A stretch of 39,271 nt of DNA. Origin: Candidatus Peribacteraceae bacterium (GTDB lineage Bacteria; Patescibacteriota; Gracilibacteria; Peribacterales; Peribacteraceae). This document shows positions 1-39,271 of this stretch, piece by piece. The stretch lies in NCBI GenBank assembly GCA_041658365.1, contig JBBAAJ010000002.1, forward strand, positions 1 to 39,271. Direction: 5' to 3'. Within the stretch, counting starts at the first letter, position 1. Every line of letters starts with the position of its first letter. Position numbers and translations under genes: made by a program. Below the pieces are notes generated by a model. That model ran no database searches and was not told the DNA's origin. It worked only from the letters and a program-made list of their open reading frames with translations.

Positions 1-225
1 GAGAGCACCGATCACCAGGAGCCCCTGCCACGGGGAAGGGAGCAGGATACTGAAGGCGATCCCGCGGTTCCTCAAGAGCGTGAGTTCGATGAACTGCCCC
101 ACAATCGGGATCGGAGTAGTCAGCTGCTGCAGGAGGAGCGCCGCGCCGACGGCAAGCACACAGGAGGAGACAGCGGTCAGGAGGAGAATCGCCACGAGTG
201 GGAGTCTACTATAATGTGTGCCCAT
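1..225 (-). CDS. lspA: lipoprotein signal peptidase II, N-terminal part (3' end outside window)
   Basis: The minus-strand frame is open to the window edge. The translation is MGTHYSRLPLVAILLLTAVSSCVLAVGAALLLQQLTTPIPIVGQFIELTLLRNRGIAFSILLPSPWQGLL. It has an N-terminal TM helix and the N-x-G-x-AFS motif typical of LspA. The start is ATG at 225 or GTG at 195. Confidence 0.55.
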   Translation of the reverse strand, partial: MGTHYSRLPLVAILLLTAVSSCVLAVGAALLLQQLTTPIPIVGQFIELTLLRNRGIAFSILLPSPWQGLLVIGAL

Positions 226-1435
226 GTTCAGAAGAGCGGATTTCCTCCTCCTCGGGATTGTATTGAGCTTGAGCCTCTTCGGTCTTGCCATGATCGCGAG
301 CGTCAGCGTGTACCAGAGTTATCAGCTCACACAGAGATTCGTCGAATTGGGAACAGGGGAAGCGCCATCCAACGCGTTCTATCTCTGGCGCAGCTTCCTC
401 CACATGCTCATCGCGCTTTCGGCGCTCTGTGTCACCAGCGTCATTCCGTATCACGTATGGCAACGGTTCGCGCGCGTTCTTTTCCTAGGGAATCTCATTC
501 TCCTCGTTATGCTCTTCGTCCCGGGACTTGGGAATGAATATGGTACGGCAAAGAGCTGGTTACAGTTGGGATTCTCCACGATCCAACCATCGGAATTCCT
601 GAAATTGACGCTCGTGTTCTATCTCGCCGTCTGGCTCCAGAAAAAGGAGTCGCTGATCTCGACGTTCCGGGAAGGATTCGTCCCGTTCGCGGTGCTCCTC
701 AGTCTTTCCACGTTCCTCGTGGCCATACAGCCGGACCTCGGTTCGTTCCTCGTGTTTTCCGCCTTGGCCTCGATGATGTTCTTCGTCGCTGGAGGGAATG
801 TCTTCCATCTCTTCCTTGGCGGGGCGATGGCAGGCGTTCTCGGACTCCCCATCATCCTGAACAAGGAGTATATCCGGGACCGTTTCACCGTATTTCTCCG
901 CATTTTACTCCATCCGGCGGATCAGACCTATCGGGAAGGAATCGGTTTCCAGATTTACCAGGCGCTCATCGCCATCGGGAGCGGCGGGCTCTTCGGCGTG
1001 GGATACGGCAGGTCCGTTCAGAAGTTCGGCTATCTCCCGGAGGTGCAGTCCGACACGATCTTCGCGGCGATGGCCGAAGAGCTCGGTTTCCTCCGCCTCC
1101 TCATCGTCCTTGGTCTCTACGGAATCTTCGTCTACCGCGGATTCCGCATTGCACGAAACGCTCCCGACCGATTCGGCCTTCTCGTTGCCACTGGCATTAC
1201 GGCGAGCATTGCTTTCCAGACGCTCCTGAACATCTCCGTGAACCTCTCTCTCCTGCCCATCACGGGCGTCACGCTCCCCTTCATCAGCTACGGCGGGTCA
1301 TCGCTGGTGACGACACTGGCCTCGGTGGGAGTGCTCCTGAACATCTCCATGCATTCAACGCAGGAAGAAGCCGCAGGGCGGCGACGCACGCGACAGTCGT
1401 ATATCGGATCTCTCCAACGCTTCATCCACAGTTGA
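218..1435 (+). CDS. ftsW: SEDS-family peptidoglycan glycosyltransferase FtsW/RodA
   Basis: A 405-aa polytopic membrane ORF with SEDS motifs (GSGGLFGVGYGRS, LPEVQSDTIFAAMAEELGF, LPFISYGGSS). It lies directly upstream of murG. The start could be ATG 218 or 224. Confidence 0.85.
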   Translation: MPMFRRADFLLLGIVLSLSLFGLAMIASVSVYQSYQLTQRFVELGTGEAPSNAFYLWRSFLHMLIALSALCVTSVIPYHVWQRFARVLFLGNLILLVMLFVPGLGNEYGTAKSWLQLGFSTIQPSEFLKLTLVFYLAVWLQKKESLISTFREGFVPFAVLLSLSTFLVAIQPDLGSFLVFSALASMMFFVAGGNVFHLFLGGAMAGVLGLPIILNKEYIRDRFTVFLRILLHPADQTYREGIGFQIYQALIAIGSGGLFGVGYGRSVQKFGYLPEVQSDTIFAAMAEELGFLRLLIVLGLYGIFVYRGFRIARNAPDRFGLLVATGITASIAFQTLLNISVNLSLLPITGVTLPFISYGGSSLVTTLASVGVLLNISMHSTQEEAAGRRRTRQSYIGSLQRFIHS

Positions 1436-1439
1436 TTCT

Positions 1440-2513
1440 ATGACTTCACCGAAGACGGTTCTGTTCTGCGGCGGCGGCAGTGTGGGACACGTGGCGCCGT
1501 TCCTCGCGGTTGGGCAGGCTCTCACGAAACATTCTCCAGACATCAGAACGGTGTTCATTTGCACGGAGCGAAGCGAAGAGACCTGGCTCCTGACGCATGC
1601 GAGGGTCAGATTCTCCACGCTCCCGCCCCTGCGGGTTCCGTCGATGTATTCGCCTCGCGCACTTCTCTTTCCATTATCGTTTCTGCGGACATTCCTGCGG
1701 TCACTGGTTATCCTTCGCCAGGAACATCCGGATGCGGTATTCTCGACAGGAGGCACGGTGAGCACCCCCGTCTGTCTCGCGGCGTGGTGCAGACGCATTC
1801 CCGTGGTGCTCCATGAATCGGATAGCGTGCTGAGTCGGGGCGGCTCCTTTCTCGCACGGATCTCACGGAAAATTTGCACGGGGTTTGTGATCGATAGATT
1901 GACCTCTCGGATGCGGCAGAAAGTTGTGCACACCGGCAATCCCGTGCGTGGGGAAATTCTCCGCGGAAATCGTTCCGCCGGACAGCGGATCACGCGGTTT
2001 TCCGGTCGCCGGCCGGTACTTCTCGTCATCGGCGGAAGCCAGGGTGCCCAGTCGATCAATGAAGCGGTGGAGCAGATGTTCGAGGAACTGCTCGATCTCA
2101 CGGATATCATTCATCTCACCGGTGCAGGGAAAGCGATCAGCAGGACTCATGCGCGCTACTTCGCGCGTCCCTTCGTCACCGAGGAGCTCCCCCATCTGTA
2201 CGCGCTTGCGGATCTCGCGGTGACCCGGGCGGGAGCAGGAGTTCTGGCCGAGCTCGCGGTACTCAGGAAACCTGCGATCGTCGTTCCCCTTACGGGGGTG
2301 GCGCATGATCACCAGCAGAAGAACGCAGAACATCTCGCTGCGCAGGGGGCGGTGGAACTTCTGGAGCAAGAACGACTCCTGGAGCTTCCGGAGCGCGTTG
2401 CTTCTCTCCTCCGGGACAGCGAAAGGAGGCAGAGGCTTGGCGGGAACCTGGCAAGAGCGTTCCCGTCCGGCGCGGCGGAGCGCATTGCCAGGATCCTTCT
2501 GGACGTCCTCTGA
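1440..2513 (+). CDS. murG: UDP-N-acetylglucosamine--N-acetylmuramyl-(pentapeptide) pyrophosphoryl-undecaprenol GlcNAc transferase
   Basis: N-terminal GGGSVGHVAPFLAV loop and C-terminal TRAGAGVLAEL...PLTGVAHDHQQKNA region, as in GT28 MurG. It starts 5 nt after the ftsW stop. Confidence 0.9.
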   Translation: MTSPKTVLFCGGGSVGHVAPFLAVGQALTKHSPDIRTVFICTERSEETWLLTHARVRFSTLPPLRVPSMYSPRALLFPLSFLRTFLRSLVILRQEHPDAVFSTGGTVSTPVCLAAWCRRIPVVLHESDSVLSRGGSFLARISRKICTGFVIDRLTSRMRQKVVHTGNPVRGEILRGNRSAGQRITRFSGRRPVLLVIGGSQGAQSINEAVEQMFEELLDLTDIIHLTGAGKAISRTHARYFARPFVTEELPHLYALADLAVTRAGAGVLAELAVLRKPAIVVPLTGVAHDHQQKNAEHLAAQGAVELLEQERLLELPERVASLLRDSERRQRLGGNLARAFPSGAAERIARILLDVL

Positions 2514-2553
2514 GGTTCCCCGTACAATTCAGCCCCGCTTCACTCCTCATCGT

Positions 2554-3177
2554 ATGCGCAAAACCGCTTTTCTCCTCGTTCTCTTCACCCTCCCCGTCAT
2601 GCTTGCCGCCTGCAGCTCCGTCCCCGTACCCGCGGCTCCTCCCGTAGATCAGGCAGCGACTCCCAGCTGGGTCTGGGACGGCACCATTCTCTCGGGAAAG
2701 CACACGGTCGTTCTCCAGACGACCAAGGGGGACATCACACTCGAGCTCAATGGGGATATCGCGCCGAAGACCGTCACGAATTTCATGGCGCTCGCGGCCT
2801 CCGGATACTTTAACGGTCTCACGTTCCACCGCGTGATCCCGGGATTCATGATTCAGGGCGGCGATCCGAACGGGAATGGCACCGGCGGCAGGAGTATCTT
2901 TGGGGAGATGTTCGAAGACGAAATCAAGCCGGACAGCGCCATGTACAAGGCCGGCTACAAGGAAGGCGTCGTCGCGATGGCCAATAGCGGGCCGAACACG
3001 AACGGCAGCCAGTTCTTCATCATGGATCGCGACTATCCGCTCCCGCCGAAATACACCATCTTCGGTTCCGTCGCAGAGGGGCAGGAAGTGGTGAATGCAA
3101 TCGCGAACGCGGAGCGTGATCCGACGAACGACATGCCGAAGCAGAAGGTGACCTTCGTGGTGAAGGTGATCAAATAA
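2554..3177 (+). CDS. cyclophilin-type peptidyl-prolyl cis-trans isomerase, lipoprotein
   Basis: Cyclophilin signature FHRVIPGFMIQGGDP...GTGG...NSGPNTNGSQFFI. The N-terminus MRKTAFLLVLFTLPVMLAAC has a lipobox. The longer ORF from 2305 overlaps murG and was rejected. Confidence 0.85.
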   Translation: MRKTAFLLVLFTLPVMLAACSSVPVPAAPPVDQAATPSWVWDGTILSGKHTVVLQTTKGDITLELNGDIAPKTVTNFMALAASGYFNGLTFHRVIPGFMIQGGDPNGNGTGGRSIFGEMFEDEIKPDSAMYKAGYKEGVVAMANSGPNTNGSQFFIMDRDYPLPPKYTIFGSVAEGQEVVNAIANAERDPTNDMPKQKVTFVVKVIK

Positions 3178-3265
3178 TTGCTAAATGGTTAAATTGTTAA
3201 ATTGTTCGCAAGCGAAGCGTCGAGTGTTGCCTGTCAGCAATTTAACAATTTAGCAATTTAACAAT
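3176..3265. repeat. AT-rich long hairpin, copy 1 of the CGCAAGCGAA-core family
   Basis: The left arm aattgctaaatggttaaattgttaaattgtt is an imperfect inverted repeat of the right arm agcaatttaacaatttagcaatttaacaat. The loop carries cgcaagcgaa (3207-3216). The element starts at the PPIase stop codon and a T7 run follows at 3274-3282. Confidence 0.8.
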
Positions 3266-3290
3266 AGGTGTATCCTTTTTTTCGATCTGC

Positions 3291-4793
3291 ATGCGCACTC
3301 GCTTCGCTCCCTCCCCTACCGGCTTCCTCCATGTGGGGGGCGTCCGTACGGCGCTTTTTGCCTGGCTGATGGCAAAAAAAACCAAGGGGACTTTCGTGCT
3401 AAGACTTGAAGACACCGACCGTGCGCGGGAAGCCCCGGGAGCCGCCGAGAACATTTTGAAGACTCTGGCTTGGGCAGGCCTTTCTCCGGACGAGGGTGTG
3501 ATGCTTGAGGGGGAGACAATAGTCGAGCGTGGAACCTTTGGTCCGTATGTACAATCGAAGCGCGTACACCTGTATCAGGAGTATGCCGACCAGCTTATAA
3601 AAAGCGGCCAAGCCTACCACTGTTTTTGCAGTCCTGCGCGGCTCGAAGAAATGCGAAAACTTCAGGAGGCGCTCCGTCAGGCGCCGATGTATGACCGGAC
3701 ATGTCTGGAACTGTCCGCTGAAGAAGTGAAAGAGCGATTAGATGCTGGGGAGAAACACGTGCTTCGCATGAAGATCCCGCGCGAGGAAACGATCGTCTAT
3801 GACGACGAGATCTACGGAAAACTGTCCTTCAAGGGACATACGGTGGATGACCAGATCCTGCTCAAATCGGACGGTTTCCCGACGTACCACCTGGCGCACG
3901 TGGTGGATGATCACCTGATGCAGATGGACATGGTCATTCGCGGCGAAGAATGGCTTTCGTCTTTGCCCAAGCATTTGCTTCTGTTCCGGTTTTTGGGCTG
4001 GACTCCCCCGAAATATGCCCATGTTCCCCTGATTTTAAATACAGATCGGACCAAACTTTCCAAGCGCCAAAATGACGTGGCGACCGAGCAGTACATCGAA
4101 AAAGGTTACCTAGCCGAAGCGCTCATAAATTTTTTGGCGCTCCTTGGCTGGAACCCGGGAACCGAGCAGGAAATTTTCACCCGGGAAGAGCTTCTGCATG
4201 CGTTCTCGCTGAACCGGGTTCAAAAATCGGGGGCAGTTTTCGATCTTCAGAAACTCGACTGGGTTCAGGGGCAATGGATGCGGAAAATACCGGTGACGGA
4301 TTTTGCGGACCGGATAAAATCACTGGTGTCAGCCAGGTATCCGGCTGCCGCCGAAGATGAAAAATTTATCGCGAAAGCCGCATTGATTCAGACGCGGATC
4401 ACATTTTTTCCGGAGGCGGCGGAAATGCTCGCGTTCTTTTACGAATCTCCGGTTGTGTCAAAAGACGTCTTGGTCAATCCGAAACAGGGAGTCACCGAAA
4501 GCGAATTGCCAAAAATTATCGATTTTTTACTTGAGAGCCTTTCTTCAATACCGAATTCTGAATGGCGAAAAGATGTAATTGTAAATGTTCTTGAATCCTC
4601 AAATATTTCAAGATTTGCCAGCAAGGCTGCCGGAGGAGTTGATTTATCCACTTGTCTAAAAAAAGGACAATATCTCTGGCCGCTCCGCGCCGCGCTTACC
4701 GGCAGACCTTTCAGCCCCGGGGCCTATGAGGTCGCAGCTCTTCTGGGGAAAGAAGAAACGTTGAAGAGACTAAAGTCAGGGAGTCGGGAATAG
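3291..4793 (+). CDS. gltX: glutamyl-tRNA synthetase
   Basis: Class I motifs PSPTGFLHVGGVRTALF (HIGH region) and KLSKRQ (KMSKS). Length and overall similarity fit bacterial GluRS. Confidence 0.92.
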   Translation: MRTRFAPSPTGFLHVGGVRTALFAWLMAKKTKGTFVLRLEDTDRAREAPGAAENILKTLAWAGLSPDEGVMLEGETIVERGTFGPYVQSKRVHLYQEYADQLIKSGQAYHCFCSPARLEEMRKLQEALRQAPMYDRTCLELSAEEVKERLDAGEKHVLRMKIPREETIVYDDEIYGKLSFKGHTVDDQILLKSDGFPTYHLAHVVDDHLMQMDMVIRGEEWLSSLPKHLLLFRFLGWTPPKYAHVPLILNTDRTKLSKRQNDVATEQYIEKGYLAEALINFLALLGWNPGTEQEIFTREELLHAFSLNRVQKSGAVFDLQKLDWVQGQWMRKIPVTDFADRIKSLVSARYPAAAEDEKFIAKAALIQTRITFFPEAAEMLAFFYESPVVSKDVLVNPKQGVTESELPKIIDFLLESLSSIPNSEWRKDVIVNVLESSNISRFASKAAGGVDLSTCLKKGQYLWPLRAALTGRPFSPGAYEVAALLGKEETLKRLKSGSRE

Positions 4794-4837
4794 GGATTGG
4801 AATATTAGGATCTTCCGAAAAAAGGGAGACATCAGAT

Positions 4838-5010
4838 ATCCGCAGCACGGGCATCGTGCCCGTGTAGAGCATTCTATGCATCACAGGGGCACGATGCCCC
4901 GGCTACGGTAACTACGGTAACTTACCAATTACTTCCCGCAGCGGAGATTCGAGAATCTCCGCGTCCCAAGGACAAGAACCGCAGCGATTTTCGAATCGCT
5001 GCTACGGTTT
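4838..5010. repeat. cluster of four short GC-rich hairpins with shared flanks
   Basis: The hairpins are cacgggca-tcg-tgcccgtg (4846-4864), ggggca-cga-tgcccc (4886-4900), gcggagatt-cgag-aatctccgc (4941-4962) and gcagcgatt-ttcg-aatcgctgc (4981-5002). Recurrent flanks are ccgcagc on the left and gctacgg on the right. A tandem ctacggtaa x2 lies at 4903-4920. Confidence 0.75.
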
Positions 5011-5544
5011 TTGAAAATGCAAAAAATCTATCAAAAGTCAGCAATTCGAGGAAACCGCTTGCCTCACGATACTTCTGGTACACTGGGTACCATGAGTGAC
5101 GTTGAAGTAGATATTTCCACGGAGGGCGGCAGGGCCGTGATCGAGGGGAAGACGTCGGTTCCCTTCCGCACGTTCGTGAGCCTCATCCTCCAGAGGAAGG
5201 TCCAGACAATCTTCAAGAAGTGTCAGGATGATCCCGTGATCGTCGGGAGCGAGCTCTTAACTGCGCTCGCGAGCGCGCCGGACGATCGTCAGGAGGATCG
5301 GAGCAAGCTGGTGCTCGTGACGTTCGGCATGGGGGTGCTTGCCGGGATCTTTCTCACGGTGCTCACGTTCGTTCTTCTTGCAATGTTCGGCGTGCGGCCG
5401 CAGGACAAAGACCTCCTCATCGTTCTGGGGATTTTCCTCGTCGTTGCTGTTGTCATGTTCGTGCTTCTCCACGTGCAGCGAACGCCGGGAAAGCAACAGC
5501 TCTACGACACGATGGAGAAGATCAAAGATCTGATAATGCGATAG
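5011..5544 (+). CDS. hypothetical membrane protein (two C-terminal TM helices)
   Basis: Hydrophobic segments LVLVTFGMGVLAGIFLTVLTFVLLAMF and LLIVLGIFLVVAVVMFVLL. The start is uncertain (TTG 5011, ATG 5017 or ATG 5092). No family recognised. Confidence 0.5.
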   Translation: MKMQKIYQKSAIRGNRLPHDTSGTLGTMSDVEVDISTEGGRAVIEGKTSVPFRTFVSLILQRKVQTIFKKCQDDPVIVGSELLTALASAPDDRQEDRSKLVLVTFGMGVLAGIFLTVLTFVLLAMFGVRPQDKDLLIVLGIFLVVAVVMFVLLHVQRTPGKQQLYDTMEKIKDLIMR

Positions 5545-5549
5545 GTTTT

Positions 5550-5645
5550 CAATTGTTAAATGGTTAAATTGTTAAATTGTTACGCAAGCGAAACGCACGC
5601 TGTTGCATGCAAGCAATTTAACAATTTAACAATTTAGCAATTTAT
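5550..5645. repeat. AT-rich long hairpin, copy 2 of the CGCAAGCGAA-core family
   Basis: The left arm is caattgttaaatggttaaattgttaaattgtta and the right arm is agcaatttaacaatttaacaatttagcaattta. The loop carries cgcaagcgaa (5583-5592) and ttgcatgcaagc. It closely resembles the 3176-3265 element and ends 3 nt before the murB ATG. Confidence 0.8.
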
Positions 5646-5647
5646 TC

Positions 5648-6517
5648 ATGCAATTACTTGAGAACATTTCTTTGGCACCCAAGACCACGATGCGCATCGG
5701 CGGCACGGCGCGCTATTTCGCCGAGCTTCGGACGAGAGAGGACGTGGAGAACACATGGCGTTTCGCGCGGGAGCATCACCTTCCGCTCATTCCGCTCGGT
5801 GCAGGATCGAACACGATTTTCGCCGATGGCACGGTGGAAGCGGTTGTCATTCAGGTCAAAGCCGATTCAGTGAAGCGCGAAGCAAACAGCGTGACGGTTC
5901 AGGCGGGGAAACACCTGGCTTTGCTCGTGAGCGAGTGCGCGAAATCAGGGCTTGACCTCTCGGCGCTCGCCGGCATTCCGGGGACGGTCGGCGGCGCAGT
6001 TTTCGGCAACGCGGGACAGGGGCCCGAAGGTGTTTGGACAGGGTCTTTTCTGAGTCAGGTCGAAGTGTTCGTGGATGGTGCCTGGAAAGTGTTCTCACGT
6101 GAGGAATGCGGCTTCGGTTACCGCGATAGTGTGTTCAAGAGCATGCGCGGTGCGGTTATCTGGGAAGCAGTTTTTTCGCTTCCGGTAAAAACTCCCGGGG
6201 AAATAGAGGCCGAAATACAAAAACTTTTGCAGCACCGCAAAGACGCGCAGTTCTTCGGCCGCACAGCGGGCTCGTGCTTCAAAGGACTCCCGGACGGCGC
6301 CTCTGCCTGGAAGCTCATTGATGCCGCCAATCTTCGCGGTTTCCAGGTCGGTGGCGTGCAGATCAGCGAAAAACACGCGAATTTCCTGGTGAATTCAGAG
6401 GGAAAGGGAACGTTCGCCGATGCGGTTGCGATCGTCGAGAAGGTGAAACGGTCGGTTCCTGCATTGTCCGGTGTTGAGATGCGATTTATCGAGTCAGATG
6501 GATCGGTAAGGTATTGA
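5648..6517 (+). CDS. murB: UDP-N-acetylenolpyruvoylglucosamine reductase
   Basis: N-terminal LAPKTTMRIGGTARYF, an FAD-binding GAGSN motif, and C-terminal GGVQISEKHANFLVN, as in MurB. Confidence 0.9.
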   Translation: MQLLENISLAPKTTMRIGGTARYFAELRTREDVENTWRFAREHHLPLIPLGAGSNTIFADGTVEAVVIQVKADSVKREANSVTVQAGKHLALLVSECAKSGLDLSALAGIPGTVGGAVFGNAGQGPEGVWTGSFLSQVEVFVDGAWKVFSREECGFGYRDSVFKSMRGAVIWEAVFSLPVKTPGEIEAEIQKLLQHRKDAQFFGRTAGSCFKGLPDGASAWKLIDAANLRGFQVGGVQISEKHANFLVNSEGKGTFADAVAIVEKVKRSVPALSGVEMRFIESDGSVRY

Positions 6518-6521
6518 AGCT

Positions 6522-6553
6522 AAAAAACCCGCCACCGATGGGCGGGGTCTTTG
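6522..6553. terminator. bidirectional rho-independent terminator between convergent murB and ssb
   Basis: aaaaaacccgcc-accgat-gggcggggtcttt. This is a GC stem (6526-6533 with 6541-6548) with an A-tract 5' and a T-rich run 3'. Confidence 0.6.
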
Positions 6554-6572
6554 AGCAAGGTTGTTTTTCCGG

Positions 6573-7421
6573 TCAGAACGGCAAATCCTCCGGCTTGATC
6601 TCGGATTCGTATTTGACAGAGGGAATCGCTGCGGCGGCCACGAGGGCCGGCTCCGGCTCGGCGGGAGAGACGGCGGCGGAAGCGTCCGTCCGGACGGATG
6701 CCAGGATCTCCGTATTGCGTGTACCGAGGAGGGAGACATGGTCGGCGATGATCTCCGTCGTCGCGCGTTTCTGGCCGGCCTGCGTTTCCCATGTGCGCGT
6801 CTGCACGCGGCCGGAAACATAGATGCGCTGCCCCTTCCGGACGGCATGCTGCACGGCCTTGGCGAGGTCTCCCCAGATGACGACGGAGTGGAATTCCGTC
6901 CGTTCCTTGGATTCCTGCGATGCCTTGTCCCGCCAACGCTCGTTCGTGGCGACACTCAGCGTGAGAACGCTTACGCCACTCGTCGTCGTGCGGATCTCCG
7001 GGTCGCGGGTGACGTTTCCGATGACCTGTGCGCGGTTGAGACATTGGAGGAGAACGCCGGCATCCGACGGCGGTTCAGTCTGCCCGTCCTTGGGATCGAG
7101 GAGAATCATGTCAAGCGCGACCACCTTGGTCTTCGAGCGCTTCTCGCCAGACTGAGTGTCCTCCCAGCTGTCTGTCTGAAGGCGGCCGGAAACAAAGATC
7201 TGTGCGCAGGGCTTCACGTACTGGCCTGCTATGTCGGCCATACCGCCCCAGACGGTGACCGTATGGAAACTTCTGCCGGCGAGGGACTCGCCACGCGCGT
7301 TCTGGAAGGAGTACGGCACGACGAGATTCAAGTCTACGACGCTTGTGCCGGCGGGCGTCTGGCGGAGGGTAAGTGGTTGTGTTTGGTAGCCGATGAGTTC
7401 GACCCTGTTGAGTGAGAACAT
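6573..7421 (-). CDS. ssb: single-stranded DNA-binding protein with two tandem OB folds
   Basis: It starts MFSLNRVELIGYQ (ATG 7421). A second OB begins at LNRAQVIGNVTRDPEIR. Both halves share the ...FH.V..WG......V.KG..I.VSGR.QT..WE... pattern. The C-terminal tail is EDLPF. The ORF extension to 7625 was rejected. Confidence 0.85.
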   Translation of the reverse strand: MFSLNRVELIGYQTQPLTLRQTPAGTSVVDLNLVVPYSFQNARGESLAGRSFHTVTVWGGMADIAGQYVKPCAQIFVSGRLQTDSWEDTQSGEKRSKTKVVALDMILLDPKDGQTEPPSDAGVLLQCLNRAQVIGNVTRDPEIRTTTSGVSVLTLSVATNERWRDKASQESKERTEFHSVVIWGDLAKAVQHAVRKGQRIYVSGRVQTRTWETQAGQKRATTEIIADHVSLLGTRNTEILASVRTDASAAVSPAEPEPALVAAAAIPSVKYESEIKPEDLPF

Positions 7422-7536
7422 CTCTGCGGGGGGAATGGAAGTAAAGGAGGTTGCCGTGGACGAACGTACACCCTGCCAGATTGAGTGGCAAACAAAAGGA
7501 ATTGAAGAAAAAGAATTTTGTTTCTTGGTAGTAAGA

Positions 7537-7693
7537 GAACCTCCGATTAATCGGCAGTATTCCACATCAGCAGCGGCCGTCCCGGCCGCGGCGAATGAAA
7601 AATTGCTGCGTTGTCCATCACGCAAACACCGCGGCTCGGAAAGCCGCTGCTGTTATGTTGTTGTTCGCGAACGATAGCATTTATCGGAGGTTC
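7537..7693 (+). repeat. ~157-nt structured element, copy 1 (candidate ncRNA or MITE-like element)
   Basis: A near-identical core recurs at 25991-26157. The 15-bp terminal stem pairs 7537-7551 with 7679-7693. A perfect 10-bp inner stem pairs cagcagcggc (7568-7577) with gccgctgctg (7643-7652). Strand assignment is tentative. Confidence 0.6.
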
Positions 7694-7759
7694 CTAAGTT
7701 CTGATTCTCCGATCATAGGCAATAGACAATAGAGTCCAGTACACTCGCGAGCGGAACCC

Positions 7760-10735
7760 ATGCGACAGCGCATCATGCTCTCCCTTCTGGCCTCTCTCCT
7801 CCTCACGACCGCCTCGGAGGCGGGGGCAGCTCCGTTCATCCCGAAAATGAACGAGCCGAAATCCTACAAGGACGCGCTCTTCGGCGCGGGAGAAACGCGG
7901 CAGAACATCGAGTCGGTGGACTGCGGCGGATTCGACAAGGATTCGAATGCCACGGTGAACGGTACGACGATGACGGGTGGCAACGTGCCGATTCCCGATG
8001 TGAGCGCGGATCTCCCTGGGCGGGACAACGGTAATCCGCTCGGCGATCCTAAGACCGGTCTCGGTACCCGCGGGGATTTCCAGTATCCCGGCTCTGCGTG
8101 GGGCTACCTCTCCGCGTGCAACATGTACACGGACAAAATGCGCGATCCTGATCTCGAGAAAATGGAGAAAGACATCAAGCTCAAGATCGCGGATGAGGAT
8201 GACCCCAACAGTGAGATTTCTGCGGAAGTCGTTGATGGTCATGGGGATATCGATATCAACCCCAAGCGATGGTGCATACGGTTCGATAAAGCGACGCCCT
8301 CCTGGTGCAGGGCACTCTACAGATGGTTCCAGATTCTTTCCGCGAGCGCCTCAGCGAACGACCTCCGCCCGGCTATCAATCCCGACTGCCCGAATCCTCC
8401 GTCGAAGAAATACTGTTTCGATGATCCGTACACGAAGGAATGCAACGGCGAAGAATGCCGCACGGTATCGATGCCCGATTTCGGCAGCAAGGTTTCGGAG
8501 TGCCACAGGGAAACGGATGCGGATGGGAACGAATTCGTCGTCACTGATGTCGGCGGCTACGAATACGGGACCAAGAGTTCCTTCTACCGGCACTATGCAG
8601 GGGGTTTCAGAGAACCGGAGATCATCGTGACGGAGTACAAGAACAAGGATGGACCGCACAATATAAAAAAATGGAAAGTCCGTGCCGAGTGTTACGAGTA
8701 CTACATGGAGAGCGATCCGAAATACCGGGTGACCGGGCGGGCAGATGAACAGTGCGAGTTCGTCATCTCGACTCCCGGGGAACAGAATCCCGACACACCC
8801 GAGTGGGTCGAGGGGGACGGACACAAGCAGAAGAAGGGGTACGTGCCGGAAGCCGGATTGGTGCAGGATCCTCCGCGTGACCCCAGGACAGCCCCCGAGC
8901 CCTGGGTGGCGGATACGGAGACGAACCTCTCGATGATTGACATGAAGCGCCTCAAGGAACTCCAGAAGGATTTCGAGGATCCGACGGACATCACCGGGGT
9001 GATCGGCGCGCTCCTCCCTGCGAAGCAGCGCGCCACGAAGACGACGCCGGACTACGCGCGCACGGATATGTTCGATGACACGGCGGAGAGGAAGATGAGC
9101 AACTTCTGGGAAGATCAGCAGAAGGAACTCCTCAAGATGGTGACGGAGCCCGCGACGAGGCTTGTGCTGCCCGCGCGCGCGTTCGTGGGGTTGCAGAAGA
9201 ATGATCCGTTCTTCCAGTATGTGCGCAGCATCGTCTCCCGTTCCAACGGCATCGTGGAAATCACGCTCCGCGCGGGGCAGGAGGACGTCGGGAACGCACT
9301 CCTTTCCCTCGAGCGCAATCTCATCATGCCGATCCGCGAAGTGCGCATTCCGCTCATCGTGCCGCTTGTATCCGGGGAGGAGCTCAACACGCGCATCTTC
9401 GAATGGAAACAGTGGAAAATGCGCGAGGACAAAGATGCCGAGAAGCCCCCGGGACGCCCGTCGTACGCTGGCATGGCCAATCCACTCATCATCAAGCTCG
9501 AGCAATACCGTGATGCACTGAAGACGGAGCGGCGCATGCGCGGCGCACTGGCGAATTACCTCGTGAAGCTCTTCGACAAACAGCGGCAAATCCGCGAGTA
9601 CATCGCCAATTGGTACACATCGGATACGGCTGCTCTGGAGATGGCGAAACTACAGTCGGAAGACCGCCGACGGCTCAAGTGGATCTGGCGCCGGTTGCAG
9701 CGCGCGATGCTGCAGACAGACGAGTGTCAGCTCCAGTGGTGCAGTAACCAGCGGTACTCCGCGCCGGTCTACTCATTGCTCGACCTGTGGTGGGGGGACC
9801 GTCAGCCCGGCGAAATCCGGAATGTCGGCTACCTGCCGCGCGACCTCAAAGACCTCCGCTACGAGCAGCCGAAGGACAGGGTTTTCGATTTCTCGAAGAT
9901 GGGGTTCGCTACAGGCGGGCTCTTAGTCCCCGTCCTCTGGCCCGTGCAGGTGAAACTGAAGCTGCCGCTTCCTCCGACCGTGGGATTGCCGCCGAATCCG
10001 GACGACTTCCCGGCTCTCGCCTCGTTCCCGAACGAAACCGTCTTTGATTCGTTCACTGTTCCCGCGGTCACTCTCCCACCGCAGACGCCTCTGCCGCCGT
10101 CCCCGGCCGCGGATTTGAGTGAGGCAATGCAGATCCTCCGCGAGTACCGCAAAATCGTGGATGGGACAGATTTCCCTGAGCAGGAGCAGGAGGAAACAGT
10201 CGCGATGGCCGGCACGCCCCCGCCGGATGACGCTGGCCCATGGAAGGATCGCGGCAGTATGCGCGGTTCGTACTGCCGCTTCCCCCCGAGCATCATGATC
10301 CCGCCGGACCCCGAAGATAAGCACGGGAATCCCGACAAAATCATACATGTGGAGAACGACCTGAAGGAACGCTTGGCGCGCCTCTTCTCGCGCTGGATGC
10401 CGGAACGAATGGAGGACGTAGGAGGACGCGCAGTGCGGCTCAATGACGAATTCGCCAAGCCGGATGACATGGCTTGCCGTGAGGATGTCGTCTGCAATTC
10501 TCTCGCTCCGGAACAGACGACGACCGCGACCTGGCAGTGGTTCATGAAGGCGACGACCGCCGAGTTCACAACACTCGCCGATGCAATGCGCACGCTCACT
10601 TGCCCGTTCTGCGAGCCGCCGGATGAAACGCAGAATCCCTACCTCGACACGCCCGTAGAGCTCATCAAGCGCACGTTCCAGAGATTGCCGCTCCCCATCG
10701 AGATTCCCCTGCTCCCCAACCCCCCTCCCCCGTGA
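7760..10735 (+). CDS. hypothetical exported protein P1 (991 aa), Cys- and Pro-rich
   Basis: Signal peptide MRQRIMLSLLASLLLTTASEAGA. It has many Cys residues and Pro-rich tracts (LPLPPTVGLPPNPDDFP, C-terminal LLPNPPPP). No motif recognised. It is the first gene of a coupled operon. Confidence 0.75.
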   Translation: MRQRIMLSLLASLLLTTASEAGAAPFIPKMNEPKSYKDALFGAGETRQNIESVDCGGFDKDSNATVNGTTMTGGNVPIPDVSADLPGRDNGNPLGDPKTGLGTRGDFQYPGSAWGYLSACNMYTDKMRDPDLEKMEKDIKLKIADEDDPNSEISAEVVDGHGDIDINPKRWCIRFDKATPSWCRALYRWFQILSASASANDLRPAINPDCPNPPSKKYCFDDPYTKECNGEECRTVSMPDFGSKVSECHRETDADGNEFVVTDVGGYEYGTKSSFYRHYAGGFREPEIIVTEYKNKDGPHNIKKWKVRAECYEYYMESDPKYRVTGRADEQCEFVISTPGEQNPDTPEWVEGDGHKQKKGYVPEAGLVQDPPRDPRTAPEPWVADTETNLSMIDMKRLKELQKDFEDPTDITGVIGALLPAKQRATKTTPDYARTDMFDDTAERKMSNFWEDQQKELLKMVTEPATRLVLPARAFVGLQKNDPFFQYVRSIVSRSNGIVEITLRAGQEDVGNALLSLERNLIMPIREVRIPLIVPLVSGEELNTRIFEWKQWKMREDKDAEKPPGRPSYAGMANPLIIKLEQYRDALKTERRMRGALANYLVKLFDKQRQIREYIANWYTSDTAALEMAKLQSEDRRRLKWIWRRLQRAMLQTDECQLQWCSNQRYSAPVYSLLDLWWGDRQPGEIRNVGYLPRDLKDLRYEQPKDRVFDFSKMGFATGGLLVPVLWPVQVKLKLPLPPTVGLPPNPDDFPALASFPNETVFDSFTVPAVTLPPQTPLPPSPAADLSEAMQILREYRKIVDGTDFPEQEQEETVAMAGTPPPDDAGPWKDRGSMRGSYCRFPPSIMIPPDPEDKHGNPDKIIHVENDLKERLARLFSRWMPERMEDVGGRAVRLNDEFAKPDDMACREDVVCNSLAPEQTTTATWQWFMKATTAEFTTLADAMRTLTCPFCEPPDETQNPYLDTPVELIKRTFQRLPLPIEIPLLPNPPPP

Positions 10736-11469
10736 GCATGCGGCGATTCCCTCTCATGGTCATCGGCCTCCTGTTCCATCTCTTCCTCCTGCCGGCGGCA
10801 TGGGCGCAAGTAAGAGAAGGCCCGGCACAACTCTGCCGCAACAAACTTGCCGGTGAGCTGAGCAAGGTACATGACGAATTCCGATCGTACGTTTTCGGGA
10901 GTCGCCTGGATGCGGAGGGAACCTTCACCGTCCTCACGGGAGGGCATGCGGATGCCGAACGGAAAGGCATTTTCGAGACGCAGGGGCGCCTGACGTCCGA
11001 GCTCGTCCCCCCGCTCGTGGAGAGTTACCGCGCTCTCCGGTGCCGGAGTTACACGATCTGCGCAGTCCTGCGTGAGTCTGTCGGAGTCAAGGGTGGAGAG
11101 GTCACTGTGCGTCCTCTCGGGTGCACGGAACAGACGGTCCCCCGGTACGCGGGGTGTTACCTCGCGGAACCGCAATCTACGTTCACGGCTTCCCAGAACG
11201 ATGAGGACGACCTCCGAAAGTACTGCGGGCAAATGGTAGAGGACTCGCTCCAATTCGAGCGCAGGGCTCTTCAACTCGCCGTGGCGTACGACAGCGGCTA
11301 CCGCGCGAGCGCGCAGCTGGCCGGAATGATCGACTGGGTGCAGGTGGAGTTCCCCGAGTACGTGCTGAAGCCACTTCGTGACATGGTGGGACTTCTCGGG
11401 AAACTCTACGAAATTCCCTGTTTCATCGGGCAGTGCGATTACCCGGATACCTCAGGCCTCGTTCCATGA
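10732..11469 (+). CDS. hypothetical exported protein P2 (245 aa)
   Basis: The GTG start overlaps the P1 stop (GTGA at 10732-10735); an alternative ATG is at 10738. The signal peptide is MSMRRFPLMVIGLLFHLFLLPAAWAQ. The mature part has 8 Cys. Confidence 0.7.
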   Translation: MSMRRFPLMVIGLLFHLFLLPAAWAQVREGPAQLCRNKLAGELSKVHDEFRSYVFGSRLDAEGTFTVLTGGHADAERKGIFETQGRLTSELVPPLVESYRALRCRSYTICAVLRESVGVKGGEVTVRPLGCTEQTVPRYAGCYLAEPQSTFTASQNDEDDLRKYCGQMVEDSLQFERRALQLAVAYDSGYRASAQLAGMIDWVQVEFPEYVLKPLRDMVGLLGKLYEIPCFIGQCDYPDTSGLVP

Positions 11470-12317
11470 CTGCTGCTTCACCATCCTCCGGCTTGCTCTC
11501 TGCCCTCCGTGATACGTGGCGAAGGCATCGGCTGCTCATTGTCGTCATGGTCATCTTGAGCGTCGTGGCCGCGCTCACGCAGGTGAATCTCCGTGGGAGT
11601 CTCCTCGGCGGGACGGGGACAGGCGGAACCAGCAGTTCCGAGGGGAGCCTGCGTACCTGCAGCGATGCGTGGACCGTCTTCGAGGGGAAGGAGAACGCGA
11701 CTGAGATCATGAATCTCTTCAGGAGCGAAGTGACGAAGGCCGTGGAAGAGCGCGTGCAGTACTTCGAGAAACCGTCGAATTGGAAATGCATGGACAAGGA
11801 ACCCTCGATGCCGAAGCTTCGAGCACTTGCGGCGAAACTTCCCGGCTGGCACTACCCGCAGGGCGGGCCGGGGGCGGGAGGAAGCCCGCTGGCGTTTCCC
11901 TTGCGGCCGGTACTCTTCGAATCGTCCGCGTCGGTCCTGGGCGAATTCCTCCGCGAGTACGAGTGCAAGATCGTCGCTCTCGATGCCCGCGCGACCTATG
12001 CGGTTCTCACGGGGAATGACATTGATGCGCCCTGCCTGCCAGGGGCATGTCCCCCTGTCAATTCCGCCGATCTCGCGGTGAGAGTGGGGGCCTACCGCGA
12101 GCGCCTGAAACAGGAACGCAGCCGCGCGCGGCTCGCGCTCGAACGGACGCTCCATCTCCTCCGATCGTTCGATGCGAACTATCAGGCGGCGCGCGACATC
12201 GTCTGTCTCCAGCGGGCGTCGCTCGATCTCCGCAGTGAACTGAATCTCCTCGCGGATACCACCAGTTGCATGCCGAAGATCTGGGATGCACTCACCTCCA
12301 TCCATGACCGCAAGTAA
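11466..12317 (+). CDS. hypothetical membrane-anchored protein P3 (283 aa)
   Basis: ATGA start/stop overlap with P2 (11466-11469). It has an N-terminal anchor RRHRLLIVVMVILSVVAALTQV followed by a Gly/Ser linker and a Cys-containing domain. Confidence 0.7.
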   Translation: MTAASPSSGLLSALRDTWRRHRLLIVVMVILSVVAALTQVNLRGSLLGGTGTGGTSSSEGSLRTCSDAWTVFEGKENATEIMNLFRSEVTKAVEERVQYFEKPSNWKCMDKEPSMPKLRALAAKLPGWHYPQGGPGAGGSPLAFPLRPVLFESSASVLGEFLREYECKIVALDARATYAVLTGNDIDAPCLPGACPPVNSADLAVRVGAYRERLKQERSRARLALERTLHLLRSFDANYQAARDIVCLQRASLDLRSELNLLADTTSCMPKIWDALTSIHDRK

Positions 12318-12320
12318 CCC

Positions 12321-14138
12321 ATGAGCCGCCTCCTCGTCGCCATCGCGTTCTCCGCTCTCCTGCTCCCGCAGGCGGGAAGCGCGCAGAGCTCGCTCTTCGA
12401 ACTGGTGTACAAGGAGGCGAAGAGAGCCAATCCGGACTACCTCAGCGAACAGCTGATAGAGTTCGTCGGCGTGGAGATGCAGACGTGGAGAGGGAGCGGC
12501 ATCTGGCTCTCGTCCGACGATATCAAGTACGCGATCGAGAAAAATCAGAGCGCGCTCTGCAAGGACAAGACGACCATAGCGGGTACACCCATCCAATTCG
12601 TGATGGGTGGGAACATTTCCGGTGAATCATGCATCGGTTTGCAGGGCGACATCCTCTCGCTCATCGCGTCGGAGCAGGAAGCGGAACAGCTCGGCGCCGA
12701 TCTCCTCACGATTGCCAATGGCTCGGAACTCGCGCTGTCCAACGAGCCGCATCGCCCGCTGGAGATGGGGAAAATGGCGATGCTCCTCAAACGCACGTGG
12801 GTCGGGTCGGGAGGAGCGGTCATCCCGTGGGATGGGACGGCGGATAGCGAAGTGCAGACGCTCGACAGCGCACTCGCGGCACTCACGCCCGCCGACCTCG
12901 ACAAGGCGATTCTCCGCTTCCACCACGGGTACTTCCGCGACCAGCGCGAGGCGGATCCGGCGTTCTCCGTCGTCGCGGGCGTCGGTGACGCCCTCAGAGC
13001 GATCGCGAACAAGCTGCGTATTACCGGCGATCCGACCATGGTGGGGGAATTCGCGACGCCGAAGCTTAAGGTGACGCCCAATGTCGCGCTCTGGGCACGG
13101 AAAGACGATCTGGGGATTCTCTGGGTATACCCCATGCATTTCGCGCGTGGCACCATCGAGCGGGCCGGGGAATACCCCGTAATGGTCGAGAATGGGGAGA
13201 CGCTCGCGTATCCTTTCTCCTACAAAGGCTCCACTCCGCCCACGGACCCGGAAATTCGTAGCCCGCTCTGCAGCCGGTCACTCGGCCGTTTCGGGTATCT
13301 CTGCCGGCCGCAGCCTCCCTTCGACGAGGATTGCACGCGGCCCGGCAGCGACGGCATCACCCTCGTGAAGTGCTCGGAGAAAACGACGGAGACGGAGTCG
13401 AGCCCGAAAGCCTGCGCGGATCTCGAGAATCTCTACAGCGATACGGGCGGTCCGCTCGAGGACCCGGATAACCCGGCGCACGTAAGTCCGGATCTCGAAC
13501 TCGCGGATCTCGAGGGGATCTGCGCGCCGGATACGAAGGTGCTCTACCAGGACTCTGTCGCCTCCAACACCTGTTACATCGATCACTGTCTCATTCAGTC
13601 GATGCGCAGGCACACGCTCATCCCCAACCGCAATACGGTGCTCTTAAACGAAGCGACCTCCCCCTTCCTCGCTTGCATCCGGCGTGACCCGCAGCTTGGA
13701 CGGTACACGGAAATCGCCCATCCAACACCCTTCGCATTTCCGCCGTACATCGGGCACCTTCTGACGATTGATTACGAGCGTGAGTACTGCGTGAAGAACG
13801 GGAATGCGCCACACCCGCTCGCGGGATACTGTGCGTATCGGAGCAGCAGGAGATCGAATTCGCCGGACATCATGCAGTTTTTCACGGCGGCGGCAATGAA
13901 CATCGAAGCGCAAGAAGTGGCGGAAGATCAGGACACGGTGCTCTCTGCCGCCGCGAACATCGGTGAACGTGCGGCGCTCGAGCAGTCTGCGACCGTCCAG
14001 CGGAAGGTATTCGGATCGCTTGCGTCGTTCGTCCAGCAGGTGGCCGATCTTCTTCTGGAACTCAAGAACGCCCCGCTCACCAAGACGCCCTGCCCGTGGA
14101 CTGGGCCATTCAAAACTTCTTCCAGCGCCGCGCCGTGA
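12321..14138 (+). CDS. hypothetical exported protein P4 (605 aa), Cys-rich
   Basis: It starts 3 nt after the P3 stop. The signal peptide is MSRLLVAIAFSALLLPQAGSAQS. No motif recognised. Confidence 0.75.
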   Translation: MSRLLVAIAFSALLLPQAGSAQSSLFELVYKEAKRANPDYLSEQLIEFVGVEMQTWRGSGIWLSSDDIKYAIEKNQSALCKDKTTIAGTPIQFVMGGNISGESCIGLQGDILSLIASEQEAEQLGADLLTIANGSELALSNEPHRPLEMGKMAMLLKRTWVGSGGAVIPWDGTADSEVQTLDSALAALTPADLDKAILRFHHGYFRDQREADPAFSVVAGVGDALRAIANKLRITGDPTMVGEFATPKLKVTPNVALWARKDDLGILWVYPMHFARGTIERAGEYPVMVENGETLAYPFSYKGSTPPTDPEIRSPLCSRSLGRFGYLCRPQPPFDEDCTRPGSDGITLVKCSEKTTETESSPKACADLENLYSDTGGPLEDPDNPAHVSPDLELADLEGICAPDTKVLYQDSVASNTCYIDHCLIQSMRRHTLIPNRNTVLLNEATSPFLACIRRDPQLGRYTEIAHPTPFAFPPYIGHLLTIDYEREYCVKNGNAPHPLAGYCAYRSSRRSNSPDIMQFFTAAAMNIEAQEVAEDQDTVLSAAANIGERAALEQSATVQRKVFGSLASFVQQVADLLLELKNAPLTKTPCPWTGPFKTSSSAAP

Positions 14139-15844
14139 GAAAATTTCTTACAAGATCGGCAATAGGGAGCATTAGTCTGACCCTGTGTTTCTTTCTGATC
14201 CTTCCGGTCACTGCTTCGGCTCAAACGGTCCTCTCGCCGTGGGTCCGGCAGGTCATTGACCGTTCCAATGACGGCATTGCCATGGCGGGAGGCCTCGGAG
14301 GAACGAACTGCGACCCGGACACGGTCATCGCGGCGATCGACGCGAACACATCGGTCGTCCGGTACTGGGTCATGACGACCAGAGATCTCTCGACCGAGGC
14401 ACAATTTCTCCGCGAGCGTACCGTCTGTTTCGAGAATGACCGCTCTCTCCTCGGTACGCAGCTCGAGCTCATTCGCACCAAGCTCAACGATGCGATCCAG
14501 GCGTGCAATATCAGTGCCGCAGGAGCACTCCGTGATAACTATGACTTCACTGCGGCGGCATACGCCTCGCTTCTGAAGGGGGGGGTGGACCCGACGTACA
14601 GAGACAATCGTCTTCGCCTGAAGTACCCGTTCCATAATCTCAGCCTTTGGAGTACCGGGGGACAGCCCGTATTCGACTCAGGTTCTCTTGCCCCCCTCTG
14701 CCCTTTCACGACGGATTACGCGCCGCATTCCTACGGGTACGTTCCCTCTCCGGGGAACGTGGTCATTGTGAGCGGGCAGGCAGCCGATATACGCAGTTAC
14801 GGCTGCGACCGCGACGTACTCGCGACGATTGGCGGGGACCTGCAGCAGGAAGCACTGGCACTCCAGACCTTCCAGGACACGGCGCGCTCCTTCGCGGAGA
14901 TGTTCTATAACCTCATGATCGCGACACTTCCGCGCCTTCCCGGGGATGAAGGCGAGACCTACGATCCGGCTTCCTCCGTCCCTCCGCACGAGAAACTCAG
15001 CGGGTGTCTCCGTCCGGCGCTTCCAATGCCGGGTGGCGGCTCAAACGGACAGGACAACTCAGCGATTCTCCTCGAGGAGATTTTCGCAGGCTTTCCGGAC
15101 TACTTCGACCAGGAGAATGCGAAAGTCGATCCTGGTACAAACAGCGTCACCTACGCTCCTCTGCCCGAGGCAACCCTGCCGGTGGGGCTGCTCCTCAGGA
15201 GCACGTACGATTTCTTCCTCGCCATCCCGAACTCCCTGATTCTCGATCGGTCGTTCCTGTTCAAGAAAGCCGACATCGGACGGGCGCGTCCGCTTCCACA
15301 GGAACTTACATCTCTTTCCTTCGTGTCACAATTTTTCTTTACGTTTCTGCAGAGAGTCGTGCCGAGTGAGCTGAGGACGGTTTCATCGAATATCGAGCGT
15401 GAGATGGGGAATCTGGAAGCGGAAGACCGGGATGCCATTGGCCGGAGCAGGGAGGCACTGATGCCCCTCACCGAGGCCGTGGACGCACTCTCGGAGATCG
15501 TGACGGAGGCGGGGTTCCTGCCCGAGAAATACACGCCCGACCTCACATACTTCCTGCTCCGTTCCTGCGTGGACGGCCCCTGCCAGCAGACCCTCGATCG
15601 CGTCATGCAGCGCACATTCAATCCGTACTGTCATCCGTACGTTTCCGGGAAGTACGCAGAGGAGGACGCCTACAAGAAGTGCTACTGCGATCCATCGGTT
15701 CAGGCGAGTGATCGTGGCTTCTGGGACAAGTATTGCTCGCAGGATTTGAGCTCGGAGCAGGGCCGGTACGATTCCATGCAACCGACACTCATCCCGGGAT
15801 GTTTGGAGGAGAGCAGCAGCTCGAGTTCGAGCTCAGGTTCCTGA
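14135..15844 (+). CDS. hypothetical exported protein P5 (569 aa), Cys-rich, poly-Ser tail
   Basis: In-frame GTG at 14135 overlaps the P4 stop (GTGA). This gives the signal peptide (M)RKFLTRSAIGSISLTLCFFLILPVTASAQ. The ORF track's alternative start is 14096. The C-terminus is SSSSSSSSGS. Confidence 0.7.
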   Translation: MRKFLTRSAIGSISLTLCFFLILPVTASAQTVLSPWVRQVIDRSNDGIAMAGGLGGTNCDPDTVIAAIDANTSVVRYWVMTTRDLSTEAQFLRERTVCFENDRSLLGTQLELIRTKLNDAIQACNISAAGALRDNYDFTAAAYASLLKGGVDPTYRDNRLRLKYPFHNLSLWSTGGQPVFDSGSLAPLCPFTTDYAPHSYGYVPSPGNVVIVSGQAADIRSYGCDRDVLATIGGDLQQEALALQTFQDTARSFAEMFYNLMIATLPRLPGDEGETYDPASSVPPHEKLSGCLRPALPMPGGGSNGQDNSAILLEEIFAGFPDYFDQENAKVDPGTNSVTYAPLPEATLPVGLLLRSTYDFFLAIPNSLILDRSFLFKKADIGRARPLPQELTSLSFVSQFFFTFLQRVVPSELRTVSSNIEREMGNLEAEDRDAIGRSREALMPLTEAVDALSEIVTEAGFLPEKYTPDLTYFLLRSCVDGPCQQTLDRVMQRTFNPYCHPYVSGKYAEEDAYKKCYCDPSVQASDRGFWDKYCSQDLSSEQGRYDSMQPTLIPGCLEESSSSSSSSGS

Positions 15845-15863
15845 GAGCAGTGAGTCTCTGGTG

Positions 15864-15936
15864 AAATTGCATGGCTCGCAAGCGAAAAACTTGGCGTTTT
15901 GCATGCAAACCATGCAGCCATGTAACCATGCAACAA
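15864..15936. repeat. hairpin, third member of the CGCAAGCGAA-core family
   Basis: It carries cgcaagcgaa (15877-15886) and ttgcatgcaa, as in the 3176 and 5550 elements. The arms differ: attgcatgg (15866-15874) pairs with ccatgcaa(c) (15926-15934). It lies between the P5 stop and the dnaE start. Confidence 0.6.
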
Positions 15937-15956
15937 TAAAGGTTACACTCCTCCTG

Positions 15957-18900
15957 ATGAAATCCTCAGACTTCGTCCATCTCCATTGCCACAGTACGTA
16001 CTCTCTCCTCGAGGCGCTCCCGCTGCCCGAGGAGATCGTCCTGCGCGCGAAGGAACTGAAACAAACGGCGGTGGGGCTCGCGGACAAGGGGTATACCTAC
16101 GGCCTCATCGAGTTCTACAAGGCGTGCAAAGATCAGGGACTCAAGCCGGTTCTGGGCCTCGAAACGTACGTGGCCGCGCGCACACGTTTCGACAAGGAAA
16201 GCTCGCAGGATACGCGGCGCTATCCGCTGGTGTTGCTCGCCGAAACCGATGAGGGTTACTTAAACCTTCTGGAACTGGCTACCCACGCGGCGCTGGAAGG
16301 CATGTATTACAAGCCGCGCGTTGATGCGGAGCTCCTGAAACAGTTTGGACGCGGTCTCATCGCGCTCTCCGGTCCGATCAGCGGCGCTATAGCGCAGGCG
16401 GCCCTCGCGGAGGATGCCGAGAGGGTGAAGATGCTCGTGGAGCAGTACCGCTCGTTCTTCGGTCCCGGGAATCTCTACTTCGAACTCATGGACCTGCCGG
16501 CGGTCCCCGGGCAGTCGGAGGTGAATCAGCAGCTCATCCGTCTGGGGAAGGAACTGGATGTTCCTCTGGTCGCCACAGCGAACAGCCACTACTGTCGCCG
16601 GGAAGACGCGGAGGCCCACGACGTACTCCTCTGCATTCAGAAGAACGACACCGTCCAGGACACCGGCCGCTTCACCATGCGCGACAGCGACTTCTCGATG
16701 CGCCCCTTCGAGGAAATGGAGCGCGCGTTCGGACATGTTCCACAGGCACTCGAGAACACGCGGATCATTGCGGATCGATGTAACGTGACTCTGTCGTTCG
16801 GCAAGTATCGGATTCCAAAATTTCCAGTGGAAAAGGGTCAGACCGAGGAATCGCTTCTGAAGGAAAAATGTGAGGAAGGGCTGATGAAGAAATATGCGAA
16901 TGTCTTTGGGGAAAGCGTTCCATCGGACAAAGGTCGTTCCGCGTTGCGGGTTACGCGTTCCGAGTTGGATAACGTTCAACGCGCAACGTTCAACGCGCAA
17001 CAAATTCGTGAGCGCCTGAATTACGAGTTGGAAGTCATCAACAAGATGGGCTTCGCCGGCTACTTCCTCATCGTTGCGGATTTCGTTTCCGAGGCCAAGC
17101 GCCGCGGGATCACCGTGGGGCCCGGCCGCGGGTCCGCCGCGGGATCCATCGTGAGTTACGTTCTCGGCATCACCACGCTCGATCCACTCGAACAGGGTCT
17201 CCTCTTCGAGCGGTTTCTCAACCCCGAGCGCATCTCCATGCCGGACATCGATATCGACTTCGCGGACACGCGGCGTGACGAAGTTCTGGACTACGTCCGG
17301 CAGAAGTACGGCTCTGACCGGGTGATCCAGATCTGTACCTTCGGAACGCTCGCGGCCCGGGCGGCGGTGAAGGACGTTGGCCGCGCGCACGGAGTGTCCT
17401 TCGCGGAGATGAACGCGCTGGCCAAGCTTATCCCGGACCGCCCCGGGACCCAGCTCTTAGACGCCCTCGAGACCGACGAATTGAAACAGGAGTTGCAGAC
17501 GAATGAGACCTACCGCAAGATCGTGGAAGTCGCGCTCAAGCTCGAAGGCAAGGCCCGCCATGTTTCAGTTCACGCCTGCGGGGTCGTCATTACCCCTGAG
17601 CCGGCCATGAAGTACACCGCGCTCCAGCGCGCGCCCAAGGACGAGGAGATCATCATCACCCAGTACGGTGCCAAACCTCTCGCAGCACTCGGACTTCTGA
17701 AGATAGACTTCCTGGGCCTCAAGAACCTCACGATCATCGAGACGGCACTCCTCATCATCGAGCGTCTCCATGGGGAGAGGATTGACATCAGTCAGATCCC
17801 GACGGGCGACAAGAGTACCTTCGATCTCCTCTCCCGCGGTGAGACGACGGGCGTCTTCCAGCTGGAGTCGGCGGGGATGCGCAGGTACTTAAAGCAACTT
17901 AAACCGACGACGATTGATGACATCACCGCCATGGTGTCCCTCTATCGCCCCGGGCCGATGGAAAAAATCCCGGACTACATCCAATGCAAACAAGGCGAGA
18001 AGGAAGTCACGTACCTGCACAAGGATCTTGAACCGATTCTCAAGCCGACCTTCGGAGTAGTCATCTATCAGGAACAGGTTTTCGAAATGGCCAGATTGTT
18101 GGCGGGTTTCACGCTCGGTGAAGCCGATCTGCTGCGCCAGGCAATCGGCAAAAAAATTAAAAAAGAGCTGGATGCACTCCGGGAAAAATTTATCCGCGGA
18201 ATGGTGGCGCACAAATACCAAAAGACGCTTGCTGAAAGGATTTTCGAAGATGTTGTCATGCCGTTCGCAAATTATGGTTTTAACAAATCACACGGCGCCT
18301 GCTACGCGCGCATCGCCTACGAGACGGCGTACCTGAAGGCGCACTACCCGACCGAGTTCATGGCGGCGCTCCTGAGTTCCGAAGAGGGCGATACCGACCG
18401 CATTTCCATCGAGATCGAGGAGGCGCGCGCCATGGGGATCGATGTGCTCCCGCCGGACATCGGCGAGTCGCTCGCGCACTTCACTGCCCTTCCCGACGGG
18501 AAGATCCGCTTCGGCCTGCTCGGCATCAAAGGGGTCGGGGAGAGTTCCATCCGGCAGATCATCGCGATTCGCGACGGTGCGGACGGCAAAGAACGTCGCC
18601 CATTTGCCACCATCGAGGACTTCGCGGCACGCATCTCCAGCAAGATTCTCAACAAGAAACTCCTCGAATCGCTCGCGAAATCCGGTGCCTTAGACTCGCT
18701 GGGAGAACGCGGAAAATTCGTGAACCAGTACGCTATGATCGCGGAGCATAGCAAATCTGTCGGCGACGTCGGCACCTCGCAGACAGATATGTTTGCCGCC
18801 CTCGGTCAGGGGGTGGCAGCGGCAGCCATTGCGTTCGATACCGGCGAAAGCGCGACTGCGGCGCAGAAGCTCCTGTGGGAGAAGGAGACGCTCGGACTCT

Positions 18901-19799
18901 ACGTCTCCAGCCACCCGCTTGCCGGACTCCGGAAGTACATGAGCAAGAAAGCCCGTCTGATCGATGGCCTTTCGGCGGACGACGCCGGGCACAAGATTAC
19001 GATTGCGGGGATTCTCGAGCAGGTGAAGATGCTGCATACGAAGAAGGGCGAGACCATGGCGATTCTCACCATCGAGGATCCGACGGGCAGGATGGAAGCG
19101 ACGCTCTTCCCGCGCATGTACGCGCAGCACAAAGACCTTCTCGAAAAGCCCGATTCGGTTCTGGTGATGGCGGGAGTCATGGATATGCGGATGGGGCAGC
19201 CGCAACTTCGCGTGGATGCGCTGAAGCGCGTTTCCCTCGAGACCATGGTTGCCCACGCCAAAGCGGAGGGGATGTTCTCCGAGGACGAGACGCGACATTG
19301 GCGCGGAAGATCCGTACGCAAACAGGAGTTCGAGGAGAGCGGCGAACTGGTGAGCGAGGAGGGCGAGGTCATGACCAAGCGCATTCAGCGGAAGGCGGGC
19401 GCGCCGGAAAGAAGCAGCGGCATCTACGACGGGCCGCTCGCGCAATGGATCATCCAGGGAATGCGCAGAGAAGCACCTCTCGAGGCGTTGGGATTCCATC
19501 AGGACATGCAAGAGAAGAATCAAGAAGGGAAGGGAGAGGGCGAGGAGGAAACCGACTCCTCCTCCCCGATCAGCGTCGTGCAAACGAGCGGAGGCCTTTC
19601 CATTCATACGGTCGTTCTTCCTGCGAGAGCCCCGAGACACCTCCTTCTCGAGATCAAGACGATTTTCGAAACGTTCCCCGGCAGAGAGAAAGTGCAGCTC
19701 AAGATCGGCGACCAGCTCGTCCCCGTTCCTCTCACGATCGCGATGTCGCTCATTCTCGAGAAGAGGATCGAAGAAGCGGTAAAGAAGTACGTTGGATAA
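15957..19799 (+). CDS. dnaE: DNA polymerase III alpha subunit
   Basis: PHP domain FVHLHCHSTYSLLEA, palm/fingers motifs (GPGRGSAAGSIVSY, FERFLNPERISMPDIDIDF, GLLKIDFLGL) and a C-terminal OB fold. The start was chosen at MKSSDFVHLH; the GTG at 15861 would run through the hairpin. Confidence 0.95.
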   Translation: MKSSDFVHLHCHSTYSLLEALPLPEEIVLRAKELKQTAVGLADKGYTYGLIEFYKACKDQGLKPVLGLETYVAARTRFDKESSQDTRRYPLVLLAETDEGYLNLLELATHAALEGMYYKPRVDAELLKQFGRGLIALSGPISGAIAQAALAEDAERVKMLVEQYRSFFGPGNLYFELMDLPAVPGQSEVNQQLIRLGKELDVPLVATANSHYCRREDAEAHDVLLCIQKNDTVQDTGRFTMRDSDFSMRPFEEMERAFGHVPQALENTRIIADRCNVTLSFGKYRIPKFPVEKGQTEESLLKEKCEEGLMKKYANVFGESVPSDKGRSALRVTRSELDNVQRATFNAQQIRERLNYELEVINKMGFAGYFLIVADFVSEAKRRGITVGPGRGSAAGSIVSYVLGITTLDPLEQGLLFERFLNPERISMPDIDIDFADTRRDEVLDYVRQKYGSDRVIQICTFGTLAARAAVKDVGRAHGVSFAEMNALAKLIPDRPGTQLLDALETDELKQELQTNETYRKIVEVALKLEGKARHVSVHACGVVITPEPAMKYTALQRAPKDEEIIITQYGAKPLAALGLLKIDFLGLKNLTIIETALLIIERLHGERIDISQIPTGDKSTFDLLSRGETTGVFQLESAGMRRYLKQLKPTTIDDITAMVSLYRPGPMEKIPDYIQCKQGEKEVTYLHKDLEPILKPTFGVVIYQEQVFEMARLLAGFTLGEADLLRQAIGKKIKKELDALREKFIRGMVAHKYQKTLAERIFEDVVMPFANYGFNKSHGACYARIAYETAYLKAHYPTEFMAALLSSEEGDTDRISIEIEEARAMGIDVLPPDIGESLAHFTALPDGKIRFGLLGIKGVGESSIRQIIAIRDGADGKERRPFATIEDFAARISSKILNKKLLESLAKSGALDSLGERGKFVNQYAMIAEHSKSVGDVGTSQTDMFAALGQGVAAAAIAFDTGESATAAQKLLWEKETLGLYVSSHPLAGLRKYMSKKARLIDGLSADDAGHKITIAGILEQVKMLHTKKGETMAILTIEDPTGRMEATLFPRMYAQHKDLLEKPDSVLVMAGVMDMRMGQPQLRVDALKRVSLETMVAHAKAEGMFSEDETRHWRGRSVRKQEFEESGELVSEEGEVMTKRIQRKAGAPERSSGIYDGPLAQWIIQGMRREAPLEALGFHQDMQEKNQEGKGEGEEETDSSSPISVVQTSGGLSIHTVVLPARAPRHLLLEIKTIFETFPGREKVQLKIGDQLVPVPLTIAMSLILEKRIEEAVKKYVG

Positions 19800-19828
19800 A
19801 AAAGCTTTAAGCTTATGTCTTAAGACTT

Positions 19829-20422
19829 ATGATTGTTTCAGAACAGATGCTGGCTCAGGCGCTCCAAATACTTGCATCAGGTGGCATCGTCGCTCATGCC
19901 ACCGAGACCTGTTACGGCTTCGCCTGCGATTTAACGAATCCGGAAGCCGTCAAACATCTTTTCGCTTTAAAGAAGCGGCCTCTTGACTCGCCAGTCAGCG
20001 CGTTATTTTCATCGCTTGATGAAGCGAAGAAGTTCGTCGAGTGGAATGACGAAGCGGAAAAACTGGCGCGCAAATATCTCCCCGGCCCGCTCACATTGAT
20101 TCTCCCGCAGCGGGAAAAATCGCCCGTTCTTTGGATAGTCCCAAGTCCCAAGTCCCAAGTCCCAAGTCCCAAGTCCCTCGGCGTCCGCATTTCCTCCCAC
20201 CCGCTCGCCCAAAATCTGGTAGCAGCCTTCGGAAAACCCTTAAGCACGACTTCGGCAAACCTTCATGGAATGGCAAACGCTTACAGTGCCGAAGAAATCG
20301 TTGAGCAGTTTTCAAAGCAAAAATTAAAACCGGATCTTATATTGGATTCCGGGAAAATTCCGAATGTGCCGCCATCGAAAGTCATTGATTTAACGAACAA
20401 AGGGAAGATTTTGAGGCAATGA
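19829..20422 (+). CDS. tsaC: L-threonylcarbamoyladenylate synthase (YrdC/TsaC-type, single domain)
   Basis: YrdC-fold motifs GGIVAHATETCYGFACD, KKRP, LPGPLTLIL, GVRISSHPLA and STSANLHG. Length is 197 aa. Confidence 0.8.
   Translation: MIVSEQMLAQALQILASGGIVAHATETCYGFACDLTNPEAVKHLFALKKRPLDSPVSALFSSLDEAKKFVEWNDEAEKLARKYLPGPLTLILPQREKSPVLWIVPSPKSQVPSPKSLGVRISSHPLAQNLVAAFGKPLSTTSANLHGMANAYSAEEIVEQFSKQKLKPDLILDSGKIPNVPPSKVIDLTNKGKILRQ
20137..20178 (+). repeat. heptanucleotide microsatellite (AGTCCCA x5 plus AGTCCCT) inside tsaC
   Basis: A direct read of ggat-agtccca-agtccca-agtccca-agtccca-agtccca-agtccct-cg. It is translated as VPSPKSQVPSPKSL. Confidence 0.95.
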
Positions 20423-20449
20423 AATGAAAAGGGAATGCTTCTTGCATCC

Positions 20450-20515
20450 GCAGGTAGATACCTGCTCCCGTTTTTCTTGGTTTTCTTTCATCCAAGGGAG
20501 CGGGTGTCTACCCGC
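20450..20515. promoter_or_regulatory. two related 16-bp palindromes upstream of nrdR (candidate operator sites)
   Basis: gcaggta-ga-tacctgc (20450-20465) and gcgggtg-tc-tacccgc (20500-20515). A third copy, gcgggta-tc-tacccgc, lies at 29091-29106 with the shared flanks gag...gt. Confidence 0.3.
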
Positions 20516-20539
20516 GTGTCTCAGAGCTATACTTCCTCC

Positions 20540-20986
20540 ATGCGTTGTCCCCGCTGCAAGCATGAAGATACGGCCGTGATTGATTCCCGCCTCACCGAGG
20601 AGGGTCGGGCGATCCGCCGTCGCCGTGAATGCGGCAAGTGTGACCACCGTTTCACGACGTTCGAGAGGCAGGAGCTCTCGTCGTTGATCGTGGTCAAGCG
20701 CGACGGCACGCGCGAGCCCTATAGTCGCAGCAAGCTCGAGCGCGGCATCTGGCTCTCGTGCACCAAGCGTCCGGTGACACAGAAAGACATCGATCGGATT
20801 CTTTCGGATTTGGAGGAGAAGTGGGGGCGCAACAAGAGTGAGGTTGAAAGTTTGACCATCGGCCGGGACGTGATGATGGCCCTGGCAAAGCTCGATAAAG
20901 TCGCCTACATCCGCTTCGCTTCGGTTCATCGGGAATTTAAAGATGTTGAGGAATTTAAAGAGGAATTAGGAAGACTGTTTAAGTAG
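20540..20986 (+). CDS. nrdR: transcriptional repressor NrdR
   Basis: It starts MRCPRCKHEDTAVIDSRLTEEGRAIRRRRECGKCDHRFTTFE (zinc ribbon) and continues with an ATP-cone. The extension to 20435 was rejected. Confidence 0.9.
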   Translation: MRCPRCKHEDTAVIDSRLTEEGRAIRRRRECGKCDHRFTTFERQELSSLIVVKRDGTREPYSRSKLERGIWLSCTKRPVTQKDIDRILSDLEEKWGRNKSEVESLTIGRDVMMALAKLDKVAYIRFASVHREFKDVEEFKEELGRLFK

Positions 20987-20987
20987 C

Positions 20988-21039
20988 TGGTAGTTAGTAA
21001 TTGGGGGGAAATTCCCTAGCTACCAGCTACTAACTACCA
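20988..21039. repeat. hairpin with tandem-repeat arms between nrdR and aspS
   Basis: tggtagttagta (20988-20999) pairs perfectly with tactaactacca (21028-21039). The 28-nt loop contains gggaa-a-ttccc. The element begins just after the nrdR stop codon. No U-tract follows. Confidence 0.65.
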
Positions 21040-21065
21040 TCTGCTTGTTCCGCTACTCTGTCCCC

Positions 21066-22832
21066 ATGCTTCGCTCCCACACCTGCGGTGAACTCACGGC
21101 AAAGCACGCGGGGAAAGAAGTGGTGCTCTGCGGCTGGGTCAATACCCGGCGCGACCATGGTGGCTTGATTTTCATCGATCTGCGCGATCGCTACGGCCTG
21201 ACGCAGATCGTATTCCATCCCGAAGAGAACAGGGAACTTTTTACGTTGGCCGAAACCGTCCGGCCGGAATGGGTGCTCTGCATCAGCGGGAAGGTGAGCA
21301 AGCGAAGCCGCGAAACCATCAATCCGAAGATGGCGACCGGCGAGATCGAAGTCGAGGCCGTAGCAATGACAGTATTGAACAAAGCCAAAACGCCGCCGTT
21401 CGAGATCGACTCCGATAAGCCGGTCAATGAGGAATTGCGCCTCCAGTATCGTTACCTGGACATGCGGAGGGCTCAGATGCAGCGGAATATCACTCTGAGG
21501 TCCAGGGTTTTTCAGATCATCCGCAAGTATTTCGTCGAGCAGGGCTGTCTGGAGATCGACACCCCCTGTTTGATCAAAGGCACGCCGGAAGGCGCCCGCG
21601 AATACGTGGTACCGTCCCGGATGTATCCCGGCAATTTCTTCGTGCTCCCCCAGAGTCCGCAGCAACTCAAGCAGCTCACGATGGTCGGTGGTCTCGATCG
21701 CTACTTCCAGATCGCCCGTTGTTTCCGGGATGAGGATTTGCGTGGCGACCGCCAGCCGGAGTTTCTGCAGCTCGATTTCGAGATGAGCTTCGCGACTCAG
21801 GAGGATGTCCGGCAGATCATCGAAGGGTCGCTTCTCGCGATCCTGAAGGAGTGCAGCCCGAAGAAATTGAAAGGGGGCAAGGTCGGGCATTTGAGCTGGC
21901 AGGAAGTCATGGACAAGTACGGATCCGACAAACCCGATCTCCGGTTCGACCTTCCTATCACCGATGTCTCGGATCTCTGCCGCGGTTGCGGCTTCAAGGT
22001 TTTCGAGGACGCATTGGCGGCAAAGGGAACGGTCAGGGCGCTTCGTATTCCCGGTGGAGCCGTGCTGGCGCGAAGCGAGATTGACGCTTGGACTTCCATT
22101 GTCCGCGAGCTGAAGGCCAAAGGTTTGGCGTACATCCTGTTCAAGGATGACGGACCGCAATCGCCGCTTCTCAAGTTCTTCGCTCCGGGCTTCCTCGAGA
22201 AGTTGACTGCCACGACCGGAGCGAAGAAGGGTGATGCGCTGTTCTTCGGAGCCGACAAATTCAAGATTGCCTGTGCAAGTCTCGGCCGCGTCCGCGCCGA
22301 GGCCGCGAAGCGATTCAATCTCATCGACACGTCCGTACATTCGCTTTTCTGGGTCACGAATTTCCCGATGTTCGAGGAGGCGGATGATGGCGCGCTCACC
22401 TTTAGCCATCACCCGTTCACATCGCCGAACCTGGATGAATGGGGCAAGCGGCACAGCGATCCTCTTTCGGTGCATTCCGTCTGTTACGATCTGGTGCTGG
22501 ACGGCTACGAGCTCGGGTCCGGATCTATCAGGATTCACGATTCCAAGCTTCAGTCGGAGGTGTTCGACATGCTCGGAATTTCCCGGGAAGATGCTGACCG
22601 GCGTTTCGGTCACATGCTTCGGGCGTTCGAGTATGGTGCGCCGCCGCATGGCGGTTTCGCCTACGGGATAGATCGTGTGGTCATGATCCTCGCGGGCGAG
22701 CCGAACATCCGCGAGGTCACGCCGTTCCCGAAGGATCAGAAGGCCAAGGATCTCCTGCTCGGTGCGCCATCGCCGATTCCGCCCGAGCAGCTCAAGGAAT
22801 TGCGGCTGAAATTCCTGGAAGATCGGAAGTAG
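21066..22832 (+). CDS. aspS: aspartyl-tRNA synthetase (bacterial type)
   Basis: N-terminal MLRSHTCGEL. Class II motifs FFVLPQSPQQLKQL, FRDEDLRGDRQPEF, GSGSIRIH and GGFAYGIDR. Length is 588 aa, with the bacterial insertion domain. Confidence 0.93.
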   Translation: MLRSHTCGELTAKHAGKEVVLCGWVNTRRDHGGLIFIDLRDRYGLTQIVFHPEENRELFTLAETVRPEWVLCISGKVSKRSRETINPKMATGEIEVEAVAMTVLNKAKTPPFEIDSDKPVNEELRLQYRYLDMRRAQMQRNITLRSRVFQIIRKYFVEQGCLEIDTPCLIKGTPEGAREYVVPSRMYPGNFFVLPQSPQQLKQLTMVGGLDRYFQIARCFRDEDLRGDRQPEFLQLDFEMSFATQEDVRQIIEGSLLAILKECSPKKLKGGKVGHLSWQEVMDKYGSDKPDLRFDLPITDVSDLCRGCGFKVFEDALAAKGTVRALRIPGGAVLARSEIDAWTSIVRELKAKGLAYILFKDDGPQSPLLKFFAPGFLEKLTATTGAKKGDALFFGADKFKIACASLGRVRAEAAKRFNLIDTSVHSLFWVTNFPMFEEADDGALTFSHHPFTSPNLDEWGKRHSDPLSVHSVCYDLVLDGYELGSGSIRIHDSKLQSEVFDMLGISREDADRRFGHMLRAFEYGAPPHGGFAYGIDRVVMILAGEPNIREVTPFPKDQKAKDLLLGAPSPIPPEQLKELRLKFLEDRK

Positions 22833-22899
22833 TATCTTTTGTGCATCGGGGCACTTACATAGATGCTGACCCTCAACAAATGGCTCTGGGACTGGAGAC

Positions 22900-24801
22900 T
22901 TAACCGGACACGAGTGACATAGGAACTATATGCACACCAGTGGGTTTCTTATCTTTGTCGGGTATCAAAAATGGTTCATTGGAAGTCGCGAGATGCTCAA
23001 GCAATTTTTTCGCCTGAGTCCCATTGAGCGATGCTTGCTTTTCCTGACTAAAATCTTTGGAAAAATATCCAATACCGATGCGTTTTGTTCCCTTGATAAC
23101 CAATTCAAGATTTCCTCGATCCCACACTGCCTTGAGAATGTTGAGTGTTGCACCCTTGGCATTACCACTCATGCCCTCTAAACGCCATCTCCTGCCATTC
23201 ACAACAATTGTCGCCGGGGGATTCACTGCAACTTCGTACTTCGTTTCTGCCAGATTAATTGCCTGCTTTCCGGCAAGTAGATCGCTTGAATCCTGCTTTT
23301 CCTGTTCCATAGGTTTTGCTCTTGCCTGAAGAGAATCCGCCCGAGAAGCACTAGACTCTGGCTTACCTATTGATCTCAAAGAATTGCTTGTGAACTTGCC
23401 AGCGTATTGCTCGCCATATGCTGTGACGCCATCAAGAATGCCCCATTCGATCTCATTCGAAGATCGTGCGTGTGTGCTCATTGCCATATCATCGAGAAGT
23501 TGCTTTCGTACCTCCTGTGTCAATGGAGCATTCGCGTCGTTAATAAGCACGTTTGTCTCAGCGAGTCTTTCGGTGGCTTCCTCATTCAGGTTTGCAGACC
23601 CGACGAATGTCAATTGTTCATCCACATGAATGAGCTTTGCATGGAGCATCCTTGGGAAGAGATAAACCTTCGCCCTGTTATCTGTTTTCTGCAGAATTTC
23701 ACGAATGATTCTTCTATTAAGCGCATCTTGTATGTTTGCCTGTCTTGGAACAATGATGGTGACATCCACACCGCGATTTGCAGCTTCGATGATCGCATTA
23801 GTGATGTCTGAGTCTCCGAAATACGCCATTTCGATAATGATTTCTTTATGAGCATTGCTGAGCAACTGTTGAACCATCGGCTTTATTTCCTTCTTTTCCA
23901 CCAACGTGCTTGGCAGATTGAGAGAGAATTCGATAGATGAGCCTTTATCGAAATCATCCTGCCCCGATAATCGTTCCCTGAATTTACGCACGAGAAGCGG
24001 GCTGTTCGCTTCCACCATGTAGTCGTGCCACTCCTTCTGATATTCATCGCCTATATTCATGCCGCCAGTGATGAGTCGGGTATTGTCGAAGATATAGTAT
24101 TTGGAGTGATCATTGCGCACAGCATTGTGTCGGATAGTGATGTTGGGGTGCTCCAATAGTTTCTGAACAAGCGGATTTATTTTTTGCTCAGCATCAACTG
24201 CCTCTCCGGCTCGGTTGTAGGCAGCATCCACAAAACGTGCTTTCTGGATTTCTTCAGGCAGCAACTCTTTGTGAAAGAAACTCTGTTTTCCCTGTTCAGC
24301 ATGTTCAAAGATAGCACCCAATCGGTCTTTCTCAATCGTCACCTTCACCCCTCGGTCTGCCGCAGCCAGTACCTCCGCCGCTATGCGATTGCCAATCTGA
24401 TCATCACGCCAGATGAAAATGTTGATGAAGATTGACTGTTGAGCAGAGCGGATGCCATCCATAATCCTTGCAAAGGCTGCCTGGCCACCAATGAGCAAGT
24501 CCACTGAATCAACAAATTCGCCTGAGTTTGCATCGAGCTCCTTAAAAAAAGGGTGTTCAGGCAGTAGAATTCTTATACGTGCGAGCACTTCGTCTTGAAA
24601 GAACGAGCGCACTTTCCCATCAAGCCTTTTTGTCTCGTCGCTTACCTCGTTAAGCATCTTTGTGACTTGTTCCGTTTCTTCTGCAGTCAATTCTTTCTTG
24701 CCTTCAAGTATGTGGGCAATTGCTTCGATCTTGTCGAATACGTTCTCATGATCTTGAGAAGCCTGCGATGGGCGTTCAACAGTTTCAGGCATATTCATCA
24801 A
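22900..24801 (-). CDS. phospholipase D superfamily protein with two HKD motifs and a ~170-aa C-terminal extension
   Basis: HKD motifs HSKYYIFDNTRLITGGMNIGDEY and HAKLIHVDEQLTFVGSANLNEEA. The core resembles cardiolipin synthase/PLD (IFINIFIWRDDQIG). There is no signal peptide. The gene is AT-richer than its flanks. Confidence 0.75.
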   Translation of the reverse strand: MMNMPETVERPSQASQDHENVFDKIEAIAHILEGKKELTAEETEQVTKMLNEVSDETKRLDGKVRSFFQDEVLARIRILLPEHPFFKELDANSGEFVDSVDLLIGGQAAFARIMDGIRSAQQSIFINIFIWRDDQIGNRIAAEVLAAADRGVKVTIEKDRLGAIFEHAEQGKQSFFHKELLPEEIQKARFVDAAYNRAGEAVDAEQKINPLVQKLLEHPNITIRHNAVRNDHSKYYIFDNTRLITGGMNIGDEYQKEWHDYMVEANSPLLVRKFRERLSGQDDFDKGSSIEFSLNLPSTLVEKKEIKPMVQQLLSNAHKEIIIEMAYFGDSDITNAIIEAANRGVDVTIIVPRQANIQDALNRRIIREILQKTDNRAKVYLFPRMLHAKLIHVDEQLTFVGSANLNEEATERLAETNVLINDANAPLTQEVRKQLLDDMAMSTHARSSNEIEWGILDGVTAYGEQYAGKFTSNSLRSIGKPESSASRADSLQARAKPMEQEKQDSSDLLAGKQAINLAETKYEVAVNPPATIVVNGRRWRLEGMSGNAKGATLNILKAVWDRGNLELVIKGTKRIGIGYFSKDFSQEKQASLNGTQAKKLLEHLATSNEPFLIPDKDKKPTGVHIVPMSLVSG

Positions 24802-24967
24802 GTTGTTGTTCTATGTTTTCCAGTGTTTGTTGCCTTTCTTTTTGCTCACCGATTTGGTTGCACTTCTGCGCGAACCGCTTGAAATCTGCATACTGTTCTT
24901 CCAAGCGCACATGAGTCTCTCTTTTTGCGCTAAGAAGGAATGACAGTGCTTTTTGGATGAGTGTCAT
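24785..24967 (-). CDS. hypothetical small helical protein (60 aa), overlaps the PLD gene start
   Basis: The ORF ends 17 nt inside the PLD ORF, suggesting coupling. It shares the AT-richer composition. GAGG lies 5 nt upstream of its ATG. Confidence 0.4.
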   Translation of the reverse strand: MTLIQKALSFLLSAKRETHVRLEEQYADFKRFAQKCNQIGEQKERQQTLENIEQQLDEYA

Positions 24968-24978
24968 AAAATCCTCTC

Positions 24979-25047
24979 ATTCTATCACATTTCTGCCCCA
25001 CTTGGAAGTTGAAGCAGCCGCATAGCGTACCAATTTCGTGATAGAAT
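24979..25047. promoter_or_regulatory. perfect 10-bp inverted repeat ATTCTATCAC / GTGATAGAAT in a divergent intergenic region
   Basis: The arms are 24979-24988 and 25038-25047. Read outward, each arm is TGaTAGAAT, which resembles an extended -10. They may be mirror-image divergent promoters or an operator. Confidence 0.3.
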
Positions 25048-25055
25048 ATCCTGAT

Positions 25056-25994
25056 ATGGATGAGCCAAACCCGCCATCGGAAAACGCGCCTCCGGCACCG
25101 AAAACCGGCTTGAGCCGTGAGGAGGACATCCAACGTGCCGCAGAAATGGGACGCAAGCGCATGGAGCATGAAGCGGCCATCCGCACGCGAATAAAAACCC
25201 GCAAAGAGGAGGAGGCGCGAAAGGGACAGGAAATTGTGCGCTACGGTGAGGAACACAGAGAAGAATTGCGTGGGAAGAAGAAGGAGTACCGGCGTGGGAT
25301 CAAGGAACGTCAGAAACAGGCGGAGGAAGAGAAGAAGCGCCGCGAGAAAGAACAACAACTGGAGAAAGAGAAGGCGGAGAAGCACGCGGAGGAGAAGAAG
25401 AAGAAAGAAGGCTATATGCAGGAGATTCGCGAGGTGGCCACGCTCAAGCAGGCCATCGAAAACCGCAAGTACAAGCTGAAACTGGAGTACGAAGGCGCCT
25501 GCAAAAAAGCACGTTTCGACCGACAGCAGGTCGTGGGACAAGCTGAGTTCAAGCGGCATTCGCTGGAGCAGGAGCTGGAGCGCGAAATACGAGCGAAGAA
25601 CGCCGTTGTAGAAGCGGAAACACATCAGAAGATGTACCAGCTCGAGAGCTGGCGCCGAATGAAGCTCGCAGCGATCGACTCGGAGGCCCGTTCGCAGCAG
25701 GCAGCGCTCAGAGGCAGGAACGTGTACGAGATCGAGAAACAGCGCATGGACATCGCGGCGACATCAAGCGTGAAGCGCAAGCGCGCGGAAACCGAATTCA
25801 AAGAACGGAAACAGGAAATAGAGAACGAGGGACGCATGAAAAGCTCGAAGGTGGCCGAAGAACTGAGTGACCGCCGGACGAAGAGCGAGATGGAATACAA
25901 GCAGAAAGTGCTCGAGGCGGACCGGAAACTTGCACGGACGCTCGAGGAGCTTGCGTACAGCTACGACGCGAAACTACACGGCAAAAAGGGCTAG
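25056..25994 (+). CDS. hypothetical highly charged K/E/R-rich coiled-coil protein
   Basis: A long open frame with runs such as KQAEEEKKRREKEQQLEKEKAEKHAEEKKKKE. No TM segment or signal peptide. ATG 25056 is preferred over GTG 25038, which lies inside the inverted repeat. Confidence 0.5.
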   Translation: MDEPNPPSENAPPAPKTGLSREEDIQRAAEMGRKRMEHEAAIRTRIKTRKEEEARKGQEIVRYGEEHREELRGKKKEYRRGIKERQKQAEEEKKRREKEQQLEKEKAEKHAEEKKKKEGYMQEIREVATLKQAIENRKYKLKLEYEGACKKARFDRQQVVGQAEFKRHSLEQELEREIRAKNAVVEAETHQKMYQLESWRRMKLAAIDSEARSQQAALRGRNVYEIEKQRMDIAATSSVKRKRAETEFKERKQEIENEGRMKSSKVAEELSDRRTKSEMEYKQKVLEADRKLARTLEELAYSYDAKLHGKKG

Positions 25995-26157
25995 GGAACC
26001 ACTGATTAATCGGCAATATTCCACATCAGCAGCCGCCGTCCCGGCCGCGGCGAATGAAGAATTGCCGCGTTGTCCATCACGCAAACACCGCGGCTTGGAA
26101 AGCCGCTGCTGTTATGTTGTTTATCGCAAGTAATGGCATTAATCAGAGCTTCCCTAG
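25991..26157 (+). repeat. ~165-nt structured element, copy 2
   Basis: Its core is nearly identical to 7552-7660. The terminal stem pairs gggaaccactgattaat (25994-26010) with attaatcagagcttccc (26138-26154). Its first bases include the TAG stop (25992-25994) of the upstream gene. It ends 43 nt from the 3' end of tRNA-Leu. Confidence 0.6.
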
Positions 26158-26199
26158 TTTAAAAACTGAACCTTCTTACAATCTCGGATCCACTTCTGC

Positions 26200-26287
26200 T
26201 GGTGCCGGGGGAGAGATTTGAACTCTCAAGGAGGTAAACCTCCACTGGCTCCTAAGGCCAGCGCGTCTGCCATTCCGCCACCCCGGC
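26200..26287 (-). tRNA. tRNA-Leu, anticodon UAG, long variable arm, CCA encoded
   Basis: The minus strand reads GCCGGGGTGGCGGAATGGCAGACGCGCTGGCCTTAGGAGCCAGTGGAGGTTTACCTCCTTGAGAGTTCAAATCTCTCCCCCGGCACCA. The acceptor stem is 7 bp. The anticodon stem CTGGC/GCCAG closes the loop CTTAGGA. The T arm is GAGAG-TTCAAAT-CTCTC. Confidence 0.93.
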
Positions 26288-26396
26288 AGAAATGCCAAGA
26301 TTTCCTAACCTGAATAATATCATTGAAAGGATTTTCCTGTAGGCGACGGATACCGTCCAGAAAATATCGTACGTTGTTACCGCAGAGAAACGATTT

Positions 26397-28679
26397 TTAC
26401 TGCCCCATCCTCTTCTCCTTCTCCGTCCGCAGTGCAGCTTCGAGCTCACCAAGGACCGCCTTCAGCCGTGCACGGTCCATCGGCTCGGTCGCTCTCCGTC
26501 CGCTCCTCTCATTCAACATCGGAAGGAGGTCTTTCTTTTCCTGAAGCACTTTCTTCATCACCTCGGCGGATTTCTGCTTCTGATTGACACGGCGGTTGAG
26601 AGGGCCTTCATCGAGGGTCATCGTGACCTTCCCATCCTGTGTTCCATCGACGTACAGGCAGCTACTCAGCCCCGGAGCATCGCCGAAGATCTTTAGGAGC
26701 ATGGTATCCAGCTGTTGCCCTACCTGCTTCGGATCAAGTGGCTCGACTGGCTTCTCCGTTCCTTCCGCAGGCAGCGTTCCCGGCGCACCGCCTTTCTTCG
26801 CGTCTGCGGATTCTCCGGCAGCCTGCTGTGTAACCACGGATCCTGCTTTGTGCTCCTCCAGTCCGAAATCTTTATCGAATCGTTTCAGACTTGTTTCGTG
26901 ATCCTCAATTCCGCTCTGCAGCCTTGTTCTGGACTCTTTCAGCTTGCGGAGACTCTCAGTGTACGTAAGCCGTTCCTTATCGGTGATATCAGGCTTCTTG
27001 AGTAATTCCTCCAGTCGCCCGATGTCCACGTCGAGTTTTTTCACTAGTTCTTTGGATTCTGCGATACTTCTCCATCCTTGGATACTTGTTTCTCCGGCGC
27101 TCTGGGTCGGCGTCTTCTTCCCGCCGAGCTTCTTAAGTATTCCCATCGTCATCTGGATGAAGCCGACGATGAGTCCGATGAAACGCCCGTTGGCGGGGAG
27201 CATCTCGACCTTCCCGTTCGCGAAGTTGCTTCCGTCCACATCTACTCCCTCCATGCGAAGTGATCCCTCCGCGATGAGCTTGTCCTCCTCCGTCTCCGCT
27301 TTCGTGAAGCGTTCCGCGTACTTCAGGATCTTCGCCTTCTTCGCGGGATTCTTCTCGAGGTCGAGTGAGTAGCCCTCTGTTTTCCGTTGGCGTTCCTGTG
27401 AGACGTCTGTCGCGCACCTGAAGACACGATTGAGAACGTTCCTCTGTTCCGGTGAAAGACTGCCGAGGAATTCGGAAACTTTTTTGACGGCTTCGGGAGA
27501 AATATTGTGCTTTGCCATTGCCGCTTTTTCATTCTGGAACACCTGGTTCAACTCCTCTGCCGTCGAGAGTTCTCCTGTTAGACTGATTGGCAGAGCGTGG
27601 AAAATATCTTTGCATTTCGGGTCTTTCAGGATTTCCACCAACTTGCCTCCGGCTTCTTCCAGAGCCTGTTTCTCCGCCGGACTCAATCCATCGATGAGCC
27701 GCGCCATCGGTCGCTGGACATCCGGCGGGAGATTGGCGAAGAGCTGTGCCATCTCCGGACTGAGTGCCGGCATCGGCTGCGCCTCCGGTCCCATGGGTAT
27801 TCCCTTCGCCTCTTCACCCTGTTCACGCAGAATGAAGCCCTTGGCCGTGCGCTCCGGCGGTGCGAACTGCGGACCGCGAGGCATGGACTGCGACGGCCCC
27901 TCTACCGGTATATCAACCGGTGTGAGTACCAATGGCTCTTCCGTCGGGTAGCGCGTTTCCTGCCGAAGAGCGGCTTCATTGAGGATGCGGTCGTCGGCCG
28001 AACCGGAACGCATCACGTCCATGAACATGTTCCTGTTCAGTTGCCCGGTGCGCATCCTGTCGCGCCGCTGGCCAAATGCCTGCAGATCCTTGGCGGCATG
28101 TTGCCATTCGTACCATTTATCTCGGGTGACGGGGTTTCCGCGCAGTCGTCTCACGTTGATCGTCCTCTCGATCTTACTGAGTTCCCATTTCGCCGTGCGC
28201 TCGCCTACGAGTTTCGGTTTTTCCCTTGCGGTCATGGATGCGACATCCTCGACGAAGGAGCCTGCGCGATCGATCTCGCCCCGTTTTGACCAGAGTTCCT
28301 GCATCTTCGCGTCATGCGCATTCAAGACCGGCTGCGTGAGGTCGGAGAGATACTGCCCCGGATTATTCGCGTACTGCGGAGCTGCGGTCACCTGGTCGGG
28401 TGAATGGAGCTGTGGTGTATTGCGCATACTCAGAACTCCGCGCATGAATTGCATTTGATTAGCATCATCTGTAGCAGTGATCATTTCCTGCGGCGTTTTC
28501 GGTCCTTCCGGCTGCTGCGGCCCTTTCGGGCCTTCCTGAAAACCTATGCCCATCTGCTCCGAGAGCAGGCGCTGTTCTCGGGAGGAAGGCGAAAATGGTG
28601 TGAGTTTTTGCATGTTGAAAGCGTTATGCCGTAATTCCTCTGTCGAGATTTGCTTCCGCTTGCTCCTCTTCATGATCAT
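26397..28679 (-). CDS. hypothetical large charged protein (up to 760 aa) with one central hydrophobic segment
   Basis: A long open frame with coding-like composition. It has one hydrophobic stretch (FIGLIVGFIQMTMGIL) and Pro/Gln-rich N-terminal tracts. The start is uncertain (28679, 28673 or 28613). No family recognised. Confidence 0.55.
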   Translation of the reverse strand: MIMKRSKRKQISTEELRHNAFNMQKLTPFSPSSREQRLLSEQMGIGFQEGPKGPQQPEGPKTPQEMITATDDANQMQFMRGVLSMRNTPQLHSPDQVTAAPQYANNPGQYLSDLTQPVLNAHDAKMQELWSKRGEIDRAGSFVEDVASMTAREKPKLVGERTAKWELSKIERTINVRRLRGNPVTRDKWYEWQHAAKDLQAFGQRRDRMRTGQLNRNMFMDVMRSGSADDRILNEAALRQETRYPTEEPLVLTPVDIPVEGPSQSMPRGPQFAPPERTAKGFILREQGEEAKGIPMGPEAQPMPALSPEMAQLFANLPPDVQRPMARLIDGLSPAEKQALEEAGGKLVEILKDPKCKDIFHALPISLTGELSTAEELNQVFQNEKAAMAKHNISPEAVKKVSEFLGSLSPEQRNVLNRVFRCATDVSQERQRKTEGYSLDLEKNPAKKAKILKYAERFTKAETEEDKLIAEGSLRMEGVDVDGSNFANGKVEMLPANGRFIGLIVGFIQMTMGILKKLGGKKTPTQSAGETSIQGWRSIAESKELVKKLDVDIGRLEELLKKPDITDKERLTYTESLRKLKESRTRLQSGIEDHETSLKRFDKDFGLEEHKAGSVVTQQAAGESADAKKGGAPGTLPAEGTEKPVEPLDPKQVGQQLDTMLLKIFGDAPGLSSCLYVDGTQDGKVTMTLDEGPLNRRVNQKQKSAEVMKKVLQEKKDLLPMLNERSGRRATEPMDRARLKAVLGELEAALRTEKEKRMGQ

Positions 28680-28986
28680 GTGCCGCGCTTTCCACGAACG
28701 TGCGGTAGGCGCTGATCTCTTTTTGAATCAAGGTGAAGTATTCTCCGGTCTGTTCGTTGTACTCGGCCATCGCCCGCTGGAAATCTCCGATGATCCGCTT
28801 CTTTTCCTCGGGCGAGGCCTGCTTCAGCTGTTCTCCGGTCTGCTTCTGTCTCTCGAGCGTGAAGCGTTCGTCGATGCCCGACATGATGCCGTCGAACAGT
28901 TCGGCAGCAGTGGGCATCGTGGGGGTAGTGAGCACGGTGTCGTCCGCTCCTGAAGTATTTTGGGTTTGTGTGTTATTCACACACAT
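28624..28986 (-). CDS. hypothetical small acidic protein (up to 120 aa)
   Basis: The ORF lies immediately upstream of the 760-aa ORF and overlaps it. The start is uncertain because a -10-like box abuts the ATG at 28986. Confidence 0.4.
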   Translation of the reverse strand: MCVNNTQTQNTSGADDTVLTTPTMPTAAELFDGIMSGIDERFTLERQKQTGEQLKQASPEEKKRIIGDFQRAMAEYNEQTGEYFTLIQKEISAYRTFVESAAHDHEEEQAEANLDRGITA

Positions 28987-29015
28987 ATTTTACCAGAAAA
29001 ACCACTTCTTTACAA
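28987..29015 (-). promoter_or_regulatory. candidate sigma70-type promoter for the 28986-26397 operon
   Basis: The minus strand reads TTGTAA (29015-29010), a 17-nt spacer, then TAAAAT (28992-28987). The -10 box abuts the annotated ATG. This implies a downstream start, for example the in-frame GTG at 28980 as a leaderless start. Confidence 0.35.
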
Positions 29016-29090
29016 TGTAGTGGTCTGTAACCGCTCACTGACGTTGCCACCCGCTTCAGCTGAGCCATGAAGTCACTTCCATAAACGAGA

Positions 29091-29106
29091 GCGGGTATCT
29101 ACCCGC
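29091..29106. promoter_or_regulatory. perfect palindrome GCGGGTA-TC-TACCCGC (third copy of the motif seen at 20450-20515)
   Basis: It sits in the divergent intergenic region between the 28986 operon and the SLH-protein gene. Flanks gag...gt are shared with the 20500 copy. Confidence 0.3.
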
Positions 29107-29207
29107 GTTTGGGGATCATTGCTGAAACTTGTCGATCGCAGGTACCAGAAAATCCGGCTCAGAGCAATGAGTGGGGGTGCGGAGATTTCTGGAGGGTATG
29201 GAGAGGT

Positions 29208-29269
29208 CAGTATTCAGTATTCAGGAGGATGTTCTTCCCTGTATACCGTCTACTGAATACTGCATACTG
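29208..29269 (+). promoter_or_regulatory. 17-bp hairpin with tandem-repeat arms immediately upstream of the SLH-protein start codon
   Basis: cagtattcagtattcag (29208-29224) pairs with ctgaatactgcatactg (29253-29269) with one mismatch. The right arm ends 5 nt before the ATG at 29275. Confidence 0.5.
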
Positions 29270-29274
29270 GTGTC

Positions 29275-30912
29275 ATGCGCCGCCTCTCCCCGCTTGTTCC
29301 GCTCCTCGCACTCGTTCCAGCACTTGCTTTTGCGCTCGACTTCACGCCCGTGAAACGATTCGTTGACGTCCGCGAAACCTCGCGCGAGGCGGCGGGGATA
29401 TCTCTCCTCGCCCGCGAGGGCATCGTGCAGGGGTACTCTGGGAAATACTTCGGCCCTTCACGGAGGATCAACCGCGCGGAGTTTCTGAAGATCGCCATGA
29501 TGAGTGCCGGGAAGAATGGGACAGCTTTCACGCCGAAAACATGCTTTTTGGACGTGCGTGAGGGAGACTGGTTCAGCCCTTACATCTGCGCCGCGAAAGA
29601 TCAGAGCATTGTGAAGGGACGCACGCCGGAACGCTTCCAGCCGGAAGATACCGTCAGCTACGGGGAAGCCCTCAAGATGCTCACGCTCCTCTATGGGTAC
29701 AAGATCCCCATGGAGAACTCAGCCGATTGGGCGGAACCCTACTATCTGGCGGCGGCTGACCATGAGACTGATATTCCCGTGACCATCCGCCTCGATTCGC
29801 CGCTCACCCGAGGGCTCGCCGCCAGGCTCGTCGGCGCTTTCCTCGCGGAGTCGAAGGGTGAGCTCGATCGGTTCCGCCTGGCGGAGAGCGGCATTTATCC
29901 CTCTTCTTCGAGCCAAAGTTCCAGCAGTACCTCGGCTTCGTCGGCCTCTCTCGCCTCGGCGAAGCCTTCGGGCGAAGACGGGTCCTTTTTCACCCTTCCT
30001 CCCGTCAGCCATTTCCTCGTCGTCGGCCGGGCATCGGACGCACTCGCTTCGGCGACTATCCGGAGTGTCGGCGAAACGGCGCACATTGCCGCGGTGCAGG
30101 TGAAGTTCTTCGCCGAGGCGCGGTCTGTGAAGAGGTTCGAGCTTACGACACTCACGGGGAGCGTGGTCGCTGTCCTCAAGCAGCGCACCACCAACGACAC
30201 GTCGGACTACAAGCAGATCTATGAGGCGCAGATCAACGCGAATGAGCAAGTGCAGATTCCCGCCGATACCGACGTGCCGCTCGTCCTCCGCGCGCTCGTC
30301 CGGGGAATCGACGACAACGGGTTCTCGGACGAGCTTCTCGAGGTACGGTCGTTCATCATCACCTTCATTGGCGACCAGTCGAATGAAACGAAGAGTGTCG
30401 TGACACCTCCGCCGTTCCCCAAACACCAGGTGGCTTTCGGGCGCCTCGCGCGCATCGAGCGCATCTCGCCGGAGAACGAAGTGCTTGCGTCAGGGACGGG
30501 CGTCGTCGTGAGCGCGTTCGGATTCACTGCTGATGTGATTCCAGAGAAGACCCTGAGCCTCACGCAACTGATCTTCACACTGCAGCGGAGCGGAGACTTC
30601 TCCGTACAGAATTGGCGGATCGGTCGGCAAGGATCCTCTCTGGAGGTTCCCTGTACTTCAGGACAAGACAGCACGCTCACCTGCTCGAATCTGAGCGATG
30701 TGATAGGAGTCATGAAGGCTGGAGTCGCCATCCTCGAACTCCGTGCCGATATCGCGGTTCCACGGGATTCCGTGAGCCATATGCTTCAAACCTCGCTCAT
30801 TGATCCCGGATCCCCCTCTTCGCTCGGGAGTGTCCAATGGACCGACCAGTCGGGCGAGTTTCGTTGGGTGGAGGGGCATACCCCGCTGGTGTGGGGGACC
30901 CTTCTGCGATAG
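29275..30912 (+). CDS. exported S-layer-homology (SLH) domain protein
   Basis: Signal peptide MRRLSPLVPLLALVPALAFA. Two SLH-like modules are present (FVDVRETSREAAGISLLAREGIVQGYSGKYFGPSRRINRAEFLKI and FLDVREGDWFSPYICAAKDQSIVKGRTPERFQPEDTVSYGEALKML). These are followed by a Ser-rich linker and a C-terminal domain of unknown type. Confidence 0.7.
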   Translation: MRRLSPLVPLLALVPALAFALDFTPVKRFVDVRETSREAAGISLLAREGIVQGYSGKYFGPSRRINRAEFLKIAMMSAGKNGTAFTPKTCFLDVREGDWFSPYICAAKDQSIVKGRTPERFQPEDTVSYGEALKMLTLLYGYKIPMENSADWAEPYYLAAADHETDIPVTIRLDSPLTRGLAARLVGAFLAESKGELDRFRLAESGIYPSSSSQSSSSTSASSASLASAKPSGEDGSFFTLPPVSHFLVVGRASDALASATIRSVGETAHIAAVQVKFFAEARSVKRFELTTLTGSVVAVLKQRTTNDTSDYKQIYEAQINANEQVQIPADTDVPLVLRALVRGIDDNGFSDELLEVRSFIITFIGDQSNETKSVVTPPPFPKHQVAFGRLARIERISPENEVLASGTGVVVSAFGFTADVIPEKTLSLTQLIFTLQRSGDFSVQNWRIGRQGSSLEVPCTSGQDSTLTCSNLSDVIGVMKAGVAILELRADIAVPRDSVSHMLQTSLIDPGSPSSLGSVQWTDQSGEFRWVEGHTPLVWGTLLR

Positions 30913-30960
30913 CCCCCATTCGTTTCGCAAAGCGCACAGCCGGGGGACCGACCGCGCGCT

Positions 30961-31160
30961 TTAGACGCAGAAAAACGTTCCTTCTTTCGCCTTATGCGTC
31001 TTCGCGATATACATGATACGATTGTTCATCTGAATTTTTCTTCATGGCGGCGTAGCGATACCTGTCCGGCGAAGTCCGCCGAGGGGGACGAAGTCGGATC
31101 GCTTCGCCGCCATTGGAATAAACTTCAAAAAAACATTCGTAGCGTTTTCATCGCGAAGCC
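30961..31160. repeat. nested hairpin region between convergent genes (likely terminator/stabiliser)
   Basis: agacgca (30963-30969) pairs with tgcgtct (30995-31001). cttcgcgat (31000-31008) pairs with atcgcgaag (31150-31158). The 16-bp stem atggcggcgtagcgat (31044-31059) pairs with atcgcttcgccgccat (31098-31113) with one mismatch. Confidence 0.6.
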
Positions 31161-31163
31161 GTA

Positions 31164-31265
31164 TTAGAAGTTCGCGACGATCACGATGAGGAAGCCGCTG
31201 GCGAAGGCGGTCCACAGTGTCGCGAGAACTGTAAGCTTTTCCCGGGTTTTGGGGTCAAGCTGCAT
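31164..31265 (-). CDS. possible 33-aa small membrane protein
   Basis: MQLDPKTREKLTVLATLWTAFASGFLIVIVANF has one TM-like helix. It lies 44 nt downstream of pyrF on the same strand. It is below the ORF-track cut-off and has no clear SD. Confidence 0.25.
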   Translation of the reverse strand: MQLDPKTREKLTVLATLWTAFASGFLIVIVANF

Positions 31266-31308
31266 ATGGGTATTGGGGAATACTTGTTATATTATACAAT
31301 AATTAGAT

Positions 31309-32154
31309 TTACTTTGCAAGTACTTCCAAAAGGTCTCTGGACATCTCTTTTGCAGCTTTCTCTGCTGCTTGCTGCCAATCTTTTCCCTTCGAAGCGAAGA
31401 TGACACTCCGTGAGGCGGCGACGATCGCGCCGGTGCCGTTCTTGAGAAAGCCTGGGAGACAGTCCTTGGCAGTCGCCCCCTGTGCGCCGAACCCGGGGAG
31501 GAGGAAGGGAACGTGGGGCATGAGGGTCCTCAGGTACTTGAGTTCCTCGGGGTACGTGGCGCCGACGACTGCCCCGATACAGGAGAGGCCGGTCTCCTGC
31601 CCGAGAGAGAGCGTCGCCCAGCTCTCCACGAGCTGTGCCAGGTGCTCGTGGACGACCTCATCGCCGACCGGAAGGTCCTGCAACTCCCCAGAACTCGGGT
31701 TGCTGTTCTTCACCTGAATGTAGATTCCCTTCGCATTCTTCATGCACCGCTCGATGAAGGGCTTGATGCCGTCCGAGCCCATGAACGGCGTGACCGTGAG
31801 CGCGTCGATCGGCGACAAGGCGCTCAGATATGCATCCGCGTAGGCTTCGCAGGTGGAACCGATGTCGTTGCGTTTCCCGTCGGCGATGACGATAAACCCC
31901 TGCTTCTTTGCGTATTCGCAGGTCTCGAAAAACACTTTCATCCCTTCCCATCCGAGCACCTCGTAGTACGCCATCTGCGGTTTCACGGCCGCCGCAATCC
32001 CCTTCACCGCGTCGATGATCCCCTTTCCGAAGGTCAACACCCCCGCTGGATCTTTCGAGATTCCTTCGGGCAGTTTCGAGAGGGCCGGATCCAGCCCGAC
32101 GCAGACGGGGGAGGTTTCCCGGATCTTCCGCGCGAGAGCGTCGGCGAAGTGCAT
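31309..32154 (-). CDS. pyrF: orotidine 5'-phosphate decarboxylase (type 2)
   Basis: It starts MHFADALARKIRETSPVCVGLDP. It also has IADGKRNDIGST and C-terminal LLPGFGAQG motifs typical of type-2 OMP decarboxylase. The upstream extension to 32505 was rejected. Confidence 0.85.
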   Translation of the reverse strand: MHFADALARKIRETSPVCVGLDPALSKLPEGISKDPAGVLTFGKGIIDAVKGIAAAVKPQMAYYEVLGWEGMKVFFETCEYAKKQGFIVIADGKRNDIGSTCEAYADAYLSALSPIDALTVTPFMGSDGIKPFIERCMKNAKGIYIQVKNSNPSSGELQDLPVGDEVVHEHLAQLVESWATLSLGQETGLSCIGAVVGATYPEELKYLRTLMPHVPFLLPGFGAQGATAKDCLPGFLKNGTGAIVAASRSVIFASKGKDWQQAAEKAAKEMSRDLLEVLAK

Positions 32155-32229
32155 CGTGCACGATGGTACAGAAAAGCGGATCGGTGTGCCACGTTCAGGT
32201 GATGCAGAACGGAAGAAGATGAGAAACGA

Positions 32230-33033
32230 TTGACGCCAAGATGTCGATGTCCTATAAATGTCCCCTTTCCTCTCCTCACTCCCATGGAAACACCATCTGG
32301 TCAAAACCAAGTCGGTCAAGAACTCAAACAGCACACTGGCCGGCTGGTTAAGCTCGGCCGAGAAATTCTCGGACTTCATAGCAAAGATCCTGATGCGAAC
32401 CCCGGTGCTGGTCGGCAGGAACAGGTGATAATCATAGCTAACAGTAAGCGAATGCAGGATAATGATATCTTCGAACAGATCATTACTGAAGACGGGACAG
32501 GTCATGCCGTGCAGATCCAGTATGTGAAACGCACTGAGACGCCGCGCCAGTCCTTGTTAGAAGATAGAAAGCCTGCGGTAAGCAGAACCGACCAATCGCA
32601 ATCATTCGAACAGCCATCCTTAATAGAAGGCGGGGCGGTAAGCAGAATCGACCAATTGCGATTCGATCTTTCAGATAAAATGGGGAAGGCGGCTTTCGGA
32701 TTGGTTTTTCAAAAACCAGCCGAGACCGACGACTCCGCCTTCGAACTCATGGAAGTGAAGACCAGAGACGACGATCTATCACGGCCGAACACGTTCCATC
32801 TGACTGGCGAAGCAGCGCCAAGGCAGGCGCACATTTTGGAGGATTCCGAAATAATCGCCGCCATGGAAGCGGTGACACAGCAACTAATTAGGATTCTCGA
32901 GCAGGCTGTAATCACCCCATGGAATCGCGCGGAAGTTCTAGGCCCGTTGCGAGAGCTCTTGAGAGCGCGGCGAGCAACACTAGGGGGCAGATTTCGTGCA
33001 GCCATCGATGCACTGCTTCGAAGAATTGTCTGA
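32230..33033 (+). CDS. hypothetical protein with an internal ~22-aa repeat
   Basis: An open frame in a somewhat AT-richer stretch. It has a 66-nt-spaced direct repeat (32558-32605 and 32624-32668) sharing gcggtaagcagaaYcgaccaatYgcRat. The start may be ATG 32284 (METPSGQ). No family recognised. Confidence 0.35.
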   Translation: MTPRCRCPINVPFPLLTPMETPSGQNQVGQELKQHTGRLVKLGREILGLHSKDPDANPGAGRQEQVIIIANSKRMQDNDIFEQIITEDGTGHAVQIQYVKRTETPRQSLLEDRKPAVSRTDQSQSFEQPSLIEGGAVSRIDQLRFDLSDKMGKAAFGLVFQKPAETDDSAFELMEVKTRDDDLSRPNTFHLTGEAAPRQAHILEDSEIIAAMEAVTQQLIRILEQAVITPWNRAEVLGPLRELLRARRATLGGRFRAAIDALLRRIV

Positions 33034-33065
33034 GCAGTTTCTTGCATAAATGGCTAAGGAATCCG

Positions 33066-34565
33066 TCACCCCATGACGCCCTGCCGGTACTGCAGCGCTT
33101 CCGCGATGTGCGGAAGCTCGATGCCGTCGCTTTCCGCGAGATCCGCGATCGTCCGCGCCACCTTGATGACGCGGTGGTAGGCGCGCGCGGAGAGCTGCAG
33201 GCGTTCCGCCGCTTTCCTCAGGAGCTGTTCGCTCTCCGTATTGATCGGGCAGAAGGTCTCGATGTCCCGTACGCCCATTTCCTTGTTCGTGGAGAAAGAA
33301 GTGCCGGAAAAGCGCTTTATCTGGCGTTCCCTGGCTTTGAGCACCCGTCTTCGGATCACTGCGCTCGTTTCGGCGTTCGGATCACGTTTGCGCTGGAGAT
33401 CGGCGATATCCACGGGCTGCACGTCAATGGTGAGGTCGATGCGGTCGAGGAGCGGCGCCGAGATCCGCCGCTTCATCCGTTCGGCGGACGCGGAGGCGTA
33501 CTTCGGCGGATTCATCGCGCCGACGAGGATGAAGTCCGAGGGGAACGTGACGGTTCCCTGCGCGCGGTTGATGGTGATCCTGCGGTCCTCCATGGGCTGG
33601 CGCAGCACTTCGAGGACCTGCGGCGGGAACTCCGCGAGTTCGTCGAGGAACAGGACGCCGCGGTGGGCTAGAGAGATCTCCCCCGGCATGGGGTGCTGCC
33701 CTCCGCCGACGATGGCGACGCCGCTGGCGGTGTGGTGCACGGCCCGGAGCGGCCGTTCCATGATGAGCGGGGTGGTGGGAGGGAGGAGATTGGCAACCGA
33801 GTAGATGCCGGTGACCTCCAGCGACTCGTCGCGCGTGAGCGGTGGGAGGATGCCCCTAAGTGCGTTCGCGAGCAGTGTCTTGCCGGAGCCGGGAGCGCCG
33901 CTCATGAGCACGTTATGCCCGCCCGCTGCGGCGATCTCGAGCGCGCGCTTGGCCTGTGCCTGCCCGCGGACATCCGCGAAATCGATAGGGGGACTCATGT
34001 CCGGCGCGCAGGCCGGCGGCGCGATATCCGGCGGCGCCATTTCTCCACGCAGACAGGCGATGACTTCCTTAAGGTGCGGGACGGCGATGATCTGTATCCC
34101 CGGGACGAGCGCCGCCTCCGCTCCGTTGACTGCCGGAACCACGAGGCTCTTTATGCCCATGGCACGGCAGGAGAGCGCGCAGGAGAGCACGCCGATGACA
34201 TGCCGGAGCGAACCGTCGAAGGCGAGTTCGCCGAGGAACGCGGTGGACGCGAGTGTGCTTGCAGGGATTTCGATGGCGTTGTTGCTGAGGAGGACGCCCA
34301 GCGCGATGGGGAGATCGAACCTCGAGCCCGCCTTGCGTATGTGCGCGGGGGCGAGATTGACGCTCGTCACGCGGCCCATCGGAGTGCGATAGCCGGAGGA
34401 CTTGAGCGCCATGATGACGCGCTGCTTGCTCTCCTGGACCGCGGTATCCCCGAGGCCGACGATCAAAAATTTCGGTTCGCCCGAGGTCGGGGTCACGCCG
34501 ATTTCCACCTGGACAGGCAAAGCGCTGAGCCCGAGAGTTGTGAAGGAAGTGAGTTGTGTGAGCAT
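33066..34565 (-). CDS. comM: Mg-chelatase-like AAA+ ATPase YifB/ComM
   Basis: N-terminal MLTQLTSFTTLGLSALPVQVEI (Lon-protease-like S5 fold), Walker A GAPGSGKT, Walker B VLFLDELAEF and C-terminal SARAYHRVIKVARTIADL, as in the ComM/YifB family. Confidence 0.88.
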   Translation of the reverse strand: MLTQLTSFTTLGLSALPVQVEIGVTPTSGEPKFLIVGLGDTAVQESKQRVIMALKSSGYRTPMGRVTSVNLAPAHIRKAGSRFDLPIALGVLLSNNAIEIPASTLASTAFLGELAFDGSLRHVIGVLSCALSCRAMGIKSLVVPAVNGAEAALVPGIQIIAVPHLKEVIACLRGEMAPPDIAPPACAPDMSPPIDFADVRGQAQAKRALEIAAAGGHNVLMSGAPGSGKTLLANALRGILPPLTRDESLEVTGIYSVANLLPPTTPLIMERPLRAVHHTASGVAIVGGGQHPMPGEISLAHRGVLFLDELAEFPPQVLEVLRQPMEDRRITINRAQGTVTFPSDFILVGAMNPPKYASASAERMKRRISAPLLDRIDLTIDVQPVDIADLQRKRDPNAETSAVIRRRVLKARERQIKRFSGTSFSTNKEMGVRDIETFCPINTESEQLLRKAAERLQLSARAYHRVIKVARTIADLAESDGIELPHIAEALQYRQGVMG

Positions 34566-34693
34566 GGGAGGGTGTAGGGAAGAAAGTAGTGGAGGAGGTC
34601 GCTGGTAGATGGTGTACTTTCGTACACCTTTCTGCAATTTATTGAAGAGGACAAGTTCCTCCGAGTGTGTTCCTATAAATTATTCATGCTACA

Positions 34694-35065
34694 GTGCGGT
34701 TCATGGGGACTTCGGCTGCTACCGGCCAGCAGGGCGAGGAACTCGCGGCTTCCTATTTGAAGCGAAATGGATATCGGATTTGCGAGCGCAACGTACGGTT
34801 TAAGCGCCTCGAAATAGACATCATCGCCTACGATAAGAAGCGGAAGATGATGGTGTTCGTCGAAGTAAAGGCGCGGTCGCACCCTTCGCTCGAGTATCCC
34901 ATTCGAACGGCGGTCGATCAGCGCAAGCGCCGCGCGCTCCGGCAGGCGGTGGCGCGGTGGGTGAATAAGCACGAGTACGAAGGCCCCGGACGAATCGACA
35001 TTGTCTGCATCGGCGATGGAAAAATGCAGGAACACATCATGGACATCGGGTCGGATTTCTATTAG
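34694..35065 (+). CDS. yraN: YraN-family (UPF0102) endonuclease-like protein
   Basis: GQQGEELAASYLKRNGYRICERNVRFKRLEIDIIAYDKKRKMMVFVEVKARS matches the YraN pattern. The start is GTG 34694 or ATG 34703. Confidence 0.75.
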   Translation: MRFMGTSAATGQQGEELAASYLKRNGYRICERNVRFKRLEIDIIAYDKKRKMMVFVEVKARSHPSLEYPIRTAVDQRKRRALRQAVARWVNKHEYEGPGRIDIVCIGDGKMQEHIMDIGSDFY

Positions 35066-35149
35066 GGATATCGAAAATGCATGGCCGTATGCGGAAGATC
35101 AGTATCGATACCTTTTTCTGATACATTGAGAAGTGCACGTCTTTTATTT

Positions 35150-35279
35150 CCTCTCCCTTCGCCGCAGCGGAGGGAGAGGATCAAGGTGAGGGTGGATTCG
35201 GAGTATTGAGCATGTAGAAGCCACTGAAGCACCCTCACCCTGACCCTCTCCCGCACGCGCGACGCGCGCAGGAGAGGGC
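35150..35279. repeat. REP-like extragenic palindrome cluster
   Basis: cctctccct (35150-35158) pairs with agggagagg (35171-35179). ggtgagggtg (35186-35195) pairs with caccctcacc (35231-35240). ccctctcc (35245-35252) pairs with ggagaggg near 35271-35278. Confidence 0.6.
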
Positions 35280-35388
35280 TGAAAAAGGATCAGTTCTGCT
35301 TCTCTTTCCCTTTTTCTACAGTATTGGTCTAAAGACCATATTTCCAATTTATTGTCATGTCCGGCTACATGTTCGGGAAATAAAAATA

Positions 35389-35397
35389 TGTTATAAT
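35389..35397 (+). promoter_or_regulatory. candidate extended -10 promoter element TGTTATAAT
   Basis: TGn-TATAAT lies in an AT-rich stretch about 40 nt upstream of the ATG at 35437. No convincing -35 was found. Confidence 0.3.
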
Positions 35398-35498
35398 TAT
35401 GCGATTATATCTCCCAAATACCCATAGCGAAGACACATGCCAAAATCACAGCCGGCTTCCTCGCAGCGGCACTGGCGCTTGCAGTCGCGGCGCTCTCC

Positions 35499-37238
35499 AT
35501 GACGCGCGGCGCACCTCTACGTGCGGAAGGCGTATGCGGCGACATGGCCAGGGACTTAAGCGAGCAGTGCGATGACGGGAATCTGGTGAACGGCGATGGC
35601 TGTTCCTCTCTGTGCACGATCGAACGTTGTGGCAACGGCGTTCTGGACGCGGGCGAGCAGTGCGACCCGTCCGTACCGGCCAACGGCCGGGCGGGTGACG
35701 GAAACACGGTGGATGGCGACGGCTGCAACTACCTCTGTCAGGTGGAGTTCTGCGGAGACCGTAGCGTGCAAGATGGTCTCGGCGAGGAATGTGATGATGG
35801 CAATGGCGTCTCCGGTGACGGATGTTCATCTCTGTGCAAGCTGGAAGGAGAAAAAAAGCCGGAAAGTTCCTCGTCGAGCAGCGTGTCTTCCGAGCAGACA
35901 CTGGTACCTACGCCACCTCCGGAGGCGAAAAAGCCGGGGGGGGATGGAGCGAAAGGCTACTGGCTCCAGAAGCAGGCGGTGAGCAGCAGCGCGGAGAGCA
36001 CTGTCGTGCAGCAGGCGATATCGGCCACGCAGTTCCTGGCTCTGCCCGCTGCGGAGGACTACAAGCAGTATTTCTCGCGGGAGGAGAATCTCATGCTCGA
36101 GGGGATCATGGTGAAACTCCGGTCCGGCCGGCGCCTCACGACGGATGAACGCGAACAGGCCGGACAACTCTCGAAGAAGTTTTCCGAGAGCAAATATACC
36201 GAGCGCGACCGCTATGTTTCACTCCTGAGGGAGTTCGTCACCACACCCATCAGTGCGATCGTCGTGGAGGAGCAGAAACTGGAGGTCTCTCTCCTCGTGA
36301 CCCCCGAGATCCCGGTGGCGATTTCGGAGCTGATGAAAACGGCGAAGATCCTCTCTCCGAAGGAGCTCACGCGGCAGGTGACGGACGGAGTCCGGAAACT
36401 CCAGAAGCAGGGGATCGACATCGAGCCGGTCATCGGGAAAGAGTACGCAGCGTACCTCGGTCCGGGAAACAGGCCGATTCAGGTGTTCATGACGCTGAAG
36501 ACGATCAAGGAAGCCGCGGAACGGCATGCGACGACGGACCTGCAGGGTTCGCTTCGTACTCTCCGGCGCGAGGCGCTCTCTCTCAGGCAGGCGCTCCCCG
36601 TCCTCGAGCGGGAGTATGGCATGAAGGCATCCGACATCGAGCCGATCCTCAAGGGAATCGATGACATTGTCACGGAAGCAGGGAAGGACGACGTCGAACG
36701 CATCGTGAATGCAGTGGACCGCCTCCTTCTCATTCTCGAGCGCAGGAACATTGTGACGAAAGCGGAGCTGGTCACCGGAGCCATCCCCTCTCCGCATGCG
36801 GCGGCGGTCGTGGAGATCGCCCGGGATGCGGGCTGGAAGACGCCTCTCACGGCGAGCCTCGATGTGCCGTCACTGGTCACGGATCTCACACAGGCGGCGC
36901 CCGATGAGTACCGCTGGTTTTTCGAGCAGGGAACGAATGATGAACAGCGTGCAGCGCTCCTGAAGTACCTCGGGACAGACAAGCGGCTTGGTAGCCTCCT
37001 CGCGATGCTTCGGGAGGAGGGACGGACAGACATGGATGCGCGGTATCGGGAACTGGTTGAGCAAATCAAGAATGTGGGGACTGGAACGGACACGGAGCCA
37101 CCCTGTGATGATTCGATGGTGGACGCGCTGCGTTGCACGAACAAGTTCATGAAGGACGTACAGGAGACGACGCGCGGACGAAGCACGTTCTCGCGATTCA
37201 TCGGCACGCTTCAGGATCTCTTCGGCATTGATTCATGA
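35499..37238 (+). CDS. cysteine-rich-repeat protein (CxxDDGNxxxGDGCSxxC modules), probably exported
   Basis: Modules EQCDDGNLVNGDGCSSLC, EQCDP...GDGNTVDGDGCNYLC and EECDDGNGVSGDGCSSLC are followed by a Ser-rich linker and a ~450-aa helical region. The true start is probably ATG 35437, restored by a 1-nt indel (see findings). Confidence 0.75.
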   Translation: MTRGAPLRAEGVCGDMARDLSEQCDDGNLVNGDGCSSLCTIERCGNGVLDAGEQCDPSVPANGRAGDGNTVDGDGCNYLCQVEFCGDRSVQDGLGEECDDGNGVSGDGCSSLCKLEGEKKPESSSSSSVSSEQTLVPTPPPEAKKPGGDGAKGYWLQKQAVSSSAESTVVQQAISATQFLALPAAEDYKQYFSREENLMLEGIMVKLRSGRRLTTDEREQAGQLSKKFSESKYTERDRYVSLLREFVTTPISAIVVEEQKLEVSLLVTPEIPVAISELMKTAKILSPKELTRQVTDGVRKLQKQGIDIEPVIGKEYAAYLGPGNRPIQVFMTLKTIKEAAERHATTDLQGSLRTLRREALSLRQALPVLEREYGMKASDIEPILKGIDDIVTEAGKDDVERIVNAVDRLLLILERRNIVTKAELVTGAIPSPHAAAVVEIARDAGWKTPLTASLDVPSLVTDLTQAAPDEYRWFFEQGTNDEQRAALLKYLGTDKRLGSLLAMLREEGRTDMDARYRELVEQIKNVGTGTDTEPPCDDSMVDALRCTNKFMKDVQETTRGRSTFSRFIGTLQDLFGIDS

Positions 37239-38341
37239 CGAATCTCACCCCGCCAACCGCAGGCCAACCGATCGTGCCGGTCTCCCCGCTCCGCGGGGCG
37301 CGTGCGCCGCAGCAGAAAGCCATCGAGCTCGCGATGCTCAAAAGGGGGACGAAAGACTTCCTGGAGTTCGTGGATGCCACGAAGGAGGTGTGTTACGGGT
37401 ACCTCTACCACCGCACCGGATCACTGAAGCTCACGCAGACACTCATGAAGGAGATCTATCTCTCCGTCCTGAGCCGCTCCATGTCCCTCTGGTGGTTCGG
37501 GGCGCTGAGCGTGAAGTTTCTCCTGGAAACGGCTGACCACGTGCTCCGGGATCGTCCCCTGGAGGAGGCGGATCTCGATCGGGTGTACCTCCCGCGCCTC
37601 GCGTGGCTCACGGACAGCGAGCGGAAGACTGTTTCCTCGCTGCATGACGCGCTGTGGACGCTGCCGATTCCGGCGCAGAGGCTTCTCATTCTCTCGATCC
37701 TGCTCGGCTTTCCAGGTGAGCGGATCGGGCAGTTTCTCCTCGAGCGGCCCGAGACGGTTTTGGAAGAACTGAAAACGGCGAAGGATCTCCTCCTCTCCCG
37801 CTGGCAGCCGTCGGTGGAGATCAGGGAAAAGCTTGAGTCGCTCGTCTTCGCGCCCGCGCTGGACATCCATCAGGAAACCGATCTCCGCTTCAGCGTCGTG
37901 GAGAAGTACAACGCCATCCGCTTCCGCCGCTACCAGTGGGTGATCATCGGCGGGCTTTTCGCGGTACTCTCGAATGTCATCGTGGCGAGCGTTCTGGCAT
38001 TCGCCGTCATCACGCAGCCGCCGACGTCGCTGAAGGGGAGCAGGACGGAGGTCGCTTCCTTAGACGCGCTCCTCGTGAAACGGGAGATGGAACTGGCGGC
38101 GACGAAGCGGTCCATCGCCGCCTCGTTCAGGGAAGCGCAGCGCATCACCGCGTATGACGTCACGCGGAACCTCACGACTATCGGTCTCGGCTCCGCTCTC
38201 CAGGCGCTACGGGCCGAGCAGGCGGATGAGGCGCAGGTGGACAGGGTGATCAAGCTCCTCGAGAGGGCGCGAATGGCGCTGAAGCCGTACATCGATGGAA
38301 CGCTCTATGCCGCCCGGACGATCCTGGCGGCCGGAGGATAA
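37235..38341 (+). CDS. ECF-sigma-like protein fused to a TM helix and an extracytoplasmic C-terminal domain
   Basis: ATGA overlap with the upstream gene. Region-2-like FLEFVDATKEVCYGYLYHRTGSLKLTQTLMKEIYLSV. Region-4-like LPIPAQRLLILSILLGFPGERIGQFLLERPETVLEELKTAKDLL. TM helix YQWVIIGGLFAVLSNVIVASVLAFAVI. Confidence 0.45.
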   Translation: MTNLTPPTAGQPIVPVSPLRGARAPQQKAIELAMLKRGTKDFLEFVDATKEVCYGYLYHRTGSLKLTQTLMKEIYLSVLSRSMSLWWFGALSVKFLLETADHVLRDRPLEEADLDRVYLPRLAWLTDSERKTVSSLHDALWTLPIPAQRLLILSILLGFPGERIGQFLLERPETVLEELKTAKDLLLSRWQPSVEIREKLESLVFAPALDIHQETDLRFSVVEKYNAIRFRRYQWVIIGGLFAVLSNVIVASVLAFAVITQPPTSLKGSRTEVASLDALLVKREMELAATKRSIAASFREAQRITAYDVTRNLTTIGLGSALQALRAEQADEAQVDRVIKLLERARMALKPYIDGTLYAARTILAAGG

Positions 38342-38354
38342 GGCTCATTCCTTC

Positions 38355-39059
38355 TCAGGGAAGGCGGCAGTCCTTGCCGCACCCGTCCCCATCGACATCG
38401 TTTGCATCATCGCACTGCTCCGTGGACGCTTGCCAGCCATCGCCGCACCGCCCCTTTCCCTGCATGTTGATGATGACTCCGCCCGGGTCGTTCGTGACGA
38501 TGACAAAGAGGGAATTCGGCGAGAACCTCACCGTCCCCTCACCGATGTCCGTCGGCGCGAAGGTGAAGCCGCCGTCCTGCTCCATCTTCCGTATTCCCCC
38601 GCCGTGGGATGCGTCTTCCGCGCGCGCTCTCTGTGAGGCGAAGAACACGCCGGGGAACCGGACCCTGAATGCCTGGTTGTTCTGATTCTTCCGTTCGAGG
38701 GCGGCATCCTGGCTCGTGTACTTGTAGCCGAAGTAGTTGGCGGGCCGGCCGCCGTTGATCACGAAGTCGAGCGGAACTTCCTCGATGGGATACTCCTCGG
38801 ACTCCGTCACATCACCTGTCTCGACCACATGAATCACGTCCGCGGTGAGGTGGTCGGCACGCACGTTGGGGAAACGGATCCTGCGGACCGAGTTGCTGTC
38901 GAGGAGTAGCGCGCTGATCTGCGGGCTCTGGAAAGGAATCTTCTCCGCGCTGTTGACGGATCGTTTCGGGGAGCTGCAGGAAGCGAGCAGAAGGAATGAG
39001 GCGAGGAAGATCGCTGCTCGCGCGAATGGAAGATGCCCCTGCGTGCGACCGTTGGCCAT
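38355..39059 (-). CDS. lipoprotein with a C-terminal cysteine-rich repeat module
   Basis: Lipobox in MANGRTQGHLPFARAAIFLASFLLLASC. The C-terminus CGDGWQASTEQCDDANDVDGDGCGKDC is the same module as in the 35499 protein. Confidence 0.7.
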   Translation of the reverse strand: MANGRTQGHLPFARAAIFLASFLLLASCSSPKRSVNSAEKIPFQSPQISALLLDSNSVRRIRFPNVRADHLTADVIHVVETGDVTESEEYPIEEVPLDFVINGGRPANYFGYKYTSQDAALERKNQNNQAFRVRFPGVFFASQRARAEDASHGGGIRKMEQDGGFTFAPTDIGEGTVRFSPNSLFVIVTNDPGGVIINMQGKGRCGDGWQASTEQCDDANDVDGDGCGKDCRLP

Positions 39060-39095
39060 GGCAGAGATCAGTATGCAGGATTCGGGAATTGGACG

Positions 39096-39271
39096 CTATT
39101 CCCTCCCAAGCGACTCCGCGCGTTTCGAGAGCATGTCGGCGTACTGCGGCAGATCGAGTGTTACGCGTGCCTCCCCTGTGTCCATCGCCGCTTTGGCGAC
39201 GGCCGATGCAACACGTGGGAGCAGGCGCGGGTCGAACGGTTTCGGGAGGAGGCAGGTTTTTCCGAAGGCGA
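39096..39271 (-). CDS. malic enzyme, C-terminal end (5' part outside window)
   Basis: The minus frame gives AFGKTCLLPKPFDPRLLPRVASAVAKAAMDTGEARVTLDLPQYADMLSKRAESLGRE. From memory, the PKPFDPRL...VA.AVAKAAM..G.A segment resembles the NAD(P)-malic enzyme C-terminus. Confidence 0.5.
   Translation of the reverse strand, partial: AFGKTCLLPKPFDPRLLPRVASAVAKAAMDTGEARVTLDLPQYADMLSKRAESLGRE

Follow-up and report, generated by a model that had tools for sequence, protein, structure and literature searches.

We asked what kind of element occurs twice in a 39,271-nt stretch of Candidatus Peribacteraceae DNA (contig JBBAAJ010000002.1, the whole of which stretch is referred to here as the window). The preliminary description of these sequences read them as a pair of paralogous, structured non-coding RNA genes with a rod-like, 6S-like architecture and named a MITE as the main alternative. 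It is the alternative that was borne out, by dispersed copies, terminal repeats, target duplications and insertion polymorphism: the two elements are very probably copies of a 159-bp MITE of an uncultivated Peribacteria (CPR/Patescibacteria) lineage, for which we infer mobilization in trans by an IS5-group transposase. Among six MITE features tested, five were found (a small, non-coding body; terminal repeats; a duplication of fixed length; dispersed copies; and insertion polymorphism), and the sixth, an autonomous partner, was not found in the ~200 kb of fetched loci.

A repeat search of the window returned a direct repeat pair at 7534-7700 and 25993-26159 (167 nt, 88% identity), and the two ~160-nt copies with a near-identical core described earlier are real, each measuring 159 bp, with 88% identity between them. 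In a pairwise alignment, the core of ~117 nt contains 5 differences between the window copies and the ends diverge more. Copy 1 occupies 7536-7694 on the + strand, where the family profile matches 7537-7694 (E = 1.7e-53) and the boundaries were set via the flanks; copy 2 occupies 25995-26153, also on the + strand (family profile, E = 5.1e-57). The coordinates first assigned to copy 2, 25991-26157, took in both of its target-site duplications. BLAST and nhmmer profile searches found no further copies within the window.

All copies carry imperfect terminal inverted repeats of 17 bp, which in the family take the form GGAACCTCTGATTAAT(C) / (C)ATTAATCAGAGSTTCC. The left terminal repeat of copy 1, AGAACCTCCGATTAATC (7536-7552, + strand; fuzzy match to the family's terminal repeat), pairs with the right one, CATTTATCGGAGGTTCC (7678-7694, + strand; fuzzy match and flanks), and fuzzy matching likewise placed GGAACCACTGATTAATC at 25995-26011 and CATTAATCAGAGCTTCC at 26137-26153 (both + strand) at the ends of copy 2. 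Immediately outside these repeats, the same 4-mer stands on both sides of each copy: TAAG at 7532-7535 and 7695-7698 for copy 1, and CTAG at 25991-25994 and 26154-26157 for copy 2. The interior of the element is palindromic and GC-rich. Complete copies are all 159 bp long, with the exception of a 186-bp copy in locus L005 (229-420), whose 3' local hairpin has gained 27 nt of GC-rich sequence, GCCCGCCCGGATGACCCGGTCGGACGG, precisely in its loop.

To assess coding capacity, the element consensus was translated in its five long open frames and the concatenated products were used for a protein search, which yielded 1077 word candidates and no homologue at E <= 0.001. The idea that an open frame shared by the copies encodes a small protein was ruled out, as there were no homologues and several frames are open through high G+C. 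One such frame starts opposite the ssb 5' leader, where a perfect Shine-Dalgarno-like AAGGAGG is followed by GTG (7444-7458, + strand); it runs for 73 codons through copy 1, has no homologue that we found, and owes its counterpart in copy 2 solely to the near-identity of the core. The AAGGAGG/GTG arrangement probably arose by chance from the conserved CCTCC of the ssb leader.

The window is a stretch of ordinary chromosomal DNA with ftsW, murG, cyclophilin, gltX, murB, ssb, dnaE, sua5, nrdR and aspS genes, and further carries genes for a PLD-family protein, tRNA-Leu, an SLH protein, pyrF and comM; the same DNA is found on the ENA contig ERZ27247322, which overlaps it, and on the Logan contig SRR8449812. 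A spacer of 338 bp separates the divergent ssb (6573-7421, - strand) and a 991-aa ORF (7760-10735, + strand), and copy 1 is located there. Copy 2 is bordered on one side by the stop of a 312-aa ORF (25056-25994, + strand), whose stop codon, TAG at 25992-25994, lies inside the left CTAG duplication, and on the other by the 3' end of tRNA-Leu (26200-26287, - strand). An exact look-up of the 312-aa protein retrieved a Logan contig (L017) with the same gene, which ends 37 nt into the element; exact-protein look-ups with a 318-aa start variant and with the window SSB gave no match. We also considered the two direct copies as the attL and attR of an 18.5-kb island beside tRNA-Leu and rejected this reading, because the interval contains core genes (dnaE, nrdR, aspS), the tRNA lies clear of the repeats and the element is present at many other sites.

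Copies elsewhere were found by scanning JGI metagenome contigs with one 22-nt core pattern, which gave 14 loci. Thirteen of these contain true copies at 12 distinct sites (L007 and L014 are one locus in two metagenomes), holding the whole element or as much of it as fits before the contig end; the other, L012, was a chance match. Save for the L007/L014 pair, the flanks of the 13 copies are unrelated to one another and to the window. BLAST and nhmmer profile searches of all fetched DNA added a copy at L013 3614-3772 and a half copy at L005 1356-1425, for a total of at least 15 dispersed insertion sites. The half copy is a 70-nt relic comprising only the 5' half of a divergent-subfamily copy, ~1 kb from the L005 229-420 copy. 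Copies are 84-98% identical to window copy 2, in a sample biased by the exact 22-nt core pattern through which most were found. Furthermore, eight contigs (7 of the 13 JGI contigs and L017) break off within the element, as assemblies do at multicopy repeats. Beyond these metagenome contigs, the 22-mer GTTGTCCATCACGCAAACACCG had only a chance match among genome contigs (L001, in a metallophosphoesterase-like ORF of an unrelated Patescibacteria MAG), and plasmid, phage and viral-contig collections, the last scanned with two patterns, contained no match to the element.

These insertions revealed the length and sequence of the duplicated target. Identical 4-mers flank seven of the eight complete copies: CTAG in three (window copy 2, L005 and L013), TTAA in two (L004 and L011), TTAG in one (L006, copy at 2224-2382) and TAAG in one (window copy 1). 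The eighth, at L007/L014, is offset by one base, with CTAA to its left and TAAC to its right. A YTAR 4-mer is also present on the single recovered flank of every one of the seven contig-truncated copies (L003, L008, L009, L010, L013 1-99, L015 and L016), and the flank of the degenerate L005 half copy (1356-1425) is CGTA, not YTAR. The element duplicates a 4-bp target with the consensus YTAR, which replaces the TA target-site duplications proposed at the outset.

An IS630/Tc1-mariner-type MITE duplicating TA only would be in keeping with the TA found in every flank, and for IS711, a member of the IS5 family, duplication of the TA within a YTAR target has been reported (PMC2266754). However, the whole 4-mer is directly repeated on both sides of nearly all complete copies, and under a TA-only duplication the base on the inner side of the TA would be part of the element and that on the outer side part of the target, which TTAG/TTAG and TAAG/TAAG do not fit. 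Because these two pairs are direct and non-palindromic, they represent neither an extension of the inverted repeats nor a duplication of TA alone, and we consider the TA-only reading highly unlikely. A 4-bp YTAR duplication in place of TA thus shifts the likely transposase family from IS630/mariner to IS5-like. REP/BIME and IS200/IS605-type elements insert without duplicating the target, and in place of terminal inverted repeats they have subterminal hairpins. A palindromic element of this type, moved by a tyrosine (Y1/RAYT) transposase, would share the palindromic, GC-rich, intergenic and multicopy character of the element, but the variable 4-bp direct duplications and 17-bp terminal repeats seen here reduce its probability to almost nothing.

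Filled and empty versions of the same site were recovered at L004 and L006, orthologous contigs from two metagenomes that are 91-99% identical over ~5 kb. The filled site in L004 reads ...GGGGAATA-TTAA-element-TTAA-TACTC..., and the empty site in L006 reads ...GGGGAATA-TTAA-TAGTC..., with a single TTAA. The position of copy 1 was compared in the same manner with the syntenic ssb-P1 spacer in each of four related lineages (L019/L020, L021/L022, L023 and L024), whose SSB proteins are 77-82% identical. All four spacers keep the upstream blocks CTAYYAAGAAACAAA, TTCAATTCC and GGGTGTACGWTCGTYCACG, and the element is absent from all four (4/4); in the window it directly precedes the first block, and so stands between the motifs conserved upstream of either divergent gene. 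The absence of the element from these spacers indicates that copy 1 is a lineage-specific insertion and not a conserved ssb leader or regulator.

The ssb locus itself has two further features. The SSB encoded at 6573-7421 (- strand) is a 282-aa protein with two SSB/OB-fold domains in a single chain, an architecture that is best known from Deinococcus-Thermus and that is common to hundreds of Peribacteria/Peregrinibacteria homologues of 280-290 aa. All homologues with a named organism come from Candidatus Peribacteria, Peribacteraceae or Peregrinibacteria, the sole exception being one Kiritimatiellales MAG, which places the host among the CPR bacteria. A near-palindrome located some 35-50 nt before the ssb start, TGTACG-NN-CGTNCA (7454-7473; GGGTGTACGTTCGTCCACGG on the - strand), is kept in the window and in 4/4 related Peribacteria lineages and is perfect in L021/L022 as GTGTACGATCGTACAC. 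It resembles LexA-type operators of the form GTAC-N4-GTAC; if it functions as one, ssb would be SOS-regulated in this lineage.

The genic context of the insertions was scored with mechanical ORFs of at least 110 aa. No copy lies inside a long ORF, and in 6 of the 15 insertions (window copy 2, L003, L006, L008, L009 and L013 1-99) the stop codon of the adjoining ORF is the TAR of the duplication. Among the 340 YTAR sites in the same DNA, 18 (5%) serve as such stop codons, a figure that includes the 6 MITE-associated ones, giving an enrichment of P ~7e-5, or 2.5e-3 with sites inside ORFs excluded. Orientation at gene ends is mixed, with the 5' end of the element beside the stop in four cases and the 3' end in two. 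Because YTAR contains TAA or TAG and the 4-bp duplication restores the stop, insertions at gene ends would be harmless, and the simplest reading of the stop-codon pattern is target choice combined with selection against insertions inside genes. The landing pattern illustrates that insertions can be neutral when the choice of target is combined with a duplication that regenerates the stop.

We next turn to the fold, on which the RNA gene reading was built. The claim that the element has a conserved multi-helix fold held up: the helices listed for it (a terminal stem, the CAGCAGCGGC/GCCGCTGCTG stem, a CCGCGG helix and a TGCG...CGCA hairpin) are all found in the minimum-free-energy fold of copy 1, and both copies are far more stable than dinucleotide-preserving shuffles on both strands, with z from -4.0 to -8.1. 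Folding energies are -73.6 kcal/mol (z = -5.1) for the + strand and -79.1 kcal/mol (z = -8.1) for the - strand of copy 1, and -62.7 kcal/mol (z = -4.0) and -75.5 kcal/mol (z = -6.1) for the + and - strands of copy 2. The compensatory change reported in the terminal stem is likewise present, as C-G in copy 1 and T-A elsewhere (column 9 with 178). A rod or multi-hairpin fold is, though, an automatic consequence of inverted-repeat architecture and so does not constitute evidence of an RNA gene.

Covariation, measured on 12 copies, gave the fold negligible support. Standard pairs occupy 96.3% of cells (90.7% in the 16 pairs of the terminal helix), and 35 of 49 pairs never vary. With copies 84-98% identical, the power of the test is low. 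Only 3 of the 49 pairs have changed on both sides, two of them in the terminal stem. The covariation score was reached by 3 of 500 shuffles, and by the tool's own calibration unstructured relatives often score alike; the RNAalifold covariation term, +0.19 kcal/mol, amounts to no support. Pairing is kept in two local hairpins, where GGCCG-TCC-CGGCC has become GGCCC-TTC-GGGCC and GCGGCTT-GGA-AAGCCGC has become GCGCCCT-GAA-AGGGCGC, double changes seen in L004, L013 and the L005 half copy. These kept hairpins are at most a hint of some constraint on DNA or RNA secondary structure, and they do not turn the element into an RNA gene.

Rfam, the check proposed for an RNA family, gave no match to the element at gathering score and nothing meaningful at E <= 10. 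At gathering thresholds only the tRNA was found in the window, and at E <= 10 the two copies drew no 6S model, only fragments of microRNA and isrG families that scored 13-21 bits where the thresholds are 70-100 bits. Promoter- or terminator-like signals around both copies did not exceed shuffle expectation. Two paralogous genes under selection for an RNA fold would be consistent with the great stability on both strands, greater on the - strand, with a core better conserved than the ends between the window copies, and with compensatory changes in three pairs and a covariation score that few shuffles reach. Such genes are nevertheless very improbable given the number of insertion sites with target duplications, the L004/L006 filled/empty polymorphism, the relatives' orthologous spacers without the element, the lack of any Rfam match including 6S, the invariance of most pairs together with the RNAalifold term, the mixed orientation to the adjoining gene (4 versus 2) and the lack of a promoter-like site.

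Stability and gene-end position could also reflect a secondary role. ERIC, REP and Correia elements have been reported as 3'-end stabilisers or terminators, and some or all copies of this MITE, as long RNA hairpins just after stop codons, could have been recruited to stabilise mRNA 3' ends or to terminate transcription. This would fit the enrichment of insertions at stop codons, the very stable RNA fold, and the local hairpins kept through double substitutions, with the L005 27-nt insertion confined to a hairpin loop; co-option, if true, would explain the kept hairpins, the few compensatory changes and the gene-end enrichment in a streamlined CPR genome. The enrichment, however, has a simpler explanation in target choice combined with purifying selection against intragenic insertions, the element is not followed by a T-run terminator signature, and both orientations occur at gene ends, which makes co-option improbable.

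How would a non-coding MITE of this kind move? An autonomous IS5-group (IS5 family) element would supply a DDE transposase in trans, which would bind the terminal repeats and cut the element out; the excised element would then be pasted into YTAR sites through a 4-bp staggered cut. The resulting 4-bp duplication would regenerate the stop where the site is a stop codon, and harmless gene-end insertions would accumulate. At gene ends the hairpin would be transcribed within the mRNA 3' end, where it may incidentally affect termination or stability. The YTAR 4-bp duplication and the GGAA termini make an IS5-group transposase acting in trans the best candidate, an assignment that draws solely on the target with its duplication and on five terminal bases. 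In a mutation-accumulation study, IS5 duplications formed the motif (C/T)TA(A/G) (PMC5009759). In IS5A of E. coli K-12 the first bases are GGAAGG and the last CCTTCC; the two ends of the element read GGAAC and GGAAG, so that the termini share only 5 bases with IS5A, a weak likeness.

A transposase-bearing parent, which the preliminary description had named, together with many dispersed copies with TA duplications, as what would make the element a MITE, was not found, in contrast to the copies themselves. No pair of family terminal repeats lies 1-2 kb apart in the ~200 kb of fetched DNA, and a phmmer search with InsH against six-frame translations of all loci, which are a small part of any genome, returned no IS5-like transposase at E <= 10. 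The transposase family is therefore open to a second reading, in which the MITE is moved by a non-IS5-group transposase that makes 4-bp duplications, for example one of the IS701 family, nearly all of whose elements generate duplications of exactly 4 bp (PMC2266710). We regard this as rather unlikely, since GGAACCTCTGATT is at odds with the end consensus published for IS701 (---YACT-Y--YR; PMC2266710), and the GGAA start and YTAR target match IS5.

Other repeats populate the same DNA. A second palindromic intergenic repeat family occurs in the window at 3168-3265 and 5535-5649 and in L004 at 1934-2050, and consists of three tandem 8-mers (AATTGTTA/AATGGTTA), a conserved centre (TTCGCAAGCGAA.CG...TGTTGC...AGC) and then an inverted 8-mer array. 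In the window its two copies lie just after stop codons, at 3177 and 5544, and ahead of gltX and murB; the L004 copy has the same architecture and centre with other 8-mers (CATGGCTG/CATGGTTA), and the orthologous stretch of L006 (4403-4440) is a different, shorter sequence. A short palindrome, (GA)GCGGGTATCTACCCGC(GG), lies upstream of nrdR and of the SLH-protein gene (20500-20515 and 29091-29106) and recurs in six MITE-bearing loci (L005 1325, L006 65, L007 8676, L008 4371, L010 3219, and L013 7551 and 7724); the more distant Peribacteria loci L019-L024 lack it. This palindrome may be either a small repeat or a protein-binding site specific to the lineage, and its distribution supports an origin of the MITE loci in the window's clade.

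These results remove a false lead, since the fold comes as a by-product of a transposon's palindromic structure rather than from a new 6S-like RNA, and they document a MITE family that is actively polymorphic in Peribacteria. The genomes of CPR bacteria are small and commonly called streamlined. A literature search combining MITEs with CPR terms found no report. In practical terms, the element breaks metagenome assemblies of this lineage, as the eight contigs ending in it attest, and it could serve as a strain-level marker.

The element can be compared with several known systems. With 6S RNA and other rod-like non-coding RNAs it shares a long, mostly double-stranded predicted structure of ~160 nt; unlike 6S RNA, it is mobile with target duplications, has no Rfam match and no conserved genomic location, and lacks a central-bubble architecture under covariation. 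It resembles IS5 and IS5-family-derived MITEs in its 4-bp YTAR duplication (PMC5009759) and in the bias of insertions to non-coding DNA, and resembles IS5 in its termini (GGAA(G/C) versus GGAAGG). It differs from IS5 in being 159 bp long without a transposase gene, in ends that diverge beyond the first 5 bases, and in its host, a CPR bacterium and not a proteobacterium, with no cognate IS found in the ~200 kb of fetched loci. The YTAR target consensus is shared also by IS711 of Brucella (IS5 family, IS427 group), an 842-bp autonomous element reported to duplicate only the central TA (PMC2266754), whereas the Peribacteria element duplicates 4 bp.

The ERIC/YPAL elements of enterobacteria and the Correia/NEMIS elements of Neisseria are multicopy palindromic sequences of 100-170 bp with terminal inverted repeats, which occupy intergenic positions near gene ends and form long RNA hairpins when co-transcribed. 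The Peribacteria element has no sequence similarity to them (no match in Rfam, plasmid or phage searches) and duplicates 4 bp where they duplicate TA, but it is like them in size, terminal repeats, gene-end intergenic sites and hairpin folding. It is a new MITE family of a known type: ordinary selfish DNA, not a new structured RNA gene.

Follow-up and report, generated by a model that had tools for sequence, protein, structure and literature searches.

The window, i.e., the whole stretch of 39,271 nucleotides analysed here, comes from a genome of the Peribacteria (CPR). Five open reading frames, called P1 to P5, follow one another on its forward strand behind an intergenic region that separates them from a divergent ssb gene. 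The features of this locus are the following:

7422-7759, no strand: ssb/P1 intergenic region, presumed promoter region and 5' leader of the operon
7550-7700, no strand: structured repeat element of ~150 nt, inside the ssb/P1 intergenic region
7760-10735, + strand: P1, 991 aa, predicted secreted multi-domain protein (ORF call, homologues, AF2 model)
10732-11469, + strand: P2, 245 aa, small predicted secreted protein (ORF, alignment)
11466-12317, + strand: P3, 283 aa, sole predicted membrane-anchored product (ORF, alignment)
12321-14138, + strand: P4, 605 aa, predicted secreted protein (ORF, alignments, AF2 model)
14135-15844, + strand: P5, 569 aa, predicted secreted protein (ORF, alignment)

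An ORF check retrieved the five genes at 7760-15844 with the lengths given by the initial annotation, and the sequence contains the junctions it described, namely GTGA between P1 and P2, ATGA between P2 and P3, a 3-nt gap between P3 and P4 and GTGA between P4 and P5. Judging from the full-length homologues of P1 (n=44) and P4 (n=60) and from dN/dS measured against locus L039, the closest relative, these ORFs are real genes. Neither homologues nor dN/dS support the long antisense ORFs that this GC-rich DNA also contains. The GC content of the five genes (0.57-0.63) matches that of the remainder of the window, as had been claimed. Code 25 is in use among sister lineages; recoding of UGA was nevertheless rejected here, because the housekeeping genes of the window all are full-length ORFs under code 11. 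For P2, ATG 10738 is a possible start in place of GTG 10732; it would give a protein of 243 aa and turn the 4-nt overlap with P1 into a 2-nt gap. Both codons are kept in L039, where the gene caller took the ATG. For P5, GTG 14135 is kept in L039 and an in-frame ATG is absent ahead of the hydrophobic core.

From the stop/start overlaps, the initial annotation had deduced stoichiometric co-expression. Overlaps by themselves do not imply it. Close or overlapping junctions are the norm in this compact genome (4 nt between ftsW and murG, 12 nt between sua5 and nrdR) and the overlaps alone are thus weak evidence of coupling. Upstream of P1, no sigma-70-like site rises above chance on the + strand of the intergenic region, and a promoter/terminator scan returned sites no commoner than in shuffled sequence. 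The first ~130 nt of this region are near-identical to L039. The window then has ~150 nt extra, missing from L039, and a second copy of this element lies at 26009-26159 (89% identity). The structured stretch upstream of P1 corresponds to this repeat element, absent from L039, and a riboswitch or leader RNA was rejected; the sole Rfam match in the window is a tRNA-Leu located elsewhere.

The export signals proposed initially were examined with a heuristic test for type I signal peptides (positive n-region, hydrophobic core of 7-15 residues, small residues at -3/-1). P1, P2, P4 and P5 are each predicted to have an n-h-c signal peptide with an AxA/SxA site. By the same test, the pattern is kept in essentially all of the ~25 orthologues per family and, for P5, in every orthologue. 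The N-terminal anchor suggested for P3 is also predicted, as an N-in segment at residues ~23-40. All 29 orthologues have such a segment (residues ~20-40, 19-mer Kyte-Doolittle value of 1.7-2.6), preceded by 2-7 K/R, and a Kyte-Doolittle scan finds no further membrane segment in any of the 29. Other modes of attachment to the envelope were sought in the five families. As stated initially, a lipobox ([LVI][ASTVI][GAS]C closing the signal peptide) occurs in none of the five window proteins, with one chance match among ~135 orthologues. The sortase signal LPxT[GAS], also said to be missing, is found in none of ~110 orthologues of P1, P3, P4 and P5 and in 1 of 29 P2 orthologues. No C-terminal hydrophobic 17-mer was detected in orthologues of any of the five families, and SLH domains (PF00395) give no match to P1-P5 at E<=1. 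P1, P2, P4 and P5 therefore have no anchor of their own, and their retention would need a partner. Separately, SLH domains are present in another gene of the window, at 29275-30912.

P1 to P5 had been described as Cys-rich. They contain 18, 8, 7, 14 and 14 cysteines, respectively, in agreement with the 8 claimed for P2. These cysteines are indeed multiple, and the core ones are invariant; their enrichment, however, is modest, with a content of only 1.8-3.3%, to be compared with 0.2-1.4% for most cytoplasmic neighbours. For the Peribacteria proteome, a mean Cys content of 1.67% is reported (PMC4736985). Cysteines conserved across the lineage number 8 in P1, 8 in P2, 5 in P3, 13 in P4 and 8 in P5, P2 keeping 8 out of 8 even in the distant loci. 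The mature forms of P1, P2 and P4 mostly contain even numbers of cysteines, and odd numbers are found in the P3 ectodomain (27/27 orthologues) and in mature P5 (20/24), the parity of the mature proteins hinging on guessed cleavage sites. One intermolecular disulfide linking P3 to P5 would fit these odd counts. A P3-P4 disulfide was also considered and dropped, since P4 is usually even and the odd proteins are P3 and P5.

The five proteins had initially been taken for orphans. They belong instead to lineage-restricted families, 212 representative homologues being available for P1. A further homologue search, based on a broad alignment, yields the same 43 close proteins and no others. Conservation of gene order was examined in ~40 fetched loci, covering 30 GTDB species-representative genomes and the distant loci L036, L037, L038, L040 and L041. 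The same five-gene order is found in all sufficiently long loci, with no exception, and the divergent ssb always precedes P1, directly adjacent to it, wherever the locus is long enough. Identities range from 88% to ~21%, the distant loci being at 21-26%. In L036-L038, each gene matches solely its cognate profile (E 1e-20 to 1e-77); for P2, the cognate HMM gives E ~1e-40 in the distant loci. In the complete published genome of Ca. Peribacter riflensis, the block corresponds to genes 963-967, all annotated as "hypothetical." A wider neighbourhood of ~20 kb (ftsW...murB, ssb, dnaE, sua5) is collinear across the lineage and packing is tight everywhere, so that the signal from synteny and junctions is in part background.

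This background leaves room for the idea that P1-P5 are independent secreted proteins, neighbours only because they lie in a collinear and compact region, and sharing no common system. The region is syntenic lineage-wide, tight junctions are the rule and the five families have no sequence relationship to one another (hhalign probability <6%). However, across the ~40 loci, breakpoints and insertions flank the block on both sides and never fall within it: inversions affect the murB block in L003 and dnaE in L022, insertions occur between murB and ssb, and others are found downstream of P5 in L012, L013, L029, L031, L040 and L041. Moreover, all five products are predicted to be exported, whereas the conserved flanking housekeeping genes give 0 matches to export-related families, and four of the five have no anchor of their own. 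Evolutionary rates also covary more within the block than with its neighbours. Pairwise-distance matrices of P1, P3, P4 and P5 correlate with r=0.85-0.93 (r=0.72-0.80 for P2, which covaries less), as compared with a mean r of 0.70 between P proteins and neighbours and of 0.65 among neighbours, values that are possibly inflated because fast-evolving proteins hold more distance signal than slow ones. Mere neighbourhood of five unconnected proteins is thus quite improbable.

The initial annotation had also presented the block as a resident system and not as recent cargo. This is borne out by the fixed housekeeping neighbourhood, by housekeeping-like dN/dS values and by the lack of relatives on phages, plasmids or viral contigs. 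P1-P5 have no relatives in IMG/VR, tblastn yields no match in plasmids or phages, and PHROGs and PADLOC profiles give none at E<=0.1. As no such relatives were found and the chromosomal position is fixed lineage-wide, the idea of mobile, phage or defence cargo was rejected.

In L040 and L041, a prepilin gene (MRKGFTLVELL..., Pfam N_methyl) lies 13-22 nt after P5. Type IV pili are encoded by Peribacteria (PMC4736985). P1-P5 could then be accessory to a type IV pilus or competence pseudopilus, for instance as a wall-spanning conduit or tip complex. In these compact genomes, however, all neighbours are close, dnaE included, and the adjacency is restricted to one subclade (L040, L041). The pilin gene is missing from the window and from >30 other loci, for which reason the link is down-weighted. 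In addition, as previously claimed for the window proteins, no P1-P5 orthologue has a prepilin leader motif (class III leader ending in G followed by F(T/S)L(I/L)E) or a match to Pfam N_methyl. We therefore consider a pilus accessory role very improbable.

Compared with L039, dN/dS is 0.18-0.27 for P1-P5, 0.25 for murG, 0.23 for murB and 0.18 for dnaE. At greater depth, the mean Kimura distance is 0.9-1.2 for P1-P5 versus 0.27-0.76 for their neighbours, i.e., the five proteins evolve 1.2-4x faster. Length varies in P1 (991-1836 aa) and P4 (601-986 aa) and stays constant in P2, P3 and P5. Pfam identifies inserts of Big_9, cadherin-like or collagen type in single P1 orthologues, and one DUF4215 unit in one distant P5 orthologue (L037). 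Big_9, cadherin-like and collagen domains are typical of extracellular proteins.

The size variation of P1 and P4, together with these Ig-like, cadherin-like or collagen inserts, would fit an apparatus by which presumed episymbionts attach to a host or partner cell, P1 and P4 being the binding surfaces. Poly-Ser tails, present in several lineages, could be glycosylation sites and point the same way. Peribacteria are predicted to be symbionts, with a heavy investment in extracellular proteins (PMC4736985). It should, however, be noted that dN/dS is equal to that of housekeeping enzymes, that gene order and core cysteines are unchanged lineage-wide, and that the window has no sixth copy of these genes, nor do the fetched flanks hold a paralogue. 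Adhesins usually diversify and duplicate. Finally, P1-P5 are outside the strain-variable, highly Cys-rich set tied to attachment (PMC4736985). A dedicated attachment apparatus thus appears rather unlikely.

That set, described in Ca. Peribacter riflensis (Anantharaman et al., PMC4736985), consists of large Cys-rich extracellular proteins for which a role at the cell surface was proposed. They come from the same lineage as P1-P5 and, like them, are Sec-exported, have presumed extracellular disulfides and no assigned function. Most of the riflensis proteins measure 1000-3900 aa (the full range being 580-3860), and their Cys content is mostly 5-11%, within a range of 2.4-11.4%. They have Cys repeats of the Myxococcus type and are a reported source of strain variation (PMC4736985). 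In contrast, P1-P5 have the lower Cys content given above, no DUF4215 in the window copies, an invariant order and housekeeping-level constraint. The P1-P5 genes are not among the entries of Table S4 of that study (PMC4736985).

The architecture of the proteins was derived from alignments and from AF2 models of P1 (pLDDT 71, pTM 0.58, moderate) and P4 (pLDDT 62, poor, low confidence). In P1, a signal peptide (~1-23) would be followed by a Cys-rich beta domain (~60-340), an alpha/beta domain (~445-560), a long helical hairpin (570-658) and a helical C-terminal region, with Pro-rich linkers. Its invariant positions include Cys, Trp and Pro residues and an HVExDLxER motif. P4 comprises an all-alpha N-terminal domain, a Cys-rich middle, a C-terminal helix of ~65 residues and a conserved ..CPWTGPF tail. 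P3 combines its N-in anchor with an extracytoplasmic domain and a conserved helical C-terminus. In P5, a conserved LSPWV comes right after the signal peptide, ahead of a helical middle, a Cys-rich C-terminal module and a poly-Ser tail.

No known system was recognised at the outset, and searches for relatives agree with this, giving no profile match for P1-P5 and no fold match for the P1 and P4 models. Neither Pfam nor NCBIfam matches any of the five window proteins at E<=1. This covers envelope machines such as Mce/MlaD, Lpt, MreC, FtsQ/POTRA, HlyD/MFP and LytR-CpsA-Psr, among others. Pfam scans of individual members (38 diverse P1, 27 P2, 26 P3, 46 P4 and 23 P5 orthologues, ~160 in all) yield only isolated single-member matches with E>0.008, besides the sporadic inserts. 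Against PDB sequence profiles, the best E-value for the five families is 0.7. With Foldseek, for which a match was defined by E<=0.001 or a TM-score of at least about 0.5, the best E-values are 1.5 (PDB) and 0.63 (BFVD) for P1 and 7.7 (PDB) for P4. Matches of these models to tail-tube proteins, VSG and vinculin were discarded as noise. At least one domain, residues 60-340 of P1, is modelled with confidence and has no structural match by Foldseek. A known fold may have been missed, as P1 and P4 alone were modelled, P4 poorly, and compared with PDB, and for P1 also with BFVD. As far as these profile searches can tell, P1-P5 are five new protein families, with no relative in any curated family searched.

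These results also bear on a possible role as an extracytoplasmic enzyme or assembly machine for wall or surface polymers, with peptidoglycan remodelling, assembly of a secondary cell-wall polymer or S-layer, and glycan attachment as candidates. The block always adjoins the ftsW-murG-...-murB cluster and lspA/murA, its level of conservation is housekeeping-like, and invariant polar motifs are found in P1 (SSFYRHYAG, HVENDLKERLxR) and P4 (FHHGYFRDxRE). However, hydrolase, transferase and carrier families give no match to P1-P5 at E<=1, nor to any of the ~160 individually scanned orthologues, and no catalytic or binding motif was recognised in the five proteins. Besides, the divergent ssb separates the block from the mur genes, whose adjacency may be incidental since the neighbourhood also carries the unrelated housekeeping genes gltX, dnaE and sua5. 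A polymer-handling machine consequently keeps a small probability.

From the single anchor, the unbroken gene order, the rate covariation and the cysteine parity, we infer a multi-subunit complex. The initial annotation had proposed such a complex, and none of the outcomes that it named as refuting, namely matches to a known system, lost synteny or missing signal peptides, was obtained. P1-P5 would form one transcription unit encoding a lineage-defining, resident envelope system of the uncultured Peregrinibacteria (class Peribacteria and relatives, CPR). After Sec translocation, the five products would fold outside the cytoplasm with structural disulfides. P3, held in the membrane by its N-terminal signal anchor, would tether a complex of the four soluble exported proteins, in which P2, P3 and P5, constant in size, would build the core, and P1 and P4, variable in size and facing outward, would take lineage-specific insertions. 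Such a complex would perform a housekeeping job at the surface, either in envelope architecture or as a generic interface to the outside or to a partner cell, and would not be a fast-evolving, strain-specific adhesin. Co-transcription, physical association, the anchoring role of P3 and the housekeeping function are all deduced from the genes. We give about even odds to this reading, in which a hetero-oligomeric envelope complex, anchored by P3 and stabilised by disulfides, has a housekeeping role.

Besides the riflensis proteins, several known systems can be compared with P1-P5. In Mycoplasma pneumoniae, a wall-less bacterium, the P1 / P40-P90 Nap complex is an operon-encoded surface adhesion complex, made of large, co-encoded, exported and membrane-tethered proteins in a host-dependent bacterium with a reduced genome. 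The complex proposed here from the genes alone would resemble it as a set of co-encoded exported proteins forming a membrane-tethered surface complex. Mycoplasma Nap subunits, however, bear their own membrane segments and mycoplasma adhesins are antigenically variable, whereas here the membrane segment is in P3 only and P1-P5 are not antigenically variable. Library searches reveal no sequence similarity of P1-P5 to mycoplasma Nap, nor fold similarity of the P1 model. The minor-pilin/tip-adhesin modules of type IV pili also are extracytoplasmic multi-protein assemblies made from one operon, as P1-P5 would be, and in L040 and L041 a pilin gene adjoins the block. P1-P5 differ from these modules in having no prepilin leader and no Pfam pilin, PilY1 or PilC domain. 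Lastly, the P1 model contains an antiparallel hairpin of ~90 residues beside a disulfide-rich domain, as in helical-hairpin coat proteins (trypanosome VSG, Borrelia PF12/BBH37). The matches to VSG and Borrelia proteins are noise (E 6-7, probability 0.01-0.02, TM <0.2). In the model, the resemblance is limited to one element and does not point to kinship.

It can be proposed, more tentatively, that an undescribed, phylum-specific and probably essential envelope machine made of new protein folds carries a defining surface function of Peregrinibacteria. P3 would tether this assembly and disulfides would lock it, P3 and P5 possibly being joined covalently, and it would offer, for instance, a generic contact or uptake interface through which these cells, auxotrophic for fatty acids and cofactors, could live off partners. 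We regard this extended proposal as doubtful.

A large part of bacterial diversity belongs to the CPR, whose cell biology has been inferred almost wholly from genes with known homologues. With no known relatives and an order unbroken in every genome examined, P1-P5 probably build an undescribed cell-surface complex. The set provides a clean, synapomorphy-like marker of the lineage. Because it would consist of soluble ectodomains and one anchor, the complex is open to recombinant expression, with no need for a culture. The block thereby offers a bounded target for what sets the envelope or lifestyle of Peregrinibacteria apart.

The five consecutive genes of the block at 7760-15844, whose products are predicted to be exported, were delimited by ORF calling as follows:

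7760-10735, + strand, P1, 991 aa
10732-11469, + strand, P2, 245 aa
11433/11466-12317, + strand, P3, 294/283 aa (two starts)
12321-14138, + strand, P4, 605 aa
14096/14135-15844, + strand, P5, 582/569 aa (two starts)

The junctions listed in the initial annotation (GTGA, ATGA, a 3-nt gap and GTGA) are the same in the sequence read here, and across related loci they are mostly 4-nt overlaps or gaps of less than 10 nt. In L039, the closest relative of the window (88-95% protein identity), the GTGA of the P4/P5 junction is kept; 14135 is a reasonable start for P5. At the P1/P2 junction, a GTG is accompanied by an ATG 6 nt downstream. Because L039 keeps both, P2 may start at 10738, leaving a 2-nt gap. 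The GC content of the five genes (0.57-0.63) is like that of the remaining window. Long antisense ORFs across the region are a by-product of this high GC; homologues and a coding signature are found only in the + strand frames.

The divergent ssb gene that precedes the block (6573-7421, - strand) encodes, from a conserved MFSLNRVEL start, a 282-aa product with two SSB/OB domains in one chain. This length is 282-292 aa in related loci where ssb was called, and the start given by the ORF caller (7625, TTG, 350 aa) probably lies upstream of the real one. Directly upstream of P1, a sequence of about 150 nt (7550-7700) is repeated in the same orientation and with 89% identity at 26009-26159, where it adjoins a tRNA-Leu. 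The repeat, which resembles a small MITE or REP element, is absent from the closest relative, where the ssb-P1 spacer measures 190 nt vs 338 nt in the window. No Rfam family matches the 7540-7760 stretch, whose predicted RNA fold is unusually stable (z = -3.7). Elsewhere in the window, 25001-26000 has a striking strand composition (AT skew +0.50, GC skew +0.19) over a 318-aa ORF (25038-25994). Neither this ORF, nor the neighbouring 760-aa ORF (26397-28679, - strand), nor the ORF at 37235-38341 has a Pfam match.

Export was examined with a simple n-h-c/AxA heuristic applied to the window and to about 25 orthologues each of P1, P2, P4 and P5. As had been proposed from the window, signal peptides are predicted for these four products, there and in essentially all orthologues, with putative cleavage sites AGA↓AP, AWA↓QV, GSA↓QS and ASA↓QT, respectively, in the window. 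The membrane anchor proposed for P3 is likewise predicted in 29/29 orthologues, as a basic N-terminus of 20 residues followed by a single hydrophobic segment of 17-19 residues. The reported lack of a lipobox holds, with a single chance match among the orthologues of P1-P5 scanned, and these orthologues contain no second membrane segment. Motif and hydropathy scans of P1-P5 found no LPXTG motif, prepilin leader or C-terminal hydrophobic anchor; an accessory role in a pilus is regarded as very improbable. Since signal peptides are present and all these retention features absent, P1, P2, P4 and P5 should leave the membrane as soluble products without an anchor of their own, P3 being the only predicted tether.

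The initial annotation also described the products as Cys-rich. Their cysteine contents are 1.8, 3.3, 2.5, 2.3 and 2.5% for P1 to P5, compared with 0.2-1.4% in most cytoplasmic neighbours and a mean of 1.67% in the Peribacteria proteome (Anantharaman et al., 2016; PMC4736985). The content is raised only moderately (1.8-3.3%), and the positions are highly conserved. Even in relatives at 21-26% identity, cysteines are kept in P1 (8), P2 (8/8), P3 (5), P4 (13) and P5 (8). Mature P1, P2 and P4 mostly have an even count, and an odd count is found in the P3 ectodomain (27/27 orthologues) and in mature P5 (20/24). The parity is a weak pointer, given guessed cleavage sites, to P3 and P5 having either one intermolecular disulfide or a free thiol. 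At about residues 185-200 of P3 (11466-12317), 21/27 close orthologues carry an insert of about 45 residues with six cysteines (FCC...C...C...C...C). This mini-domain has been gained or lost repeatedly, as it is absent from the P3 of the window and from a few other lineages. Poly-serine C-terminal tails occur at the end of P5 in the window (15800-15841) and on P2, P4 and P5 in the related loci L003, L006, L018, L028 and L029 (e.g., ...EESSSSSSSSGS). The subunit bearing the tail differs by lineage; such tails may serve as linkers or O-glycosylation sites.

The block appears to be confined to one lineage. In a collection of 5.8 billion proteins, 44 full-length homologues of P1 and 60 of P4 were found with 38-88% identity, the 100% match for P4 being that of the window itself. 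All named homologues belong to 'Candidatus Peribacteria', 'Peribacteraceae' or 'Peregrinibacteria'. A query with a 38-sequence alignment (21-51% identity) retrieved the 43 close proteins already obtained with the single sequence, and missed all distant members known from an exhaustive search, even those inside the query alignment. That search (HMMER, P1 profile against 1.84 billion representative proteins) gave 212 matches, 148 of them below 1e-30, the best 150 of the 212 being inspected. Scanning a single genome for each GTDB species yielded 30 loci, every one from the Peribacteria/Peregrinibacteria lineage. In tblastn comparisons, the order P1-P5 is the same wherever the contig reaches, always preceded by divergent ssb. 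Five distant members looked up (L036, L037, L038, L040 and L041) share the layout ftsW-murG-PPIase-gltX-x-murB / ssb(-) / five genes / dnaE, and in L036-L038 each block gene matches its cognate profile only (E 1e-20 to 1e-77). L036 is a Ca. Peribacter riflensis-type genome; in the published complete genome of Ca. Peribacter riflensis, the block corresponds to genes 963-967 (1030, 279, 263, 821 and 521 aa), all annotated 'hypothetical protein'. Between gltX and murB, most loci examined keep a gene for a small membrane protein (5011-5544 in the window; about 150 aa in relatives) with a weak holin-superfamily-III/MarC-like match; it is absent in L038.

Rearrangements flank the block, and none lies inside. 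Inversions affect the murB block in L003 and dnaE in L022, and small genes have entered the interval separating murB from ssb. L012, L013, L029, L031, L040 and L041 carry insertions after P5, either of unrelated genes or of a pilin gene. These include, between P5 and dnaE, a gene for a 1143-aa protein with a signal-peptide-like N-terminus in L013 (18855-22286), an RRM-type RNA-binding protein gene in L029 and L031, and a gene of true prepilin type (MRKGFTLVELL..., matching Pfam N_methyl weakly) in the two distant, Peribacter-type loci L040 (19397-19828) and L041 (19991-20431). The prepilin-type gene is absent from the window and more than 30 other loci. No relatives of P1-P5 were found in IMG/VR contigs, PLSDB plasmids or GenBank phages. 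With its fixed chromosomal position and native GC, the block fits the earlier view of a resident system rather than recent cargo, and does not appear to be mobile.

Constraint was estimated against L039. The dN/dS values of P1 to P5 (0.23, 0.18, 0.27, 0.24 and 0.21) stand beside those of murG (0.25), murB (0.23), dnaE (0.18) and ftsW (0.06); as judged from the sequences, P1-P5 are real, constrained genes. Correlations among the distance matrices of P1, P3, P4 and P5 lie at r=0.85-0.93, against means of 0.70 between block proteins and neighbours and 0.65 among neighbours, though part of this covariation is expected because distances are cleaner for proteins that evolve fast. Residuals of P1, P4 and P5 still correlate at 0.84-0.89 once housekeeping divergence is regressed out (12 taxa). 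The block is also unbroken in all loci compared. Synteny and tight junctions are partly background, as the entire region is collinear and compact in the lineage; that the five genes are unrelated neighbours is nevertheless held to be improbable.

The claim that P1-P5 match no known system was borne out by profile searches. Pfam and NCBIfam gave zero families at E<=1, PHROGs and PADLOC gave none, and the best E from PDB sequence profiles was 0.7 for the five families, among which no relationship was found. About 160 orthologues scanned singly produced single-member matches only: Big_9/cadherin-like domains inserted in one P1 orthologue, a collagen repeat in another, and a DUF4215 unit in one distant P5 orthologue. 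The AlphaFold2 model of P1 (pLDDT 71, pTM 0.58) comprises a confident beta-rich Cys domain (residues 60-340, pLDDT ~85-94), an alpha/beta domain (445-560), a helical hairpin (570-658) and, for the remainder, the Pro-rich linkers noticed initially and a helical C-terminal region. In the P4 model (pLDDT 62), the credible parts are limited to an all-alpha N-terminal domain and a C-terminal helix of 65 residues. Foldseek gave no match for either model against PDB (best E 1.5 for P1, 7.7 for P4) or for P1 against BFVD (0.63), with whole-chain multi-domain queries, which are less sensitive. No membership in a known family or system survived testing, and P1-P5 appear to lie outside every known family tested. 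An enzyme complex for wall or polymer assembly, next to ftsW, murG and murB, is given little probability.

P1 varies between 991 and 1836 aa and P4 between 601 and 986 aa, whereas the size of P2, P3 and P5 is constant, which suggests a constant core (P2, P3, P5) with two exposed, insertion-tolerant subunits (P1, P4). An attachment apparatus, to which such exposed subunits could belong, is thought unlikely if still a serious candidate; constraint at housekeeping level and invariance across the lineage favour a core role in the envelope over a variable adhesin. We propose, as an evenly balanced judgement, that P1-P5 form a hetero-oligomeric complex at the cell surface, anchored by P3 and serving a housekeeping role. 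In such a complex, Sec would export the five products, and extracytoplasmic oxidation would form structural disulfides; one disulfide-formation protein is reported in Peribacteria genomes (PMC4736985). P3 would stay as a type II anchor on which P2, P5, P1 and P4 assemble, the long helices of P1, P3, P4 and P5 being candidate bundle-forming elements.

Among described proteins, the large, highly Cys-rich extracellular ones of Peribacteria come closest, but P1-P5 fail every defining feature of this group, and genes 963-967 are not in the published list of cysteine-rich genes (PMC4736985). Two further exported-type proteins of the window (29275-30912 and 35499-37238) are an SLH-domain (S-layer homology) protein and a DUF4215 (Myxococcus Cys-rich repeat) protein, the latter with 2.4% Cys; both types were already reported for Peribacteria (PMC4736985). 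The five families and their operon have so far been described as nothing beyond 'hypothetical protein', and could still turn out to be analogous to some surface complex of a known type. Conserved operons of hypothetical proteins that are specific to a lineage are not unusual among CPR genomes; P1-P5 are dark matter of an uncultured phylum and form a system with clear bounds and strong conservation.
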